This document shows, one piece after another, positions 1 through 43,901 of a DNA stretch of 43,901 bases. The position numbers and the translations under genes were made by a program. The stretch is from Candidatus Micrarchaeota archaeon (GTDB lineage Archaea; Micrarchaeota; Micrarchaeia; Micrarchaeales; CABMGC01). The DNA is taken from assembly GCA_030040265.1 (NCBI GenBank), contig JASHUB010000069.1:1-43901 (forward strand), in the 5' to 3' direction. The notes beneath the pieces are model-generated. The model ran no database searches, had not been told where the DNA came from, and was given only the letters and a program-made list of their open reading frames with translations. Numbering within the stretch: position 1 is the first letter of the stretch; the number at the start of each line of letters is the position of its first letter.

Positions 1-1777
1 CGTTTCGAGGCAGAGGTACTGGGGCATACCCATGCCGATATGGGAGTGCAAGTCGTGCAAGCGCACCACCACTGTCGGCTCGCTCGAGGAGCTCCGCGAG
101 AAGGCGATAAACAAGAACGACGTCGACTCGCTGCAGGACCTCCACAGGCCTTATATAGACATAATCAGGTTGAAGTGCTCGGAGTGCGGCGCGGACATGC
201 AGCGCCTGAAGGACGTGATAGACGTCTGGGTCGACTCTGCGGTCGCATTCAGGGCCAGCCTCACGAAGGAGGAGTTCGACAAGTTCTTCCCGGTCGACTT
301 CATACTAGAGGGCCACGACCAGTTCCGCGGATGGTTCTCATCGCAGCTGAAGATGGGCACGCTCGCATACGGCAAGTCGCCATTCAAGCACTGCGGCGTT
401 GACGGCTTCCTGCTCGCTGAGAAGGGAGTGGAGATGCACAAGAGCCTCGGCAACTACGTGCCGATGGACGAGATACTCAGGAGCTACGTCAGCGCTGACG
501 GCTTCAGGATGTGGTGCGCGGGGCACACGCCGTGGCTCGACCTGCTGTTCAACAAGGCGGAGATGAAGGAGGGCGAGAAGGCGGTGCTGACCATGTACAA
601 CATATCCAACCTGCTCGCCGAATACACAGACGCGATAGACTACTCGCCGAAGAAGGTCAAAAAGCCGAGGGCTCTTGGGAAGATGGCGCTCGAGGACGCA
701 TGGATAGTCTCCAGGCTCAACGGGCTGATAAAGACAGCGACCGACGGCTTCGAGAACTACGAGATGTACAAGTCGGTGAACGCGATACACGACTTCGTGC
801 TCAACGACCTGAGCCGGTTCTACCTCAAGCTCGCGAAGAAGAAGATACTTTATTCGGGCAAGAAGGAGGCTAGGGGCACGGTCGACATACTGTACTACGT
901 GCTATACAACCTGCTCATACTTTCGTCGCCGGTCACGCCGTTCCTATCGGAGCGCATATACCTCGACAGGTTCGGCGCACTCGAGAGCGTCTCGTTCGAG
1001 AAGTGGCCTAAGGCGGATGCGAAGCTGATGAGCGATTCTATAGAAGCGGAATTCGAGGCGGCTGACAGCGCGATAACCGCGATACTCAACAGCAGGGAGA
1101 AGGAGGAGCTGAAGCTCAGGTGGCCGCTCGCCAGGGCGACGGTCGAGGTCAACTCCGACTCGAGCTCAAATGCGCTGCAGAAGCTGGCGTACGTTGTCGA
1201 GGAGTACACGAACATAAAGCACCTGGACGTGAAGAAGGTCGCCTCGTTCAACGTGGAGGTAAGGCCGAACTTCGCGAAGCTCGGCCCCGAGTTCAAGGGC
1301 AATGCTGGCGCGGTTGCCGACGCCCTGAAGAAGGCGGACGCGAAGGCGCTGCGGTCGCAGGTCGAGTCTGCGGGCCATTACGCGCTGCACACATCGAAGG
1401 GAACGTTCAACGTCAAGGCGGAGCACTTCTCCGTTGTGGAGAGCGTGAAGAACGAGGCGGCGGTGCCGTTCAAGTTCGGCGTCGCGTACGTCGACAAGGA
1501 GATAAGCAACGAGCTCCGCGAGGAGGCGATGATAAGGGAGTTCGAGAGGCGCGTGCAGATGGCAAGGAAGCACGGGCAGATGAAGAAGGTCGACACCGTT
1601 GACGTGCACTACGAGCTGCCCGCCGCGCTCGCAGCCATAGTAAAGCACAATTCCAAGAAGATAATGAAGGACGTTAACGCGAAGACCCTGAAGGAGGGGA
1701 TAGACGTCCCGTCTGAGGCGCTCCAGTTCGATGTCGAGGACGGGAAGGTAAGGCTCATCGTCAGGAAGACTCGGTGA
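1..1777 (+). CDS. ileS: Isoleucyl-tRNA synthetase, C-terminal ~590 aa (5' end lies outside the window)
   Basis: The frame is open from nt 2 (VSRQRYWGIPMPIWEC...), so the gene runs off the left edge. IleRS-type class I signatures are present: SRQRYWGIP-P-IW, EGHDQFRGWF, the KMSKS variant MHKSLGN, CxxC...CxxC zinc knuckles, and a helical anticodon-binding C-terminus. Confidence 0.8.
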   Translation, partial: VSRQRYWGIPMPIWECKSCKRTTTVGSLEELREKAINKNDVDSLQDLHRPYIDIIRLKCSECGADMQRLKDVIDVWVDSAVAFRASLTKEEFDKFFPVDFILEGHDQFRGWFSSQLKMGTLAYGKSPFKHCGVDGFLLAEKGVEMHKSLGNYVPMDEILRSYVSADGFRMWCAGHTPWLDLLFNKAEMKEGEKAVLTMYNISNLLAEYTDAIDYSPKKVKKPRALGKMALEDAWIVSRLNGLIKTATDGFENYEMYKSVNAIHDFVLNDLSRFYLKLAKKKILYSGKKEARGTVDILYYVLYNLLILSSPVTPFLSERIYLDRFGALESVSFEKWPKADAKLMSDSIEAEFEAADSAITAILNSREKEELKLRWPLARATVEVNSDSSSNALQKLAYVVEEYTNIKHLDVKKVASFNVEVRPNFAKLGPEFKGNAGAVADALKKADAKALRSQVESAGHYALHTSKGTFNVKAEHFSVVESVKNEAAVPFKFGVAYVDKEISNELREEAMIREFERRVQMARKHGQMKKVDTVDVHYELPAALAAIVKHNSKKIMKDVNAKTLKEGIDVPSEALQFDVEDGKVRLIVRKTR

Positions 1778-1781
1778 CCGC

Positions 1782-2501
1782 ATGAGGCTTGAAGGCAAGA
1801 ACGTTGTTGTTGTCGGCGTAGGAAGCGGGCTAGGGCCTGCCACTGTCTACTTCCTGCTCAGGGAAGGAGCGAATGTGATGATGGTTAGCAGGACAAGGGA
1901 CAGGCTCGAGGAGCTGAAGCGGCAATTCTCGAAGTATGGGAAGGTCGATTACACTGTTGGCGATCCGTCGACCGCGAAGGGCGCGGAAGCTGCGATGAAG
2001 GCTGTCGCGAAGAAGGTGAAGGGCATCGACGGCCTTGCGCTGCTTGCCGGGACGTATGTCGACACGCCCCTGCCCCAGATGAAAGAGTCGGACCTTGATC
2101 TCATGATCAACTCCAACATAAGGGCGCCTTTGAACGCGCTGAAGGCTGCGCTGCCGAACATGTCGAAGCAGTCGTCGGTCGTGATGGTCGCGTCGGTGCT
2201 CGGGCTGTACGGCGCTGCTGCCGGCACTGTCGCTTATTCCGCGACAAAGGCGGCGGTCGCGAAGTCGACGGAGGTGCTTGCGGCAGAGCTGGTAGGCAAA
2301 GGCATACGGGTGAACGCAGTCGCGCCGAAGAGCATGAACCACGACTTCGAACCGGAACGCGACTGGAAGAAGATGAGGAAGCTCGGCGACCAGGCGTGCC
2401 CTCCGGAGGACGTGGCGCGCGTAGTGACGTGGCTGATTACAGATGAATCGGAGTGGGTGGATGGCGTCGTCATACCGGTCCACGGCGGAGCCAGGAAGTA
2501 G
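1782..2501 (+). CDS. Short-chain dehydrogenase/reductase (SDR) family oxidoreductase
   Basis: N-terminal Rossmann motif VVVVGVGSGLG. Catalytic Y-x3-K (YSATKAAV). NAVAP motif. About 240 aa, typical of classical SDRs. Confidence 0.8.
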   Translation: MRLEGKNVVVVGVGSGLGPATVYFLLREGANVMMVSRTRDRLEELKRQFSKYGKVDYTVGDPSTAKGAEAAMKAVAKKVKGIDGLALLAGTYVDTPLPQMKESDLDLMINSNIRAPLNALKAALPNMSKQSSVVMVASVLGLYGAAAGTVAYSATKAAVAKSTEVLAAELVGKGIRVNAVAPKSMNHDFEPERDWKKMRKLGDQACPPEDVARVVTWLITDESEWVDGVVIPVHGGARK

Positions 2502-2732
2502 CTATCTCTGGTAAGGATAAGGCTCGTACTTTATCTCGCTCTTCTCGACTTTGCTCTCGCTCTTGAACTGCTTCCTTCTGGACATCTTGCCCCAGCAGTC
2601 CTTGCATATCACTATGCGGTTGATCTTGCTTACCCTGCGGGAGCTCTTCATGCAGTTGACGCATATCTTGCGCTTGCAGTAGTTGCACTGCTCGTACTTG
2701 AATATCTCGTTGCCGCATCGCTCACATATCAT
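2502..2732 (-). CDS. Small zinc-ribbon protein (four CxxC pairs), function unknown
   Basis: MICERCGN..CNYCKRKICVNC...CKDCWGK gives 4 CxxC motifs. I prefer the internal ATG at 2732 over the ORF-track start at 2753, because a TATA-like ttcataaaac (minus strand) sits about 25-35 nt upstream of 2732. Confidence 0.5.
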   Translation of the reverse strand: MICERCGNEIFKYEQCNYCKRKICVNCMKSSRRVSKINRIVICKDCWGKMSRRKQFKSESKVEKSEIKYEPYPYQR

Positions 2733-2812
2733 TGAAATCCACTGAGAATACAAGTGTTTTATGAAGGCGAAGATATAAAAAGCTGCACATCTCTATTAGC
2801 TTAAGTGTTCCG

Positions 2813-3040
2813 ATGCCTAGCGATGTCGTCATTCAGGCGGAGCTGTACGTGGCAATTGCCGTAGTGGTCCTGAGCATCGCCGCAATAGCATCTTTCATCG
2901 TTTTCAGGGGAGGCCTCGTGTTCTACGTTCTTGCGGCGGTCGCCATAATACTAGGGCTGTACATGTCTTACTTCATCTCCAAGCAGTCGAGGGAGGAGGC
3001 CCAGCCCGCAGCTAAGAGGACAAGGAAAAGGAGCAGATAG
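2813..3040 (+). CDS. Small membrane protein (two predicted TM helices, basic C-terminal tail)
   Basis: Two hydrophobic stretches (LYVAIAVVVLSIAAIASFIVF; LVFYVLAAVAIILGLYMSYFI). TATA-like atataaaa at 2773-2780 upstream of the ATG. No recognisable family. Confidence 0.45.
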   Translation: MPSDVVIQAELYVAIAVVVLSIAAIASFIVFRGGLVFYVLAAVAIILGLYMSYFISKQSREEAQPAAKRTRKRSR

Positions 3041-3048
3041 TTGGTTGA

Positions 3049-5283
3049 ATGCCCAAGCTGATCGTCGCAGAAAAGCCAAGCGTAGCCGTCAGGATAGCCA
3101 CCTCGCTGAGCGAGGCGCAGCCCAGGCGCGGCAACCTTGGCGGCGTGGGCTACTTCGAGTTCATGAAGGACGGCGACACTGTCTACGTGGTCGCGGCGGC
3201 GGGCCACCTCTTCATGCTCAGGCAGAAGAGCGGCGGGAGGGAGCTGCCTGTCTTCGACGTAGAATGGGTCGAGTCGTACAAGGAGAACAAGAACGCGGCG
3301 TTCACGAAGAAGTATCTCGACGCGATAAAGGAGGTCGGCAAGAAGTGCAACACTTTCATCAACGCCTGCGACTACGACATAGAGGGGACGGTCATAGGCA
3401 CGAACATAATCAAGGACATAGTCAACGGCACCGCGAACTCAGCACTCCAAGGCCAGAAGGTCATGAGGATGCGGTTCTCCACTACGACCCGCTCGGACCT
3501 GCTGGCGGCGTACGCCAAGCTTGACACTTTCGACAAGAACAACTTCGACGCCGGAGAGGCGAGGCACACCCTCGACTGGATGTGGGGAATAAACTTCAGC
3601 CGGGCGCTCATGCGCGCAGTCATGATCAGCGGGCAGCGCAGGATAGTCAGCATCGGCAGGGTGCAGGGCCCCACGCTTGCGATACTCGCGAAGAGGGAGA
3701 AGGAGATCAAGGAGTTCATCTCCAAGCCGTTCTGGAAGCTGTTCATCGACGCCAACGAAGTGACCTTCGAGAACGTGAAGGGCAGCATGTTCGAGAAGCC
3801 CACCGCGGAGGCCGCGCTCGAGAAGTCGAAGAAGGGCAATGTCACGGTCAAGGCCGTGGATGTGCGCGAGATAACCGTAAGCCCGTACCCGCCGTTCGAC
3901 CTCACATCGCTGCAGCTGGAGGCGAACAGGACGCTGCGCATGGACCCGTCGAAGACTCTTGCAACGGCGCAGCTGCTGTACGAGAAGGCGCTCATATCCT
4001 ACCCGAGAACGTCGTCGCAGAAGCTGCCTCCTACGCTGAACCTGCCGAAGATAATAAACGAACTTTCTAAGAACGACACTTACATGGACCTTGCCGACAG
4101 GCTGATAAAGGGTTCGCGCTTCAAGCCAGTTGAAGGGCACAAGGTGGACGAGGCCCACCCTGCCATATATCCCACTGGCGAGAGGCCAGGCACCATAACG
4201 GATGACGAGGCACGGCTCTACGACCTGATAGTCAGGAAGTTCCTATCGGTCTTCGCAGAGAACGCAGTCAAGGAGAGCACGAAGGTGACGCTCGACGCAG
4301 GCGGCGAGCTGTACACTGCCAGCGGAATGGTCATGAAGAGCCCAGGATGGACGGAGTTCTACGGACAGTACTATAGGAAGGACGAGATGGAGATGCCGAA
4401 GCTCCGGGTCGGCGAGGTGGTAGACGCGAAGAAGATCTACATGAAGGAGCTGAAGACAGAGCCGCCGAAGAGATTCACGAAGGCCAGCCTCATCGCGCTG
4501 CTCGAGAAGAAGGACCTCGGCACGAAGGCGACTAGGACGGAGGTCATAGACACGCTGTTCAGGAGGGAGTACATCAAGGACACGAGCATCGCTGTCACGG
4601 ACTTCGGCATGAGCGTGTACGACGCGCTGAGCAAGTACAGCGGAGAGATAGTGGATGAGGAGCTCACCAAGACGCTAGACACGGACATGGAGGACATCAT
4701 TGCCGGGAAGAAGACAGAGGGCGAAGTGATCGACGAGGGCAAGGGCATCATAAGGAGGATAATGACGGTGTTCAAGAAGAACGAGAAGGAGATAGGAGTC
4801 GCGCTCAACATGGGCATCAAGTCCGACGCGCAGGCGCAGGTTCTGGGCAAGTGCCTCAAGGACGGCGGCAACCTGGTGATAAAGCGCTCGAAGAAGGGCA
4901 ACCTCTTCGTCGGGTGCGCCAACTGGCCGGCGTGCAACAACGCGTATCCGTTGCCGCACAACGCCAAGATCGTGCCGACGGGCAAAGTCTGCGAGCAGTG
5001 CCACACCCCGAAGGTCAAGGTATTCAGGAAGGGCAAGCGCCCGTTCGAGATGGACCTTGACCCGAACTGTCCGACGAAGAAGGACTGGGGCAAGGCGTCC
5101 GAGGGCGAGGGCCACGTGGTGGCGGTAAAAGCCTCTGAGCTTCCGAGGCAGGCAGCGGCACCGGCTGCGCCTATCGCGGTGGCCGCGATGCCAAAGCCTA
5201 AGAAGCCGAAGGTAGTAAAGGAAACTGGCGTCGCGAAGATCAAGGCGAAGAGGAAGGCGCCGGCGAAGAAAAAGAAGGAGTGA
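3049..5283 (+). CDS. topA: DNA topoisomerase I / type IA topoisomerase
   Basis: N-terminal TOPRIM (KLIVAEKPSVA, DYDIEG). Type IA core with ISYPRTSSQ active-site Tyr region. Two C-terminal Cys4 zinc ribbons. Lys-rich tail. Confidence 0.9.
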   Translation: MPKLIVAEKPSVAVRIATSLSEAQPRRGNLGGVGYFEFMKDGDTVYVVAAAGHLFMLRQKSGGRELPVFDVEWVESYKENKNAAFTKKYLDAIKEVGKKCNTFINACDYDIEGTVIGTNIIKDIVNGTANSALQGQKVMRMRFSTTTRSDLLAAYAKLDTFDKNNFDAGEARHTLDWMWGINFSRALMRAVMISGQRRIVSIGRVQGPTLAILAKREKEIKEFISKPFWKLFIDANEVTFENVKGSMFEKPTAEAALEKSKKGNVTVKAVDVREITVSPYPPFDLTSLQLEANRTLRMDPSKTLATAQLLYEKALISYPRTSSQKLPPTLNLPKIINELSKNDTYMDLADRLIKGSRFKPVEGHKVDEAHPAIYPTGERPGTITDDEARLYDLIVRKFLSVFAENAVKESTKVTLDAGGELYTASGMVMKSPGWTEFYGQYYRKDEMEMPKLRVGEVVDAKKIYMKELKTEPPKRFTKASLIALLEKKDLGTKATRTEVIDTLFRREYIKDTSIAVTDFGMSVYDALSKYSGEIVDEELTKTLDTDMEDIIAGKKTEGEVIDEGKGIIRRIMTVFKKNEKEIGVALNMGIKSDAQAQVLGKCLKDGGNLVIKRSKKGNLFVGCANWPACNNAYPLPHNAKIVPTGKVCEQCHTPKVKVFRKGKRPFEMDLDPNCPTKKDWGKASEGEGHVVAVKASELPRQAAAPAAPIAVAAMPKPKKPKVVKETGVAKIKAKRKAPAKKKKE

Positions 5284-5855
5284 TCATGGACGTTTATCCA
5301 AGCATGTACAGGAAGATGAAGCGCGGGCCGCAGGTCGTGCTCCCGAAGGACATAGGGCTCATCATGGCGTATGCGGGGATAAGCAAGGACAGCGTCTGCG
5401 TCGATGCGGGCACCGGGAGCGGCTGGCTCGCGCTGAGCCTCGCGAGAGTCACCAAGCACGTGTACAGCTACGACGTCAGGAAGGAGTTCATACAGATCGC
5501 GGAGGACAACAGGGAGCTGCTCGGCATCGACAACATCACGTTCAAGAACAAGGATGTCACGAAGAAGATAGATGAGACAGACGTGGACCTGGTCACTTTC
5601 GATTTCCAGAACAGCGACAAGGGCCTTGGCAACGCGAAGAAGGCGCTGAAGAAGGGAGGCGTGGTCATGGGTTACCTTCCGAACACGGAGCAGGTCCGTG
5701 TCTTCGTCAAGCAGCTCAACAAGCTCAAGTTCGCAGACGTGCACGCCGTTGAGATGATACTAAGGGACCTTCTCGTAAGGGAGGAGGGGGTTAGGCCGAG
5801 CACGAAGGGAGTCTGGCACACCGGATACCTAGTATTTGCCAGAAAGGGGGCCTGA
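5280..5855 (+). CDS. trmI: tRNA (adenine-N1)-methyltransferase, TrmI/Gcd14 family (catalytic domain only)
   Basis: PQVVLPKDIGLIMAYAGI...VDAGTGSGWLALSLA SAM motif. C-terminal RPSTKGVWHTGYLVFARK is typical of TrmI. The GTG at 5280 overlaps the topA stop; an ATG at 5286 is an alternative start. Confidence 0.75.
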   Translation: MIMDVYPSMYRKMKRGPQVVLPKDIGLIMAYAGISKDSVCVDAGTGSGWLALSLARVTKHVYSYDVRKEFIQIAEDNRELLGIDNITFKNKDVTKKIDETDVDLVTFDFQNSDKGLGNAKKALKKGGVVMGYLPNTEQVRVFVKQLNKLKFADVHAVEMILRDLLVREEGVRPSTKGVWHTGYLVFARKGA

Positions 5856-6419
5856 CAGCAGCAGCTGTTCTATTTCGTTCCAGTTCTTTGCAGTGTGCAC
5901 GCCGAATGCAGCTGCAGAGCGGAGATGCTTCGCGTTCCATGGCTGCAGGAACATGATAGCGCCCTTGCCGTGCACCCTCGCATCCTTGAGGACGTCGAAG
6001 AAGTCGTCGATGTGGATGTCGGTGTCGGGCTGCATCTTGCTCCCGAGCCTAGGCACGATGACTATCTTGTCGTGGGGGATGCCCTTGCCGTTAAGCCACT
6101 TCTCGGCGCTCTCCTTCCCGCCGACAGTCGCTGTGATTATGCTTATCGAGTACCTGTCCTTCAGCCTGTTCAATACGGATGGCGCTTCGTTGTCCACGAG
6201 CCGTATGCTTTCATGGGCGTCCCAGAGGCGCTTGAACATGTCAAGATATTCACTCTCTCCTATGTGCTTGAACGCATCGTGGTCAAGAAGGTGACCCCGT
6301 ATCTCCTCCTTCTGGACCGCCGCCCCGTGCTCGCTTTTTGCTATCTCAAGCCAGCGCTCGACCGAATCGGATAGCACGCCCTCGAGGTCTATCCCCAGTG
6401 TAGGCTTGTTGCCGTTCAT
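5829..6419 (-). CDS. HAD-superfamily hydrolase, 5'(3')-deoxyribonucleotidase-like
   Basis: The N-terminal LGIDLEGVLSD resembles the NT5C/HAD motif I (DxDGVL), but with Glu at the +2 position. Motif-IV-like IHIDD near the C-terminus. The 3' end overlaps trmI convergently by 27 nt. Confidence 0.5.
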   Translation of the reverse strand: MNGNKPTLGIDLEGVLSDSVERWLEIAKSEHGAAVQKEEIRGHLLDHDAFKHIGESEYLDMFKRLWDAHESIRLVDNEAPSVLNRLKDRYSISIITATVGGKESAEKWLNGKGIPHDKIVIVPRLGSKMQPDTDIHIDDFFDVLKDARVHGKGAIMFLQPWNAKHLRSAAAFGVHTAKNWNEIEQLLLSGPLSGKY

Positions 6420-7381
6420 TTCTCCTTGCTGAGAAGCGCGAACCTCGCGAGCATCGCCTCGAGCTGGATCCTGTCATTCGCCCCCTCTACGATCCTGAAG
6501 TTGTAGTCGCCGATGAGGCTTATGAGCCGGAGCTTGAGCTTGTCCTCGAGCTCCATGTTGAGCGCCTCGCGGTAGCACTGCAGCAGCACGTCTTCCCCGC
6601 TCATCCCGTACTTCAGCGTCAGCGTGTTGAGGTCGTCCCTTGCAGGCACGAACTCCCCGTTTAGCGCGTGCTTGAGCATCGACGCCACTTCCGTGGGACG
6701 CGCCCTTGACGCGATATCGTAGATCAGGTTCTCGGTGATCTTCTTCTCCGAGACGCCGGCGCTCTGCATTATGTTCGTGAGTTTCCTGAGGTCGCCTTCG
6801 CTAACGTATATGAGCGCGTTCTTCGATTTCTCGTCGACCTTGAGGCTCTCTGCCTCCGCGACCCTGTCGATGTACTTCAGCATGTGCTGCTCGGTCAGCG
6901 GCTTGAACCTCAGCACCACGCACCTCGACTGGATGGGCTCTATTATCTTGCTTGCGTAGTTTGCGCTGAGTATGAATCTTGTGGTGGCCGAGTACTTCTC
7001 CATGGTCCTCCTGAGCGCGTGCTGCGCCTCCGGGGTGAGCGCGTCCGCCTCGTCAAGGAAGATTATCTTCAGGAGTCCGCTCGACAGCGGCAGCGTTCTT
7101 GCGAACTCTTTCACCTTGCCGCGTACTACGTCGATTCCTCTGCTATCCGATGCGTTGAGTTCGAGGAACGCCTCGTTCATCTTGTCTCCGTACATCTCGC
7201 GTGCCATGGCAATCGCAGATGTCGTCTTGCCCACTCCTGCAGAACCTGCAAATATCATGTTTGGGAAGTTCATGACCTTGACGAACGCCTTGAGCTTGTC
7301 GACTATCGCCTCCTGGCCTATGACCTCGCTGAGCTTCGCTGGGCGGTATTTCTCCGTCCACGATTGGTCAAGCGCAGGCAT
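6416..7381 (-). CDS. rfcS: Replication factor C small subunit
   Basis: WTEKYRP, Walker A GSAGVGKTT, DEAD Walker B, SRC motif. 321 aa, no intein. Confidence 0.93.
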   Translation of the reverse strand: MPALDQSWTEKYRPAKLSEVIGQEAIVDKLKAFVKVMNFPNMIFAGSAGVGKTTSAIAMAREMYGDKMNEAFLELNASDSRGIDVVRGKVKEFARTLPLSSGLLKIIFLDEADALTPEAQHALRRTMEKYSATTRFILSANYASKIIEPIQSRCVVLRFKPLTEQHMLKYIDRVAEAESLKVDEKSKNALIYVSEGDLRKLTNIMQSAGVSEKKITENLIYDIASRARPTEVASMLKHALNGEFVPARDDLNTLTLKYGMSGEDVLLQCYREALNMELEDKLKLRLISLIGDYNFRIVEGANDRIQLEAMLARFALLSKEK

Positions 7382-7460
7382 GCCATCCCCTGATAATAAG
7401 CAGATAGATTATGGTGCTAAACAATATTTAATATTATGCTTCTCTATCTAATGAGATGCC

Positions 7461-7820
7461 ATGGTCAGCGAGTACTTTATCATAGGAATCACGCTGTTGT
7501 CGGCGCTGATCGCATCGTTCGCCCAGTACCTTTTCAAGCGCGCGGTGCCCAAGTTCCACTTCAACCTTAAGGACATAGCCGGGCTGTTCAGGAACAGGCT
7601 GCTTGTCACTGCGCTTGCGATATACGTGGCGGACCTGGCAGTGTACCTGGTCGCGCTCCACTACGGGCAACTCTCGTTCGTGTACCCCGTCTTCGCCAGC
7701 TCATTCATCTTCACGCTGCTGCTGTCGAAGTTCGTGCTTAAGGAGAAGACAAGCGCGCTCCGCGTGCTTGGCATACTGATGGTGTTCGCCGGCATAGTGA
7801 TAGTGGCGTTGACGTACTAG
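7461..7820 (+). CDS. Small 4-TM membrane protein, EamA/SMR-like half transporter
   Basis: 119 aa with four hydrophobic helices. Paired with a similar adjacent gene, as in heterodimeric small DMT/ArnE-ArnF-type transporters. Confidence 0.5.
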   Translation: MVSEYFIIGITLLSALIASFAQYLFKRAVPKFHFNLKDIAGLFRNRLLVTALAIYVADLAVYLVALHYGQLSFVYPVFASSFIFTLLLSKFVLKEKTSALRVLGILMVFAGIVIVALTY

Positions 7821-7856
7821 GTGTTCGTGTTGCAAAAAGAGACAAAAGAGTTCTTC

Positions 7857-8186
7857 ATGGCGCTCCTCCTGGTCAGCACGATCCTTGGAGGCGTGGGCCA
7901 GCTGCTGCTCAAGATAGGCATATCAAACCCGACGCACCTGGCTCTCGGAACGGTTGGCCTGGTCGGCTTCATAGTGCTCGGGTTCATCGCGTACGTCGCC
8001 TCATCGGGATTTTACCTTTACGTTCTTGGTAGGATGCACCTCAGCTGGGCGTACGGATTCGGCGGCATAAGCTACATAGCCGCAACGATACTAGCGATGC
8101 TGGTCCTCTCGGAAGCGGTGAGCCCGCTACGATGGGCCGGGATCATAATCATAGCGATAGGCACCGCACTGGTAGGGCTGAGCTGA
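7857..8186 (+). CDS. Small 4-TM membrane protein, EamA/SMR-like half transporter (partner of 7461-7820)
   Basis: About 109 aa from the ATG at 7857 (the ORF track starts at GTG 7821). Four hydrophobic helices. Same architecture as the upstream gene. Confidence 0.5.
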   Translation: MALLLVSTILGGVGQLLLKIGISNPTHLALGTVGLVGFIVLGFIAYVASSGFYLYVLGRMHLSWAYGFGGISYIAATILAMLVLSEAVSPLRWAGIIIIAIGTALVGLS

Positions 8187-8190
8187 TCGG

Positions 8191-8718
8191 ATGCCAAAAA
8201 CCTCAGTGTCTATACGGAAGTGCCGCCGTTCGGACAATGCGGTGCTGGAACTGATGTTCGAGGACTTCGCTGACTTTCTGGCATCTGTTGACGACCTCGA
8301 CAGGCTTGCGAGGCGCAGCGCACTGGCGAAGGCAGGCTATGGCAGGATGTACCTCAAGATGACCCTCAAAGACGTCTCCGAGAATGGAGGGGCATTCTAC
8401 GTGGCCGAGGACGGTCGCAGGCGCATCGTCGGGTTCATCGCCCTCGCGACCAGGAAACTGTCGGAGGTTCAGAGGACCGAGTTGAAGCGGCGCCAGAAGT
8501 TCGGAGAGGTTACCGAACTGTATGTCAGGCCGGAGTACAGGGGCAAGGGGCTCGCCACTTCGCTTATGGACAAGGCAGAGCATTACCTTATGGGGAAAGG
8601 CTGCAATTGCATCACCATCAAAGTCTTTGCTCCGAACGCGATTGCGCGTGGATTCTACGAAAAATTCGGTTACAGGGAGCGCGGAATCGAGCTCATCAAG
8701 GAGTTCAAGCACGGCTAG
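8191..8718 (+). CDS. GNAT-family N-acetyltransferase
   Basis: Acetyl-CoA binding motif YRGKGLATSLM. The C-terminal ARGFYEKFGY is typical of GNAT. Confidence 0.8.
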   Translation: MPKTSVSIRKCRRSDNAVLELMFEDFADFLASVDDLDRLARRSALAKAGYGRMYLKMTLKDVSENGGAFYVAEDGRRRIVGFIALATRKLSEVQRTELKRRQKFGEVTELYVRPEYRGKGLATSLMDKAEHYLMGKGCNCITIKVFAPNAIARGFYEKFGYRERGIELIKEFKHG

Positions 8719-8723
8719 CGCCG

Positions 8724-9806
8724 CTACCTCGTTATCCGGTAGGTCTTTACCTTCTCGTAGAGTTCCCTGGCCTTCTTGTCCTTCTCGAAGTGCTCGCGGA
8801 TTGGCTTTATCTCCGCCTCCAGCGCATCGGCAACGAAGTTCTTCAGGTCCACCGGGTGGACTTTGCCATCCTTGTAGAGCCTTTCGAGGTCCGCGAGGCC
8901 TGATGCCTCTATCGGCCCGCCGAACTTAGCCGGACGGTCGATCGTTATCTGCTCGTCCTTGTCATCCAATATTATCCTGTTGAGGTAGTCGAACATCGGG
9001 TTGCCGTCCACGACCTTCTCGGGACAGTATGCGGAGTTGATCTTTGCCTTTATCTCAGCCGCGGTGTCGTGCACAAGTATGGAGGAGTTGGGGTTGGACT
9101 TGGACATCTTGAACGCCATCCCTTCTGCATCGCTCATGGTCTTCAGGTCCTTCGGCGCGCCCTGCAGGCCGAGCAGGTATCCGTGGTGGACCGCTACTGG
9201 CACCTTCCACTTGTACTTCTGCGCCACCTCCCTGGCGAGTATATTGGCCTTCCTCTGGTCCATGCCCAACTGGCATATGTCTATGTCCATCTGGAATATG
9301 TCGGTGACCTGCATGCACGGGTAGAAGAGCGATGCGGTGTCCTGCGCCTCGCCTTCCTTCCTTCCCATTATGGTGACGGCGCGCTTTACTCGGTCAAGTG
9401 TCAGAACTTTGCCGACCCGGATGAACATGTCCCAGTAATCGAGGCTGCTCATGAGGTCCTTGCACCATACGACGTTCACCTTCGACGTGTCGATGCCTGC
9501 GCCCTTCCACACTTCAACGAAGTATCTTCCGACGTCCCGTATCTTCTCCAGGTCGCCGCCCATCTTGTTGTTGATGAGTGCGAAGTAGTCCGCAAGGTAC
9601 AGGTTGAAGCGTATGCCAACGCTGAGCATCGTCTTGAGATTCTTGGCGCGCAGCACTCCGAAGTGTATCGGCGCCAGCCCAGATGGCTCGAAACCGTCGT
9701 AAGCAAGGGGGTGGTCGTTCGTCTGGAACAGCTGCCTCAGCTCGTCCTCCGTGACGATCTCTGCGGCGAAGCTCTTTATCGCTGCGATCTTGGTTTCCAC
9801 GTCCAT
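8724..9806 (-). CDS. tyrS: Tyrosyl-tRNA synthetase
   Basis: Collinear with archaeal TyrRS: YDGFEPSG..IHFG (HIGH region), LADYFALIN, YPCMQVTDI, GMDQRKANILARE, KMSKS, AYCP..VVDGNP, FGGPIE. I prefer the ATG at 9806 (MDVETK) because gctataaaaaca (minus strand, 9843-9852) lies upstream of it and downstream of the ORF-track ATG at 9866. Confidence 0.88.
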   Translation of the reverse strand: MDVETKIAAIKSFAAEIVTEDELRQLFQTNDHPLAYDGFEPSGLAPIHFGVLRAKNLKTMLSVGIRFNLYLADYFALINNKMGGDLEKIRDVGRYFVEVWKGAGIDTSKVNVVWCKDLMSSLDYWDMFIRVGKVLTLDRVKRAVTIMGRKEGEAQDTASLFYPCMQVTDIFQMDIDICQLGMDQRKANILAREVAQKYKWKVPVAVHHGYLLGLQGAPKDLKTMSDAEGMAFKMSKSNPNSSILVHDTAAEIKAKINSAYCPEKVVDGNPMFDYLNRIILDDKDEQITIDRPAKFGGPIEASGLADLERLYKDGKVHPVDLKNFVADALEAEIKPIREHFEKDKKARELYEKVKTYRITR

Positions 9807-10087
9807 ACTTTGCACCCTGCAAGAACCTATGCAAGTCAATGTTTTTATAGCGTGTGTACGGGCCAAAAACCGAAGAGTTCGTCAGGATTTATATATCTGC
9901 AAAAGCAACCTGTTATCGGCGTTTAGAGCATATTCTTATAATCTTCCCACTCTCTAAACGTCTCCTACTCAACTCGGCATTCCACAACCCGGCAGGCATT
10001 GGAAACAGCTTAAAAGCTTGGCGTCGGGTCTATTAACGGGATACTGGTTATTAAGGCTATCCCGGCAATATATAGTGTGATACTCTT

Positions 10088-12139
10088 ATGCAGAAGTTTA
10101 AGTCGACAAACGACATACAGATCCCTGACAGGATCATAGACCAGGTAATAGGGCAGGAGAACGCCGCCAACATAATAAAGAAGGCTGCAAAGCAGCACAG
10201 GAACATTCTACTTATAGGAGAGCCTGGGACCGGAAAGACCATGCTCGCGCAGGCCATGGCGCAGCTGCTGCCTGCTACGGATCTTGAGGACGTCCTTGTC
10301 TACAGGAACGTGAACGACGAGAACAAGCCGATAGTGAAGACCGTCAAGACGTATCCGAAGCCTCCGGAGGCGGGCAAGCCGGCCGGTGACGGGCAGGGAA
10401 GGCAGATAATCCAGAAGGAGAAGCTCAGGTCGAAGATAGACAGCGGCTCAGGAAGGAACAACATCACCCCGATAGTGATCATCCTAGTAATAATCATACT
10501 CATAGTCTCATTCTCCGGAATATTCGGAGGGAACCAGCTCATCCTGCTCGCGGCGCTCATACTGGGAGTGCTGATATTCGGCTCGATGGCGCTCTTCGTC
10601 ACCGGCTTCAGGAGAGCCGGCGTCATTCCGGGGATGTTCGACACAAGCGAACCTAAGCTCATCGTTGACAACACGGGAAGAGACAGCGCACCGTTCGTGG
10701 ACGGCACCGGTTCGAGGGCCGGGGCGCTCTTCGGAGACGTTAAGCACGACCCGCTGCAGTCTGGCGGCCTCGGGACTCCGCCGCACCTCAGAGTGGAGAG
10801 CGGAGCGGTGCACAGGGCAAACCACGGCGTGCTGTACGTCGATGAGGTCGCGTCGCTCGAGCCTAGGTCGCAGCAGGAGCTTCTGACCGCACTGCAGGAG
10901 AAGAAATATTCGATAACCGGCCAGAGCGAACTTAGCTCTGGTGCAATCGTAAGGACCGAGCCGGTGCCTTGCGACTTCATACTCGTTGCCGCGGGGAACG
11001 TGCAGGACCTGCAGAAGATGCACCCTGCGCTCCGTTCAAGGATACGCGGATACGGATATGAAGTCTACATGGACTCCTCGATGCCTGACACGCAATCCAA
11101 TGTTGACAAACTACTCCGGTTCATAGCGCAGGAGGTGAGGAAGGACGGCAGGATACCTCCATTCGACTACGATGCCGCAATGGAGATCGTGGAGGAGTCG
11201 AGAAGGAGGAGCGGCAGGAAGAACAGGTTGTCGCTGATACTCAGGGACTTGGGAGGCCTGGTCAGGGCCGCGGGAGACGTCGCGAAGGAACGCGGGCACT
11301 CGCTTGTTACTCGGGACGACGTCAAGGCGGCGATGGCATTCGCGAAGCCGATAGAGGCGCAGTTCGTAGACCAGTCGCTCGAATACAAGAAGGACTACAA
11401 GGTCTTCGCAACAAGAGGGTTCGCGATAGGGAAGGTCAACGGGCTCGCGGTCATCGGCACGTCGCACCTGTCAACAGGAGTCATCATACCGATAGTAGCG
11501 GAAGTCACGCCGGCGAGCTCCCGAGCTGAAGGCAAGCTCATAGCAACGGGCAAGCTCGGCAAGATCGCGCAGGAGGCCGTGAAGAACATCAGCGCAGTCA
11601 TCAAGAGGCACATGAACAGGGACGTAGCAAGCTACGACGTTCACGTGCAGTTCCTCCAGACATACGAAGGCGTGGAGGGCGACAGCGCATCAATCTCAGT
11701 AGCGGTCAGCGTCATATCCGCGATGGAGGGCATACCGATAGACCAGGAAGTGGCCATGACAGGTTCGCTCTCGGTGAGGGGAGATGTGCTGCCTGTGGGC
11801 GGCGTGACCAACAAGGTCAAGGCTGCGATAGAGAGCGGTATGAAGATAGTCATAATACCAAAGGCGAACGAGAAGGACGTCTACATAGACAAGACCGAGC
11901 TGAAGAAGATACGGATCGTGCCGGTCAGGAACATCGCCGAAGTCCTAGAGGTGGCGCTCAAGAAGAGCCCGAGGAGAGACGCAATAATTAAGGAACTTAA
12001 GCAATACATAACAAAGGACAGCCAGGAGAAACCGCCGCTGGTGATAGCGCCGAAGGAAGGCAGGGAAGACGGCCAGGAAGAAAAGGTGATCAGATCGCAA
12101 AGAAGGAGAACGACGCAAAGAAGAAGATCGAAGGGCTAG
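10088..12139 (+). CDS. lonB: Archaeal membrane-anchored Lon protease (LonB)
   Basis: Walker A GEPGTGKT. Two TM helices inserted in the AAA+ module ([15 protein letters not shown]..., [21 protein letters not shown]). Walker B VLYVDE. The C-terminal Lon protease domain has GDSASISVA (catalytic Ser) and GGVTNKV. Confidence 0.92.
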
Positions 12140-12150
12140 GCTCGACGATA

Positions 12151-13197
12151 GTGACCGAGATAAAGTCGGGCAAGAACCCGAAGTTCGTCACCATAGCCAG
12201 GACAAGGTCCAACATAACGTTCAACAAGAAGGAGGGCTACCTCGACCTGGGCCGCGCGACGGAGGAGAGGACCTTCATCAACGTCTCGCAGTCCAAGAAG
12301 TTCATGCAGACCGTGGCGATAGCGGCGAAGTGCCACAAGTTCCTGTCCGAGAACCTGCACACCACGATAAGAGGGTTATACTACCAGCTCAAGTTCTCAC
12401 TCGGCGAGGACGTGGATGAGAGCATCTTCGGGGAGCAGACCGAATCGAACCCCCTAATCGAAGACCTGGAGGTGTCGCTGGGCGTTAAGAGAGAGGATCT
12501 GAACCTCAACGCGAATAGGAAGGGAGTGCTCGCAGGCAACATGAAGGTCGTGGACAGGTTCGGGAACGAGCGCGTTGAGATAGACTGCACCAAGCAGGGC
12601 AGGAGCGGCTGGAACATACCGAGCGACGTGGACAACGACATGGAGTTCATTAACGTCAAGGCGAAGTACGTGCTTGTAGTTGAGAAGGACGCGCTGTGGC
12701 AGAGGCTCAACGAGGACGGATTCTGGAAGAAGGAGAACTGCATACTCATAAGCCCGCAGGGACAGGCGTCCAGAGGTACGCGAAGGATAATCAGGAAGCT
12801 TGCCGACACGGGCCTGCCGATATACGTGTTCACCGACTCAGATGCGTGGGGATGGTACATCTACTGGACGATAAAGACAGGCAGCATAAACCTTGCGTAC
12901 ATAGGCAGCGACGTCGCGACGCCGGAGGCGAGGTTCATAGGCGTCACCATGTCTGACCTGGACCGGTATGAGTTCCTGAACAAGCTGACGATAAACGCGA
13001 GCGACGTTGACCTGAAGAGGGCGCAGGAGATGCTAGAGTACCCGTGGATAAAGCAGCACAAGGAGTGGGTCACGGAGCTGGAGCGGATGATCAAGAGCAA
13101 GAAGAAGCTTGAGCAGGACGCGCTGCAGGGGCCGAGGCTCACTTTCGTTGACGATTACATCAAAGAGAAGATCGAGAAGAAGGCGTACCTGCCTTAG
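12151..13197 (+). CDS. top6A: DNA topoisomerase VI subunit A (Spo11 family)
   Basis: IRGLYYQLK catalytic Tyr region. TOPRIM VVEKDALW and FTDSDAWGWYIY. GTG start 12 nt after the lon stop. Confidence 0.9.
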   Translation: MTEIKSGKNPKFVTIARTRSNITFNKKEGYLDLGRATEERTFINVSQSKKFMQTVAIAAKCHKFLSENLHTTIRGLYYQLKFSLGEDVDESIFGEQTESNPLIEDLEVSLGVKREDLNLNANRKGVLAGNMKVVDRFGNERVEIDCTKQGRSGWNIPSDVDNDMEFINVKAKYVLVVEKDALWQRLNEDGFWKKENCILISPQGQASRGTRRIIRKLADTGLPIYVFTDSDAWGWYIYWTIKTGSINLAYIGSDVATPEARFIGVTMSDLDRYEFLNKLTINASDVDLKRAQEMLEYPWIKQHKEWVTELERMIKSKKKLEQDALQGPRLTFVDDYIKEKIEKKAYLP

Positions 13198-13207
13198 TGC
13201 ACCATGC

Positions 13208-13873
13208 ATGACGGCTACGCACAGCTGTGATTGGATGGATAAGAAAGAGCTCGTTAAGCAGATAATGAATGGCAAGAGCAAGTGGCACAATCTGGGCGGG
13301 GTGGATCTCAGGCGGGTGCGGCTGCCAAACTCCAATCTCAAGGGTTCTAACTTGGGTGGCGCGAACCTATCCGAAGCAAACCTCAAGTCTGCATACCTGC
13401 GTGCAGCTAACTTCGGTGGAGCAGACCTGGGTTATGCGAACCTGTCAAAGGCTGACATGCAGTGCGCATGTTTCGGTGGTGCAAACATGGGCTACACCAA
13501 TTTTTCCAGTGCAGACCTGCGCGGCGCTAACATGAGCGGTGCGTACTTAGGATATGCAAATCTCTCGAACGCGAACCTTCAGGACGCCTACATGTGGGGT
13601 GCATACCTCAAGGGCGCAAACCTCAGGAGAGCTAACCTCCGCAACGCATACTTCAAAGGAGCTAACTTCAAGAGTGCAGACCTGCGCGGCGCTGTTGTGG
13701 GCAACACAGACTTCCGCGGGGCAAGCTTCGAAAACGCCCTGATAAGCAGGGCGCAAGCAGCAACTCTGCTCATCACATTAAGCCTAACAAAGACTGACAA
13801 TGTGAAGACACTAGTCCGCACTGGTCAGGCATTCAAATTGCTCAAGCATGAGCTCGGTGCCAGGGTGGTGTAG
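13208..13873 (+). CDS. Pentapeptide-repeat protein
   Basis: About 30 consecutive A(D/N)LxG-type pentapeptides (ANLSEANLKSAYLRAANFGGADLGYANLSKADM...). Starts 11 nt after the top6A stop on the same strand. Alternative start ATG at 13235. Confidence 0.85.
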   Translation: MTATHSCDWMDKKELVKQIMNGKSKWHNLGGVDLRRVRLPNSNLKGSNLGGANLSEANLKSAYLRAANFGGADLGYANLSKADMQCACFGGANMGYTNFSSADLRGANMSGAYLGYANLSNANLQDAYMWGAYLKGANLRRANLRNAYFKGANFKSADLRGAVVGNTDFRGASFENALISRAQAATLLITLSLTKTDNVKTLVRTGQAFKLLKHELGARVV

Positions 13874-13907
13874 CAAGCAGTGTCGACCTTAAGGGGGCGT
13901 GCCTTCC

Positions 13908-14360
13908 TTAATGGAATCTGTCAAAAGCTTTGAACGTCTTAAGCCTTTTCTTGCTACCATCGTATTTTGCGCCTAAGAATGCATTTAGGATTTGCCCTAC
14001 TTCCCCTTTTTCGGAATTCCAACCAACAAGGCAGAGCACATTGCAGTTGTCATAAACCCTGGACCATTCTGCAATCTTCGGCGAAGTGGCAAGACAGGCA
14101 CGTATGCCTGCAAATCGGTTTGCGCCCATGTCCATACCGATGCCAGTGCCGCAAGAGAGAATCCCTAGGTTTCCTTTTCTCTGCAGTACTTTCTTTGTGA
14201 CAGATGGGATTAGGTCCTCTAATCTCATGTCATCGCCTGATGCTTTAACGCCAAGATTCTCGTACTTCACGCCGTGCGATTTTAGGAAACGTTCTACGAA
14301 CCCGATTGCTTTGTAACCATGGTGGTCTGCGGCTATGTAAACCATGCCTACTTTTACCAT
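13908..14360 (-). CDS. rpiB: Ribose-5-phosphate isomerase B (RpiB/LacAB family)
   Basis: IAADHHGY, GILSCGTGIGMDMGANRFAGIRA, NCNVLCLVG. 150 aa. Confidence 0.88.
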   Translation of the reverse strand: MVKVGMVYIAADHHGYKAIGFVERFLKSHGVKYENLGVKASGDDMRLEDLIPSVTKKVLQRKGNLGILSCGTGIGMDMGANRFAGIRACLATSPKIAEWSRVYDNCNVLCLVGWNSEKGEVGQILNAFLGAKYDGSKKRLKTFKAFDRFH

Positions 14361-15676
14361 GGCAGGGTCCCCAGTTCCGCGAGTCCTATCTTCTGGAGCG
14401 CCTTCGCCGGTTCCTCGTAGTAGTCCCTGCAGAACTCGTTTATCCCCTTCAGGTCCCTGACGCCCAGCTTGTTCAGCCGTTCCAGTATCCTGCCCCTCCT
14501 CTGCTCCTCTATCACTATCTCGCTAGGCGGGTATCCGGTCAGCCTGGCAAGTGTGTCCCTGTAGGTGACGCTAGGCAGAATCTGCGATCCCTTGTGGGTC
14601 TTGTAATCGTATGTGTAAAGGTCCGAAAGGAGCACCTGCGTCTCTATGCCGGATATCTCTGTGACCTGCGTTATCTTTCTCGCCGGCTTTCCGTTCTCGT
14701 ACACCTGCGAGACCACGATTATCGAGTCTATGAGCGGAATTATGTCCATCTCCACATCCATAGGAGTGTGCTGCAATCTCGTTATCACATCCCTCGAATT
14801 GCTGGCGTGTATCGTGCCCATGGATATCTTCCCGATGTTCATTGCGGTCATCATGTCCTTCGCTTCGGGTCCTCGAACCTCTCCGATTATTATCATATCA
14901 GGGCGCATCCTCAATGAGTTCTTGACCAGATCTTCGAGCGTCAGATCTGAGCTTGTCTCGAGCCTGACTGTGTTCTCCTGCGTGACGGTGTTGAGCTCGT
15001 AGGTCTCCTCTATGACGACTATCCTTTGCTCAGGCCTGAAGAAGCTGAACATTGCGTTGAGCAGCGTGGTCTTTCCGCTGGCAGGCATTCCGCCTATCAG
15101 CAGGTTCGCAGGTCTTACCTTCAGACCCTCGGTGTAGAGCCAGAGCCTTCCTGCCAGGTTGTAGCTCATCTCCCCGAGGTTTATCAGGTCTATGATGCTG
15201 AGCGCCCTGGGCTTGAAGTTCCTTATCGTTATGTCGGGCCCCATCGGCGAAGCGACCACGTTTGCCCTCGAGCCGTTCGGCAGGTGGATGTCAGATATCT
15301 TCCTGTTCTCCGCGAGGCTGGTCTCGTACATCTTGAGCTTTCTGACCAGCATGTCCAGGTCCGATCTCTTATCCACCCTTTCCGGCACCTTGATCTGGCC
15401 GCCGTTCGTGGCATAGACGAAGACGTTGGTCGTGTTGTTGACCATTATGTCCTCTACGTTCTCGGCGTACAGGTACTTGTCGAGCACCCCGAACGTCTTG
15501 CTGTCCTTTATCAGCCTAGCTATCTCCTCGCTGGATGTGTTGGCATTGACGCCCTTGGCTATAGCCTCTATGTATAGCTCGAGCTCGTTGGCCTCGGAGA
15601 ATGTTGAGAGTTTGCCTTCCAGTTTGTCGAAGACCTCCCTCTCGAAAAGGTAGAACTCCTCCTCATCCATGGTCAT
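14354..15676 (-). CDS. Type II/IV secretion-family ATPase (archaeal FlaI/PilB/VirB11-like)
   Basis: Walker A GGMPASGKTTLLNA. Asp/His boxes (IVVIEETYEL; IIIGEVRG; GTIHASN). 440 aa. Its stop overlaps the rpiB start by 7 nt. Confidence 0.85.
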   Translation of the reverse strand: MTMDEEEFYLFEREVFDKLEGKLSTFSEANELELYIEAIAKGVNANTSSEEIARLIKDSKTFGVLDKYLYAENVEDIMVNNTTNVFVYATNGGQIKVPERVDKRSDLDMLVRKLKMYETSLAENRKISDIHLPNGSRANVVASPMGPDITIRNFKPRALSIIDLINLGEMSYNLAGRLWLYTEGLKVRPANLLIGGMPASGKTTLLNAMFSFFRPEQRIVVIEETYELNTVTQENTVRLETSSDLTLEDLVKNSLRMRPDMIIIGEVRGPEAKDMMTAMNIGKISMGTIHASNSRDVITRLQHTPMDVEMDIIPLIDSIIVVSQVYENGKPARKITQVTEISGIETQVLLSDLYTYDYKTHKGSQILPSVTYRDTLARLTGYPPSEIVIEEQRRGRILERLNKLGVRDLKGINEFCRDYYEEPAKALQKIGLAELGTLPW

Positions 15677-15700
15677 GCCCTTAGACTATAACGATGTAAG

Positions 15701-15710
15701 ATTTAAATAT
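15701..15710 (+). promoter_or_regulatory. TATA-like box upstream of the hypothetical gene at 15744
   Basis: atttaaatat lies 34-43 nt upstream of the ATG at 15744, in the short divergent spacer shared with the ATPase gene. Confidence 0.35.
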
Positions 15711-15743
15711 GCAGTATACAAAAGAGTCTACATTGGTGACGTC

Positions 15744-16415
15744 ATGGGACCAGCATTACAAATCAGGGGAGAGCGGAGGGCTTTGACCCCGAAGTACGAC
15801 CTCTCCGAGCTCCTTTCGTTGAGCGCAGAGAAGCCCCGGCAGCTAGTGGCGCAATTGAGGGAGAACCTGCGCGGCTTTGAGAACTGGCGGCTGACGGCGC
15901 TGCTTGAGTCCGTTAGGCAGAAGATAGGCGAACGAAGAATTGGTGTCATGCACGACAACGAACTCGGATCGCAGATGAGCGAAGAGGACAGAGCGCTGTT
16001 GCTGATCGGTGCGGTTGCTGCAGAATGCATCTCGGCTGCGAACCTCCGCGCGAAGATCTATGACAAGGCAAAAGAATTTACGTTCCTTGCGACGGATTAC
16101 TTCGCCAGGGCTGGCATGGGTGCATTCTCGAGGGCTGCGCCTTTCGCCCACACGATGCGAGTCGTGGAGCATGGTATCTCGCTCATAGAGCTCGGGAACG
16201 AGCTTGAAGGTAAAGGCGTTCTTGCCGGGGCTGTGCTGGCAGGATATGATATGAAGCTGAGCAAGAACCAGTTGACCGCGCTTGTGGGCATAGTCGAACG
16301 GCCTATTGGAGGAAGGTCGCAGATAAACGTGTTCATGCATGCGCAGCGGCCTTTCGACAGGCCTATGGTCTACACCGGCCCTGACAGGGACTTTGCACCG
16401 CTTTCAAGGCCTTGA
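15744..16415 (+). CDS. Hypothetical protein (no recognisable motif)
   Basis: Long ORF. I prefer the ATG at 15744 because atttaaatat (15701-15710) lies about 35 nt upstream. The ORF-track start at 15669 would overlap the divergent ATPase start. Confidence 0.5.
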   Translation: MGPALQIRGERRALTPKYDLSELLSLSAEKPRQLVAQLRENLRGFENWRLTALLESVRQKIGERRIGVMHDNELGSQMSEEDRALLLIGAVAAECISAANLRAKIYDKAKEFTFLATDYFARAGMGAFSRAAPFAHTMRVVEHGISLIELGNELEGKGVLAGAVLAGYDMKLSKNQLTALVGIVERPIGGRSQINVFMHAQRPFDRPMVYTGPDRDFAPLSRP

Positions 16416-16484
16416 TTGGGCGTTTAAACAGAACCCGGATAATGCTTAAATACCAGGAGAAACACTGATTATGCAGTGATCTAG

Positions 16485-16814
16485 ATGCCAAGAACGTCAG
16501 CACCAAAATCAGAAGTTAAGCCTGTAGAACGGAACACTACATTTGTACCCCTAGAAAGACGCACTCCGGAGAACCTGGTCGGAGTTATGATCGACTGGGG
16601 ACGCCACATGAACCCCGTCTCTCTTGGGATCGAGGTTAGAAGGCCGATATCGGACATGGTTCCTGCGGACCGTGAGGCACTAAAGGCAGTCGCACGAGAT
16701 GTGGCCGCAAGGGTCGAAGGGCCTTTTGCGGACAACGACCGTAGAGTGCTGCAGGAGATCCAGACAGCATGCGACACGGCAGTGCCTGGCCCTCATAACT
16801 ATTTTAATCTCTAG
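16485..16814 (+). CDS. Hypothetical small protein (109 aa)
   Basis: ATG preceded by the TATA-like gcttaaatacc (16444-16454). No recognisable family. The 3' end overlaps ftsY convergently by 4 nt. Confidence 0.4.
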   Translation: MPRTSAPKSEVKPVERNTTFVPLERRTPENLVGVMIDWGRHMNPVSLGIEVRRPISDMVPADREALKAVARDVAARVEGPFADNDRRVLQEIQTACDTAVPGPHNYFNL

Positions 16815-18013
16815 TTGTTCTCAGGCAGGATGTTGTTGACCACAAAATCCGGCCTGTAGGGCATCAGGTCAGTGTACTTCTCGCCCACTCCGAAGAATAG
16901 TATCGGAGTCTCTGTGTCGCTCAGGATCGATAGCGTGTTCCCTCCTTTTGCGTCAACGTCAAGCTTCGTCAGTATGACACCGTCAACGCCTATCGCCTTG
17001 CCGAACTCCCTGACCTGATCGAGCAGCGCATTGCCAGATATGCTCTCACCTATGAATATCCTAAGATCCGGCTTGGTGACCCTGTTTATCTTCTTCATCT
17101 CCTCCATGAGGCTCTTGTTTGTCTCTTGCCTGCCGGCAGTGTCTATCAGCACTACATCGGCATTGTGCGCCCTTGCATATGCTATGGCGTCGAACGCTAT
17201 CGATGCGGGGTCGGCGCCGTAGCCGCCCTTTATTATCGGGACGCTTATCCTGTCGGCGTGGACCGAGAGCTGCTCTATCGCAGCCGCCCTGAACGTGTCG
17301 GAAGCCGCGAGCACGCAGTTTAGTCCGTTGGACTTCATCATGGAAGCGAACTTGGCGATTGTTGTTGTCTTCCCGGCGCCGTTAGGGCCGAGGAACATTA
17401 TCTTGAGTGGCTCTCCTGTGCCGTGCCTGCTCTTGGCGAGCTGCACCACATCGGGTCCTGGCTTCTTGCTGAGGACCTCGAGGATCGACTCGCGGATTAT
17501 CTCTGTTATCTTGCCTTCTATGCCCCTGGACGGGATCGGTTTTCCGACCATGTTGGCCTGCAGCCTTGCCGCGACCTTCTCTGCAACGTCATAATTGACG
17601 TCGGACTCGAGCATCGCCATCTTGAGCTGCTCTATGAATGGCTCTACGTCCTTCTCGTTTATCTTGACCTCGCCCATCACGACGCCCTTGATCTTCGTTC
17701 CGAGCGTGACCTTCGCCTCCTTGTGCGGCTTCGGCTCAGGCTTCTTCGCCTCCGGCGCTGGCGGAGGCGTGACAGGCTCTGCGCCCTCCCTTCCGGTTCC
17801 GAGATTGTACTCGCGGTCCTGCCGCAGCATCTCCTCGGCACGCATGCGCTCCGCCATGTTCTGGATGGCGCTCTTGTGCTGCGGCGTCTCCGGTACGGCC
17901 TTCTGCGGCGCTGGCTGGTCTGCCTGCGGAGCCTGCTCCTTGAGTTCCTCTTTCTCCTTCTTCGTTACCGAATCGATAAAACTAGAGAACTTCTTCTTGA
18001 GTCCTTCGAACAT
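16811..18013 (-). CDS. ftsY: Signal recognition particle receptor FtsY
   Basis: SRP GTPase NG domain: GPNGAGKTTTIAK, DTAGR, TKLD, GVGEKYTDL. Low-complexity P/K/E-rich N-terminal region. Confidence 0.92.
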   Translation of the reverse strand: MFEGLKKKFSSFIDSVTKKEKEELKEQAPQADQPAPQKAVPETPQHKSAIQNMAERMRAEEMLRQDREYNLGTGREGAEPVTPPPAPEAKKPEPKPHKEAKVTLGTKIKGVVMGEVKINEKDVEPFIEQLKMAMLESDVNYDVAEKVAARLQANMVGKPIPSRGIEGKITEIIRESILEVLSKKPGPDVVQLAKSRHGTGEPLKIMFLGPNGAGKTTTIAKFASMMKSNGLNCVLAASDTFRAAAIEQLSVHADRISVPIIKGGYGADPASIAFDAIAYARAHNADVVLIDTAGRQETNKSLMEEMKKINRVTKPDLRIFIGESISGNALLDQVREFGKAIGVDGVILTKLDVDAKGGNTLSILSDTETPILFFGVGEKYTDLMPYRPDFVVNNILPENN

Positions 18014-18023
18014 GAGCCTTACC

Positions 18024-18452
18024 CTATCGGCCGAGCGTTTGGAGGTTGTACGATATCTCCAGCAGGTCCTTCTCGGTCTTCAGTTTCTCCTCGTTGAGCT
18101 TCTGCAGCATCGTCCTCTCGTCGGCCTCGTTCTTCCTGAAGTACTCCTTCGCGTCTGCGACGCTCTTCTCGACGATGTAACCGGCCCCGACATATGTGAG
18201 GACTTTCTTCACGCTGCCTATCTTCGCATCTATGTAAACGCCGCCCTCGAGCGCGAGCATGCCGTTGCTGTTCTCTATCTTCGACATGTGCTCCATCAGG
18301 TCGACGTTCCTGAGCAGGATGTTCTGGGCGGACACGTACAGCGATATCTCGTTGAGCAGCGCCTCGTACTTCTGCGCGTACACGTTGTACAGGTACCTGA
18401 GCTGGTCTGCCTGCTCCGCCATGTCGATGCTCGGTGGGTTGTTGTCTGCCAT
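18024..18452 (-). CDS. pfdA: Prefoldin alpha subunit
   Basis: 142 aa coiled-coil / beta-hairpin / coiled-coil with a central YVGAGYIVEKSVADAKEY motif. Sits in the conserved archaeal neighbourhood with ftsY and eif6. Confidence 0.85.
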   Translation of the reverse strand: MADNNPPSIDMAEQADQLRYLYNVYAQKYEALLNEISLYVSAQNILLRNVDLMEHMSKIENSNGMLALEGGVYIDAKIGSVKKVLTYVGAGYIVEKSVADAKEYFRKNEADERTMLQKLNEEKLKTEKDLLEISYNLQTLGR

Positions 18453-18498
18453 TGAAACACTAGTGATATTCTATTGCCGGCGATGTTTTTATAGGTTG

Positions 18499-19167
18499 CT
18501 AGAGCCCGAGGCCCTGCGACAGCCTGGCGAGCTCGAATCCTGTGGTGGCCTCTCCGACGACCATCCCCTTCGAGTTTGCGAGCGCGCACAGACCTATGCT
18601 GAGCGATCCCGTGTTCGCCGTGGACTGCGTCGTATCTATTCCGAGCCACTTCTTCGCGTCCTCCAGCTCCTCGTCAGTAGTCCTGTTGTTCAGGACCGCG
18701 CCAGCGTTGGTGAGTATGTTGCTCGCGCCAACTGTGGTGAAGCCGCCGAATGCTGCCCGGACCACCTCGACGCCGAGCACGTCGCGTATGACCTTCTCCT
18801 CCTTGTCGCTGTATTCTGGGTTTATTATCGCAATCTTGTCGTTGACAAGGATGTTGTTCCCGAGCGCATTGAGATCCGTGTGCATCCTGTGCACGTTGAA
18901 GCCAGGCATCGCCGCCTTGAGCCTGTGGAACTCCTCTTCGTGCATCAGCTCTGGCAGTATTATTCCGTTGGAGTTGCCGGCCGTGTATATGCCGAGCAGG
19001 TCAGAGCCGTCGATGGACGTCTTTATCGGCTGCACCGAGAGGGTCTTGCTGAGAAGCTCCTCCTTGTGCTCGGTCACGTTCAATCCAAGAAGAATGAATC
19101 GTTCGGTCACGGTCGCGAACGCGCCGATGTAATCGTTGCCGTTCAGGCTGGTCTTGACGACTCCCAT
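18499..19167 (-). CDS. eif6: Translation initiation factor 6 (aIF6)
   Basis: 222 aa pentein-repeat pattern (NDYIGAFATVTE, GIYTAGNSNGIILP, GASNILTNAGAVL, SIGLCALANSKG). Confidence 0.9.
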   Translation of the reverse strand: MGVVKTSLNGNDYIGAFATVTERFILLGLNVTEHKEELLSKTLSVQPIKTSIDGSDLLGIYTAGNSNGIILPELMHEEEFHRLKAAMPGFNVHRMHTDLNALGNNILVNDKIAIINPEYSDKEEKVIRDVLGVEVVRAAFGGFTTVGASNILTNAGAVLNNRTTDEELEDAKKWLGIDTTQSTANTGSLSIGLCALANSKGMVVGEATTGFELARLSQGLGL

Positions 19168-19170
19168 GGC

Positions 19171-19602
19171 TTATACCTGTCCCTTGTCTTTCTGCTCCTG
19201 CTTCTTGGGCGCTGCCGCAGGCTTCTTTGCGTCCTGCTTCTTCGGCTGCTCCTTGGCTGCGGGTGCAGGCTTGGCGCCTGGTTTTGCCGCTGTAGCGACC
19301 GGCTTTGCGGTCGGCTGCGCTGCAGGCGTGTACGTCTTCCTCCAGTTCTTGAGAGAATCGGATAGCGTGACCTTGACTTCGCCTCCGGTCTTGTCCAGGC
19401 TGACCTGGACCGGCCTCAGGTGGATCGCGACGTTCCTTATCATGTACTCGTTGACGTCCATGCCTATCGACACGTCCTCCGGGTCGACCTTCGCGTGCCT
19501 CGCGACCTCGGCGCGCAGGTACCGCATGGCCTGCTTCCTCCTCCTTGTGGAGTGTATCGCCACCAGCTTCTTTCTCAGGTTGATCGTGAGTGATGTTGCC
19601 AT
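19171..19602 (-). CDS. rpl31e: Ribosomal protein L31e with a ~55-aa K/A/P-rich C-terminal extension
   Basis: L31e core (INLRK...RRRKQAMRYLRAEVARH...DVSIGMDVNEYMIRN), followed by the low-complexity PAAQPTAKPVATAAKPGAKPAPAAKEQPKKQDAKKPAAAPKKQEQKDKGQV. Confidence 0.88.
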   Translation of the reverse strand: MATSLTINLRKKLVAIHSTRRRKQAMRYLRAEVARHAKVDPEDVSIGMDVNEYMIRNVAIHLRPVQVSLDKTGGEVKVTLSDSLKNWRKTYTPAAQPTAKPVATAAKPGAKPAPAAKEQPKKQDAKKPAAAPKKQEQKDKGQV

Positions 19603-19606
19603 GGAT

Positions 19607-19765
19607 TCATCCCTTTATTCGCATCTTCTGCCTTCTCCAGCTCCTCTGGAACATGTTCTGGCTCACCTTCCGGTGGGTCCTGAGGCTGGCCAGTATCGGC
19701 AGCCTCCTCGACTGCTTCAGCTTCTTGCCTAGCATCCTCTTCTTCTGCTGGCTTTTCTTACCCAT
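19607..19765 (-). CDS. rpl39e: Ribosomal protein L39e (52 aa; below the ORF-track size cut-off)
   Basis: Hand translation of the minus strand gives MGKKSQQKKRMLGKKLKQSRRLPILASLRTHRKVSQNMFQRSWRRQKMRIKG*. This matches the L39e pattern (KKL..KQ.RR.P.....T.R.V..N..QR.WRR.K). Located between the PDCD5-like gene and rpl31e, as in the conserved archaeal cluster. Confidence 0.85.
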   Translation of the reverse strand: MGKKSQQKKRMLGKKLKQSRRLPILASLRTHRKVSQNMFQRSWRRQKMRIKG

Positions 19766-19774
19766 ATGAACACT

Positions 19775-20074
19775 TCATTTGTGCTTAAACTCTATCTTCG
19801 GTTCCGGCCTGTATGTCAGCCGCGCGAGAATCTCACGCAGCTGCTCCTCGGTTATCTTCCCGGCGATCTTGTTCGATTGCGCCATGGCGAGTATCCAGTC
19901 CGTGAGCTTCTCATAGAGCTCGCGGTTGGCGACCCGCACGTTCATGAACCTCTCGAACGCTTCCGGGGTGAGATATTTCTTGATCATCTCCTTCTTCTGT
20001 TGCGCAACCTGCATTTCGCGCAGCCTCTTTTGAAGGGCCTTCTTCATCTTTTCGTCCTGGGCCTCTTCGGGCAC
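19775..20074 (-). CDS. PDCD5/TFAR19-like DNA-binding protein (COG2118 family)
   Basis: About 99 aa, basic and helical. YLTPEAFERFMNVRVANRELYEKL...KITEEQLREIL fits the PDCD5-like family. Conserved position between rps19e and rpl39e. Confidence 0.75.
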   Translation of the reverse strand: MPEEAQDEKMKKALQKRLREMQVAQQKKEMIKKYLTPEAFERFMNVRVANRELYEKLTDWILAMAQSNKIAGKITEEQLREILARLTYRPEPKIEFKHK

Positions 20075-20082
20075 GCGACCGC

Positions 20083-20493
20083 CTACGCCAGCACTTCCTT
20101 GGCTACCTTGTCAAGGAAGGACTTACCCTTCGGTGTGATGACACGCCCGACCTTTTCCTTCTTCACGTATCCCTGCTTCTCCAGGGCGTCGAACGCGTCC
20201 TTGATTATGCTTCCGCCAGCCCGCTGGTGGTGGTGGTGCCAGACCTTGTGCCGCTTTCTCGTCCCGTACTTTGTGCGGAGCGCAGAAACGCCTATCGGCC
20301 CGTTGATGTAAACCTGCCTCAGGACGGAGGCGCACCTCACGTACCAGAAGTCCGGGTCGCTGGGCACGCGCTCGCGGCTCGGGCCGGTCTTGACCATGTC
20401 CACGTAGACGGGCTTCTTCACGCCCTCGGCCTTCAGCTTCTCGGCGCTTTTCTTGATTAGCGACGCTGTGTCTGCTTCAAAAACGTTTGCCAT
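20083..20493 (-). CDS. rps19e: Ribosomal protein S19e
   Basis: DPDFWYVRCASVLRQVYINGPIGVSALRTKYG...GGSIIKDAFDALEKQGYV. I prefer the ATG at 20493 (MANVFEAD) over the ORF-track start at 20532. Confidence 0.88.
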   Translation of the reverse strand: MANVFEADTASLIKKSAEKLKAEGVKKPVYVDMVKTGPSRERVPSDPDFWYVRCASVLRQVYINGPIGVSALRTKYGTRKRHKVWHHHHQRAGGSIIKDAFDALEKQGYVKKEKVGRVITPKGKSFLDKVAKEVLA

Positions 20494-20649
20494 AAAAGTC
20501 ACTTTCTTTGCTTTCCTTAGAAATCGGAGCAAGAATAGATAATCTCTATCTGACGCATAAATATATATCTTTTGTTATGCTAACATTAATGCTAATCCGA
20601 CGTAGGTTATTAAGGGAAAATACATTTATAAACCTAACATCTCTAATGC

Positions 20650-20928
20650 TTGGTCGATATTATGAAGCTGAATGTGGTTGAGTCAGACGCAAAGAGCATA
20701 ATCATTGAATTCGAGGAGGCGGACAGGGGCATCGCAGAGCTCATAAAGGACAAGATCCTCGAAAACAAGGACATCGAGTTCGCCGGCGTGGTCAAGGAGC
20801 ACCCGCAGGTAGGGAATCCGAGGCTCATCGTGAAGGCGGAAAAGAACGCCCGCGGCATAGTGCTGAAGGCGGTCGAGTCGCTGCAGGACGACCTGAAGGA
20901 GCTCACCTCGCACCTGCCGAAGAAGTAG
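20650..20928 (+). CDS. rpoL: DNA-directed RNA polymerase subunit L (Rpo11)
   Basis: About 90 aa. LNVVESDAKSIIIEFEEADRGIAELIKDKILENKDIEFAGVVKEHPQVGNPRLIVKA fits the RpoL/Rpb11 fold pattern. Start is TTG at 20650 or, more likely, ATG at 20662. Confidence 0.8.
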   Translation: MVDIMKLNVVESDAKSIIIEFEEADRGIAELIKDKILENKDIEFAGVVKEHPQVGNPRLIVKAEKNARGIVLKAVESLQDDLKELTSHLPKK

Positions 20929-20932
20929 TCCC

Positions 20933-21490
20933 ATGCTGAAGAAGGGTTCGCGGATACTAGCCCTGGACGATGGCCATTTTACAAGGGGCCGCGGAAGGGT
21001 CCTCGTCGTTGGCGTCATCGGAAGGGACGCCGGAATCGAGGGCATACTGTCTTTTGACGTCGCAATAGACGGCAGCGACGCGACCGAGCGCCTTCTCCTC
21101 AAGATAAGCAAGTCTCGGTTCGGAGGGCAGATAAAGCTAATCGCCATGAACGGGGTCTCTTTCGGTGGAATGAACATAGTTGACCTGGAGAGGGTGAACC
21201 GGGAACTGCACCTTCCCGTGCTTGCGATCACGAGGAAGAGGCCCAGGAGGAGCCTGTTGATAAGCGCTGTGAAGAAGATGCGCGTAAAGGACGCGAAGGA
21301 TAAGGAGAGGATGATAAGGTCTTTCGCAAAAGCATCGACGACAGAACACATCAATGGCTTCTACGTCCAGAGGCTGGGGATCAACGAGGATGATGCAGAA
21401 AAGGCGCTTCCGGTTGCGGTGCAGCTTACCAGGCTGGCGCACCTTGTCGCGAGCGGCGTGACAAAAGGAGAGTCTGTAGGCAGGATATAG
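20933..21490 (+). CDS. DUF99/UPF0215-family protein (endonuclease-V-like fold)
   Basis: ILALDDGHF, VVGVIGR, AIDGSDATE, IAMNGVSFGGMNIVD, LPVLAITRKRP match my recollection of archaeal UPF0215 motifs. Family assignment is from memory, not from an HMM search. Confidence 0.6.
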   Translation: MLKKGSRILALDDGHFTRGRGRVLVVGVIGRDAGIEGILSFDVAIDGSDATERLLLKISKSRFGGQIKLIAMNGVSFGGMNIVDLERVNRELHLPVLAITRKRPRRSLLISAVKKMRVKDAKDKERMIRSFAKASTTEHINGFYVQRLGINEDDAEKALPVAVQLTRLAHLVASGVTKGESVGRI

Positions 21491-21491
21491 C

Positions 21492-22427
21492 TTATTTCTT
21501 GCCCTTGTCGTCGAAGCCGTCCTCGCCTCTTGGAGGCTGCCTGAAAGTCTTGTTCAGATTCAATATGATTTCCTCCTTCTTTGCCTCGAAGCCGGTTAGC
21601 AGCTCTTGGATCATGCTGAGCTGCTCCAGGGAGGTTATCCTCCCCATGGACTTGAGGTCCACGATACCCTTGGATAGGCCCTTCGCAAAGGCGGTCGCGA
21701 AGGCTATGGCGTCTACGATCCTTTTCTCGGATGCCTTGCTCGCTTTCCCCCTGCTCGCGTCCTTCCGGATGGATGCTTCGTACTGCTTCGAGCCGATGGA
21801 CAGGAGATCGTTTGAGAGCATCGCGTAGGCGGGCCGCATCTCGGCGGTGAACATGCTCATGAAGTCTATGTATTTTGCGAAGACGTCGAGGGATTGCACG
21901 ACCCCTCCATCGTAGAACAGCAGAATCCAGCCAGTCACGTAGTGCGCCCACATGTTCGAGTGGCCGCGCGCGTCCATATGCTCTAGGAATGCGGAGAACT
22001 CCTTCCGGCTCTTTGCGAGGTGGGCAGCGATAGGGACTAGGTCGAGCAGGACTCTCTGGATGTCAAGGTCCTCGACACCGGCGCGGAGCAGCAGCCTGTC
22101 AACTGCGGTCACAGCGGCGGCAGCGTGCCCGGCGTTGCTTTCGAATCTCTTGGCTGCGGTAAGGAACGCCTGCGATGCCTTGGACGCAAGTACGGGATCC
22201 TGTCGCAGGGATAGCATCCGTGCATGCCATAGCTGCACCGCGTCATCGTTCCTTGTGGCTTTCGAGATTGCGTTGCCGCAGGCGAATAGCTCTTCTGCGA
22301 TCTTGGGATCCCTGCCGGTGAACTGTGCCCGGACACCCTGGACCGCAGACGCGGCCGCCTCCCCTGCGGATCTTGCGACCTCTTTGAGGGTCGATTCGAT
22401 TGTTGGGTAAGCCCGAGGCTGATGCAC
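21492..22427 (-). CDS. Hypothetical protein, predicted all-alpha, no recognisable motif
   Basis: 311-aa ORF filling the space between two confidently called genes. No family recognised by eye. Confidence 0.5.
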   Translation of the reverse strand: MHQPRAYPTIESTLKEVARSAGEAAASAVQGVRAQFTGRDPKIAEELFACGNAISKATRNDDAVQLWHARMLSLRQDPVLASKASQAFLTAAKRFESNAGHAAAAVTAVDRLLLRAGVEDLDIQRVLLDLVPIAAHLAKSRKEFSAFLEHMDARGHSNMWAHYVTGWILLFYDGGVVQSLDVFAKYIDFMSMFTAEMRPAYAMLSNDLLSIGSKQYEASIRKDASRGKASKASEKRIVDAIAFATAFAKGLSKGIVDLKSMGRITSLEQLSMIQELLTGFEAKKEEIILNLNKTFRQPPRGEDGFDDKGKK

Positions 22428-22503
22428 TGATCTCAGATGAACACCTGAGGTTATGTGTTTTTCCTCCTTTTTAAAGGTGTCTTTTATTCCGTCCCGGGGG
22501 AAC

Positions 22504-22511
22504 TTTTATAT
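22504..22511 (+). promoter_or_regulatory. TATA-like box upstream of the aldo/keto reductase GTG start
   Basis: ttttatat lies 23-30 nt upstream of the GTG at 22534. Confidence 0.4.
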
Positions 22512-22533
22512 CGGTTGGGTGCGATGTCTAACC

Positions 22534-23448
22534 GTGAAGTACAAGGAGCTAGGCAGGACCGGCGAGAAGATCCCGGAGATAGGCATGGGCAGCTGGCAGC
22601 TGGGCCATGGCGAAGGGCAGGTCGAGGCGCTCAGGGCAGGATTGGATGCGGGATGCAGGTTCATCGACACCGCAGAGATCTATCAGACCGAGGATGTTGT
22701 CGGACGGGCTATCAAAGGGAAGAAGGACGTTTTCGTTGCCACCAAGGTGTGGCCTTCCAACCTGCACTATGACGACGTCATACGTGCCTGCGACGCGAGC
22801 CTCAAGCGGCTCGGCCTCAAGCAGGTCGACCTGTACCAGATACACTGGCCGAACAAGACCATACCTATAGAAGAGACCATGGCTGCGATGGAGAAGCTGG
22901 TCGACGATGGGAAGATACGCTACATAGGCCTGAGCAACTTCTCTGCGAAGGAGATGCAGGAAGCGCAGGATACGCTGAAGAGGAACACCGTAGTCTCGAA
23001 CCAGGTGGAATACAGCGTGCTGGTCAGGGACGTCGAGAAGGAGCTGCTCGCCGCCTGCAAGAAAGAGCATGTGACACTGATTGCCTACAGCCCATTCGGC
23101 AACGGCGCGTTCTTCGAGCCGAGGTTCGCCCCGTTCGTTGAAGCTCTCACGAGGATAGGCGCCGCCCACGGGAAGAGCGCGTCACAGGTGGCGATCGCGT
23201 GGCTCTTGGAGAAGGATCCGGTAGTCACGATACCAAAGGCGAGCAGCAAGGAACACGTGCTGGAGAACATCGAAGCATCTGGCTTCAAACTCACGAGAGA
23301 GGAGCTCGCTGCCATCGATGAACTATGCAAGAAGTACAAAAAGAGCCCGCTCGTGCCGCTACATCTTGGCTCGCTGCTGAAGCATACGACATTCTGGCAC
23401 GGCTCCATCGCTAAGCGGTGGATGGAAGGCAGAGGGAAGAAACCCTGA
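22534..23448 (+). CDS. Aldo/keto reductase
   Basis: VKYKELGRTGEKIPEIGMGSW, FIDTAEIY, DLYQIHWP, IGLSNF and a C-terminal IPKASS motif. I prefer the GTG start at 22534 because ttttatat (22504-22511) lies 23-30 nt upstream. The ORF-track ATG at 22453 adds a non-AKR hydrophobic leader. Confidence 0.85.
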   Translation: MKYKELGRTGEKIPEIGMGSWQLGHGEGQVEALRAGLDAGCRFIDTAEIYQTEDVVGRAIKGKKDVFVATKVWPSNLHYDDVIRACDASLKRLGLKQVDLYQIHWPNKTIPIEETMAAMEKLVDDGKIRYIGLSNFSAKEMQEAQDTLKRNTVVSNQVEYSVLVRDVEKELLAACKKEHVTLIAYSPFGNGAFFEPRFAPFVEALTRIGAAHGKSASQVAIAWLLEKDPVVTIPKASSKEHVLENIEASGFKLTREELAAIDELCKKYKKSPLVPLHLGSLLKHTTFWHGSIAKRWMEGRGKKP

Positions 23449-24366
23449 CTACGGCCTTATCGTGATCTGCCAGTTCTGGTAGTGCACGTCCTCAAGCGGC
23501 TTGGTCGGGATGTGGCCCGGCGCGTCAGCCTTAGGCGCTTCTGTAACGACGTTCGTGGCACTTGGGGATGATGGAGCAAATGAGCTAGGCACAATGATTG
23601 TTAAGCCATCGTTTGTGGGTATCTTTACTATCCCGCCTTCCCTGTTCCTGGCATCCTCCATGGCATTTAGGCGCATCGCTTTCTGCAGGAGCTCGGAATC
23701 CTTCGCCAAGCGCGCTGCGTTAGCTTCGAATTCTGCCGTGTCGAACGGCTTTCCGAAGAAGGTCTCGCACATTGCGTCGAAGAAGTGGTCCCTGGCTGTG
23801 AATACTTGAACGCCCTTTAGGCCACGCTCCTCTGCAACCCTCCATGCAGTAAGCCTTCTTTGGGCATCCTTAAGGTGGGTATCGATGTCGAACGTGCGCT
23901 CGAACGAGAGCGAGTATGGGCCGCGCTTCATGGCCAAAAGTTGGAGCTCGACGAGCCCAGTGGCCATGTCCATGCTGTCCTTAACTATCACGTATCCCTG
24001 GAAACTGGAGTCGTGTATGTGGTAGAGCCCTACGTGTGACATGCTGGTGCCATGTTGGACCTCCTGCCTGTATTCCAGCCTCTCCTTTATCTGGAGATGT
24101 TTTCCATCAACGGTTACGAATAACAGCTCTATGCCTGGATACGCCCCTCTTGTTCCGTATTTTAGAGAGAAAATGGCGTCGCGGACCTCGGACACCCTCT
24201 TCTCGGGGTTGCCGCGGTACAGCGTGACTGCCTTGTGCTTTGTAGTGAGGGGAGCTGGGCATTCGCTCAGGAATCTCCTCAGATTTTCTGCCGGTGTGAC
24301 CGGCCTCTGCCCGAAGGCAGCGATGCTCGTGGTTTGTGGTTTTGCATTTCCGTACATTTTGTTCAC
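23449..24366 (-). CDS. Hypothetical protein (305 aa), no recognisable motif
   Basis: Long ORF with no competing gene on either strand. No family recognised by eye. Confidence 0.5.
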   Translation of the reverse strand: MNKMYGNAKPQTTSIAAFGQRPVTPAENLRRFLSECPAPLTTKHKAVTLYRGNPEKRVSEVRDAIFSLKYGTRGAYPGIELLFVTVDGKHLQIKERLEYRQEVQHGTSMSHVGLYHIHDSSFQGYVIVKDSMDMATGLVELQLLAMKRGPYSLSFERTFDIDTHLKDAQRRLTAWRVAEERGLKGVQVFTARDHFFDAMCETFFGKPFDTAEFEANAARLAKDSELLQKAMRLNAMEDARNREGGIVKIPTNDGLTIIVPSSFAPSSPSATNVVTEAPKADAPGHIPTKPLEDVHYQNWQITIRP

Positions 24367-24460
24367 ATTCTGGTGCAGAGGCGCGGTGTCGTCTGGACAA
24401 CGCCTTCATGCTATGGTCCTAAAGTCATTAGAACGCAGGATTGACCTTTGAACTTATACC

Positions 24461-24468
24461 TATTTAAA
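24461..24468 (+). promoter_or_regulatory. TATA-like box upstream of the MBL-fold hydrolase gene
   Basis: tatttaaa lies 22-29 nt upstream of the ATG at 24490. Confidence 0.4.
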
Positions 24469-24489
24469 GCTTTCTCGCGGAGGATACTC

Positions 24490-25152
24490 ATGGAGCTCAG
24501 CGATATCAAGTGGATAGGACACGCTTCTTTCCTCATACAGGACCGGAAGAGGAACATCTACGTGGACCCGTACGCCCTCCGCGACTTCAAGGCGCCGCAC
24601 GCGGATTTCGTCTTCATAACGCATGCGCACTTCGACCACTTCAGCATGGATGACATAAAGAGGATCGCTGACGACAGCACCCAGTTCGTGGCCCCGAAAG
24701 ACATCGCTAAGAAGCTGCCGTATCCGAAGGTGCACGCCGTAGAGCCCGAAGACGAGTATGACATAGAAGGCCTCGAGTTCGACACCGTTCCGGCGTACAA
24801 CGTGAAGCCAGACAGGCTCCACTACCATCCCCGCGACAACGGGTGGGTTGGATACGTGATAAACTTCGACAGCTTCCGCGTGTACCACGCAGGGGACACC
24901 GATTTCGTTGACGAGATGCGCGGGCTGAAGCCGGAGCTCGGTTTCGTGCCGATGGGCGGCACGTACGTGATGGACGTCAACGAGGCGATAGAGGCGTCGA
25001 AAGCGATAGACGCGAAGAGGATCGCGCCGATGCACTACAAGAACCTGCTCGGCGAGCAGAAATCAAAGGAAGCAGAGGCGCTGTTCAAGAAGAACGCAAA
25101 GAACGGGATAATACTGAAAGAAGTGATCCCGCCGACCTTCGCGTTCAAGTAG
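24490..25152 (+). CDS. Metallo-beta-lactamase-fold hydrolase (UPF0173-like)
   Basis: IKWIGHASFLIQ, ITHAHFDH metal motif, YHAGDT. The ATG at 24490 is preceded by tatttaaa (24461-24468). Confidence 0.8.
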   Translation: MELSDIKWIGHASFLIQDRKRNIYVDPYALRDFKAPHADFVFITHAHFDHFSMDDIKRIADDSTQFVAPKDIAKKLPYPKVHAVEPEDEYDIEGLEFDTVPAYNVKPDRLHYHPRDNGWVGYVINFDSFRVYHAGDTDFVDEMRGLKPELGFVPMGGTYVMDVNEAIEASKAIDAKRIAPMHYKNLLGEQKSKEAEALFKKNAKNGIILKEVIPPTFAFK

Positions 25153-25945
25153 TATCGAGCCTTTTGCCTATCTCTCGCGACAGGTCCAGTATTTCACCAG
25201 GGCTGAGCTTGAAGAGCCTGCTCTCCCTGTGCTTGAGCGAGTCCGCGATCCTCACTGCTTCCTCCTTGGTTATGCCTAGCTGGTCTTCGGAATCGATGAA
25301 TGAGCTCCTTACGGTCTTCTTCTTGTGCTGCATCAGGATTCCGATTATCCGCATCTCCTCGTCGGTTATCCTGGCGTCCTTGGGCTTCATGTAGATTACG
25401 GCAGAGTCGACCTTCGGCATCGGCCTGAAGTTGCCCTTCGGGACGTCCATTATCTTAGTTATCGAGAAGGAGAGCGCGGAGATGACGCTTAGTTTCGAGT
25501 ATTTGTCCGTGCCTTCACGGGCCAGCATGTGCTCCACGAACTCCTTCTGAAGGCATAGCACGGCCTGCATCCTCTTCTCGGAGAGCCACTCGATGGTCTT
25601 GCTCGAAAGGACATAGGGGATGTTCGATATCATTATGTCAGTGTCTCCGAGCTCTAGCTCCTCATCGCTGACGTCGAAGAAATCGGAACAGATGAGTTTG
25701 AGCTTCTTGCTGTGCAACGCGTGCTTCAGGTGCTCGTACAGTGCTGTGTCACGCTCGACAGCCACGACGCGCTTCGCCTTCTTGCACAGCAGCCGGGTAA
25801 GTATCCCGTACCCCGGACCCATCTCGAGGACATTCTTGTCGATGCCGTGCACCGCCTCTGCCTCGGCTATCCTGTCGTTGACAAGAAAGTTCTGCCCCAG
25901 CTTCTTCTTGGGCCTGGGATACGCGTTGATCTTTTGGAGGGCCAT
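25145..25945 (-). CDS. rsmA: 16S/18S rRNA (adenine-N6,N6)-dimethyltransferase KsgA/Dim1
   Basis: LGQNFLVN, EMGPGYGILT, NIPY motifs. Confidence 0.9.
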   Translation of the reverse strand: MALQKINAYPRPKKKLGQNFLVNDRIAEAEAVHGIDKNVLEMGPGYGILTRLLCKKAKRVVAVERDTALYEHLKHALHSKKLKLICSDFFDVSDEELELGDTDIMISNIPYVLSSKTIEWLSEKRMQAVLCLQKEFVEHMLAREGTDKYSKLSVISALSFSITKIMDVPKGNFRPMPKVDSAVIYMKPKDARITDEEMRIIGILMQHKKKTVRSSFIDSEDQLGITKEEAVRIADSLKHRESRLFKLSPGEILDLSREIGKRLDTT

Positions 25946-26643
25946 CAGGATCGCACTGGTGCCACGCCCTTCTCTATGTCCCCAGATATCTCCTCGACTT
26001 CCTTGATGGTGTCTGCCGTTCGCCAGTACGAGCCGGCGAAGTTGGTCGCGTTGAGCCTGCCCTGCTCGGTCAGCTTGCCGAACGGTCCGGTCTCGAACTC
26101 GCCCTTCTCTGGAAGGTAGTCGAAAATCTTTTCGCTCATGAGGTAGATGCCGGCGTTCATGAGTATGTTTGGAAGAACGGGCTTCTGCCTGAACGCGGTC
26201 ACCTTTGCGCCGTTGAGCTCCACTATCCCGTAGGGGCTCTTCATCGGCACCACGGCCACCGATGCGACAGCCGAATCGTGCAGGTTCATCTTTCGTACGT
26301 CGATGTTCGTTATGAAGTCGCTGTTCGTGACCACGAACTCTTTATCGTTCTTGATGAACTTGCGCGCCAGCTTGACCGCGCCTCCGGTGCCGAGCGGCTC
26401 GTCCTCCGGGGAGTACTCGAACCTTGCCTTCAGCTCCCCTGCCTTAGAGTCGAGGTAGTCTATCAGCGCCTCCTTCTTGTACCCGAGCGACAGCACGAAG
26501 TCGTGTATGCCGAATGAGCTGAGCCACTTCACGTTCCAATATATGAACGGCTTTCCGCCGACCTCGACCATCGTCTTCGGTACGTTCTCGGTCAGGGGCC
26601 GCATCCTCTTCCCCTGGCCTCCGGCCAGTATTATTGCCTTCAT
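25945..26643 (-). CDS. Sugar-1-phosphate nucleotidyltransferase (NTP_transferase family)
   Basis: MKAIILAGGQGKRMRPLT..PK.MV signature and EDEPLGTGGA. ATG at 26643 preferred over the ORF-track start. The stop overlaps the rsmA start. Confidence 0.85.
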   Translation of the reverse strand: MKAIILAGGQGKRMRPLTENVPKTMVEVGGKPFIYWNVKWLSSFGIHDFVLSLGYKKEALIDYLDSKAGELKARFEYSPEDEPLGTGGAVKLARKFIKNDKEFVVTNSDFITNIDVRKMNLHDSAVASVAVVPMKSPYGIVELNGAKVTAFRQKPVLPNILMNAGIYLMSEKIFDYLPEKGEFETGPFGKLTEQGRLNATNFAGSYWRTADTIKEVEEISGDIEKGVAPVRS

Positions 26644-26694
26644 AAAACCACGGCCCACCGTGTGGGTTAACCTATTGACGAATTGCATGTTAGC

Positions 26695-26703
26695 TTATAT
26701 ATA
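26695..26703 (+). promoter_or_regulatory. TATA-like box upstream of the acetoacetyl-CoA synthetase gene
   Basis: ttatatata lies 24-32 nt upstream of the ATG at 26727, implying a very short or absent leader. Confidence 0.4.
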
Positions 26704-26726
26704 CCTACCCTGCAACACCCTAAGCT

Positions 26727-28697
26727 ATGGTGGAAGCAACGCCAGAAGGAACGCTTCTGTGGCGGCCTACGCAGGAACGGATAAAGAACTCGAACATCAG
26801 CAGGTACATCGAATGGCTCTCGGCAAAACGCGGCCTGAAGTTCAACGAATACTATGAGCTTTGGCAGTGGTCCGTGGACAATCTCGAAGAGTTCTGGGCG
26901 ACCGTCTGGGAGTTCTTTGGCGTGAAGGCATCTAAGCGCTACGCAAGAGTGCTGCCAAGCATGGAGATGCCTGGCGCTGCCTGGTTCACAGGAGCGGAGC
27001 TCAACTACGCAGAGAACGTCTTCAAGGCCGGGAGGAAGGGCAAGGCAATCATATTCAGATCAGAATCGGGGCAGGACCGCGAGATAAGCTGGGATGAGAT
27101 GAGGTCCGGCACCGCGTACATCGCTGCCGCGCTCAGGAAGATGGGCGTGAAGAAGGGGGACAGAGTGGCTGCATTCATCGCGAACGTCCCGGAGACTGTG
27201 ATGGCATTCCTCGCGTGCGCGAGCATGGGCGCGATATGGTCCAGCTGCTCCCCGGACTTCGGCCTGCAGAGCACGGTCGACAGGTTGAGCCAGATAACCC
27301 CGAAGGTCCTGTTCGCAACAGACGGCTACAAGTACAACGGCAAGGACATCGACAAGATGCCGGAGATAGCCGAGGTGCAGAAGGCTATACCGAGCATTGA
27401 GAAGGTGGTCATCGTGCCTTATCTGCGCCAGAAGCCCGACCTGAAGACGGTGAAGGGAGCGGTTCTTCTTGATGACTTCCTGGTGAAGGAGGAGAAGCTG
27501 CCTTTCGAGCAGGTCGAGGCCAACCATCCCTTGTGGATACTCTACTCTTCGGGCACCACCGGGCTTCCGAAGCCGATCGTGCAGAGCCAGGGAGGCATAC
27601 TGCTCGAGCATCTGAAGGTGCTATCGCTCCATGTCGACATAAAGGACGACGACCGTTTCTTCTGGTTCACCAGCACTGGCTGGATGATGTGGAATTTCCT
27701 CGTCTCGGGGCTGCTGCTCGGCGCGACGATCCTTCTCTACGACGGGTCGCCGGGATACCCTAACATGGACTCGCTCTGGAAGTTCGCAGCGGACTCGAAG
27801 GCAACGTACTTCGGGGCCAGCGCCGCTTACATAGGCTCGTGCATGAAGGAGAACATCGAGCCGGGAAAGACGCACGACCTTGCAAGGATACGCGGCGTGG
27901 GCTCGACCGGATCGCCGCTTTCGACCGACGGCTTCGCCTGGGTCTACAACCACGTTAAGAAGGACCTAGTCCTCGGCTCGGTGAGCGGAGGCACCGACAT
28001 ATGTTCGCTGTTCGTTGGAAGCTGTCCGATGCTGCCGGTGCACGCCGGAGAGATACAGTGCAAGTGCCTCGGAGTCAGCATAAACTCTTTGGACGAGAAC
28101 GGGAGGGTCCTGCTCGGTCAGATGGGAGAGATGATCATAGACAAGCCAATGCCGTCTATGCCGATATACTTCTGGAACGACGAGGGCAACAAGAGGTACA
28201 AGGAGAGCTACTTTGAGATGTTTCCGGGCAAGTGGAGGCACGGCGACTGGCTCAAGATCACGCAGAACGGAGGCTGCGTCATATACGGGCGTTCCGATTC
28301 GACCATAAAGAGGCACGGCGTCAGGCTCGGGACCAGCGAGATATACAGGTGCGTCGAGGCCGTGCCGGAGGTGCTTGACAGCCTCATCGTCGACTTCGAG
28401 GGCAACGATGGGAAGTCGTACATGCCGCTGTTCGTGGTGCTGAAGGAGAACTTCAAGCTTGACGACGACCTGCGCACGCGCATAAAGGACAGGATAAAGT
28501 GGAACGTCTCACCCAAGCTGGTGCCTGACGAGATATTTGAGATAAAGAGCGTCCCCAAGACGCTCAACGGAAAGAAGCTCGAGGTGCCGGTGAAGAAGAT
28601 ACTCATGGGCGTGCCGTACGAGAAGGCGGTCAACAAAGGCTCCGTGAGCAACCTGGAAGCGCTTCATTATTTCACACGCTTCAAGAGCAAGTTATAA
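26727..28697 (+). CDS. Acetoacetyl-CoA synthetase (acetoacetate-CoA ligase; ANL adenylate-forming superfamily)
   Basis: The N-terminal LWRPTQERIKNSNISRYIEWL and its length (656 aa) are typical of acetoacetyl-CoA synthetases. AMP motif YSSGTTGLPK. GRSDSTIKRHG. Confidence 0.8.
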   Translation: MVEATPEGTLLWRPTQERIKNSNISRYIEWLSAKRGLKFNEYYELWQWSVDNLEEFWATVWEFFGVKASKRYARVLPSMEMPGAAWFTGAELNYAENVFKAGRKGKAIIFRSESGQDREISWDEMRSGTAYIAAALRKMGVKKGDRVAAFIANVPETVMAFLACASMGAIWSSCSPDFGLQSTVDRLSQITPKVLFATDGYKYNGKDIDKMPEIAEVQKAIPSIEKVVIVPYLRQKPDLKTVKGAVLLDDFLVKEEKLPFEQVEANHPLWILYSSGTTGLPKPIVQSQGGILLEHLKVLSLHVDIKDDDRFFWFTSTGWMMWNFLVSGLLLGATILLYDGSPGYPNMDSLWKFAADSKATYFGASAAYIGSCMKENIEPGKTHDLARIRGVGSTGSPLSTDGFAWVYNHVKKDLVLGSVSGGTDICSLFVGSCPMLPVHAGEIQCKCLGVSINSLDENGRVLLGQMGEMIIDKPMPSMPIYFWNDEGNKRYKESYFEMFPGKWRHGDWLKITQNGGCVIYGRSDSTIKRHGVRLGTSEIYRCVEAVPEVLDSLIVDFEGNDGKSYMPLFVVLKENFKLDDDLRTRIKDRIKWNVSPKLVPDEIFEIKSVPKTLNGKKLEVPVKKILMGVPYEKAVNKGSVSNLEALHYFTRFKSKL

Positions 28698-28728
28698 TAC
28701 TTTTCCGTCAATATAAGATGGGTTTCTG

Positions 28729-29778
28729 ATGAGTGGTATACTAGGCTACGGAGTTTACATTCCAGCTTATAGGATAAAGACCGAGGAGATAGCCCGTGTC
28801 TGGCAGGACGACGCTTCAAGCATAGAAGGAAGCCTACACATGAAGGAGAAGTCGGTGCCGGGTAACGACGAGGACACCGCGACGATCTCGGTAGAGGCTG
28901 CAAGGCGCGCGGTCTACCACAGCGGCATAGACCCGAAGGAGATAGGCGCGGTATACGTCGGTTCTGAGTCACATCCTTACGCGGTCAAGCCCACTGCAAC
29001 AATCGTGGCAGAGGCCATAGAGGCAGGCAACGACCTCACTGCGGCGGACCTCGAGTTCGCCTGCAAGGCAGGCACGGCCGCGATCCAGATGGCCATGGGG
29101 CTCGTTGACTCCGGCATGATAAAGTACGGAGTAGCCGTTGGCAGCGACACCTCGCAGGGCAGGCCAGGCGACGCGCTCGAATACACGGCCAGCGCGGGAG
29201 GCGGCGCGTTCGTCATCGGAAAGAGGAAGGAGGAGGTCATTGCAGAGATACTCAAGACAGTGAGCTACACTTCTGACACGCCGGACTTCTGGAGGCGCGA
29301 AGGTGCCAGTTTTCCATCGCACGGCGGGAGGTTCACCGGCGATCCATCATACTTCAGGCACATCGCGAACGCCACCACAATGCTTCTCGATGCGACAGGG
29401 ACGACGCCGAAGGATTTCGCTTATGCGGTATTCCACCAGCCGAACGGGAAGTTCCCGCTCGCCGTAGCAAAACAGCTCGGGTTCACCGAAGAGCAGGTGC
29501 GCCCCGGCCTCATCACTCCGCTCATAGGCAATACTTACTCGGGATGCTCGCTCATAGGACTGGCAGCGGTGCTCGACATCGCAAGACCCGGTGACAAGAT
29601 ACTGGTCACGAGCTTCGGTTCCGGTGCAGGCAGCGACTCGTTCGCAATAGAGGTGACGCCGAACATCGAGAGCAAGCGCCAGAGGCTCGTTCGCGTTTCG
29701 GATGCGATAAACAGGAACAAGGTGTACGTTGACTATGCGATGTACCTGAAGCACAGGAACTCGATAAGGAAGTGGTAA
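28729..29778 (+). CDS. Hydroxymethylglutaryl-CoA synthase (archaeal type)
   Basis: [30 protein letters not shown] (catalytic Cys), [14 protein letters not shown]. 349 aa. Confidence 0.88.
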
Positions 29779-29780
29779 TC

Positions 29781-30944
29781 ATGCGCGAGGTTGCAGTCAT
29801 AGGGGTTGGCCTGACAAAGTTCGGGGACAGATGGGAGGCAGGGATAAAGGACCTGGCAGCCGAGGCAGGGCTGGCTGCGCTCGAGGACGCCAAGATAATA
29901 AGCAGCGAGATAGAGGCACTCTACGGCGGCATAATGTCATCGGGCCGATTTACGGACCAGGAACACTTCGCAGCGCTGCTTGCGGACCAGATAGGCCTGA
30001 AGCATATCTCCGCGGTCAGGGTCGAGAACGCCTGCGCCAGCGGTGGCAGCGCTTTCAGGCTGGGATACATGGCCGTGGCGAGCGGCATGCACGACATAGT
30101 TGTCGTGGGCGGCGTGGAGAAGATGACCGACGTGACGGTAAACGAGGCGACCACGGCGCTTGGCGGCGCCGGTGACCAGGAGTGGGAGCTTTCGCAGGGG
30201 ATAACGTTCCCTGGGCTCTATGCGCTGATGGCAAGACGCCACATGCACGATTACGGGACGACGCAAGAGCAGCTGGCCAGCGTTGCGGTGAAGAACCACG
30301 GGAACGCGCTAGCCAACAAGTACGCGCAGTTCCACAGAAAGATAACCATCGACGACGTGATGAAGTCGAAGATGATCGCGGATCCGCTCAAGCTGCTTGA
30401 CTGCTCGTCCATATGCGACGGCGCTGCTGCAGTGGTCCTGGCTCCTATGGAGATTGCGAAGAAGTACACTGACACGCCGATCAAGGTCGCCGGGAGCGCA
30501 CAGGTCGGCGACACGCTCAGGCTGGCGTCGAGGGATTCGCTTACGGGGATCGCTGCGACCAGGATAGCGGCGGACAAGGCGCTAGCGCAGGCAGGCGTGG
30601 AGAGGAAGGACATAGACCTTGCGGAAGTGCACGATTGCTTCACCATCGCAGAAGTGATGGGCGTCGAAGACCTTGGCTTCTATAACAAGGGAGAAGCGGC
30701 CAAGGCGATAGCGGAGGGCGAGACTATGATAGACGGCAAGCTGCCGGTAAACACGAGCGGAGGCCTGAAGGGATGCGGCCATCCGGTAGGCGCGACCGGC
30801 GTAAAGCAGGTCGTGGAAGTGGTTGAGCAGCTTAGGGGCGACGCAGGAGCGAGGCAAGTGAACGGCGCAGAGATCGGACTTACGCACAACGTTGGTGGAA
30901 GCGGCGCTACGGTTGTGGTGCACGTGTTCAGGAGGGCTGATTGA
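29781..30944 (+). CDS. Acetyl-CoA acetyltransferase (archaeal thiolase)
   Basis: VENACASGGSA (catalytic Cys), VNTSGGLKGCGHPVGATG, NVGGSG. ATG at 29781, just after the HMGCS stop. Confidence 0.88.
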   Translation: MREVAVIGVGLTKFGDRWEAGIKDLAAEAGLAALEDAKIISSEIEALYGGIMSSGRFTDQEHFAALLADQIGLKHISAVRVENACASGGSAFRLGYMAVASGMHDIVVVGGVEKMTDVTVNEATTALGGAGDQEWELSQGITFPGLYALMARRHMHDYGTTQEQLASVAVKNHGNALANKYAQFHRKITIDDVMKSKMIADPLKLLDCSSICDGAAAVVLAPMEIAKKYTDTPIKVAGSAQVGDTLRLASRDSLTGIAATRIAADKALAQAGVERKDIDLAEVHDCFTIAEVMGVEDLGFYNKGEAAKAIAEGETMIDGKLPVNTSGGLKGCGHPVGATGVKQVVEVVEQLRGDAGARQVNGAEIGLTHNVGGSGATVVVHVFRRAD

Positions 30945-31337
30945 ATGGAGAGAGGAGTAGCGAAGACATGGAGAAGCGCGAACGCCAGATACAACCTTAC
31001 CGGAGTCCAATGCACGAACTGCAAAACCGCTTACTTCCCTCCGCGGATGGTGTGCGCCAAGTGCGGCAGGGACACCAAGATGGTCGAGAAGAAGTTCAGC
31101 GGGAGGGGGGTGATCTACTCATACACGCGGATATTCGTCCCGCCCCACGACTTCACGGAGGAGGCGCCGTACACCGTGGCGATAATAAGGCTGGAGGAGG
31201 GCCCGCTCGTTGAGGGGCACCTTGTGGACGGGAAGAAGCCAGAGATAGGGGCGAGCGTGAGGGCGGTTTTCAGGAGGATGTACACCGAGGGAAGCGAAGG
31301 GCTCATACACTACCACTTCAAGTTCGAGATCGTCTGA
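30945..31337 (+). CDS. DUF35 OB-fold/zinc-ribbon protein (scaffold of the archaeal thiolase/HMG-CoA synthase complex)
   Basis: 130 aa with a CxxC...CxxC rubredoxin-like knuckle (CTNCKTAYFPPRMVCAKCG) followed by an OB fold. Immediately downstream of the thiolase. Confidence 0.8.
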   Translation: MERGVAKTWRSANARYNLTGVQCTNCKTAYFPPRMVCAKCGRDTKMVEKKFSGRGVIYSYTRIFVPPHDFTEEAPYTVAIIRLEEGPLVEGHLVDGKKPEIGASVRAVFRRMYTEGSEGLIHYHFKFEIV

Positions 31338-31344
31338 ACATCCG

Positions 31345-31353
31345 CATATAAAT
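31345..31353 (+). promoter_or_regulatory. TATA-like box upstream of the pilin-like gene
   Basis: catataaat lies 22-30 nt upstream of the ATG at 31375. Confidence 0.4.
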
Positions 31354-31374
31354 CTTGTCGTTGCTTGTTTATGC

Positions 31375-32412
31375 ATGAGGGCCCAGGCTGCGGTAGAGTT
31401 CCTTACTACTTACGGTTTTCTCCTGTTGATGCTCGCAGCCGTGCTCGTTCTGCTCGCATTCTATACATTCTTTCCGCAGGCGGCCATACCGCAGCAGTGC
31501 ACCGCCTACGGAGGCCCAAGCTGCAGCTTCATAAACCTCTTCAGCAACACGACTGGCCGCTACTCGCTAGTCACGCTGGTGCTTGCGAATGCGCAGGCGA
31601 TACCGATAAACATCAGCAGCGTGACCGTATCGATAAGGAGCCTGAATTTCAAGGGAGCATGCACTCCGAACTTCGTGCTTCCGGGCCAGGAAGCGACTTG
31701 CGTAGCTTACCTGAACGAGTCTTTGCCCCTTGGCACAGTGGTGCAGGGCTTCTACTCCTTGCCAGCGACGTTCTGCAACTCCGGGATAGGCAGCCTGAAC
31801 GGCACATGCGCATATGAGAACGCCACTTACACAGGGGCATTCAGCACAAGCCCCGAGACCGATAGCGTCGTGGTGTTCAGCGTTGCGGCTGCGCAGAGTT
31901 CTCCGACGGTTAACTCGATAGCGCTGCCTGCAGCGCCATACCTGCCAGCAGGGTTCAGTACGGCGCAGAATGGGGACTGGGTCGTGGGCCAGCATAATGG
32001 CATAGTTGGCTACGCGTTCGCGACCAGCACCTACCAAGGAACACAGTTCAACGGATTCGACGCGGCGCAGTTCCCATCCATAGTCTCGTCCCTCAATAAC
32101 GGGAACGTGGCCTGCTCCGGCAGCAGGAACTCGACTATGTCGCTCGCTTATACGACGTTTTATCTTCCTGGAGGAGCGTCCCTGCCGACTTCGATCTCCA
32201 CGGCAGGCTACATGGAAGTGTATTACAAGTCGTCAACCGCTACGGTCTGGGCGCCATTGTACAACGGCGCAGCGTGGCGGCAGAGCACCCCTGCGCAGTT
32301 CACCAACACGATAATCGCGAACCCGGGATACGAAAACGTCGCGGTGGTTTGGGTAAACACCTGCAGGCAGGACGTCCAGGCGCTGAACATGTCCGGAGTG
32401 CCACGCTCATGA
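31375..32412 (+). CDS. Secreted protein with an archaeal class III (type IV pilin-like) signal peptide
   Basis: The N-terminus MRA|QAAVEFLTTYGFLLLMLAAVLVLLAF has a short basic leader, a putative prepilin-peptidase site before Q, Glu at mature position +5, then a hydrophobic helix. The S/T/N-rich body carries at least 7 N-x-S/T sequons. catataaat (31345-31353) lies upstream. Confidence 0.6.
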   Translation: MRAQAAVEFLTTYGFLLLMLAAVLVLLAFYTFFPQAAIPQQCTAYGGPSCSFINLFSNTTGRYSLVTLVLANAQAIPINISSVTVSIRSLNFKGACTPNFVLPGQEATCVAYLNESLPLGTVVQGFYSLPATFCNSGIGSLNGTCAYENATYTGAFSTSPETDSVVVFSVAAAQSSPTVNSIALPAAPYLPAGFSTAQNGDWVVGQHNGIVGYAFATSTYQGTQFNGFDAAQFPSIVSSLNNGNVACSGSRNSTMSLAYTTFYLPGGASLPTSISTAGYMEVYYKSSTATVWAPLYNGAAWRQSTPAQFTNTIIANPGYENVAVVWVNTCRQDVQALNMSGVPRS

Positions 32413-33447
32413 GACTGCGAGCAGCTTGGATATCGCGGCTATGTTCTTGAAGTTCTTCAGCTGCATGCCGGCATCGTCCTCTGAGTTGAATATCTCTATC
32501 TTGACCTTGTTCCGGTCCGCCATGTCAAGCAGGTCCTTTATCTCAGAATCGTTCAGCGATGAGTCGTTTACTAACACCATCCCCGCCTTGTACTCCTCGA
32601 GGGCTGCCTTTACTTGCGCGGTGCCGTAGAACGAACCGCTGCCGCGCAAGCCCTGCAGGAACAGGTTCAGGTACTCGAACTCCTTCTTCACGTGCTCCTT
32701 CTCGAATATGTCGGATATCATCTCACTCTGCATCACTTCGCGGACTCCTGAACGCTCTGCATCGCTTGCCGAGGTGTAGAACACACGCTTTCCGACGTCG
32801 ATTCCCTTGGACTGGATGTACTTCTTCAGGTCGTCCTTGGTGAATCCGGGCCCGGCGAACACCACGATGTCGACCTTCATGTTGCCGGCGGACTTGATTA
32901 TGTCGTTGAAGTACTGCTCCCTCTGCTTCTCGAAGTCCTTCTCCTTCATGCGCTTGGAGAGCTTGCTGTAGAGTTCGGTGATTATCTCGATCCCGTAGCC
33001 CTTGACATACGCGAGGGTGGCCATTTCGTCGTCCATCACCACGATACCGAGCTTCGGTTTCTTCGACTCGAGCATCGCCTGCTTCACCCGCTTCAGTATG
33101 TAGTCCTTCCACTCTGGCTTCTGCATGTCGAGCGTGTCTCCAGCTGCGATGTTGATCGTGTGGTAGCTGCCGACGCGTATGTATTCCATCGGCCGTCCGC
33201 TGATTATCTTCCCCGTGAAGCGCAGCATGTCTGCGTTCTTGTCTATCTCCACCTTCTCCACGCTGAGCTTTATGACAACGTCCTTCTGCTCGCCCTTCTC
33301 GCCCTCGCTCGGCCTGAACCTGCGCGTTGTGTGGGCCTCGATGACGTCGTCCTGTGCGGTTATCCTTGCGATCAGGTACAGGTCGTCGAACGATTCGGGC
33401 TCGAGCTTTAGGGAATTAGTGACGGAGTTGAACCTTATGACTCGCAT
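32407..33447 (-). CDS. pelA: Pelota (Dom34) mRNA-surveillance/ribosome-rescue factor
   Basis: 346 aa. MRVIRFNS..LKLEPESFDDLYLIARI matches the Pelota N-terminal domain. eRF1-like central and C-terminal domains are present, but there is no GGQ or NIKS motif. Confidence 0.85.
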   Translation of the reverse strand: MRVIRFNSVTNSLKLEPESFDDLYLIARITAQDDVIEAHTTRRFRPSEGEKGEQKDVVIKLSVEKVEIDKNADMLRFTGKIISGRPMEYIRVGSYHTINIAAGDTLDMQKPEWKDYILKRVKQAMLESKKPKLGIVVMDDEMATLAYVKGYGIEIITELYSKLSKRMKEKDFEKQREQYFNDIIKSAGNMKVDIVVFAGPGFTKDDLKKYIQSKGIDVGKRVFYTSASDAERSGVREVMQSEMISDIFEKEHVKKEFEYLNLFLQGLRGSGSFYGTAQVKAALEEYKAGMVLVNDSSLNDSEIKDLLDMADRNKVKIEIFNSEDDAGMQLKNFKNIAAISKLLAVS

Positions 33448-33505
33448 TGCTATCGAGTATTAATCTTTAGGCAATGCATAAAAATCCGTGTGGGGAATCT
33501 GTATT

Positions 33506-34129
33506 ATGCTTTTTGTGATCCTGCAAGCGGCGGCGAGCATCCTGACCGCGTTCAACGGCAGCGTCGCTGGGATAAGTTCATTCATGCTGACCTATGGCTA
33601 CGTGGCCATATTCCTGCTGCTCGTGCTGGAGGCTGCCTCGATACCGATCCCAAGCGAGATCACGCTGCCGGCGATGGGCTACCTTGCGGCGGTGGGCGAC
33701 CTGAACCTGGGCCTCGCGCTGCTTGTCGCGTTCGCGGGGAGCGTCGTGGGCATGGCCATCGATTATTACGTAGCATACTTCTTCGAGAAAGACGTCGTTT
33801 ACAAGCACGTGAACCTGTTCCACGTCACGAAGGAACAGCTGGACCGCTTCGACGCGTGGTTCTCCAGGAACGGCCCATTCGCCGTCTTCGTCACCAGACT
33901 TCTGCCGGTGCTGCGCGGTCTGATAAATTTCCCCGCAGGGTTCGCCAAGATGCCCGTTTCCAGGTTCTACCTGTTCTCGTTGCCCGGAGTCATAATCTGG
34001 GAAGTGGTGCTTACCCTCTTCGGTTACTACGCGCTGACAGCGAACATATACGTGGCGTCTGTTGCGGCTGCTGTCTTCGTGGCGGTCGTCTATGTCCTGT
34101 ACAGGATTGCAAGGAAGAGGATGTCCTGA
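33506..34129 (+). CDS. DedA-family (SNARE-associated/VTT) membrane protein
   Basis: YGYVAIFLLLVLEAASIPIPSEITLPAMGYL and FVTRLLPVLRGLINFPAG are DedA signatures. ATG at 33506 preferred (TATA-like cataaaaat about 25 nt upstream); GTG at 33488 is possible. Confidence 0.82.
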   Translation: MLFVILQAAASILTAFNGSVAGISSFMLTYGYVAIFLLLVLEAASIPIPSEITLPAMGYLAAVGDLNLGLALLVAFAGSVVGMAIDYYVAYFFEKDVVYKHVNLFHVTKEQLDRFDAWFSRNGPFAVFVTRLLPVLRGLINFPAGFAKMPVSRFYLFSLPGVIIWEVVLTLFGYYALTANIYVASVAAAVFVAVVYVLYRIARKRMS

Positions 34130-34450
34130 TTACTTCTTCTTCGGCTCGGGAGTCGATGTCTGGACCTCGAGGATGTGGTTCTTGACCACTTTTATGACCT
34201 GGTCTATGGCCTTCCTTATGTCCGTCTCGGTCTTCGCACCGGTGCAGATTATCTTTCCGTTCTTGAAGAGCAGAAGCGCCGTCTTCGGCTCCTTTATCTT
34301 GCATATTGCGCCTGGGAACTGCTCGGGCTCGTAGTCCACGTCCGAAGAGTCCTTGGCTATGCCGTATAGGTCCAGGTCCACGCCAAGGTCGGCGCTGGCG
34401 ACTATGTTTTCTATCTTAAAATCAGGGTGAAGCGTGATCTTCTTTGCCAT
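34130..34450 (-). CDS. tbp: TATA-box-binding protein consisting of a single TBP repeat (106 aa)
   Basis: FKIENIVASADLGVDLDL...DYEPEQFPGAICKIKEPKTALLLFKNGKIICTGAKTETDIRKAIDQVIKVV aligns by eye to either repeat of canonical archaeal TBPs. The ORF is bounded by an AT-rich promoter region upstream and by the dedA stop downstream, so no second repeat can be encoded here. Confidence 0.8.
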   Translation of the reverse strand: MAKKITLHPDFKIENIVASADLGVDLDLYGIAKDSSDVDYEPEQFPGAICKIKEPKTALLLFKNGKIICTGAKTETDIRKAIDQVIKVVKNHILEVQTSTPEPKKK

Positions 34451-34460
34451 TCAAAAACCC

Positions 34461-34493
34461 TATTTAAATACTCTCGAAAGGTATTTATATATT
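34461..34493. promoter_or_regulatory. Divergent promoter region between tbp (minus) and rpl21e (plus) with two TATA-like boxes
   Basis: tatttaaata (34461-34470) and gtatttatatatt (34481-34493) lie in an 85-nt AT-rich spacer within otherwise GC-rich sequence. Assignment of each box to a strand is uncertain. Confidence 0.45.
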
Positions 34494-34535
34494 GTCAAGC
34501 ATAGAAAATGCACTTATGCTTCATCAGTGAAAGGC

Positions 34536-34823
34536 ATGACACAGCGTTCGCATGGACTGTTTATAGGAAGGACGAGGAACCTCTCGAGGCACCACAAGCC
34601 GTCGACACTAGGCCTCACGAAGCTCATCAAGGACTTCAAGGTGGGTGACAGGGTGGTCGTTGTCCCTAGGTCCAACCTGAAGAACATACCGCACCCGAGG
34701 TACAGGGGTCGCGTGGCTGTCGTCATCGAGAAGAGGGGCAACTCGTACGTCGTCGAGCTCAACACCTCGAAGTACACCAAGAGGACGCTGATTGTGCCAC
34801 AGATGCACCTGGAGCGCGCTTAG
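34536..34823 (+). CDS. rpl21e: Ribosomal protein L21e
   Basis: MTQRSHGLFIGRTRN...FKVGDRVVVVP...HPRYRGRVAVVIEKRGNSYVVEL...LIVPQMHLERA. I prefer the ATG at 34536 over the ORF-track GTG at 34434, which lies inside the promoter region. Confidence 0.9.
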   Translation: MTQRSHGLFIGRTRNLSRHHKPSTLGLTKLIKDFKVGDRVVVVPRSNLKNIPHPRYRGRVAVVIEKRGNSYVVELNTSKYTKRTLIVPQMHLERA

Positions 34824-34837
34824 TGCCGGCGGAACCC

Positions 34838-37800
34838 TTATCCTCTCTTTGTCGCTTGCAGGTCATCATCGTTATCTTTGCCATTAGTGTCGATGCCGGT
34901 AAATCGTGGAAGGTTGATATCTTCGTCTGATGCGATGCCGTCTACGAGAAGATTGAACATCCTCTCCTGTACGCCAATTCTTCTGTACATGAAAGAATCA
35001 TAGGTGCCCTGTTCGAAGAAGGTATCATATGCCGTTGCATCCTGCGCTGTAACCTCGGCTTTTGGCACGATAGCATACCCCTGTTCCGTCTTCCTGACGT
35101 GTGTCTTTCTCATTTCCTCCAGGAATGGCGTTGGGTACCTGCAGGAAATCTTGTGGATTCGGATATCGTAATGCGTTTTCGTGTTTGGAGTATCGATCCT
35201 ATCAAGTCTGTTCAGCGCCTGATAATACTCCGTATAAGTGTTCGGTGCGTCTGCAAAGATGATCGTTTTCCCGGCGTTGAGCGTTATTCCAACACCGCCG
35301 GTGTCATAGGTGCATATCATAACCTTTCGCTCCGGCGCTTGCATGAACGTTAGTCTCTCGAAGTCTATGGCCATCATCGGGCTGCCGGTTGGATCCTCTA
35401 TGGGGTAACCATTTTTATCCATGGCGAATCCTTTTTCCTTGTCGTAGCAGAAAAGCTTCGGGTTGCCGGCTCCGTCTTTCAGGTAACCCTGATCGCTGAT
35501 GGTGCCGGTAAGAATTGCTGGTTTGTGGGTTCGGAGCAGCTGCTCATACGCTTCGGCTTCCTTAAGATACCGCACGTAGATCACAGTCTTCCTGCCGTCA
35601 CGAACATTTTCCTCCACGGCCTGAACCACGGCATTGTGCTTCGCGCTCTGTTCATCGGAACCGACGTAAGAAGGATTGTTCATCGATTGCAGCAAAGCAT
35701 GCTTCTTGATGAGTTGATTGCCCTCCCAGACCTCCCTGTCACCAGCCAGATAGTGGCCGTACTTCTCTGACCAGCCCCTCCAATTCAGGAACATATCCAA
35801 TACCGAGCGTGCCTGCGCGTCGGTCAATTCGAACTCGGTGACCGGCATGCGGGTCTTTATGGGCAGTCTGCCATGCTGCTCCGCTAGCGGTATAGCTGGG
35901 TCGTATTCGTCAAGTACCTCCTCTTTTCTAAACCTAACAACTAGTGGGTCTGCCAAGGCGAAGAGCGCCCTGTATGACGCAGGATCCGAACGGTCAAATG
36001 CTTTAGCAAAGCTGGATTCGCTCTCGAACCTCTCATCATCGGGAAGTAGGTAGTTGAACATCGCGCGGTACTTGCTGATATTTGGATACGGAGTCGCCGT
36101 GACGATTATGACGAAGTCTGGGGTGAGCCTGCCAAGCCCCTTGCTCTGGTTTGTGTCGGTATTAGTCAGCCAGTGTGCCTCGTCTACAACTAGAATTCCA
36201 TCCTGCCCCAACGCAGAATTGAGGAGCTCGAACCGTTCTTCGTCTTCCGCGTCTCTTAGGAACTCTTGATTTGTCAGCATGCTCGATCGTTCACCGCCCC
36301 TTCTCGTTCTGGAGAGCACTTCTTGCCTTATTGCAGCCTTTCGTGCATCCCTTGGCAGACCGTGGAGTAAAGTCAGCCTTTCATGGGGCAGGAACCTTGA
36401 TCTTTGCTCGTCCCATGTGCTAGCAACGCTGTTTGGAGTCACGATTAAGCCTGCCCTCTGAAGGGATTGCAGCGCGGCTAAGGTCGTAAGGGTCTTCCCT
36501 AAGCCCGCCTCCAATGATAGTATGACTCCCTTGCTCCTATCTGCACGTCGCACGGCTTTCCGGATCTTGTGTATGGCATACTTCTGGTAGAAAAGCAGCT
36601 CTTCGCCTTCTGCCAATGCCGGATAGGGTTCAGATCGGATTAGCCTAAAAGTCCCCAAAACCTGCTCCAATCCGCGTCTCACGACCTCGCTGTCTTCCCG
36701 TTTTATCAGGTCCGCCACGCTCGACTCTGCGCTCTCAAAGGAGTATACGAATCTCTTTATCAGGGTTTCTTCGAGCACGTCCACAAGCAAGTCGAATGCA
36801 CCGGCATCCGTCTTGAGCCGGGCTAGTGCATCAGAGCCCATCTGCCGCACCGCTTCGAGAAGCCTTTCGGCATCGGAAGCCTCGCTAGATTGTCTGATTG
36901 TCGAGGTTCTAACCTCACTTCTTGTCTTATCATCAGTGTTTATCGCGAATAGCCTTAGTTCATTGTGTTTGCCTAGGGTAAGCGGAATCGTTGCCTGGAA
37001 CTCGCCATTGACCACTCTGATTCGTCTGCCAAAAGGTCCAGCGATGTATACATGAGTCGCAGCATCTGCTGTGCCTTTGACCGTTAGCGTCTTCCCGCTT
37101 GTGACCACAGGGATAACCGTTTGCATAGATGGACCTTTGAGCGAAATCGAGAATTTCAGATACTCGGATTCCCTGTCGCCCCCTGTCCTATTTAGAGCGT
37201 GGAAAGAGGTTAAGACCAGCCTGTCTGACGCCCCTTCGGTTAGGTTTGGATTAGATAAAAGCAGGAATTTCTTCATTTGGATCGGGTGTTCTCCTAGCAA
37301 GGCTATGACATTTCCCAGGTTCATCTTTTCTGCAATCTCTAATTCCTTGTCCTCCCTGAGCCCCTCCAACTCACCGGAATGAATGTTTCTGAGCGCTTCT
37401 TCCCGCGTCATGCCATAAGAAGACAGTTCTAGGAAATCCCTGGCTTCTACATGAGAGGTAATACCCTTTATGCCTGAACTTTTCAGGCTTCTGGTAATTC
37501 CATAGAATGTTAGTTTGTAGGTCAAGTCGCTGTGGGTTATGGAGACCTCCCTGCGATCGCCTACGGAGAGTTCGGAAATCGATCTGTCCGGGTTGCCATC
37601 GAGGAGCTGCTGGCGTATCGCATCCCTTGCGGCGTCCACGAATTTGTCATCGGACCAGAGCGCTGGTGGGAGGAGCATCCTTGATTTGTTGCCGGAAAGG
37701 AAATCCCTGGCGTCTAGGAAAGAGGTAAGGCCTTCTACCTCGGAACATAGACATCGGAGGATATTCGTAAAGGCGGGTTTGTAGGTCACGTCATTGTAGG

Positions 37801-40168
37801 TTATGGCGACTTCTGTGTGGTCATTTGTCGAGATCTCTGAAATGGACCTGTTGGGATCGCCGCCGAGGAGCTGCTGGCGAATTGCTTCCCTTGCAGCGTC
37901 CACGAATTCGTCATTGGACCAGAGCTCTGACGGAAGAAACATCCTTGATTTATTGCCGGAAAGGAAATCCCTGGCTTCTGTGGGGGTAGTGATGCCTTCT
38001 ATGCCGGAATTTCTCAGACTTGTGATAAGTCTAACGAATGTGAGTTTGTAGGTCACGTAGTTGTGGGTTATGGAGACCTCCCTGTGATCATTTGTGGAGA
38101 GTTCGGATATTGATCTGTCCGGGTTGCCATCGAGGAGCTGCTGGCGTATCGCATCCCTTACGGCATCTACGAATTTGTCATCGGACCAGAGCGCTGATGG
38201 GAGAACCATCCTTGATTTGTTGCCGGAAAGGAAATCCCTGGCTTCTGTGGCAGTGGTGATGCCGTCTATGCCAGAACGTTTAAGGCTTTGGAGAATTCCC
38301 ATGAAGGTGGGTTTGTAGGTTATACAATTGTAAATTATTGGAACCTCCGTGTTGTCCTCTGTCGAGATCTCTGAAATGGACTTATTGGGATCTGCGCCGA
38401 GGAGCTGCTGGCGAATTGCTTCCCTTGCAGCGTCCACGAATTTGTCATTGGACCAGAGCGCTGGTGTAAGAAACCTCCTTGATTTATCACCGGAAAGGAA
38501 ATCCTTGGCTTCTGCGCGGTGTGTGATGCCAGGCATGCCTGAACTCTTTAGACTTACGAGAATGCCCGGGAAGGTGATAGTATAGGTCACGTAGTTGTGG
38601 GTTATGGAGACCTCCCTGTTATCACCTACAGAGAGTTCGGAAATCGATCTGTCCGGGTTGCCATCGAGGAGCTGCTGGCGTATCGCATCCCTTACAGCAG
38701 CTACGAATTTGTCATCGGACCAGAGCGCTGATGGAAGAACCATCCTTGATTTGTTGCCGGAAAGGAAATCCCTGGCTTCTGTGGGAGTGGTGATGCCTTC
38801 TATGCCAGAACGTTTAAGGCTCGCGAGAATTCCAACGAAGGTGAGTTTGTAGGTCACGTAGTTGTGGGTTATGGAGACCTCCCTGTTATCACCTACGGAG
38901 AGTTCGGAAATCGATCTGTCCTGGTTGCCATCGAGGAGCTGCCGGCGTATCGCATCCCTTACGGCATCTACGAATTTGTCATTGGACCAGAGCGCCGGTG
39001 GGAGAACCATCCTTGATTTGTTGCCGGAAAGGAAATCCTTGGCTTCTGTGGCAGTGGTGATGTCTGCTATGCCAGAACATATGCTTCGGAGAATTCCCTC
39101 AAAAGTGGGTTTGTAGGTCACACCGTTGTGGGGTATAGAAACGTTCCTGCAATCACCTACCGAGAGTTCGGATATTGATCTGTCTGGATTGCCATCAAGG
39201 AGCTGCTGGCGTATCGCATCTCTTGCAGCGTCCACGAATTTGTCATCGGACCAGAGCGTTGATTGGAGAACCATCCTTGATTTATTGCCGGAAAGGAAAT
39301 CCCTGGCTTCTGTGGTAGAGGTGATGCCTTTTATGCCAAACGTTACCGGGCTTTGGAGAATTCCATGAAAGGTGAGTTTGTAGGTCACGTCGTTGTAGGT
39401 TACGGGAACCTCCCTGTTATCACCTACGGAGAGTTCGGATATTGATCTGTCTGGATTGCCATCAAGGAGTTGCCGGCGTATTGCGTCCCTTACGGCATCT
39501 ACGAATTTGTCATTGGACCAGAGCGCTGGTGAGAGACGTGCCCTTGATTTATTACCTGAAAGGAAATCTCTGGCTTCTGGAGGAGAGGTGATGCCTTCTA
39601 TGCCAGAACATATGCTTCGGAGAATTCCCTTGAAGGCTAGTTTGTAGGTCACATCGTTGTGGGTTATGGCGACCTCCCTGCGATCATTTGTGGAGAGTTC
39701 GGATATTGATCTGTCTGGATTGCCATCAAGGAGCTGCTGGCGTATCGCATCCCTTACGGCATCTACGAATTTGTCATCGGACCAGAGCGCTGATGGGAGA
39801 ACCATCCTTGATTTGTTACCGGAAAGGAAGTCTCTGGCTTCTGAAAGGGAGTTGATGCCCTCTATCCCGGAATTTTTCAGACTTGCGATAAGTCCAACGA
39901 AGGTGAGTTTGTAGGTCACGTCGTTGTGGGTTATGGAGACGTCTCTACTGTCCTCGGTTGATATTTCTGAAATGGACCTGTTGGGGTCGTCGCCGAGGAG
40001 CTGCTTCCGTATGGCATCCCTAGCCGCAGTCACGAATTCATTATTAGACCACAGCACTGGTGGGAGACGTTTTGGTGACTTCGTTTTAAGAGCCGGCGGT
40101 TTCGCCTCTTGGCCTATGTTTACGCCGCTTTGTGGCTGCTTTGGCGGCGATCTAACTATGGGTGGCAC
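34838..40168 (-). CDS. Giant (1776 aa) protein: 10 tandem ~89-aa repeats, a beta-rich middle region, and a C-terminal SNF2-family ATPase
   Basis: SNF2 motifs: Q-like LFYQKYAIHKI; I LEAGLGKT (36491-36514); Ia IVTPNSVASTWDEQ; II VVDEAHW (about 36173-36184); III IIVTATPYPN; V TYDTGGVGITLN; VI QALNRLDRID (35192-35221). N-terminal repeats span aa ~35-912. No nuclease, methylase or integrase motif recognised. Confidence 0.85.
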   Translation of the reverse strand: MPPIVRSPPKQPQSGVNIGQEAKPPALKTKSPKRLPPVLWSNNEFVTAARDAIRKQLLGDDPNRSISEISTEDSRDVSITHNDVTYKLTFVGLIASLKNSGIEGINSLSEARDFLSGNKSRMVLPSALWSDDKFVDAVRDAIRQQLLDGNPDRSISELSTNDRREVAITHNDVTYKLAFKGILRSICSGIEGITSPPEARDFLSGNKSRARLSPALWSNDKFVDAVRDAIRRQLLDGNPDRSISELSVGDNREVPVTYNDVTYKLTFHGILQSPVTFGIKGITSTTEARDFLSGNKSRMVLQSTLWSDDKFVDAARDAIRQQLLDGNPDRSISELSVGDCRNVSIPHNGVTYKPTFEGILRSICSGIADITTATEAKDFLSGNKSRMVLPPALWSNDKFVDAVRDAIRRQLLDGNQDRSISELSVGDNREVSITHNYVTYKLTFVGILASLKRSGIEGITTPTEARDFLSGNKSRMVLPSALWSDDKFVAAVRDAIRQQLLDGNPDRSISELSVGDNREVSITHNYVTYTITFPGILVSLKSSGMPGITHRAEAKDFLSGDKSRRFLTPALWSNDKFVDAAREAIRQQLLGADPNKSISEISTEDNTEVPIIYNCITYKPTFMGILQSLKRSGIDGITTATEARDFLSGNKSRMVLPSALWSDDKFVDAVRDAIRQQLLDGNPDRSISELSTNDHREVSITHNYVTYKLTFVRLITSLRNSGIEGITTPTEARDFLSGNKSRMFLPSELWSNDEFVDAAREAIRQQLLGGDPNRSISEISTNDHTEVAITYNDVTYKPAFTNILRCLCSEVEGLTSFLDARDFLSGNKSRMLLPPALWSDDKFVDAARDAIRQQLLDGNPDRSISELSVGDRREVSITHSDLTYKLTFYGITRSLKSSGIKGITSHVEARDFLELSSYGMTREEALRNIHSGELEGLREDKELEIAEKMNLGNVIALLGEHPIQMKKFLLLSNPNLTEGASDRLVLTSFHALNRTGGDRESEYLKFSISLKGPSMQTVIPVVTSGKTLTVKGTADAATHVYIAGPFGRRIRVVNGEFQATIPLTLGKHNELRLFAINTDDKTRSEVRTSTIRQSSEASDAERLLEAVRQMGSDALARLKTDAGAFDLLVDVLEETLIKRFVYSFESAESSVADLIKREDSEVVRRGLEQVLGTFRLIRSEPYPALAEGEELLFYQKYAIHKIRKAVRRADRSKGVILSLEAGLGKTLTTLAALQSLQRAGLIVTPNSVASTWDEQRSRFLPHERLTLLHGLPRDARKAAIRQEVLSRTRRGGERSSMLTNQEFLRDAEDEERFELLNSALGQDGILVVDEAHWLTNTDTNQSKGLGRLTPDFVIIVTATPYPNISKYRAMFNYLLPDDERFESESSFAKAFDRSDPASYRALFALADPLVVRFRKEEVLDEYDPAIPLAEQHGRLPIKTRMPVTEFELTDAQARSVLDMFLNWRGWSEKYGHYLAGDREVWEGNQLIKKHALLQSMNNPSYVGSDEQSAKHNAVVQAVEENVRDGRKTVIYVRYLKEAEAYEQLLRTHKPAILTGTISDQGYLKDGAGNPKLFCYDKEKGFAMDKNGYPIEDPTGSPMMAIDFERLTFMQAPERKVMICTYDTGGVGITLNAGKTIIFADAPNTYTEYYQALNRLDRIDTPNTKTHYDIRIHKISCRYPTPFLEEMRKTHVRKTEQGYAIVPKAEVTAQDATAYDTFFEQGTYDSFMYRRIGVQERMFNLLVDGIASDEDINLPRFTGIDTNGKDNDDDLQATKRG
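37431..40066 (-). repeat. Coding tandem array: 10 units of 264-267 bp (88-89 aa)
   Basis: The landmark ggaccagag (complement of the LWS codons) recurs at 37652, 37916, 38183, 38450, 38717, 38984, 39248, 39515 and 39779, with a variant at 40046. Spacings are 264 or 267 nt. Adjacent units are highly similar at the nucleotide level. Confidence 0.95.
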
Positions 40169-40219
40169 TGCTTCACCAGATGTATGCTATCGTATTTGCA
40201 TAGGATGGATGGATTGTCG

Positions 40220-40227
40220 TATATAAA
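40220..40227 (-). promoter_or_regulatory. TATA-like box upstream of the giant SNF2-repeat gene
   Basis: Minus-strand tttatata lies 52-59 nt upstream of the ATG at 40168, inside the inserted segment. The gene therefore appears to carry its own promoter. Confidence 0.35.
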
Positions 40228-40273
40228 GTAGCTTGTGGAAATGTACAAAACGGCACTAACCGCGTCGCTCGCA

Positions 40274-40303
40274 GTGCCGCAGATGCACCTGGAAAGGGCC
40301 TGA
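40274..40303 (+). pseudogene. Relic duplicate of the rpl21e 3' end (last 9 codons + stop)
   Basis: gtgccgcagatgcacctggaaagggcctga here versus gtgccacagatgcacctggagcgcgcttag at 34794-34823. They are 23/30 identical, both translate to VPQMHLERA*, and all 7 differences are synonymous or stop-to-stop. The relic stop abuts the stop of the convergent gene at 40304. Confidence 0.75.
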
Positions 40304-40879
40304 CTAATTCTTCTTAGAATGCTTTTCTGCTAGTTTATCGAGCTTCGCGAACGCCGTGTCGTCGGGCTTCTGCACCTGTTCCCCCAGCTTGAAGTAGTGC
40401 CTGTTGTAACGTATCAAGGGCTTTATGCTCTCGTTCTCCGTGGCGTAGACCACGTCGCCTATGAAGCAGACATGGTCTCCCAGCTGCTTGTACTCCTTCA
40501 GCTTGCATTCCATGACCAGCGGGCTTCCGTCGACAATCCAGGCGTCTATCTTCTTCGCCTTGTGCATGGGCACGCCGAGCTCCTTGAGCATGCCTATCTT
40601 GTCGACCAGCTTTCCGCTCTCCCAGCCACCTATGCTACAGACCATGTTCTGGTCATCGGCAGCGAGGCTGATGCCGAACTCCTTCGATGCGATTATGTTC
40701 TCGGCCGTGGCGTTCCCTCCGTGCACGTTTACCTGCACTATCGATGGCGAATAGGAGACGTGGTGCGTCCATTCGCACGTCATTATGTTGTAGCCGTTCG
40801 GTCCGTTGGTGGTGATGAGCCCGAGGTTCGTCACGAACATCAGCCTTGCCTTCGTGTCATGTCCCAGATAATCCATCAT
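40304..40879 (-). CDS. Flavin reductase-like FMN-binding (split-barrel) domain protein
   Basis: LITTNGPNGYNIMTCEWTHHVSYSPSIVQVNVH fits the flavin_reduct domain pattern. 191 aa. Confidence 0.75.
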   Translation of the reverse strand: MMDYLGHDTKARLMFVTNLGLITTNGPNGYNIMTCEWTHHVSYSPSIVQVNVHGGNATAENIIASKEFGISLAADDQNMVCSIGGWESGKLVDKIGMLKELGVPMHKAKKIDAWIVDGSPLVMECKLKEYKQLGDHVCFIGDVVYATENESIKPLIRYNRHYFKLGEQVQKPDDTAFAKLDKLAEKHSKKN

Positions 40880-40880
40880 A

Positions 40881-41597
40881 TCACTTAAGCATGATCTCTA
40901 TGCGCTTCCTCCTTGTGCCTTTGTTCTCGTAGTTGCTGAGAGTTATCGTGCCCAACTCGCTCGTGTTCGCGACGTGCGTACCGCCGTCAGCCTGCGTGTC
41001 GACGCCTTCTATCTCGACCACCCTGACCCGCTTGAGGGTCTCCAGCAGCTTCCTGCCAGGTTCCGTCCGGGCAAGGCGGGTCGCCTTCGCGGCCTCCTCG
41101 ACGCTTATCTCCCTGCAGTTTATCCTGTGCCCTTCCTTGGCGACCGCATTCGTCTTGTCGAGTATCTCCTGCACCTTCTCTCTGCTCAGGTCCGGCATGT
41201 CTATGTCTATCCTTGCGCGCTCGGGATATATCTGGCCTCCGGTTATCATGCCAGAACCGTAGTAGACCTCGATGACTCCGTCGAGCGTGTGCAGCGCCGT
41301 GTGCAGCCTCATGCATGCATACCTCCGGTTCCAGTCTATCGCGCATCTTGCGGCATCGCCGGGCTTTGCGTCGACGTTTCTGTCAAGGATGTGCACTACG
41401 TCATCGCCTTCCTTCTTGAGCCCAGTGACCCTGTATTCTGCGCCGTTGACCGTTATCATGCCCGTATCATCTGGCTGTCCGCCGCCCGCTGGGTAGAATA
41501 TCGTCCGGTCGAGGACGAGCTGGTTGCTCTCTGCCCTGGTTACCGTCGCCTCGAGCTCCTTCGCATATGAATCGACGAGGTACACCTTTTCAGTCAT
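40881..41597 (-). CDS. alaX: Alanyl-tRNA editing protein AlaX (misacylated tRNA(Ala) deacylase)
   Basis: Zinc motifs MRLHTALH and ADGGTHV (the Cys of the canonical CGGTH motif is replaced by Asp). N-terminal YLVDSY..FYPAGGGQPDD. The ATG at 41597 overlaps the upstream CYTH stop (ATGA). The ORF-track start at 41717 lies inside the CYTH gene. Confidence 0.8.
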   Translation of the reverse strand: MTEKVYLVDSYAKELEATVTRAESNQLVLDRTIFYPAGGGQPDDTGMITVNGAEYRVTGLKKEGDDVVHILDRNVDAKPGDAARCAIDWNRRYACMRLHTALHTLDGVIEVYYGSGMITGGQIYPERARIDIDMPDLSREKVQEILDKTNAVAKEGHRINCREISVEEAAKATRLARTEPGRKLLETLKRVRVVEIEGVDTQADGGTHVANTSELGTITLSNYENKGTRRKRIEIMLK

Positions 41598-42175
41598 GCC
41601 TTGCCACCAAACGCATATCCGTTCTTCTTTAGAATCATGTAGGGATACCCGTAAACCTCTTCGGGCCCGCACTCCGCGCCCAGTTCCTTGAGCACCGAGT
41701 ACAGGTACTTCCTGCACTCCTTCGGGTCATCGAAGTGCTTCAGCGCCTCGACCTCGATGAACCGGCCCAGTCCCTCGACCTTGTCTATGGCTATCTCCGT
41801 GTCTTTGAACTCCCATGTGTCCCTGGACTTGTCCACGACGGCGAGCTCTCTGAAGCCGAGGTTCAGCAGGATCTTCTTGATCTGCTCTGCGCTCTCCACG
41901 TGCGTCTCGAACTCGTCGGCGTAGTCGTGCACGGCAGCGCCCTCTGGCTTGTAGTGCTTGAACGTTATCGAAGCTCCGTTCTTCGCCTCCCTGACCCTGA
42001 GCCACTCTGAAGGGTGCTTCGGGCTGAGGAAGTCCCTTGAGGGGTGGTTGAAGTAGGTGTCCCTCTGCACGATACCTTTCGCCTTCGGTTTTGACTTTGC
42101 TTCCAAGAACTCGACTACCTTTTCCTCGTTGAGGAGAGGCAACTTTATCTCTATCTCCACATCCTGGCTTGCCAA
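41594..42175 (-). CDS. CYTH-domain protein (class IV adenylate cyclase / triphosphatase family)
   Basis: N-terminal ExExK signature (VEIEIKLPL). Size (193 aa) and beta-barrel pattern (WLRVRE..., ITFK, IDKVEGLGRFIEVE) are typical of CYTH/CyaB. Confidence 0.75.
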   Translation of the reverse strand: MASQDVEIEIKLPLLNEEKVVEFLEAKSKPKAKGIVQRDTYFNHPSRDFLSPKHPSEWLRVREAKNGASITFKHYKPEGAAVHDYADEFETHVESAEQIKKILLNLGFRELAVVDKSRDTWEFKDTEIAIDKVEGLGRFIEVEALKHFDDPKECRKYLYSVLKELGAECGPEEVYGYPYMILKKNGYAFGGKA

Positions 42176-42187
42176 TAGGGCACCCCG

Positions 42188-42778
42188 TTACCTGTGCTGT
42201 TCCTCCATGTGCTTGGAGTATGGCCTTGATAATACGTAGAACCTCGACTCGCCCTTCAGCTCGACGAGGACGCGCTCCGCGAGCAGCTTGACCGGGTCCT
42301 GCAGCAGCGGCACGCGCGCCGTTATGTCTGCGAAGGACTCGAACTTCTTCTGGTCCCTAGCGTCGAGTATGGCTGTGAGGTGCTTCTTGCCAACGCTCGG
42401 CAGCAGCTCTAGCGAGTGCATCCTTATGTTGAGCGGGCCTGCGTTGTTGAACAGCTCCACGAACTTCGCCTCGTTCTTCTTGATTATCTCAGATATGACG
42501 TTGACTATCTCCTTCTTAGCGCCCTCCGTGAGCTCCTCGTACTTTATCCTTGACTTGATCAGCGATATCTTGTCGCGCTCGCCCTTGCCTATGTAGACGC
42601 GCTCGCCGACCTTCAGGGCAGGACCCTTCGGTATCGCCTCAAGGAGCGTGAACTTGTTCTCCCCCATGAGCTGCACCAGCGGCTCTGACTTCGCGGAGAA
42701 GGATCTTCCGGTAGGGAGATAGTCTAGGACTACAGCGTATTCCTCCAAATCCCCTCCTTTATGCTGCTCCATCTCCAT
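42188..42778 (-). CDS. DUF655 / COG1491 predicted nucleic-acid-binding protein
   Basis: EEYAVVLDYLPTGR, the OB-like N-terminus, and the C-terminal helix-hairpin-helix region (LELLPSVGKKHLTAILDAR) fit the family that follows rpoF in archaeal genomes. Confidence 0.75.
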   Translation of the reverse strand: MEMEQHKGGDLEEYAVVLDYLPTGRSFSAKSEPLVQLMGENKFTLLEAIPKGPALKVGERVYIGKGERDKISLIKSRIKYEELTEGAKKEIVNVISEIIKKNEAKFVELFNNAGPLNIRMHSLELLPSVGKKHLTAILDARDQKKFESFADITARVPLLQDPVKLLAERVLVELKGESRFYVLSRPYSKHMEEQHR

Positions 42779-42800
42779 AAAAACACCAAAACAGTCGGAC

Positions 42801-43139
42801 TTACTTGCCCCTGTAGCTCTCCACTACGGCCAGGGCCTTTGTGACAACGTCGTCTTCGACTGTCTTCTTTTCTATAATAAGTACCTGCTTGAGCTGGGTG
42901 ATGTCCAGGGGCATGATGTCGACCACCTTGGTGGCGCCCTTTGCGCTGAGCCCCAGCTCTTCTAGCTCCTTCCGCATCTTCTTTGACTTGCCCTCGTCCA
43001 GCTTTGCGAACTTCTTTGCGTAATCGTAAGCGAGCTGCTGCTCGTATCCTAGCTCCCCGGCCTTCTTCCTTGCCTCTAGTATCTCCAGTACCTCCGGAAG
43101 TGATACTACCTGGCTCTCGGAGCCATTCTTTCCAATCAT
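42801..43139 (-). CDS. rpoF: DNA-directed RNA polymerase subunit F (Rpo4)
   Basis: 112 aa. VSLPEVLEILEARKKAGELGYEQQLAYDYAKKF...ELEELGLS..A.KVVDIMP fits the Rpo4/RpoF pattern. Immediately upstream of DUF655, as in the conserved archaeal cluster. Confidence 0.78.
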   Translation of the reverse strand: MIGKNGSESQVVSLPEVLEILEARKKAGELGYEQQLAYDYAKKFAKLDEGKSKKMRKELEELGLSAKGATKVVDIMPLDITQLKQVLIIEKKTVEDDVVTKALAVVESYRGK

Positions 43140-43224
43140 GTCTACACCGTCACATTATATGACCTAAGTGCATTATTAAACCTTTTCATTGTATTATCCA
43201 ATGTAAGTTTCCGAGAGTGAATCG

Positions 43225-43901
43225 ATGGATACGCACGAGATGTTCGATGCAATACTCAAGGAGATGAAGAACCACATAGCCGGAAAAACCGAGGTTCTAG
43301 AGCTGCTTTTCATAGCGCTGGTCGCGGACGGCCACGCGCTGCTCGAAGGAGTGCCGGGAGTGGCGAAAACGACAACCACCAAGACCCTTGCTTCGATCAT
43401 CCAGGCGGATTTCAAGAGGATACAGTGCACAGGCGACCTCGACCTCAGGGACATAAACGGCTACACATACATGGACGAGACCGATGGCAAGATAAAGTTC
43501 CACCAGGGCCCCGTGTTCACGAACATACTTCTCGCCGACGAATTGAACAGGGCTGCCCCGAAGACAATGAACGGGTTGCTCGAGACCCTCGAGGAGAAGC
43601 AGGTGACCACTGGCGGCGAGACAATGAAGTTGCCGAGGCCTTTCATCGCTTTTGCGACGCAGAACCCTCTCAACATAGAGGGCACCATCCCGATACCGAA
43701 GGTGCTCTCGGACAGGTTCCTCATCCGGATAGAGGTCAAGTACCCGACCATGGAGGAGGAGCAGAACATGCTCAGGATAAAGGAAAGGGAGGAGAAGATA
43801 GAGGCGAAGAAGATAGCCACCACCGGCGACATAGTCAGGATGCAGGAGGATGCAAAGACCGTCGAGATGCCTGACGACGTGGTCCAGTACATAACCAAGC
43901 T
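43225..43901 (+). CDS. MoxR-family AAA+ ATPase (3' end outside the window; absent from the ORF track because no stop is reached)
   Basis: Hand translation from the ATG at 43225 gives MDTHEMFDAILKEMKNHIAGKTEVLELLFIALVADGHALLEGVPGVAKTTTTKTLA (Walker A), NILLADELNRAAPKTMNGLLETLEEKQVT (Walker B/sensor), and FIAFATQNPLNIEGT. The frame is open to the window edge. Confidence 0.85.
   Translation, partial: MDTHEMFDAILKEMKNHIAGKTEVLELLFIALVADGHALLEGVPGVAKTTTTKTLASIIQADFKRIQCTGDLDLRDINGYTYMDETDGKIKFHQGPVFTNILLADELNRAAPKTMNGLLETLEEKQVTTGGETMKLPRPFIAFATQNPLNIEGTIPIPKVLSDRFLIRIEVKYPTMEEEQNMLRIKEREEKIEAKKIATTGDIVRMQEDAKTVEMPDDVVQYITK

What the first reader, a model, noticed from the sequence alone, without database searches (positions are those of the whole stretch)
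34794..40303. Duplicated rpl21e 3' end (synonymous differences only) brackets the giant gene: footprint of site-specific integration without an integrase
**The two copies.**
- Copy A (34794-34823): gtgccacagatgcacctggagcgcgcttag
- Copy B (40274-40303): gtgccgcagatgcacctggaaagggcctga
- Both translate to VPQMHLERA-stop.
- They are 23/30 identical, and all 7 differences are synonymous or TAG versus TGA.

**Positions.**
- Copy A terminates the live rpl21e.
- Copy B is an orphan whose stop directly abuts the stop codon of the convergent flavin-reductase-like gene (40304).
- Exactly one gene plus its promoter lies between the copies.

**Interpretation.** This pattern is what integrative elements leave when their att site carries a replacement 3' end of the target gene, which is usually a tRNA gene rather than a ribosomal protein gene. 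Copy B uses AGG for Arg, the codon that dominates housekeeping genes in this window by eye. Copy B may therefore be the original host end, and copy A the imported one.

**Open question.** No integrase, transposase or terminal inverted repeats are visible, so the mobilising machinery is lost, acts in trans, or is unconventional.
Basis: seen in the sequence. Interest (0 to 1): 0.8.

Follow-up and report, generated by a model that had tools for sequence, protein, structure and literature searches.

The report
Foreign giant gene inserted into rpl21e end
In a tiny symbiotic-type archaeon (Micrarchaeota-like), a 5.45-kb foreign segment with one giant helicase-type gene sits inside the last ten codons of ribosomal protein gene rpl21e; it brought its own synonymous copy of those codons and no integrase, a known kind of integration scar with an unusual target and cargo.

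Summary
Copy A (34794-34823) and copy B (40274-40303) are 23/30 identical. Both encode VPQMHLERA-stop, and all seven differences are silent. Chance and neutral decay of a simple duplicate are excluded (P about 3e-6 and about 1e-4 or less).

Between the copies lies one intact gene with its own TATA box. It encodes a 1,776-aa SNF2-family ATPase with ten 89-aa N-terminal repeats. It is compositionally foreign: GC3 is 0.57 against 0.75 for 40 host genes, and its tetranucleotide profile lies outside all host windows.

No relative carries this gene here. The closest rpl21e in public data is only 77% identical, so no empty site can be found. The spot downstream of rpl21e holds different cargo in each lineage examined.

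No integrase or transposase occurs in the insert or anywhere in the 44-kb window. In a reconstructed circular junction it brackets the rpl21e-like core.

Best reading: incoming DNA carrying an rpl21e-end mimic recombined within the shared 14-20 nt. Whether this was site-specific or microhomology-driven is unresolved. The codon-based polarity argument is not supported. This is a new variant of a known kind.

The parts
34536..34823 (+). rpl21e, the live target gene (95 aa)
   Evidence: Pfam Ribosomal_L21e, 48 bits. Orthologues at 60-77% identity occur in Micrarchaeota/Marsarchaeota MAGs. Codons 13-84 have host-like usage with GC3 0.75-1.0; only the last 11 codons are neutral.
34794..34823 (+). 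Copy A: the last 9 codons plus TAG of the live rpl21e (attL-like)
34800..34813 (+). 14-nt core CAGATGCACCTGGA, identical in both copies (also at 40280-40293); the likely exchange region
34815..34828 (.). Left arm of the 14-nt inverted repeat (CGCGCTTAGTGCCG). It overlaps codons CGC GCT TAG of copy A.
   Evidence: I11; significance.
34838..40168 (-). Cargo: a single intact ORF of 1,776 aa, an SNF2-family ATPase. Its stop codon is 14 nt from the rpl21e stop.
   Evidence: Pfam SNF2-rel_dom 58.9 bits, ResIII, Helicase_C. phrog_62 'DNA helicase' 1e-39. 78 representative clusters (50% identity) match at E < 1e-30, and the listed best ones align over nearly the whole C-terminal query. GC3 0.57.
34838..37330 (-). 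Conserved C-terminal module of about 830 aa. The SNF2 N-lobe is about 35915-36550 and Helicase_C about 35195-35335.
37406..40066 (-). Ten tandem 88-89-aa (264-267 nt) N-terminal repeats, residues 35-921
   Evidence: AlphaFold2 model of one unit has pLDDT 92.6. No fold match in PDB or BFVD. No PDB sequence match.
40221..40228 (-). TATATAAA box 53 nt upstream of the GTG start; the cargo gene's presumed archaeal promoter
   Evidence: Read from the sequence. Function is inferred.
40251..40264 (.). Right arm of the inverted repeat (CGGCACTAACCGCG), ending 9 nt before copy B
40274..40303 (+). Copy B: the orphan rpl21e end (attR-like relic), VPQMHLERA-TGA
40304..40879 (-). Flavin-reductase-like gene. 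Its stop codon abuts copy B. It forms the right host flank.
   Evidence: Pfam Flavin_Reduct 87.6 bits. GC3 0.79, host-like.

Best explanation
A 5,450-bp piece of foreign DNA (34824-40273) was inserted into the last ten codons of rpl21e. It carries one intact gene for a giant SNF2-family ATPase and that gene's own TATA-type promoter.

The incoming DNA carried its own version of those ten codons, encoding the same peptide with different codons. That version had evolved as a real rpl21e end in another lineage, or as a mimic of one.

Recombination between this mimic and the chromosomal rpl21e end most likely took the form of one reciprocal crossover of a circular molecule inside the shared 14-20 nt. 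This gave rpl21e a working new end (copy A). It moved the old end (copy B) 5.48 kb away, where it still abuts the flavin-reductase stop codon.

rpl21e and the flavin reductase originally met stop to stop. Only an insert that supplied a replacement end could therefore survive.

The recombinase is not on the insert or in the window. It acted in trans or has been lost.

**Shown:** the repeat, its silent-only divergence, the foreign composition of the insert, the absence of the cargo at this locus in relatives, the absence of an integrase, and the end-located inverted repeat.

**Inferred:** the circular intermediate, the crossover inside the core, and the involvement of a site-specific enzyme.
For: - Repeat and translation.
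- The silent-only pattern excludes drift of a plain duplicate.
- Similarity stops at 30 nt.
- Insert composition: GC3 is 0.57 against 0.75 +/- 0.08 (n = 40). GAA is 54% against 22%, and CCA 45% against 15%. The tetranucleotide L1 distance is 0.34, against 0.157 +/- 0.026 for other 5.3-kb windows. The non-repeat half is 0.30, against a host maximum of 0.28.
- rpl21e codons 13-84 are host-like, so the exchange lies in the last roughly 11 codons.
- In the relatives with enough downstream sequence, the order Pelota-VTT-TBP-rpl21e meets DUF655-RpoF head to tail, and the cargo in between differs by lineage. It is HAD, GNAT, a YafQ/ParE-like toxin, PIN, a pilus-type cluster, or DUF5654.
- The peptide IVPQMHLERA is shared by several diverged relatives, so a same-peptide, different-codon donor end is realistic.
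- The reconstructed circular junction has a 14-30-14 inverted repeat around the core. No shuffle out of 300 reached its score (P < 0.003), and the real-sequence null gave P about 0.001. The reconstructed empty site has none.
- No integrase or transposase Pfam hit in the window.
- The cargo family behaves as a stand-alone gene. It is AT-richer than its flanks in most (13 of 18) complete-ORF metagenome loci (for example 0.365 against 0.495), in both archaea and bacteria. One locus has a 27-nt flanking direct repeat. One locus, recovered on four overlapping contigs, has a 42-nt flanking inverted repeat. Four of 19 loci sit next to the 3' end of a tRNA or tmRNA gene.
- Integration of archaeal elements into the 3'-distal part of protein-coding genes, with the element supplying a new stop codon, is documented: 14 of 68 thaumarchaeal elements (PMC6563490).
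Against: - No empty site, circular form or second instance of an rpl21e-end duplication was found in 19 related loci or in IMG/VR.
- No recombinase is present, so 'site-specific' rests on one post-hoc inverted repeat.
- The centre of that palindrome falls at the left edge of the 14-nt core, not at its middle.
- The 14-30-14 spacing does not match the classic tyrosine-recombinase core-site spacing. That comparison is from my own knowledge and was not tested.
- Most loci of the cargo family have no flanking repeats, so mobility of the family as a unit is not established.
- Only 44 kb of the genome is visible.
Confidence: 0.58

Rival explanations
1. 3'-end displacement without any att site. Linear chromosomal DNA came from a related Micrarchaeon in which the giant gene already lay downstream of rpl21e. 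It was spliced in by homology-facilitated or microhomology-mediated illegitimate recombination. The donor rpl21e end replaced the resident one, which was pushed downstream as an orphan. This is the process proposed for Rhs, CDI and T6SS effector loci.
For: - It gives the same final structure: a new end plus a displaced orphan end.
- The silent-only divergence fits a donor homologue.
- It needs no integrase, and none is present.
- The mechanism and its orphan 3' ends are described in PMC5361080.
Against: - rpl21e codons 13-84 show no donor-like tract; GC3 reaches 1.00 in codons 73-84.
- The two ends differ at 23% of sites. A long homologous anchor would therefore pair poorly, leaving only 14-20 nt of identity.
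- It does not explain the inverted repeat that brackets the core in the circular reconstruction.
- No relative has the giant gene next to rpl21e.
Confidence: 0.27
2. Transposition or a local duplication created an initially identical 21-30-nt target-site duplication, and the two copies then drifted apart.
For: - Direct repeats flank the insert.
- A 14-nt inverted repeat lies near both ends.
Against: - All seven differences are silent. P is about 1e-4 or less if the relic drifts neutrally.
- The inverted-repeat arms are out of register with the direct repeat. The left arm overlaps it by 9 nt, and the right arm is 9 nt short of it.
- There is no transposase or Cas1.
- The insert composition is foreign.
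Confidence: 0.03
3. The repeat is a chance resemblance or a metagenome assembly chimera.
For: The window is probably a metagenome-assembled contig (relatives are all MAGs).
Against: - A 9-residue-plus-stop identity occurs only at these two places in the window, and the alignment score exceeds all shuffles.
- The exact shared stretch is only 14 nt, shorter than assembler k-mers (inference).
- Both flanks are syntenic with relatives: Pelota-VTT-TBP-rpl21e on the left and CYTH-DUF655-RpoF on the right. Two independent false joins would be needed.
Confidence: 0.02

Closest known systems
[quoted passage not shown] 2019, PMC6563490)
   Same: - Direct repeats (attL/attR) of tens of nucleotides flank foreign DNA.
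- The target is the 3' end of a gene.
- The element supplies a replacement end and stop codon, so the gene stays intact.
   Different: - Those elements are defined by carrying an integrase and are multigene (2.6-98 kb). This insert has one gene and no integrase.
- The target here is a ribosomal protein gene.
- The two att copies have diverged at every silent position outside a 14-nt core.
C-terminal displacement in Rhs, CDI and T6SS effector loci, by homology-facilitated illegitimate recombination
   Same: An incoming module brings a new 3' end for a resident gene and pushes the old 3' end downstream as an orphan. No integrase is needed (PMC5361080).
   Different: - In those loci the new 3' end encodes a different toxin tip and the upstream anchor is long and conserved.
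- Here the new end encodes the identical peptide.
- Shared identity is only 14-20 nt.
- The cargo is an unrelated gene on the opposite strand.
Genomic islands and prophages in tRNA or tmRNA gene 3' ends
   Same: - The logic is the same: the element carries a copy of the target's 3' end, so integration regenerates an essential gene.
- Homologues of the cargo gene lie within 250 nt of a tRNA or tmRNA 3' end in 4 of 19 loci.
   Different: - The target is a protein-coding gene, so the mimic is constrained at the peptide level rather than the RNA level.
- No tRNA relic was found beyond the homologues.
IMEX elements (integrative elements that use host Xer recombinases, such as CTX phage); comparison from my own knowledge
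   Same: These are integrase-less inserts bounded by direct repeats of about 28-30 nt and mobilised by a host enzyme in trans.
   Different: The repeat here lies inside a coding sequence. The reconstructed empty site shows no dif-like dyad symmetry (best inverted repeat not above shuffles).

Membership tests
Site-specific integrative element (integrase-type iMGE) | Foreign DNA bounded by direct repeats (attL/attR) derived from a shared core | tested here: met
   The 30-nt repeat has a 14-nt exact core. The insert composition is foreign.
Site-specific integrative element (integrase-type iMGE) | Tyrosine or serine integrase encoded on the element | tested here: not met
   The only gene is an SNF2-family ATPase. 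No integrase or transposase Pfam hit occurs in about 40 window genes.
Site-specific integrative element (integrase-type iMGE) | Empty site in relatives, or a detectable circular or excised form | not testable with these tools
   The closest rpl21e is 77% identical. Exact-protein look-ups found no other contig. There is no access to reads.
Site-specific integrative element (integrase-type iMGE) | Recombination site with dyad-symmetric recombinase-binding arms around the crossover | tested here: inconclusive
   A 14-30-14 inverted repeat (13/14) appears only in the reconstructed circular junction, at P about 0.001. This is post hoc, and the palindrome is not centred on the core.
Transposon with target-site duplication (IS element or casposon) | Transposase or Cas1, and terminal inverted repeats immediately inside an identical target-site duplication | tested here: not met
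   No transposase or Cas1 is present. The inverted-repeat arms are 9 nt out of register with the direct repeat. The repeat copies differ at 7/30 sites, all silent.
3'-end (C-terminal) displacement by homology-facilitated illegitimate recombination | New 3' end on the resident gene, with the old 3' end left as an orphan just downstream of the insert | tested here: met
3'-end (C-terminal) displacement by homology-facilitated illegitimate recombination | Long homologous anchor, with a donor tract in the upstream part of the gene | tested here: inconclusive
   Codons 13-84 of rpl21e are host-like with GC3 0.75-1.0. This argues against a long donor tract, but a crossover close to the end cannot be excluded.
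IMEX (Xer-dependent integrase-less element) | dif-like 28-bp site (about 11-6-11 dyad) as the flanking repeat | tested here: not met
   The reconstructed empty site has no inverted repeat above shuffles. The repeat is the coding end of rpl21e.
SNF2-family ATPase (cargo protein) | SNF2 N-lobe plus helicase C-lobe above the Pfam thresholds, with a conserved Walker A (GKT) and DEAH-type (DE..) box | tested here: met
   SNF2-rel_dom 58.9 bits (cut-off 24.9) and Helicase_C 24.7 bits (cut-off 23.5). K279, T280, D383 and E384 are invariant in 27 family members. PDB hits are to CHD1L, DDM1 and ISWI ATPase lobes.
Known SNF2-containing defence systems (Dpd, Zorya, DISARM) | Full-length match to the system's SNF2 component, plus partner genes nearby | tested here: not met
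   Only partial matches to the ATPase lobe, at 13-41 bits. The neighbours are housekeeping genes.

The most novel reading that the evidence does not exclude
The giant SNF2 gene belongs to a cross-domain family of integrase-less, single-gene mobile units.
- They would insert at the 3' ends of essential genes (rpl21e here; tRNA, tmRNA and ribosomal operon borders elsewhere).
- They would do so by carrying a peptide-preserving or RNA-preserving mimic of the target end inside a palindromic recombination site.
- They would be moved by a recombinase supplied in trans, possibly by a host, partner cell or helper element of these DPANN/CPR-type symbionts.
Probability: 0.15. Interest if true: 0.8.

Novelty: new variant of a known kind. 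Interest (0 to 1): 0.55.

Why it matters
Integration scars of this clarity are rarely seen in DPANN archaea, whose mobile elements are almost unknown.

The silent-only divergence of a 30-nt repeat is a compact, quantitative proof. It shows that the incoming DNA had already lived next to, or mimicked, an rpl21e end in another lineage.

If a site-specific system is behind it, it would be an integrase-less element that targets a ribosomal protein gene. That would point to trans-acting recombinases in reduced genomes.

The cargo family is also worth attention. It is a conserved 800-aa SNF2 module behind variable N-termini, and here those N-termini hold repeats of a confidently predicted fold with no structural match. 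The family occurs as AT-rich stand-alone genes in both archaea and bacteria.

If the cause was instead a one-off illegitimate recombination, this is an instructive but ordinary example of horizontal gene acquisition.

Tried and rejected
- **Exact-protein look-ups.** rpl21e, the flavin reductase and the giant protein were looked up to find sister contigs. None is on record.
- **Whole-protein word search.** The giant protein found only itself. A profile search recovered only three full-length family members besides the window's own protein.
- **Second rpl21e tails in relatives.** None was found at the peptide level in 19 related loci, and none in the 15 of them with usable downstream sequence at the DNA level. 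A 16-nt exact match in L003 (16704-16719) lies inside a conserved 398-aa gene and was dismissed as chance.
- **IMG/VR scans for an rpl21e-end mimic (attP).** The strict pattern gave 0 hits. The relaxed pattern gave 15 hits with no rpl21e context. A scan for relatives of the cargo found only distant SNF2 genes.
- **Relic extending upstream of the 30 nt.** Not supported.
- **Codon polarity of copy A against copy B.** Uninformative.
- **Flanking repeats as a general property of the cargo family.** Above chance only in the window, in L061 and in the L021 group. The remaining loci tested show none.
- **tRNA relics beyond tRNA-adjacent homologues.** None.
- **Integron attC-like reading of the 58-nt palindrome.** Rejected by inspection. 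The arms match RYYYAAC/GTTRRRY only 5/7 (consensus from memory), and a crossover at an R' box would not leave a 30-nt repeat.
- **Transposon reading.** Rejected because the arms and the repeat are out of register.
- **Defence-system membership.** Only generic ATPase matches.
- **Fold of the 89-aa repeat.** No match in PDB or BFVD.
- **Rfam and tRNA scans of the window.** Nothing found.
- **Literature.** No paper was found on SNF2 giant genes in DPANN.
Full report
**1. The observation**

- Copy A is 34794-34823 (GTGCCACAGATGCACCTGGAGCGCGCTTAG).
- Copy B is 40274-40303 (GTGCCGCAGATGCACCTGGAAAGGGCCTGA).
- They are 23/30 identical, and both translate to VPQMHLERA-stop.
- No other place in the six-frame translation of the 43.9-kb window has even 6/9 matches to that peptide.
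- The repeat finder lists the first 20 nt as a 95% direct repeat (D12). The exact core is the 14-mer CAGATGCACCTGGA.
- Aligning the two flanks of the intervening gene scores 35, against shuffle maxima of 28-32.
- Similarity does not continue upstream of the 30 nt (P 0.2-0.7).

Copy A is the end of a bona fide rpl21e (34536-34823; Pfam Ribosomal_L21e). The TGA of copy B touches the stop codon of a flavin-reductase-like gene on the minus strand (40304-40879). Convergent genes that meet stop to stop occur elsewhere in this genome: the VTT-domain (DedA-like) gene ends at 34129 and the TBP gene at 34130.

**2. The silent-only pattern is the key datum**

Seven random substitutions in this 30-mer leave the translation unchanged in about 3e-6 of trials. 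I also modelled a plain duplication in which the live copy accepts only silent changes and the orphan drifts freely. In that model the orphan still encodes the peptide and a stop at seven differences in about 1e-4 of trials or fewer.

So the two copies did not diverge as gene plus relic. Both accumulated their differences while under coding selection, meaning they served as rpl21e ends in different lineages, or one served as a maintained mimic. The ending IVPQMHLERA is shared by several relatives that are only 68-73% identical overall. A donor with the same peptide but different codons is therefore realistic.

**3. What lies between the copies**

There is one long ORF on the minus strand (34838-40168, 1,776 aa).
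- Its stop codon is 14 nt from the rpl21e stop.
- Its GTG start is 105 nt from copy B.
- A TATATAAA box lies at 40221-40228.

The protein has two parts.
- **N-terminal repeats.** Ten tandem 88-89-aa repeats occupy residues 35-921.
- **C-terminal module.** About 830 aa contain an SNF2 ATPase: SNF2-rel_dom 58.9 bits, ResIII and Helicase_C. PDB matches are to the CHD1L, DDM1 and ISWI motor lobes.

PADLOC gives only weak, partial ATPase matches to DpdE, ZorD and DrmD. PHROGs gives phrog_62 'DNA helicase' at 1e-39 and, for the repeats, phrog_5415 of unknown function.

One repeat unit folds with high confidence (pLDDT 92.6; helix-helix-strand-strand-helix-helix). It has no significant match in PDB or BFVD.

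**4. Is it foreign?**

| Measure | Insert | Host |
|---|---|---|
| GC3 | 0.57 in both halves | 0.75 +/- 0.08, 40 genes |
| GAA among Glu codons | 54% | 22% |
| CCA among Pro codons | 45% | 15% |
| Tetranucleotide L1, whole interval | 0.34 (r = 0.46) | 0.157 +/- 0.026, maximum 0.217 |
| Tetranucleotide L1, non-repeat half | 0.30 | 72 windows, maximum 0.28 |

GC drops from about 0.55-0.60 to about 0.49-0.53 across the interval. The flanking flavin-reductase and AlaX genes are host-like, with GC3 0.79 and 0.70.

**5. Relatives**

The organism is a Micrarchaeota/Marsarchaeota-type DPANN archaeon. Its rpl21e has no relative closer than 77% among 5.8 billion proteins. The decisive empty-site comparison therefore cannot be made.

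I fetched 19 related loci via rpl21e. Wherever the contig reaches far enough, the left side is conserved (Pelota, VTT-domain protein, a single-repeat TBP, rpl21e). In most loci with enough downstream sequence, rpl21e converges on DUF655-RpoF; L001 and L011 show no DUF655 within about 10 kb. In the closest relative the order is rpl21e, then a 55-aa ORF, DUF5654, CYTH, DUF655 and RpoF.

The gap holds different cargo in each lineage:
- nothing;
- a HAD hydrolase;
- a GNAT;
- a YafQ/ParE-like toxin;
- a PIN protein;
- a 705-aa protein without a Pfam match;
- a T2SSE/T2SSF pilus-type cluster.

None has the giant gene, the flavin reductase or a second rpl21e tail. So the spot downstream of rpl21e is a variable region, but the specific scar is unique so far.

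**6. The machinery**

No integrase, transposase or Cas1 is found in the insert or in any of about 40 genes of the window. The window otherwise encodes housekeeping functions, including tRNA synthetases, topoisomerases, RFC, LonB, FtsY and KsgA. No tRNA or Rfam family is present.

Its arms are CGCGCTTAGTGCCG at 34815-34828 and CGGCACTAACCGCG at 40251-40264 (I11). The arms are out of register with the direct repeat. The left arm overlaps it by 9 nt, and the right arm stops 9 nt short. This does not fit a transposon with a target-site duplication.

The picture changes if the insert is closed into a circle by a crossover in the core. The arms then bracket the rpl21e-like segment as a 14-30-14 palindrome.
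- No shuffle out of 300 reached its score (P < 0.003). The reconstructed empty site has nothing comparable.
- Only 4 of 4,000 pseudo-junctions built from real window sequence do as well.

The right arm is made of the codons CGC GCT TAG, which distinguish copy A from copy B. This is what one would expect of an element-borne recombination site that also has to encode R-A-stop. It is nevertheless a post-hoc observation, and the palindrome's centre lies at the edge of the core, not its middle.

**7. Where was the exchange?**

rpl21e codons 13-84 are strongly host-like, with GC3 0.75-1.00 and a positive host-versus-insert codon log-ratio in every 12-codon block. Only the last 11 codons are neutral. 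The junction therefore lies within or at the 30-nt repeat. A long donor tract is not seen, although homology-facilitated illegitimate recombination with a distant anchor might have left one.

AGG is 50% of host Arg codons and 42% in the insert. The host-versus-insert likelihood ratios of the two copies are equal, about 0.7 each (computed by hand). With a crossover in the core, each copy would be a hybrid in any case.

**8. The cargo family elsewhere**

A full HMMER scan with the C-terminal module finds 78 representative clusters at E < 1e-30, and the listed best ones align over nearly the whole C-terminal query. N-termini vary, and proteins range from about 750 to 6,760 aa. The closest four also have weakly similar N-terminal repeats.

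Loci recovered from metagenomes are both archaeal and bacterial.
- **Archaeal:** next to L7Ae, S28e and a histone.
- **Bacterial:** between LysRS and the rpl3 operon, or next to Mfd/tmRNA, LytR or IscS.
- No neighbouring integrase was seen.

In most loci (13 of 18 with a complete ORF) the gene is AT-richer than its flanks, for example 0.365 against 0.495 and 0.43 against 0.55. The GC drop starts in the promoter region.

Other features appear in some loci only.
- Four of 19 loci lie within 250 nt of the 3' end of a tRNA or tmRNA gene. No relic lies on the far side.
- One bacterial locus (L061) has a 27-nt direct repeat (25/27) around the gene.
- Another locus, recovered on four overlapping contigs (L021, L022, L042, L043), has a 42-nt inverted repeat around it.
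- The remaining loci tested show no flanking repeat above chance.

The family thus looks like frequently transferred stand-alone cargo, but not like a self-contained element with constant ends.

**9. Interpretation**

The best-supported account is this. DNA carrying the giant gene and an rpl21e-end mimic recombined with the chromosomal rpl21e end inside the shared 14-20 nt. That gave rpl21e a new working end and displaced the old one.

A Campbell-type insertion of a circle, by a recombinase acting in trans, fits the direct repeat, the confinement of the junction and the palindrome. The main rival is one-off illegitimate or microhomology recombination with chromosomal DNA of a related archaeon. 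That is the C-terminal displacement model proposed for Rhs, CDI and T6SS loci (PMC5361080). It gives the same end product and needs no enzyme of its own.

A target-site duplication followed by drift, chance, and an assembly chimera are effectively excluded.

**10. Comparison with what is known**

Integration of archaeal elements into the 3'-distal part of protein-coding genes, with att repeats and an element-supplied stop codon, is established: 14 of 68 thaumarchaeal elements (PMC6563490). Those elements are defined by their integrase and are multigene.

Three things are unusual here:
- a single-gene, integrase-less insert;
- a ribosomal protein gene as the target;
- an att pair that has diverged at every silent position outside a 14-nt core.

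I therefore class this as a new variant of a known kind and give it moderate interest. The decisive evidence (an empty site, a circle, a recombinase) is out of reach with the data at hand.

Noticed in passing
window 34130-34450 (-); also L001-L019 next to rpl21e: The TBP gene beside rpl21e encodes only one TBP repeat (106 aa, a single PF00352 domain) instead of the usual two. This half-size TBP is conserved at the same position in all Micrarchaeota/Marsarchaeota relatives examined.
   Followed up: partly
window 34815-34828 and 40251-40264: A 14-nt inverted repeat (13/14) lies at the two ends of the insert. In a reconstructed circular junction it brackets the rpl21e-like core as a 14-30-14 palindrome, with P about 0.001.
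   Followed up: yes
L021 6079-6120 and 10917-10958 (same contig also seen as L022, L042, L043): A bacterial homologue of the giant gene lies between LysRS and the rpl3 operon. It is bracketed by a 42-nt inverted repeat that occurs only twice in the 20.7-kb locus.
   Followed up: partly
L061 7567-7593 and 11842-11868: Another bacterial homologue (8026-11724) is bracketed by a 27-nt direct repeat (25/27) in intergenic DNA. It scores 44 against a shuffle maximum of 28. The reconstructed junction shows no palindrome.
   Followed up: partly
L046, L051, L052, L056: Homologues of the giant gene lie within 250 nt of the 3' end of tRNA-Thr, tmRNA, tRNA-Gln and tRNA-Asn genes. That is 4 of 19 loci, which seems more than tRNA density would predict (my estimate). 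No tRNA relic lies on the far side in the three loci where a far flank was available.
   Followed up: partly
window 37406-40066 (-): The 89-aa repeat unit of the giant protein gives a very confident AlphaFold2 model (pLDDT 92.6). It has no significant structural match in PDB or BFVD, and only a sequence hit to phrog_5415 of unknown function.
   Followed up: yes
window 13908-14360, 16485-16814, 18259-21354: Other genes have atypically low GC3 (0.49-0.67). They are RpiB and several ORFs without Pfam matches. This may be a second patch of acquired or fast-evolving genes.
   Followed up: no
rpl21e-DUF655 gap in L001-L018: The gap downstream of rpl21e holds different cargo in each lineage: a HAD hydrolase, a GNAT, a YafQ/ParE-like toxin, a PIN protein, a T2SSE/T2SSF cluster, or DUF5654. 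This suggests a long-standing variable spot.
   Followed up: partly
P0135-P0138 (distant family members, 1,700-4,100 aa): Three large members of the SNF2 family (P0135, P0137, P0138) begin with signal-peptide-like hydrophobic N-termini. This was seen by eye only.
   Followed up: no

What the first reader, a model, noticed from the sequence alone, without database searches (positions are those of the whole stretch)
34838..40168. Giant repeat-array / SNF2 ATPase fusion as the sole cargo of an insertion: candidate undescribed single-gene system
**Architecture.** One 1776-aa ORF has four parts.
- A short basic N-terminus.
- Ten tandem 88-89-aa copies of a module I cannot assign to any family. Its consensus is roughly LP.ALWS(D/N)DKFVDAVRDAIRQQLLDGNPDRSISELS..D.REVSITHN.VTYKLTF.GIL.SLK.SGI.GIT...EARDFLSGNKSRMV.
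- A ~270-aa region with a beta-rich segment (TLTVKGTADAATHVYIAGPFGRRIRVVNGEFQATIPLTLGKHNELRLFAIN).
- A complete SNF2-type motor: LEAGLGKT, VVDEAHW, TATPYPN, GGVGITLN, QALNRLDRID.

**Context.** It sits alone, with its own TATA-like box, in a segment that looks inserted and compositionally lower in GC.

**Interpretation.** SNF2 motors occur in several anti-mobile-element systems such as DISARM, and in mobile-element-encoded functions. I am not aware of a long array of near-identical modules as the N-terminal targeting part. The array could be a modular nucleic-acid or protein recognition device feeding a translocase. All functional interpretation is inference.

**Caveat on the module.** Its W-S-x-acidic-x-hydrophobic...A-hydrophobic-R start is only vaguely reminiscent of haloarchaeal homing-endonuclease-associated repeats. 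I cannot confirm that relationship.
Basis: partly seen in the sequence, partly recalled or inferred. Interest (0 to 1): 0.85.

Follow-up and report, generated by a model that had tools for sequence, protein, structure and literature searches.

The report
Lone SNF2 motor with repeat array
A small archaeon has picked up, as a single-gene insertion, a DNA-motor protein whose front end is ten copies of a previously undescribed 89-residue module; it belongs to a rare, unstudied family in which the same motor is paired with quite different repeat arrays, and what the arrays grip is unknown.

Summary
Window 34838-40168 (-) is one 1776-codon ORF. It has a basic tail, ten 88-89-aa modules (mean 70% identity; dN/dS 0.34), a ~260-aa linker with a weak Ig-like signal, and an intact SNF2 ATPase.

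It is the only gene in a 5.48-kb segment. The segment is flanked by a 20-nt direct repeat that extends to a duplicated rpl21e end (VPQMHLERA* encoded twice). GC3 is 0.57, against 0.72-0.82 in the neighbours.

The module has no Pfam, PDB-sequence or Foldseek relative, although the model is confident (pTM 0.79).

The gene is not unique. About ten relatives exist, in Micrarchaeota (DPANN), Peregrinibacteria, Omnitrophica and unclassified bacterial MAGs. All share the linker and motor (30-47% identity). Their tandem arrays have 3-10 copies and fall into at least four module types with no detectable similarity. Every relative is a lone gene among unrelated housekeeping genes.

No defence-system membership is supported.

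Best reading: a horizontally mobile SNF2 DNA translocase whose array is a multivalent adaptor, analogous to Mot1. The ligand is unknown. A TALE-like DNA reader and an immune-sensor role remain open.

Verdict: a new variant of a known kind, moderately high interest.

The parts
34838..40168 (-). Whole ORF: 1776 codons plus stop, GTG start
   Evidence: Homologues are collinear over the C-terminal 860 aa.
40067..40168 (-). Basic, Pro/Lys-rich N-terminal tail (aa 1-34, net charge +6). It contains SPPK and SPKR motifs.
   Evidence: The tail is not conserved in relatives.
37406..40066 (-). Array of ten 88-89-aa modules (aa 35-921). Predicted fold: short helix, long helix, turn, beta-hairpin, two helices.
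   Evidence: Models. dN/dS among units is 0.34 and dS is 0.57.
36629..37405 (-). Conserved linker (aa 922-1180): helical cap after the last module, beta-sandwich, helical region
   Evidence: It aligns across all family members, including the bacterial ones.
36899..37102 (-). Probable Ig-like beta-sandwich (aa ~1023-1090)
   Evidence: Weak Pfam Glucodextran_B match, below the gathering score: E 5e-4 here and 1.7e-4 in L014.
34841..36628 (-). SNF2-type ATPase (aa 1181-1776). Motifs I GLGKT, II DEAH, III TATP, V GGVGITLN and VI QALNRLDR. Lobe 2 carries an insertion, followed by a C-terminal helical region.
   Evidence: The motif residues are invariant in alignment A3.
40220..40227 (-). TATA-box-like TTTATATA, 52 nt upstream of the GTG
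   Evidence: Read. Consensus match only; function not tested.
40173..40177 (-). GGTGA Shine-Dalgarno-like motif, 4 nt before the GTG start
   Evidence: Read. It favours the 1776-aa start over the database's 1739-aa call.
34794..34823 (+). Direct-repeat copy A: the last 9 codons plus stop of the intact rpl21e gene (gene at 34536-34823)
40274..40303 (+). Direct-repeat copy B: an orphan relic encoding VPQMHLERA-stop. It abuts the stop codon of the convergent flavin reductase gene (40304-40879).
   Evidence: A 19/20-nt core, followed by 6 differences over 10 nt (4/10 identical) that leave the encoded ERA-stop unchanged.

Best explanation
**What it is (well supported).** This is a functional accessory gene acquired by horizontal transfer.
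- It was inserted as a one-gene cassette into the 3' end of rpl21e of a DPANN archaeon, probably a Micrarchaeota.
- It encodes a member of a small, uncharacterised family of SNF2-type ATPases.
- The family is defined by a conserved block of about 860 aa: helical cap, Ig-like sandwich, helical region and SNF2 motor.
- A tandem array of 3-10 or more modules of 70-115 aa always precedes that block.
- The module type differs between lineages.

**How it most likely works (inferred).**
- The motor is a double-stranded-DNA translocase, like other SNF2 enzymes.
- The array is a multivalent adaptor. It holds the motor on a repetitive or polymeric target, most plausibly a DNA-bound protein or nucleoprotein assembly.
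- ATP-driven translocation then strips, slides or remodels that target.
- This is the logic of Mot1 (HEAT array plus SNF2 removing TBP) and of RapA on RNA polymerase.
- The variable face of helix 3 and the neighbouring loops of each module would be the contact surface.

**Shown:** the architecture, the intact motor motifs, purifying selection on each module, the family, the array swapping, the insertion and its foreign composition.

**Inferred:** DNA translocation, the adaptor role and the nature of the ligand.
For: **Motor**
- It is intact. SNF2-rel_dom and Helicase_C score above their gathering scores.
- Motif I, II, III, V and VI residues are invariant in five family members.
- It matches ISWI, Fun30, Chd1, HELLS and SsoRad54 structures at E about 1e-15.

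**Modules**
- They are maintained by selection: dN/dS 0.34 with dS 0.57.
- They are predicted to fold confidently: pLDDT 85.5, pTM 0.79.
- Variation is concentrated in helix 3 (columns 57, 60, 61, 63-65) and the adjoining loops. The long helix 1 is almost invariant.

**Family**
- P0002, P0003, P0007, P0009 and L012 share the linker and motor at 37-47% identity. They carry 3, 5, 7, 4 and at least 3 modules.
- Bacterial members L014-L018 share it at 30-37% identity, behind arrays that hhalign cannot relate to the archaeal module or to each other.
- The archaeal module also occurs without the motor. P0010 has a weak methyltransferase-like C-terminus, and P0011 has three modules behind an unrelated N-terminus. 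The module is therefore a portable unit.
- No conserved neighbour gene exists in any locus. The protein must carry recognition and activity itself.

**Array charge**
- The window array is neutral to acidic (net -13, pI 5.6). Array pI ranges from 5.0 to 9.6 across the family.
- This fits protein recognition better than generic nucleic-acid binding.

**Insertion and foreign origin**
-.
- The same junction is seen in a second sample.
Against: - No ligand is identified, and no experiment or partner gene points to a protein target.
- Charge is a weak argument. TALE repeats are not strongly basic either (my own knowledge, not tested here).
- Module-to-module variation on one helical face is also what a sequence-reading array would show.
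- The relative orientation of modules is uncertain (three-module model pTM 0.50). Whether the array forms a superhelix or beads on a string is not known.
- Foldseek on small domains is insensitive, and no AlphaFold DB search was possible. 'No structural relative' is therefore provisional.
- The repeat count rests on a short-read assembly. A second assembly breaks inside repeat 1.
Confidence: 0.4

Rival explanations
1. **Direct nucleic-acid reader (TALE/PUF-like).** Each module contacts a short stretch of DNA or RNA through its variable helix-3 face. The array therefore spells a target sequence, and it delivers the translocase to specific loci. A methyltransferase would be delivered in the case of P0010.
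For: - Variation between modules is concentrated on a few positions with helical periodicity, while the scaffold is invariant.
- Module number varies between relatives.
- The same module is fused to two different nucleic-acid-type effectors: SNF2 and a weak methyltransferase-like domain.
- The basic SPKK-like tail lies at the N-terminus.
Against: - The array is net acidic (-13, pI 5.6), and array charge is not conserved in the family.
- No similarity to any DNA- or RNA-binding fold appears in PDB or BFVD, nor by sequence profile.
- Internal modules evolve in concert within each protein rather than keeping positional identity. P0002 against L012: 81-85% identity within a protein, 63-73% between proteins.
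- Bacterial relatives use unrelated modules. A single shared recognition code is therefore unlikely.
Confidence: 0.2
2. **Conflict gene.** The protein is a single-protein immune or counter-immune device. The fast-evolving array senses a foreign (viral or host) protein. The SNF2 motor acts as switch or effector, by analogy with repeat-sensor ATPases in prokaryotic immunity.
For: - Distribution is patchy across DPANN, CPR and Omnitrophica-labelled MAGs.
- The gene arrived by horizontal acquisition and has atypical composition here and in L003 and L008.
- The motor is conserved while recognition arrays are exchanged wholesale.
- The best PADLOC matches are SNF2 subunits of defence systems: DpdE 9e-12, ZorD, DrmD.
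Against: - The PADLOC matches cover only the generic motor.
- No partner genes of Dpd, Zorya or DISARM are nearby, and no nuclease or other killing domain is present.
- Neighbours are housekeeping genes in all loci. The only defence-type gene seen is an AbiEii gene 8 kb away in L001.
- No family member occurs on IMG/VR viral contigs.
Confidence: 0.2
3. **Host-directed effector of an episymbiont.** The protein is delivered into the host cell and remodels the host nucleoid, as TAL effectors act on plant DNA.
For: The lineages that carry it, as labelled by the depositors, are mostly ultra-small and host-dependent groups.
Against: - There is no signal peptide or secretion motif at the N-terminus.
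- No secretion-system genes are adjacent.
- The reading is purely circumstantial.
Confidence: 0.05
4. **Ordinary housekeeping chromatin or repair SNF2.** The repeats would be incidental.
For: It lies among core genes and has an intact motor.
Against: - Only six proteins in 1.84 billion representatives match the module profile.
- Only seven loci were found in 185,579 species genomes.
- There is no synteny between loci.
- The insertion signature and foreign GC3 argue against a native core gene.
Confidence: 0.05
5. **Assembly artefact or decaying pseudogene.**
For: Repeats are hard to assemble. A second assembly breaks inside repeat 1.
Against: - The frame is uninterrupted for 5.3 kb.
- Units differ by 15-37% at nucleotide level, which short reads can resolve.
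- dN/dS is 0.34.
- Full-length relatives have intact arrays.
Confidence: 0.03

Closest known systems
Mot1/BTAF1 (eukaryotic Swi2/Snf2 ATPase with an N-terminal HEAT-repeat array that removes TBP from DNA)
   Same: One polypeptide carries a long N-terminal repeat array followed by an SNF2 motor. The proposed logic is the same: the array grips a substrate while the motor pulls on DNA. The comparison rests on my knowledge of Mot1; the motor similarity to SNF2 remodellers in general is.
   Different: The modules here are 88-89-aa alpha/beta units, not ~40-aa HEAT helical hairpins. There is no sequence or fold match. The ligand is unknown. This protein has an Ig-like linker domain. It is an analogy, not membership.
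TAL effectors and other one-module-one-ligand arrays (PUF, PPR)
   Same: Tandem, mutually similar modules with variation focused on a few positions. Copy number differs between relatives.
   Different: The unit is 2.5 times longer and contains a beta-hairpin. There is no RVD-like dipeptide and no fold similarity. The array is acidic. It is fused to an ATPase.
SNF2 subunits of prokaryotic defence systems (DpdE of Dpd, ZorD of Zorya, DrmD of DISARM)
   Same: They are the best PADLOC profile matches. All contain an SNF2 motor.
   Different: The matches are confined to the motor (for example DpdE profile 722-1030 of 1176). None of the obligatory partner genes is present. This protein has no Mrr-type nuclease.
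RapA/HepA (bacterial RNA-polymerase-associated Swi2/Snf2 ATPase)
   Same: It is a lone prokaryotic SNF2 protein whose N-terminal domains bind a protein partner.
   Different: No NCBIfam or Pfam match to RapA-specific domains was found. The best NCBIfam hit is pilus_reg_Snf2 at 29.5 bits against a cut-off of 1100. RapA has no tandem array.
The uncharacterised relatives found here: P0002, P0003, P0007, P0009, L012 (archaeal); L014-L018 (bacterial MAGs)
   Same: They are collinear over ~860 aa of linker plus motor at 30-47% identity. All have tandem N-terminal arrays and all are lone genes.
   Different: The window protein has the longest homogeneous array (ten units). The bacterial members use three other module types. 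L017 and L018 continue into giant C-terminal extensions.

Membership tests
SNF2/Swi2 ATPases (SF2) | SNF2-related N-lobe and Helicase_C C-lobe above Pfam gathering scores | tested here: met
   PF00176 scores 58.9 bits (gathering score 24.9). PF00271 scores 24.7 bits (gathering score 23.5).
SNF2/Swi2 ATPases (SF2) | Catalytic motifs I (GxGKT), II (DExH), III, V and VI (QxxxRxxR) intact | tested here: met
   GLGKT, DEAH, TATP, GGVGITLN and QALNRLDR are present. These residues are invariant in A3.
SNF2/Swi2 ATPases (SF2) | DNA-stimulated ATPase and dsDNA translocation | not testable with these tools
   Biochemistry is needed.
DISARM (DrmD) | Operon with drmA, drmB and drmC/drmE plus a methyltransferase | tested here: not met
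   The flanks are rpl21e, a TBP-domain gene, flavin reductase, AlaX and CYTH. The DrmD match is E 1.7e-7 and covers the motor only.
Dpd (DpdE) | dpdA-K cluster (7-deazaguanine DNA modification) around the helicase | tested here: not met
   No such genes are in the 43.9-kb window. The DpdE match covers profile 722-1030 of 1176 only.
Zorya (ZorD) | ZorA/ZorB/ZorC neighbours and a C-terminal Mrr-like nuclease | tested here: not met
   No such neighbours and no nuclease domain.
Mot1/BTAF1 | N-terminal HEAT repeats | tested here: not met
   No HEAT or ARM Pfam hit. The model is alpha/beta with a hairpin.
Mot1/BTAF1 | Binds and displaces TBP | not testable with these tools
   The adjacent monopartite TBP-domain gene is on the native side of the insertion. 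It is treated as coincidence.
TAL-effector-type arrays | 33-35-aa two-helix repeats with a hypervariable di-residue | tested here: not met
   Units are 88-89 aa and include a beta-hairpin. There is no Foldseek match.
Pfam DUF7401 / HVO_A0114 (haloarchaeal families) | A single unit matches the profile | tested here: not met
   The full protein scores 33 and 19.9 bits only by summing ten repeats, with no significant stretch. Single units: no DUF7401 hit at all; HVO_A0114 in 1 of 10 at E 0.11.
Site-specifically integrated element (Campbell-type) | Direct repeats (att core) at both ends, overlapping the 3' end of a gene | tested here: met
   A 19/20-nt core. Both copies encode VPQMHLERA-stop with synonymous differences.
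Site-specifically integrated element (Campbell-type) | Integrase or recombinase carried by the element | tested here: not met
   The 5.48-kb insert holds only this ORF. No integrase or transposase appears among the window genes scanned.
Site-specifically integrated element (Campbell-type) | Empty site in a close relative | tested here: inconclusive
   The only close match (L022) is the same strain with the insertion. The next relatives of the flanking gene are at most 55% identical (full-length hits) and not syntenic.

The most novel reading that the evidence does not exclude
The family is a modular targeting platform. One conserved SNF2 engine accepts interchangeable, rapidly evolving tandem arrays. 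Each array module reads one element of a polymeric target: a DNA sequence, or successive subunits of a foreign nucleoprotein. Ultra-small symbionts (DPANN, CPR, Omnitrophica) trade these genes across the archaea-bacteria boundary, for use in conflict with hosts or viruses. The 89-aa module would then be a new fold with a decipherable recognition code.
Probability: 0.15. Interest if true: 0.9.

Novelty: new variant of a known kind. Interest (0 to 1): 0.6.

Why it matters
SNF2 motors are generic engines, and what they do is set by their accessory domains. Here the accessory part is a tandem array built from a module with no recognisable relative.

The same engine recurs in distant, mostly host-dependent microbes behind quite different arrays. 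That pattern suggests a pluggable recognition device.

- If the arrays read a sequence or a repeated protein surface, this would be a new class of programmable binder, and a new way for prokaryotes to aim a DNA translocase.
- If not, the gene is still useful in three ways: as a clean example of a one-gene cassette integrated at the end of a ribosomal-protein gene without its own recombinase, as a marker of gene flow between DPANN archaea and CPR-type bacteria, and as a candidate new protein fold.

Tried and rejected
**Searches with the whole protein or the repeat unit**
- Full-length word-indexed search: only the protein itself.
- Single repeat units against Pfam at E up to 10: nothing.
- Repeat profiles A1 and A4 against PDB sequences: nothing real. 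MpAFP_RII and the LPXTG protein P0008 are repeat-summed matches to a 'helix plus NG-x-TY hairpin' motif.
- Foldseek of the three-module and single-module models against PDB and BFVD: best E 1.0 and 0.19.
- phrog_5415 (65 bits on the full protein): single junction-centred units give E 0.019-0.085 in 2 of 4 window units and nothing in relatives. Rejected as repeat summation.
- DUF7401, hemP, Peptidase_M20 and similar labels: rejected for the same reason.

**Relating the array types**
- hhalign of the archaeal module against the three bacterial module types, and of those against each other: probability at most 1.6%.

**Collection scans**
- IMG/VR scans with the core alignment and with the array: only distant SNF2 proteins, no family member. 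The module alignment was too variable to scan.

**Empty site and insertion signatures elsewhere**
- Empty-site search through the flanking flavin reductase: only the same strain, then distant non-syntenic relatives.
- Flanking direct repeats at five other family loci: none above shuffle level.

**Other checks**
- tRNA genes and Rfam families in the window: none.
- Literature searches (SNF2 plus tandem repeats, Micrarchaeota, DPANN, CPR; Omnitrophota giant genes): nothing on this family. The Omnitrophota giant-gene helicase domains described are SecA-type.
- Look-up of P0001 to learn the name of precomputed PF26488.1: not on record.
Full report
**1. The observation**

The window holds a single open frame at 34838-40168 on the minus strand, 1776 codons long.
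- It begins with GTG. No ATG occurs before about residue 122.
- GGTGA lies 4 nt upstream of the GTG, and TTTATATA lies 52 nt upstream (read). These fit an archaeal ribosome-binding site and TATA box.
- The database gene call starts 37 codons further in (P0001). I regard the longer form as at least as likely.

The repeats are real.
- Tandem Repeats Finder reports a 267-nt period, 9.4 copies and score 2762.
- The repeat finder places ten copies at 264/267-nt spacing with 63-85% nucleotide identity to a reference copy.
- At protein level there are ten units of 88-89 aa, residues 35-921. Pairwise identity is 57-84%, mean 70%.

The motor is confirmed.
- Pfam SNF2-rel_dom scores 58.9 bits (gathering score 24.9). 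Helicase_C scores 24.7 bits (gathering score 23.5).
- A family profile matches ISWI, Fun30, Chd1, HELLS and SsoRad54 structures at E about 1e-15, without pointing to a subfamily.

**2. Is the gene alive?**

Among the ten units, dS is 0.57 and dN/dS is 0.34.
- The copies are therefore old, and each is under purifying selection.
- This is not a fresh expansion or a decaying array.
- Variation is uneven. Helix 1 is almost invariant (dN/dS 0.22). Helix 3 (columns 56-65; 0.68) and the following loop (0.62) vary most.
- The most variable columns include 57, 60, 61 and 63-65, roughly one helical face.
- Choosing columns by their variability and then measuring dN/dS (1.48) is circular. I do not count it as evidence of positive selection.

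**3. The insertion**

The gene is bracketed by a direct repeat, GTGCC(A/G)CAGATGCACCTGGA, at 34794-34813 and 40274-40293.
- In 30 shuffles of the flank, the longest such match was 15 nt.
- Copy A is the end of an intact rpl21e gene (34536-34823; Pfam Ribosomal_L21e).
- Copy B is an orphan. In frame, it also encodes VPQMHLERA-stop, with synonymous differences downstream of the 20-nt core.
- The stop codon of copy B touches the stop codon of the convergent flavin reductase gene.

The simplest history is as follows.
- rpl21e and the flavin reductase gene once abutted.
- A circular DNA of about 5.45 kb carried this one gene, its promoter and a mimic of the rpl21e end.
- It recombined within the 20-nt core. 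This reconstituted rpl21e and displaced the original end.

Supporting and limiting points:
- The insert carries nothing else. Only 14 nt separate the ORF stop from the rpl21e stop, and 105 nt lie between the start codon and copy B.
- No integrase or transposase is in the insert, nor among the window genes I scanned. A recombinase must have acted in trans, or the mechanism is different.
- Composition agrees with foreign origin. GC is 0.508 against 0.561. GC3 is 0.570 against 0.72-0.82 for eleven neighbouring genes.
- I could not find an empty site. The only close match to the flanking gene is a 2359-nt contig from another run. It is 100% identical to window 39907-42265 and breaks inside repeat 1.
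- The next relatives are at most 55% identical (among full-length hits) and not syntenic.

**4. The module**

- Single units give no Pfam hit at E up to 10.
- Profiles of the window units (A1), and of 36 units from seven proteins (A4), give no credible hit against PDB sequences.
- Several apparently significant labels on the full protein are sums of ten sub-threshold repeats and vanish for single units. These are DUF7401 at 33 bits, hemP, Peptidase_M20 and phrog_5415 at 65 bits.
- AlphaFold2 on three units gave pLDDT 82.7 but pTM 0.50. The unit fold is clear, but the inter-unit geometry is not.
- One unit with a 34-sequence alignment gave pLDDT 85.5 and pTM 0.79. The fold is a short helix, a long helix, a turn, a beta-hairpin and two helices.
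- Foldseek found nothing in the PDB (best E 1.0, TM at most 0.31) or in BFVD (best E 0.19, TM 0.40).
- Within the limits of Foldseek on a 90-residue domain, and without AlphaFold DB, the module has no known relative.

**5. The family**

The full protein found only itself in the word-indexed search. The C-terminal 877 aa found two relatives.
- P0002: 1118 aa, 46% identity, three modules.
- P0003: 1308 aa, 37% identity, five modules.

An exhaustive HMMER search of 1.84 billion representatives with the module profile found six proteins.
- The protein itself.
- P0007: seven diverged modules plus the same core.
- P0009: four modules plus the same core.
- P0010: eight or more modules followed by a weak methyltransferase-like region instead of SNF2 (Methyltransf_25, E 0.0017, below the gathering score).
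- P0011: three modules behind an unrelated N-terminus.
- An LPXTG surface protein, which I consider a repeat-summed false positive.

A scan of one genome per GTDB species with the core alignment found seven loci.
- Two are labelled Candidatus Micrarchaeota.
- The others are labelled Peregrinibacteria, Peribacteria, Omnitrophica and unclassified bacteria.
- The bacterial members align over the whole linker and motor at 30-37% identity.
- They carry three other tandem modules of roughly 70, 100 and 115 aa.
- hhalign cannot relate these modules to the archaeal module or to one another (probability at most 1.6%).
- In L017 and L018 the core opens frames of more than 3379 and more than 4276 codons.
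- The taxonomic labels are the depositors'.

Array homogeneity differs between members.
- Within-array identity ranges from 25-30% (P0007, P0010, P0011) to 69-79% (window, P0002, P0003, L012).
- Between the close pair P0002 and L012, internal units are more alike within a protein than between proteins. That indicates concerted evolution.
- The last unit in that pair keeps its positional identity.

**6. Context**

- Every member is a lone gene with different neighbours: rpl7ae and an M20 peptidase; an RNase-Z-like gene, NFACT and PcrB; rpoD; a GTPase and a GT4 glycosyltransferase; LonB and MscS; ProRS; glycosyltransferases; a carbamoyltransferase.
- There is no conserved partner and no synteny.
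- No family member was found on IMG/VR viral contigs.
- Gene GC departs from the host contig in most loci, for example 0.424 against 0.496 in L003 and 0.467 against 0.547 in L008.
- This is the profile of a sporadically transferred accessory gene. It is the opposite of the 'conserved syntenic core gene' that would have refuted the finding.

**7. Mechanism**

Established knowledge of SNF2 enzymes makes dsDNA translocation the default activity. The invariant motifs give no reason to doubt ATPase competence.

The recognition part is the open question. I favour a multivalent adaptor that binds a protein or nucleoprotein target, for four reasons.
- The array is net acidic (-13, pI 5.6), and array charge is not conserved across the family (pI 5.0-9.6).
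- Unrelated module types serve the same core. The requirement therefore seems to be tandem multivalency rather than one binding chemistry.
- Internal modules homogenise within proteins.
- Mot1 and RapA show that an SNF2 motor joined to a protein-binding N-terminus is a working design. This is an analogy from my own knowledge.

The TALE-like alternative is not excluded.
- The focused variation on one helical face, the variable copy number and the second fusion partner (a methyltransferase-like domain) all fit it.

A conflict role, as immune sensor or counter-defence, is compatible with either binding mode.
- The patchy, transferable distribution and the array turnover suggest it.
- No defence-system membership test is met.

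I put the adaptor model at about 0.4, direct nucleic-acid reading at 0.2 and a conflict function at 0.2. The conflict function overlaps the other two.

**8. Comparison and novelty**

- The motor is a bona fide SNF2 family member.
- The protein is not a member of DISARM, Dpd, Zorya, Mot1, RapA or TALE families. In each case a defining feature was tested and not met (see the membership table).
- New here are the module, the array-linker-motor architecture, its recurrence with swapped arrays in DPANN archaea and in CPR/Omnitrophica-labelled bacteria, and the recombinase-less single-gene cassette at the rpl21e end.
- I found no description of the family in the literature library.
- I rate it a new variant of a known kind, with interest 0.6.

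**9. Caveats**

- All sequences come from metagenome assemblies.
- The repeat number rests on short reads.
- Bin taxonomy is second-hand.
- A precomputed Pfam label on the protein (PF26488.1) could not be resolved with the local Pfam copy.

Noticed in passing
window 34130-34450 (-): A 106-aa protein consists of a single TBP repeat (Pfam TBP, E 8e-30, one stretch). It is transcribed divergently from rpl21e and has its own AT-rich promoter region. Monopartite TBP-domain proteins are known in some Archaea (PMC3597702). This one is in a probable DPANN genome.
   Followed up: partly
L009 10001-15466 (P0010, GCA_021817125.1) and L011 10001-11959 (P0011): The same module family occurs without the SNF2 core. 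P0010 has eight or more diverged modules followed by a basic C-terminus with a weak SAM-methyltransferase-like match (E 0.0017). P0011 has three modules behind an unrelated N-terminus.
   Followed up: partly
L017 8324-18463 and L018 864-13694: In two bacterial MAG contigs (one labelled Omnitrophica), the linker and SNF2 core with its own 115-aa repeats opens frames of more than 3379 and more than 4276 codons. These frames run to the contig or locus end. The sequences contain masked stretches (X runs).
   Followed up: no
L022 (Logan SRR21679883), equal to window 39907-42265: A second sample holds the same strain with the same insertion junction at 100% identity. Its contig ends inside repeat 1, which shows that the array breaks short-read assemblies.
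   Followed up: yes
window 6416-13197 and L011 5440-9711: RFC small subunit, LonB and topoisomerase VI subunit A lie close together in both the window and the P0011 locus. This suggests the two organisms are related.
   Followed up: no
window 31375-32412 (+): A 345-aa ORF has no Pfam hit. Its N-terminus (MRAQAAVEFL followed by a hydrophobic stretch) looks like an archaeal class III, pilin-type signal peptide. This is judged by eye only.
   Followed up: no
window 13109-13873 (+): A pentapeptide-repeat protein (Pfam E 2.5e-38). As listed, its ORF overlaps the end of the topoisomerase VI A gene by about 90 nt, so the true start is probably further downstream.
   Followed up: no
window 15669-16415, 19766-20311, 20683-21354, 21492-22427, 23449-24366: Five ORFs of 181-311 aa have no Pfam match at E 0.001. 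They were not examined further, and some may not be genes.
   Followed up: no
P0001 (window protein): The database lists a precomputed Pfam accession, PF26488.1, for this protein. It is absent from the local Pfam copy, and its identity could not be checked. It is not listed for the relatives P0002 and P0003.
   Followed up: partly
window 40232-40273 (+): Upstream of relic copy B, the frame reads LVEMYKTALTASLA. This has a faint likeness to the corresponding L21e residues (VVELNTSKYTKRTLI). It may be a diverged, element-borne rpl21e fragment or chance. There is no similarity at DNA level.
   Followed up: partly

Follow-up and report, generated by a model that had tools for sequence, protein, structure and literature searches.

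The window analyzed here, 43,901 nt of a contig from Candidatus Micrarchaeota archaeon, carries on its minus strand a gene in which ten tandem copies of a previously uncatalogued 89-residue domain, one without a Pfam, PDB, or BFVD match, precede an SNF2-family ATPase. The array is best read as serving in recognition or targeting. In its specific form, which we hold with slightly less than even confidence, the array would be a swappable, multivalent N-terminal targeting module of a stand-alone archaeal SNF2 translocase. To our knowledge, the function of archaeal SNF2 motors is almost unstudied and their targeting unknown. The locus is a compact single-polypeptide system of array, Ig-like/helical adaptor, and motor. 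The domain that makes up its proposed targeting part is rare, without known relatives, and confidently predicted to fold, and its putative conserved and variable faces are delineated by selection.

The gene encodes, in order, an N-terminal leader, the ten-unit array, a conserved middle region, and the SNF2 ATPase (Table 1). The placement of the Shine–Dalgarno-like GGTGA appears to favor the longer version of the ORF. In the database, the same protein appears as P0001, with its start called at an internal GTG (40057-40055), which is the last codon of the leader. P0009 and P0011 were rejected as strain variants, being merely alternative start-codon calls. A likeness between the leaders of the window protein and P0003, a homologue described below, is suggestive by eye but not significant (shuffle p 0.25). 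The ORFs of ~80 residues found on the plus strand within each unit are mirror artefacts of the repeat.

Table 1. Positions in the window of the SNF2 gene, its parts, and its flanking elements
Feature	Position	Strand	Basis
TATA-box-like (archaeal) element, TTTATATA, ~56 nt upstream of the GTG at 40168	40220..40227	(-)	read from sequence, putative
Shine–Dalgarno-like element, GGTGA, 4 nt upstream of the GTG at 40168	40173..40177	(-)	read from sequence, putative
Whole gene, 1776-aa ORF, GTG start	34838..40168	(-)	ORF list
Basic proline-rich leader, 38 aa, net charge +6, pI 11.2	40055..40168	(-)	
Unit 1, 89 aa, LWSNN, alternative subtype G.DPN..SISEIS	39788..40054	(-)	
Unit 2, 88 aa, LWSDD	39524..39787	(-)	
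Unit 3, 89 aa, LWSND	39257..39523	(-)	
Unit 4, 88 aa, LWSDD	38993..39256	(-)	
Unit 5, 89 aa, LWSND, source of single-unit structure model	38726..38992	(-)	
Unit 6, 89 aa, LWSDD	38459..38725	(-)	
Unit 7, 89 aa, LWSND, alternative subtype	38192..38458	(-)	
Unit 8, 89 aa, LWSDD, 89-nt exact match with unit 2	37925..38191	(-)	
Unit 9, 88 aa, LWSND, alternative subtype, most acidic (net -6)	37661..37924	(-)	
Unit 10, LWSDD	37394..37660	(-)	
Conserved middle region, aa 926-1190	36599..37393	(-)	
SNF2-family ATPase, aa 1191-1776	34841..36598	(-)	Pfam, PDB, motifs
Motif I, LEAGLGKT	36491-36514	(-)	
Motif II, VVDEAHWL	36167-36190	(-)	
Motif III, VTATPY	36086-36103	(-)	
Motif V, TGGVGITLN	35276-35302	(-)	
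Motif VI, QALNRLDRI	35195-35221	(-)	

Tandem Repeats Finder reports a single array (37431-39940; period 267, 9.4 copies, 78% matches, score 2762), which in the minus-strand frame resolves into ten units of 88 to 89 residues, every one beginning with LWS and together spanning residues 39–925 (37394-40054). The last ~11 residues of unit 10 (FLELSSYGMTREEA) depart from the repeat pattern and continue into the conserved core. Protein identity to unit 1 is 61 to 74% across the other nine units, and 27 columns are invariant, none of which is Cys or His. The units are near neutral or acidic, and the array has a net charge of −13 (pI 5.6). The observations made in a preliminary description of this DNA are partly confirmed: the residues after LWS do run NN, DD, ND, DD, ND, DD, ND, DD, ND, DD, and units 1, 7, and 9 share a third flavor, G.DPN(R/K)SISEIST. 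The identity between units 2 and 8, given there as 39 residues, extends over 35 residues from LWS and reaches 39 when four linker residues (PSAL..) are counted.

An AF2 model of a single unit (pLDDT 91.3, pTM 0.83) shows a short helix, a long helix, a loop, a β-hairpin, a helix, a loop, and a final helix, and each unit is predicted with high confidence to be an autonomous α/β domain. A three-unit model is of lower confidence in the linkers (pLDDT 84.5 overall, ~69 in the linkers; pTM 0.56), and hence a continuous superhelix appears unlikely. Foldseek searches with the unit against PDB and BFVD, and with the three-unit model against PDB, returned nothing at E ≤ 0.001 (best matches: PDB, E 0.62; BFVD, E 0.07). 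Single units gave no Pfam match at E up to 10, and the matches obtained with the full protein (DUF7401, hemP, Peptidase_M20, HVO_A0114, and others) were therefore rejected as summed weak repeat artefacts. A PDB sequence search with the family profile yielded chance-level matches only, such as a 17-residue β-strand match to MpAFP.

Variation between the units had been described as concentrated in one part of the unit, and this holds: mean column entropy is 0.36 bits for residues 1–32 and 0.96 bits for residues 33–75. Within the main class of units, synonymous diversity is equal in codons 1–32 and 33–72 (pS 0.27 and 0.31), and non-synonymous diversity differs ~8-fold between the same segments (pN 0.027 and 0.226). 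The corresponding dN/dS values are 0.09 and 0.53, and pN/pS is 0.10 in codons 1–32, 0.6 to 0.7 in the variable part, and below 1 overall. The contrast between the halves is a product of selection, not of age. On the predicted fold, the part that purifying selection keeps constant is made up of two helices (the long N-terminal one and the C-terminal EARDFL helix) and the RSISE(L/I)S loop. The part that varies from unit to unit is made up of two loops (those preceding strand 1 and helix 4), the tip of the hairpin, and positions of helix 3 at i/i+4/i+8 spacing (F52, I55, L56, and L59 of this helix being fixed); the hypervariable codons are 33, 34, 36, 45, 53, 57, 61, 65, 69–71, and 85. The periodicity of the predicted secondary structure suggests one variable face per unit. 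The conserved scaffold with localized variable positions noted earlier is real. The arrays of the homologues share its variability profile (Spearman rho 0.26–0.43). In any globular domain, more variation is expected at surface positions, which counts against reading the variable positions as a sign of targeting.

The preliminary description also proposed that a di-repeat of 531 to 534 bp had been amplified five-fold, and this is not supported, since the signal is one column and the units are mosaic. The N/D alternation comes down to one nucleotide column (A/G at unit nt 10). One of the nine biallelic 5/5 columns alternates perfectly (0.07 expected by chance), odd/even comes 12th among 126 balanced splits in overall differentiation, and a test of 252 partitions by identity finds 24 with a score as high as that of odd/even. 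Lag-2 identity (80.4%) is slightly above lag-1 identity (77.3%), and the 88-residue units (2, 4, and 9) do not track parity. Overall, the odd/even differentiation is weak. The closest relative of each unit shifts segment by segment, and a PHI test on the units indicates recombination (p < 0.0005): the units are recombination mosaics. Nucleotide identity between units, which had been called high, is moderate (65–90%, mean ~77%), and a synonymous divergence of 0.27 to 0.67 between units contradicts recent expansion; the units are old rather than recent copies. The suggestion of concerted evolution was right in part, in that gene conversion between units is supported by the PHI test and the mosaics. 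The array may go back to one or two founder units that expanded in this lineage, after which intragenic gene conversion would have reshuffled it.

The middle region consists of a helical linker (LGEHPIQMKKFLLLSNPNL), an Ig-like β domain, and a helical domain (..SFE..), and is common to all family members. Its Ig-like part shows a weak match to Glucodextran_B (E 6.5e-4, below the cut-off), and the region gave no PDB sequence match. The ATPase belongs to the SNF2 family by its N-lobe, motifs I, II, III, and VI, and C-terminal lobe. It shares one uninterrupted ORF with the array, and its motifs I, II, III, V, and VI are intact. It matches PF00176 with 58.9 bits (cut-off 24.9; residues 1207–1418) and PF00271 (Helicase_C) with 24.7 bits (cut-off 23.5; residues 1612–1658), and its PDB matches are CHD1L and DDM1 (E 4e-11 to 7e-10) and SsoRad54-like. 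Motif VI departs from the family-typical QAEDRAHRI, seen in P0002, with both arginines kept. A long insertion in the helicase C-terminal lobe is conserved across family members, as is the C-terminus of the ATPase (FFEQGTYD..DGIA). Based on sequence, the window protein is predicted to be a stand-alone dsDNA translocase.

The domain is rare. In a search of 1.84 billion representatives with a ten-unit profile, only four carriers were found besides the window protein, apparently all archaeal: P0002 (E 2e-18), P0003 (8e-8), P0004 (2e-7), and P0006 (4e-5). The iterated HMM domain E-values for these homologues are 1e-14 to 1e-22, and the family signature of ~90-residue units (F..A...A / IS..S..D / G.TY / EAR(D).L) is present. 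P0005, a bacterial repeat protein with an LPXTG cell-wall anchor, was discounted, its match probably being a chance sum over repeats. The fusion of array and SNF2 recurs in P0002 (seven units), which is identical on six contigs from NCBI and ENA assemblies, and in P0004 (four units). P0003 has 12 units fused to a methyltransferase-like domain, and P0006 has three units; what the partner domains have in common is that they act on nucleic acid. Protein searches in which the full protein or the unit alignment served as query gave the query itself or nothing, the repeats seemingly defeating the word index. A scan of a genome collection gave an unrelated Paenibacillus SNF2 as its sole match, and a literature search by accession gave no match. 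Viral origin was considered and rejected, as neither core nor unit was found in a viral contig collection.

The conserved core of ~850 residues (37–42% identity) is found in P0002, P0004, P0007, P0008, and 14 metagenome loci, and its orthologues carry at least five other N-terminal array types. The array of P0008 (6 × 89 residues) is possibly a distant relative of the window type (hhalign E 2e-4; summed HMM E 1.7e-6). The cores of L012 and L013 bear HNH_repeat-like arrays, scoring 26.3 and 31 bits against PF18780 (cut-off 26) as sums of weak stretches, and L015, L017, and L020 have three types without detectable similarity. L014 shows no apparent repeats in its 184-residue N-terminus, and L021 has almost no N-terminal extension. 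With at least six types of array on the same core, natural "swap experiments" exist, which make array-dependent SNF2 targeting directly testable in vitro.

In the mechanism that we propose, ten related, non-identical binding sites displayed on flexible linkers would make multivalent contact with a target, either DNA or a DNA-associated nucleoprotein. The SNF2 motor, tethered or positioned in this way, could then translocate along duplex DNA and remodel or clear the target. In Mot1/BTAF1 and RapA, N-terminal modules target the SNF2 motor. The near-neutral or acidic units are atypical for DNA binders and argue against DNA as the target, and the lack of a structural or sequence relative with a known ligand in the Foldseek (PDB and BFVD) and Pfam searches also counts against the proposal, as does the lack of conserved gene neighbors that would point to a pathway. 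A bolder version, which we regard as decidedly unlikely, is that the protein represents an undescribed archaeal "programmable" SNF2 family whose core is retargeted by exchanging and diversifying N-terminal arrays, the unit having a new fold and reading, unit by unit and through its variable face, a specific target (DNA sequence/shape or a chromatin protein variant). If so, the family would be an archaeal counterpart of zinc-finger/TALE-type addressable arrays, coupled directly to a remodeling motor, and units that are addressable binders would provide a new scaffold for engineered recognition. If the units are not addressable, the locus is still a clean case of within-gene concerted/mosaic evolution and position-specific diversification.

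It is conceivable, though we consider it unlikely, that the array is an adaptor in the manner of Mot1, binding one or more proteins on DNA (chromatin proteins or transcription factors, for example), which the motor then strips off. The arrangement of an N-terminal repeat array and a C-terminal SNF2 domain parallels Mot1, the charge of the units suits protein binding better than DNA binding, and ~12 variable surface positions per unit resemble protein–protein interfaces. However, Pfam found no HEAT or other known protein-binding repeat, there is no conserved partner gene nearby, and ten different surfaces fit poorly with one protein target. The HNH_repeat-like arrays on orthologous cores also point elsewhere, the Pfam family being named after its association with homing endonucleases. 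Mot1 itself is described in PMC4565979.

The preliminary description likened the array to TALE, PUF, and PPR proteins, an interpretation that, as a whole, is partly supported. We see only a slim chance that each unit, in the manner of these proteins or of zinc fingers, reads a few bases and that the ten spell out a DNA or RNA address. Such an array would have a conserved scaffold with fixed variable positions, as seen here, and gene conversion among the units is known from zinc-finger minisatellite arrays; in helix 3, the residues that vary fall on one side of the helix. The analogy fails structurally, however, since the unit is an autonomous α/β domain of 89 residues (pLDDT 91) rather than a helical repeat of 33 to 36, with ~12 variable positions rather than 1 to 3. 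Moreover, the models make a continuous superhelix appear unlikely, there is no Cys/His metal-ligand pattern, the net charge is not basic, and Foldseek gave no match to a TALE, PUF, PPR, or zinc-finger structure.

Just as slim is the chance that the protein is a conflict or defense sensor, an immune or anti-mobile-element SNF2 whose N-terminal arrays turn over rapidly as it competes with invaders in an arms race. Wholesale replacement of arrays on a conserved core and the raised pN/pS in the variable part would fit this, as would a weak similarity, detected by PADLOC, to the SNF2 lobes of DpdE, ZorD, and DrmD. Yet these PADLOC matches are to a generic N-lobe (30–45 bits), overall pN/pS is below 1, Pfam detects no nuclease or other effector domain, and gene neighbors are not conserved across 13 loci. 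The window and the related loci lie in housekeeping chromosomal contexts, and no member of the family was found in the viral contig collection. Finally, it is barely credible that the array is an artefact, whether a chimera or collapse in assembly or a spacer without function that expanded neutrally. Repeats do pose a known hazard in assembly, and the exact protein occurs on one contig only, so that its copy number is without an independent check. Against this, the frame is open over 2.7 kb, in-frame purifying selection is strong in codons 1–32, the units have diverged from one another (units 2 and 8 share the longest exact repeat, 89 nt, and the others are ≤63 nt), a relative has homologous arrays that are identical between contigs of separate assemblies at NCBI and ENA, and the fold prediction is confident.

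Compared with known systems, the window protein shares with DpdE, ZorD, and DrmD the character of a prokaryotic SNF2 ATPase with variable accessory regions; it differs in having no Mrr-like or other nuclease domain and no dpd, zor, or drm partner genes, and its partial N-lobe matches are far below membership of these families. HNH_repeat (PF18780) arrays occupy the same N-terminal tandem position on orthologues of the same core, whereas the window unit is longer, contains a β-hairpin, and, taken singly or in pairs, does not match PF18780 at E up to 10. TALE, PUF, and PPR proteins likewise repeat a unit that is fixed at most residues and variable at a subset of them, but theirs are helical repeats of 33 to 36 residues that form a continuous superhelix with 1 to 3 code residues, in contrast to a unit of 88 to 89 residues with a β-hairpin, for which the models make a solenoid appear unlikely.

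The C2H2 arrays of PRDM9 and KRAB-ZNF proteins resemble the window array in being tandem, small, autonomous domains with a conserved scaffold, hypervariable fixed positions exposed on a helix, and intragenic gene conversion among units. The window unit is three times larger, has no metal-ligand pattern, and shows pN/pS below 1, and its array is archaeal, fused to SNF2, and without sign of DNA reading. Mot1/BTAF1 and, loosely, RapA are likewise single polypeptides, encoded by stand-alone genes, with an N-terminal, repeat-built recognition module and a C-terminal SNF2 domain. No HEAT/ARM Pfam match was found for the window unit, which is α/β in the model, and its SNF2 domain resembles CHD1L, DDM1, and SsoRad54-like only generically. 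Whereas the HEAT repeats of Mot1 form one TBP-binding solenoid, the window protein is predicted to display ten autonomous 89-residue α/β domains on linkers, ahead of an SNF2 core with its own Ig-like and helical middle region.

The repeats are encoded within a single long open reading frame (see table). Tandem Repeats Finder reports the array at 37431-39940, with a period of 267 nt, 9.4 copies, 78% matches, and a score of 2762, and it is the sole large array reported. The SNF2 part of the protein matches CHD1L, DDM1, and the Sulfolobus Rad54-like SNF2 in the PDB, and motifs I, II, III, V, and VI are all found. The exact protein is on record from a single contig. The window is ordinary archaeal chromosome, carrying genes for IleRS, type IA topoisomerase, RFC small subunit, LonB, Topo VI-A, FtsY, the mevalonate pathway, Pelota, L21e, an AlaX-like editing protein, CYTH, DUF655, and RpoF; no tRNA or Rfam matches were found in it.

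Features of the repeat-bearing SNF2 protein and of proteins and loci related to it
Feature	Location	Strand	Description
ORF, 1776 aa	window 34838-40168	minus	holds the whole array
Leader, 38 aa	upstream of array	minus	basic and proline-rich
Ten units, 88-89 aa	window 37394-40054	minus	aa 39-925; each starts with LWS
Middle region, ~270 aa	downstream of array, before SNF2	minus	
SNF2-family ATPase	C-terminal to middle region		PF00176 58.9 bits; Helicase_C 24.7 bits
P0002, 1494 aa			7 units and the same SNF2 core
P0004, 1218 aa			4 units and core
P0003, 1821 aa	L007 8001-13466		12 units of ~90 aa; archaeal, without SNF2
P0006, 652 aa			3 units
P0008	L010/L011 4120-8514		six repeats of exactly 89 aa, other sequence type (EYLLAFE.GA..LEQ ... 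GKQLCIHLRDGKTP.EAK)
L012, L013			3-4 HNH_repeat-like units (PF18780 26-31 bits, cut-off 26; summed weak stretches)
L015			at least 4 units of ~103 aa
L016-L018			3 units of ~90 aa
L020			3 units of ~105 aa

Where translation starts is ambiguous (40055-40227, minus strand). P0001, the database copy of the protein, is called from a GTG at 40057 that adjoins the first LWS; the longer form starts at GTG 40168, preceded by GGTGA (40177-40173) and TTTATATA (40227-40220), and gains a proline-rich basic leader of 37 aa relative to P0001. The gene converges at 34434-34838 with that of L21e (plus strand, ending at 34823), and only 14 nt separate the two stop codons. The L21e frame as listed has an N-terminal extension of ~36 aa outside the Pfam domain, and its true start therefore probably lies further downstream. 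Plus-strand frames of ~60-100 aa that recur once per unit (e.g., MWVMETSLLSPTESSEIDLSGLPSRSCWRIASL..., 37507-40226) were rejected as genes; they are antisense shadows of the repeat, selection acting in the minus-strand frame (pN/pS 0.10).

What proves robust is the contrast between a conserved and a variable half of the unit. The preliminary description had placed the variation in the later part of each unit, and the per-column entropy agrees (0.36 bits for residues 1-32 vs 0.96 for residues 33-75), as does dN/dS over all unit pairs (0.09 for codons 1-32, 0.53 for 33-72, and 0.48 for 73-89). In the main class (units 2, 3, 4, 5, 6, 8, and 10), pS is the same in both parts (0.27 vs 0.31), whereas pN differs about eight-fold (0.027 vs 0.226), so the contrast stems from selection and not from a younger or homogenized N-terminal half. 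The hypervariable codons are 33, 34, 36, 45, 53, 57, 61, 65, 69-71, and 85. The recent expansion also proposed there is contradicted: between units, synonymous divergence runs at 0.27-0.67 and nucleotide identity at 65-90%, values at odds with recent copying.

An AlphaFold2 model of unit 5 (mean pLDDT 91.3, pTM 0.83) predicts a short helix, a long helix (5-19), a long loop with RSISELS, a β-hairpin (38-43, 46-51), helix 3 (52-60), a loop, and helix 4 (70-78, EARDFLS). In helix 3, F52, I55, L56, and L59 are fixed and the variable residues 53, 57, and 60/61 follow i/i+4/i+8 spacing, which fits one exposed helical face; that the variable sites share one surface is suggested by secondary-structure periodicity. 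The remaining variable sites lie in the loops that precede strand 1 and helix 4 and at the tip of the hairpin. In a three-unit model (units 5-7; pLDDT 84.5, pTM 0.56, linkers about 69), the prediction is confident for each domain but not for how the domains are placed relative to one another. Foldseek gave no match for the unit in the PDB (best E 0.62) or BFVD (best E 0.07), nor for the three-unit model in the PDB (best E about 1); single units had no Pfam match, and the family profile had no meaningful match among PDB sequences. Whole-protein Pfam names (DUF7401, hemP, and others) were discounted as sums of weak repeated matches. The precomputed list for P0001 (window 34838-40057) holds PF26488.1 and PF10636 (hemP); the latter is a repeat-sum artefact in our own scan, whose matches (E up to 1) do not include PF26488.

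The residues after LWS do alternate as reported (NN, DD, ND, DD, ND, DD, ND, DD, ND, DD), and units 1, 7, and 9 do share G.DPN(R/K)SISEIST as a third subtype. The identity claimed for units 2 and 8 over 39 residues spans 35 when counted from LWS and reaches 39 with the preceding linker residues; at the DNA level, the exact match is 89 nt. Odd and even units are told apart by one nucleotide column only (A/G, unit nt 10), with 0.07 perfect alternations expected by chance among nine biallelic 5/5 columns. The odd/even split ranks 12th among 126 balanced splits, and 24 of 252 partitions score as high by identity. A faint period-2 signal exists: unit identity is 80.4% at lag 2 vs 77.3% at lag 1, and six exact matches of at least 40 nt fall at offsets 531/534 vs three at 264/267. 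The units are nevertheless mosaics, with 55% of informative site pairs incompatible, p<0.0005 in a PHI-type test, and nearest relatives that switch between segments (unit 7 most resembles unit 9 over nt 1-96, at 95%, but unit 5 over nt 157-267, at 88-98%). Together with the 88-aa units (2, 4, and 9), which break parity, this speaks against a di-repeat amplified five-fold. In the model, the N/D position sits immediately before the start of the long helix, as an apparent N-cap where N and D are probably interchangeable. The alternation is at best a weak historical trace, and gene conversion among units has, in our reading, since erased any simple organization into five di-repeats.

When 1.84 billion representative proteins were searched with a profile built from the ten units, six were retrieved, self included; one of them (P0005, a bacterial LPXTG protein) was regarded as a chance repeat-sum match. 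The exhaustive HMMER search thus gave four real relatives that a word-indexed search missed; with the full protein as query the latter recovered self alone, and with the 36-unit alignment it scored none of 424 candidates, and repeat-rich queries seem to defeat its word prefilter. Cluster mates of the relatives are start-codon variants only, and all real unit-bearing members appear to lie in ordinary archaeal chromosomal contexts. In alignment A2, which spans 36 units and five proteins, identity to unit 5 is 63-85% within the window protein vs 13-27% for units of other proteins, implying that the arrays expanded in a lineage-specific way. The positional variability profile of the window units correlates with that of each homolog's array (rho 0.26-0.43, p 0.016 to 5e-5), and P0004 has the same design of constant N-terminal helix and variable hairpin and helix 3. 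The C-terminal ~570 aa of P0003 weakly match a SAM-methyltransferase (VLDVGSGP; Methyltransf_25, E 0.0017, below cut-off) and lack relatives in the PDB. The genes for RFC small subunit, Topo VI-A, and LonB lie beside that of P0006 at its locus (L009 3440-9959) and cluster in the window at 6416-13197, so the two organisms are probably related; the window cluster holds no unit-bearing gene.

The C-terminal ~850 aa form a core in which a helical linker is followed by an Ig-like domain and a helical domain; then comes SNF2, which has a conserved insertion, with FFEQGT..DGIA at the C-terminus. Identity over this core is 37-42% for P0002, P0004, P0007, and P0008, and the core is also present in 14 metagenome loci; the N-terminal parts of its relatives are wholesale different. 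The P0008 repeats are possibly distant relatives of the window unit, with borderline homology (hhalign E 2e-4 at a probability of 44%; summed E of 1.7e-6 with the family HMM). They too have a constant and a variable part, and their period equals the 89 aa of the window unit. Repeats in L015, L016-L018, and L020 show no detectable relation to the unit (hhalign probability <1%), those of P0007 are helix-turn-helix-like by eye only, without Pfam support, none are apparent in L014, and in L021 the N-terminal extension is almost absent. The L020 frame (242-6574, 2118 aa) has its repeats and SNF2 core after a first ~850 aa with a hydrophobic N-terminus, a TAT-signal-like RRGFLKSLG segment, and a HEIDH motif; this frame may represent a fusion, or the ORF extension used here may have joined two genes.

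In our reading, the array is a lineage-specific module that is exchanged at the N-terminus of a conserved, predicted stand-alone SNF2 translocase; its most economical function would be targeting. In this targeting model, which we tentatively favor, each unit would pair an invariant scaffold or face with a diversified one, and the ten would form a multivalent set of putative binding sites, related yet non-identical, that jointly tether the SNF2 motor to its substrate. DNA or nucleoprotein is the favored target because orthologs hold homing-endonuclease-associated repeats in the same slot and because P0003 fuses a window-type unit to a methyltransferase-like domain. The array carries a net charge of -13 and its units are close to neutral; this neutral-to-acidic character keeps alive a Mot1-like protein adaptor, which we consider rather unlikely. 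An array reading bases by a literal code is improbable, and a sensor in an arms race or in defense equally so: PADLOC gave generic N-lobe matches only (to DpdE, ZorD, and DrmD), neither core nor unit was found in the viral contig collection, and no neighboring gene family recurs in at least 3 of 13 loci. An artefact is very improbable, and the assembly collapse feared in the preliminary description is made less likely by the shortness of the exact repeats (longest 89 nt, others ≤63 nt).

We found no description of this family in the literature. The likeness to TALE, PUF, and PPR arrays suggested earlier lies in the logic of a scaffold with variable positions and extends to neither membership nor structure. 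A closer analogy is offered by zinc-finger minisatellite arrays for the evolution of the array and by Mot1 for the architecture of the protein.
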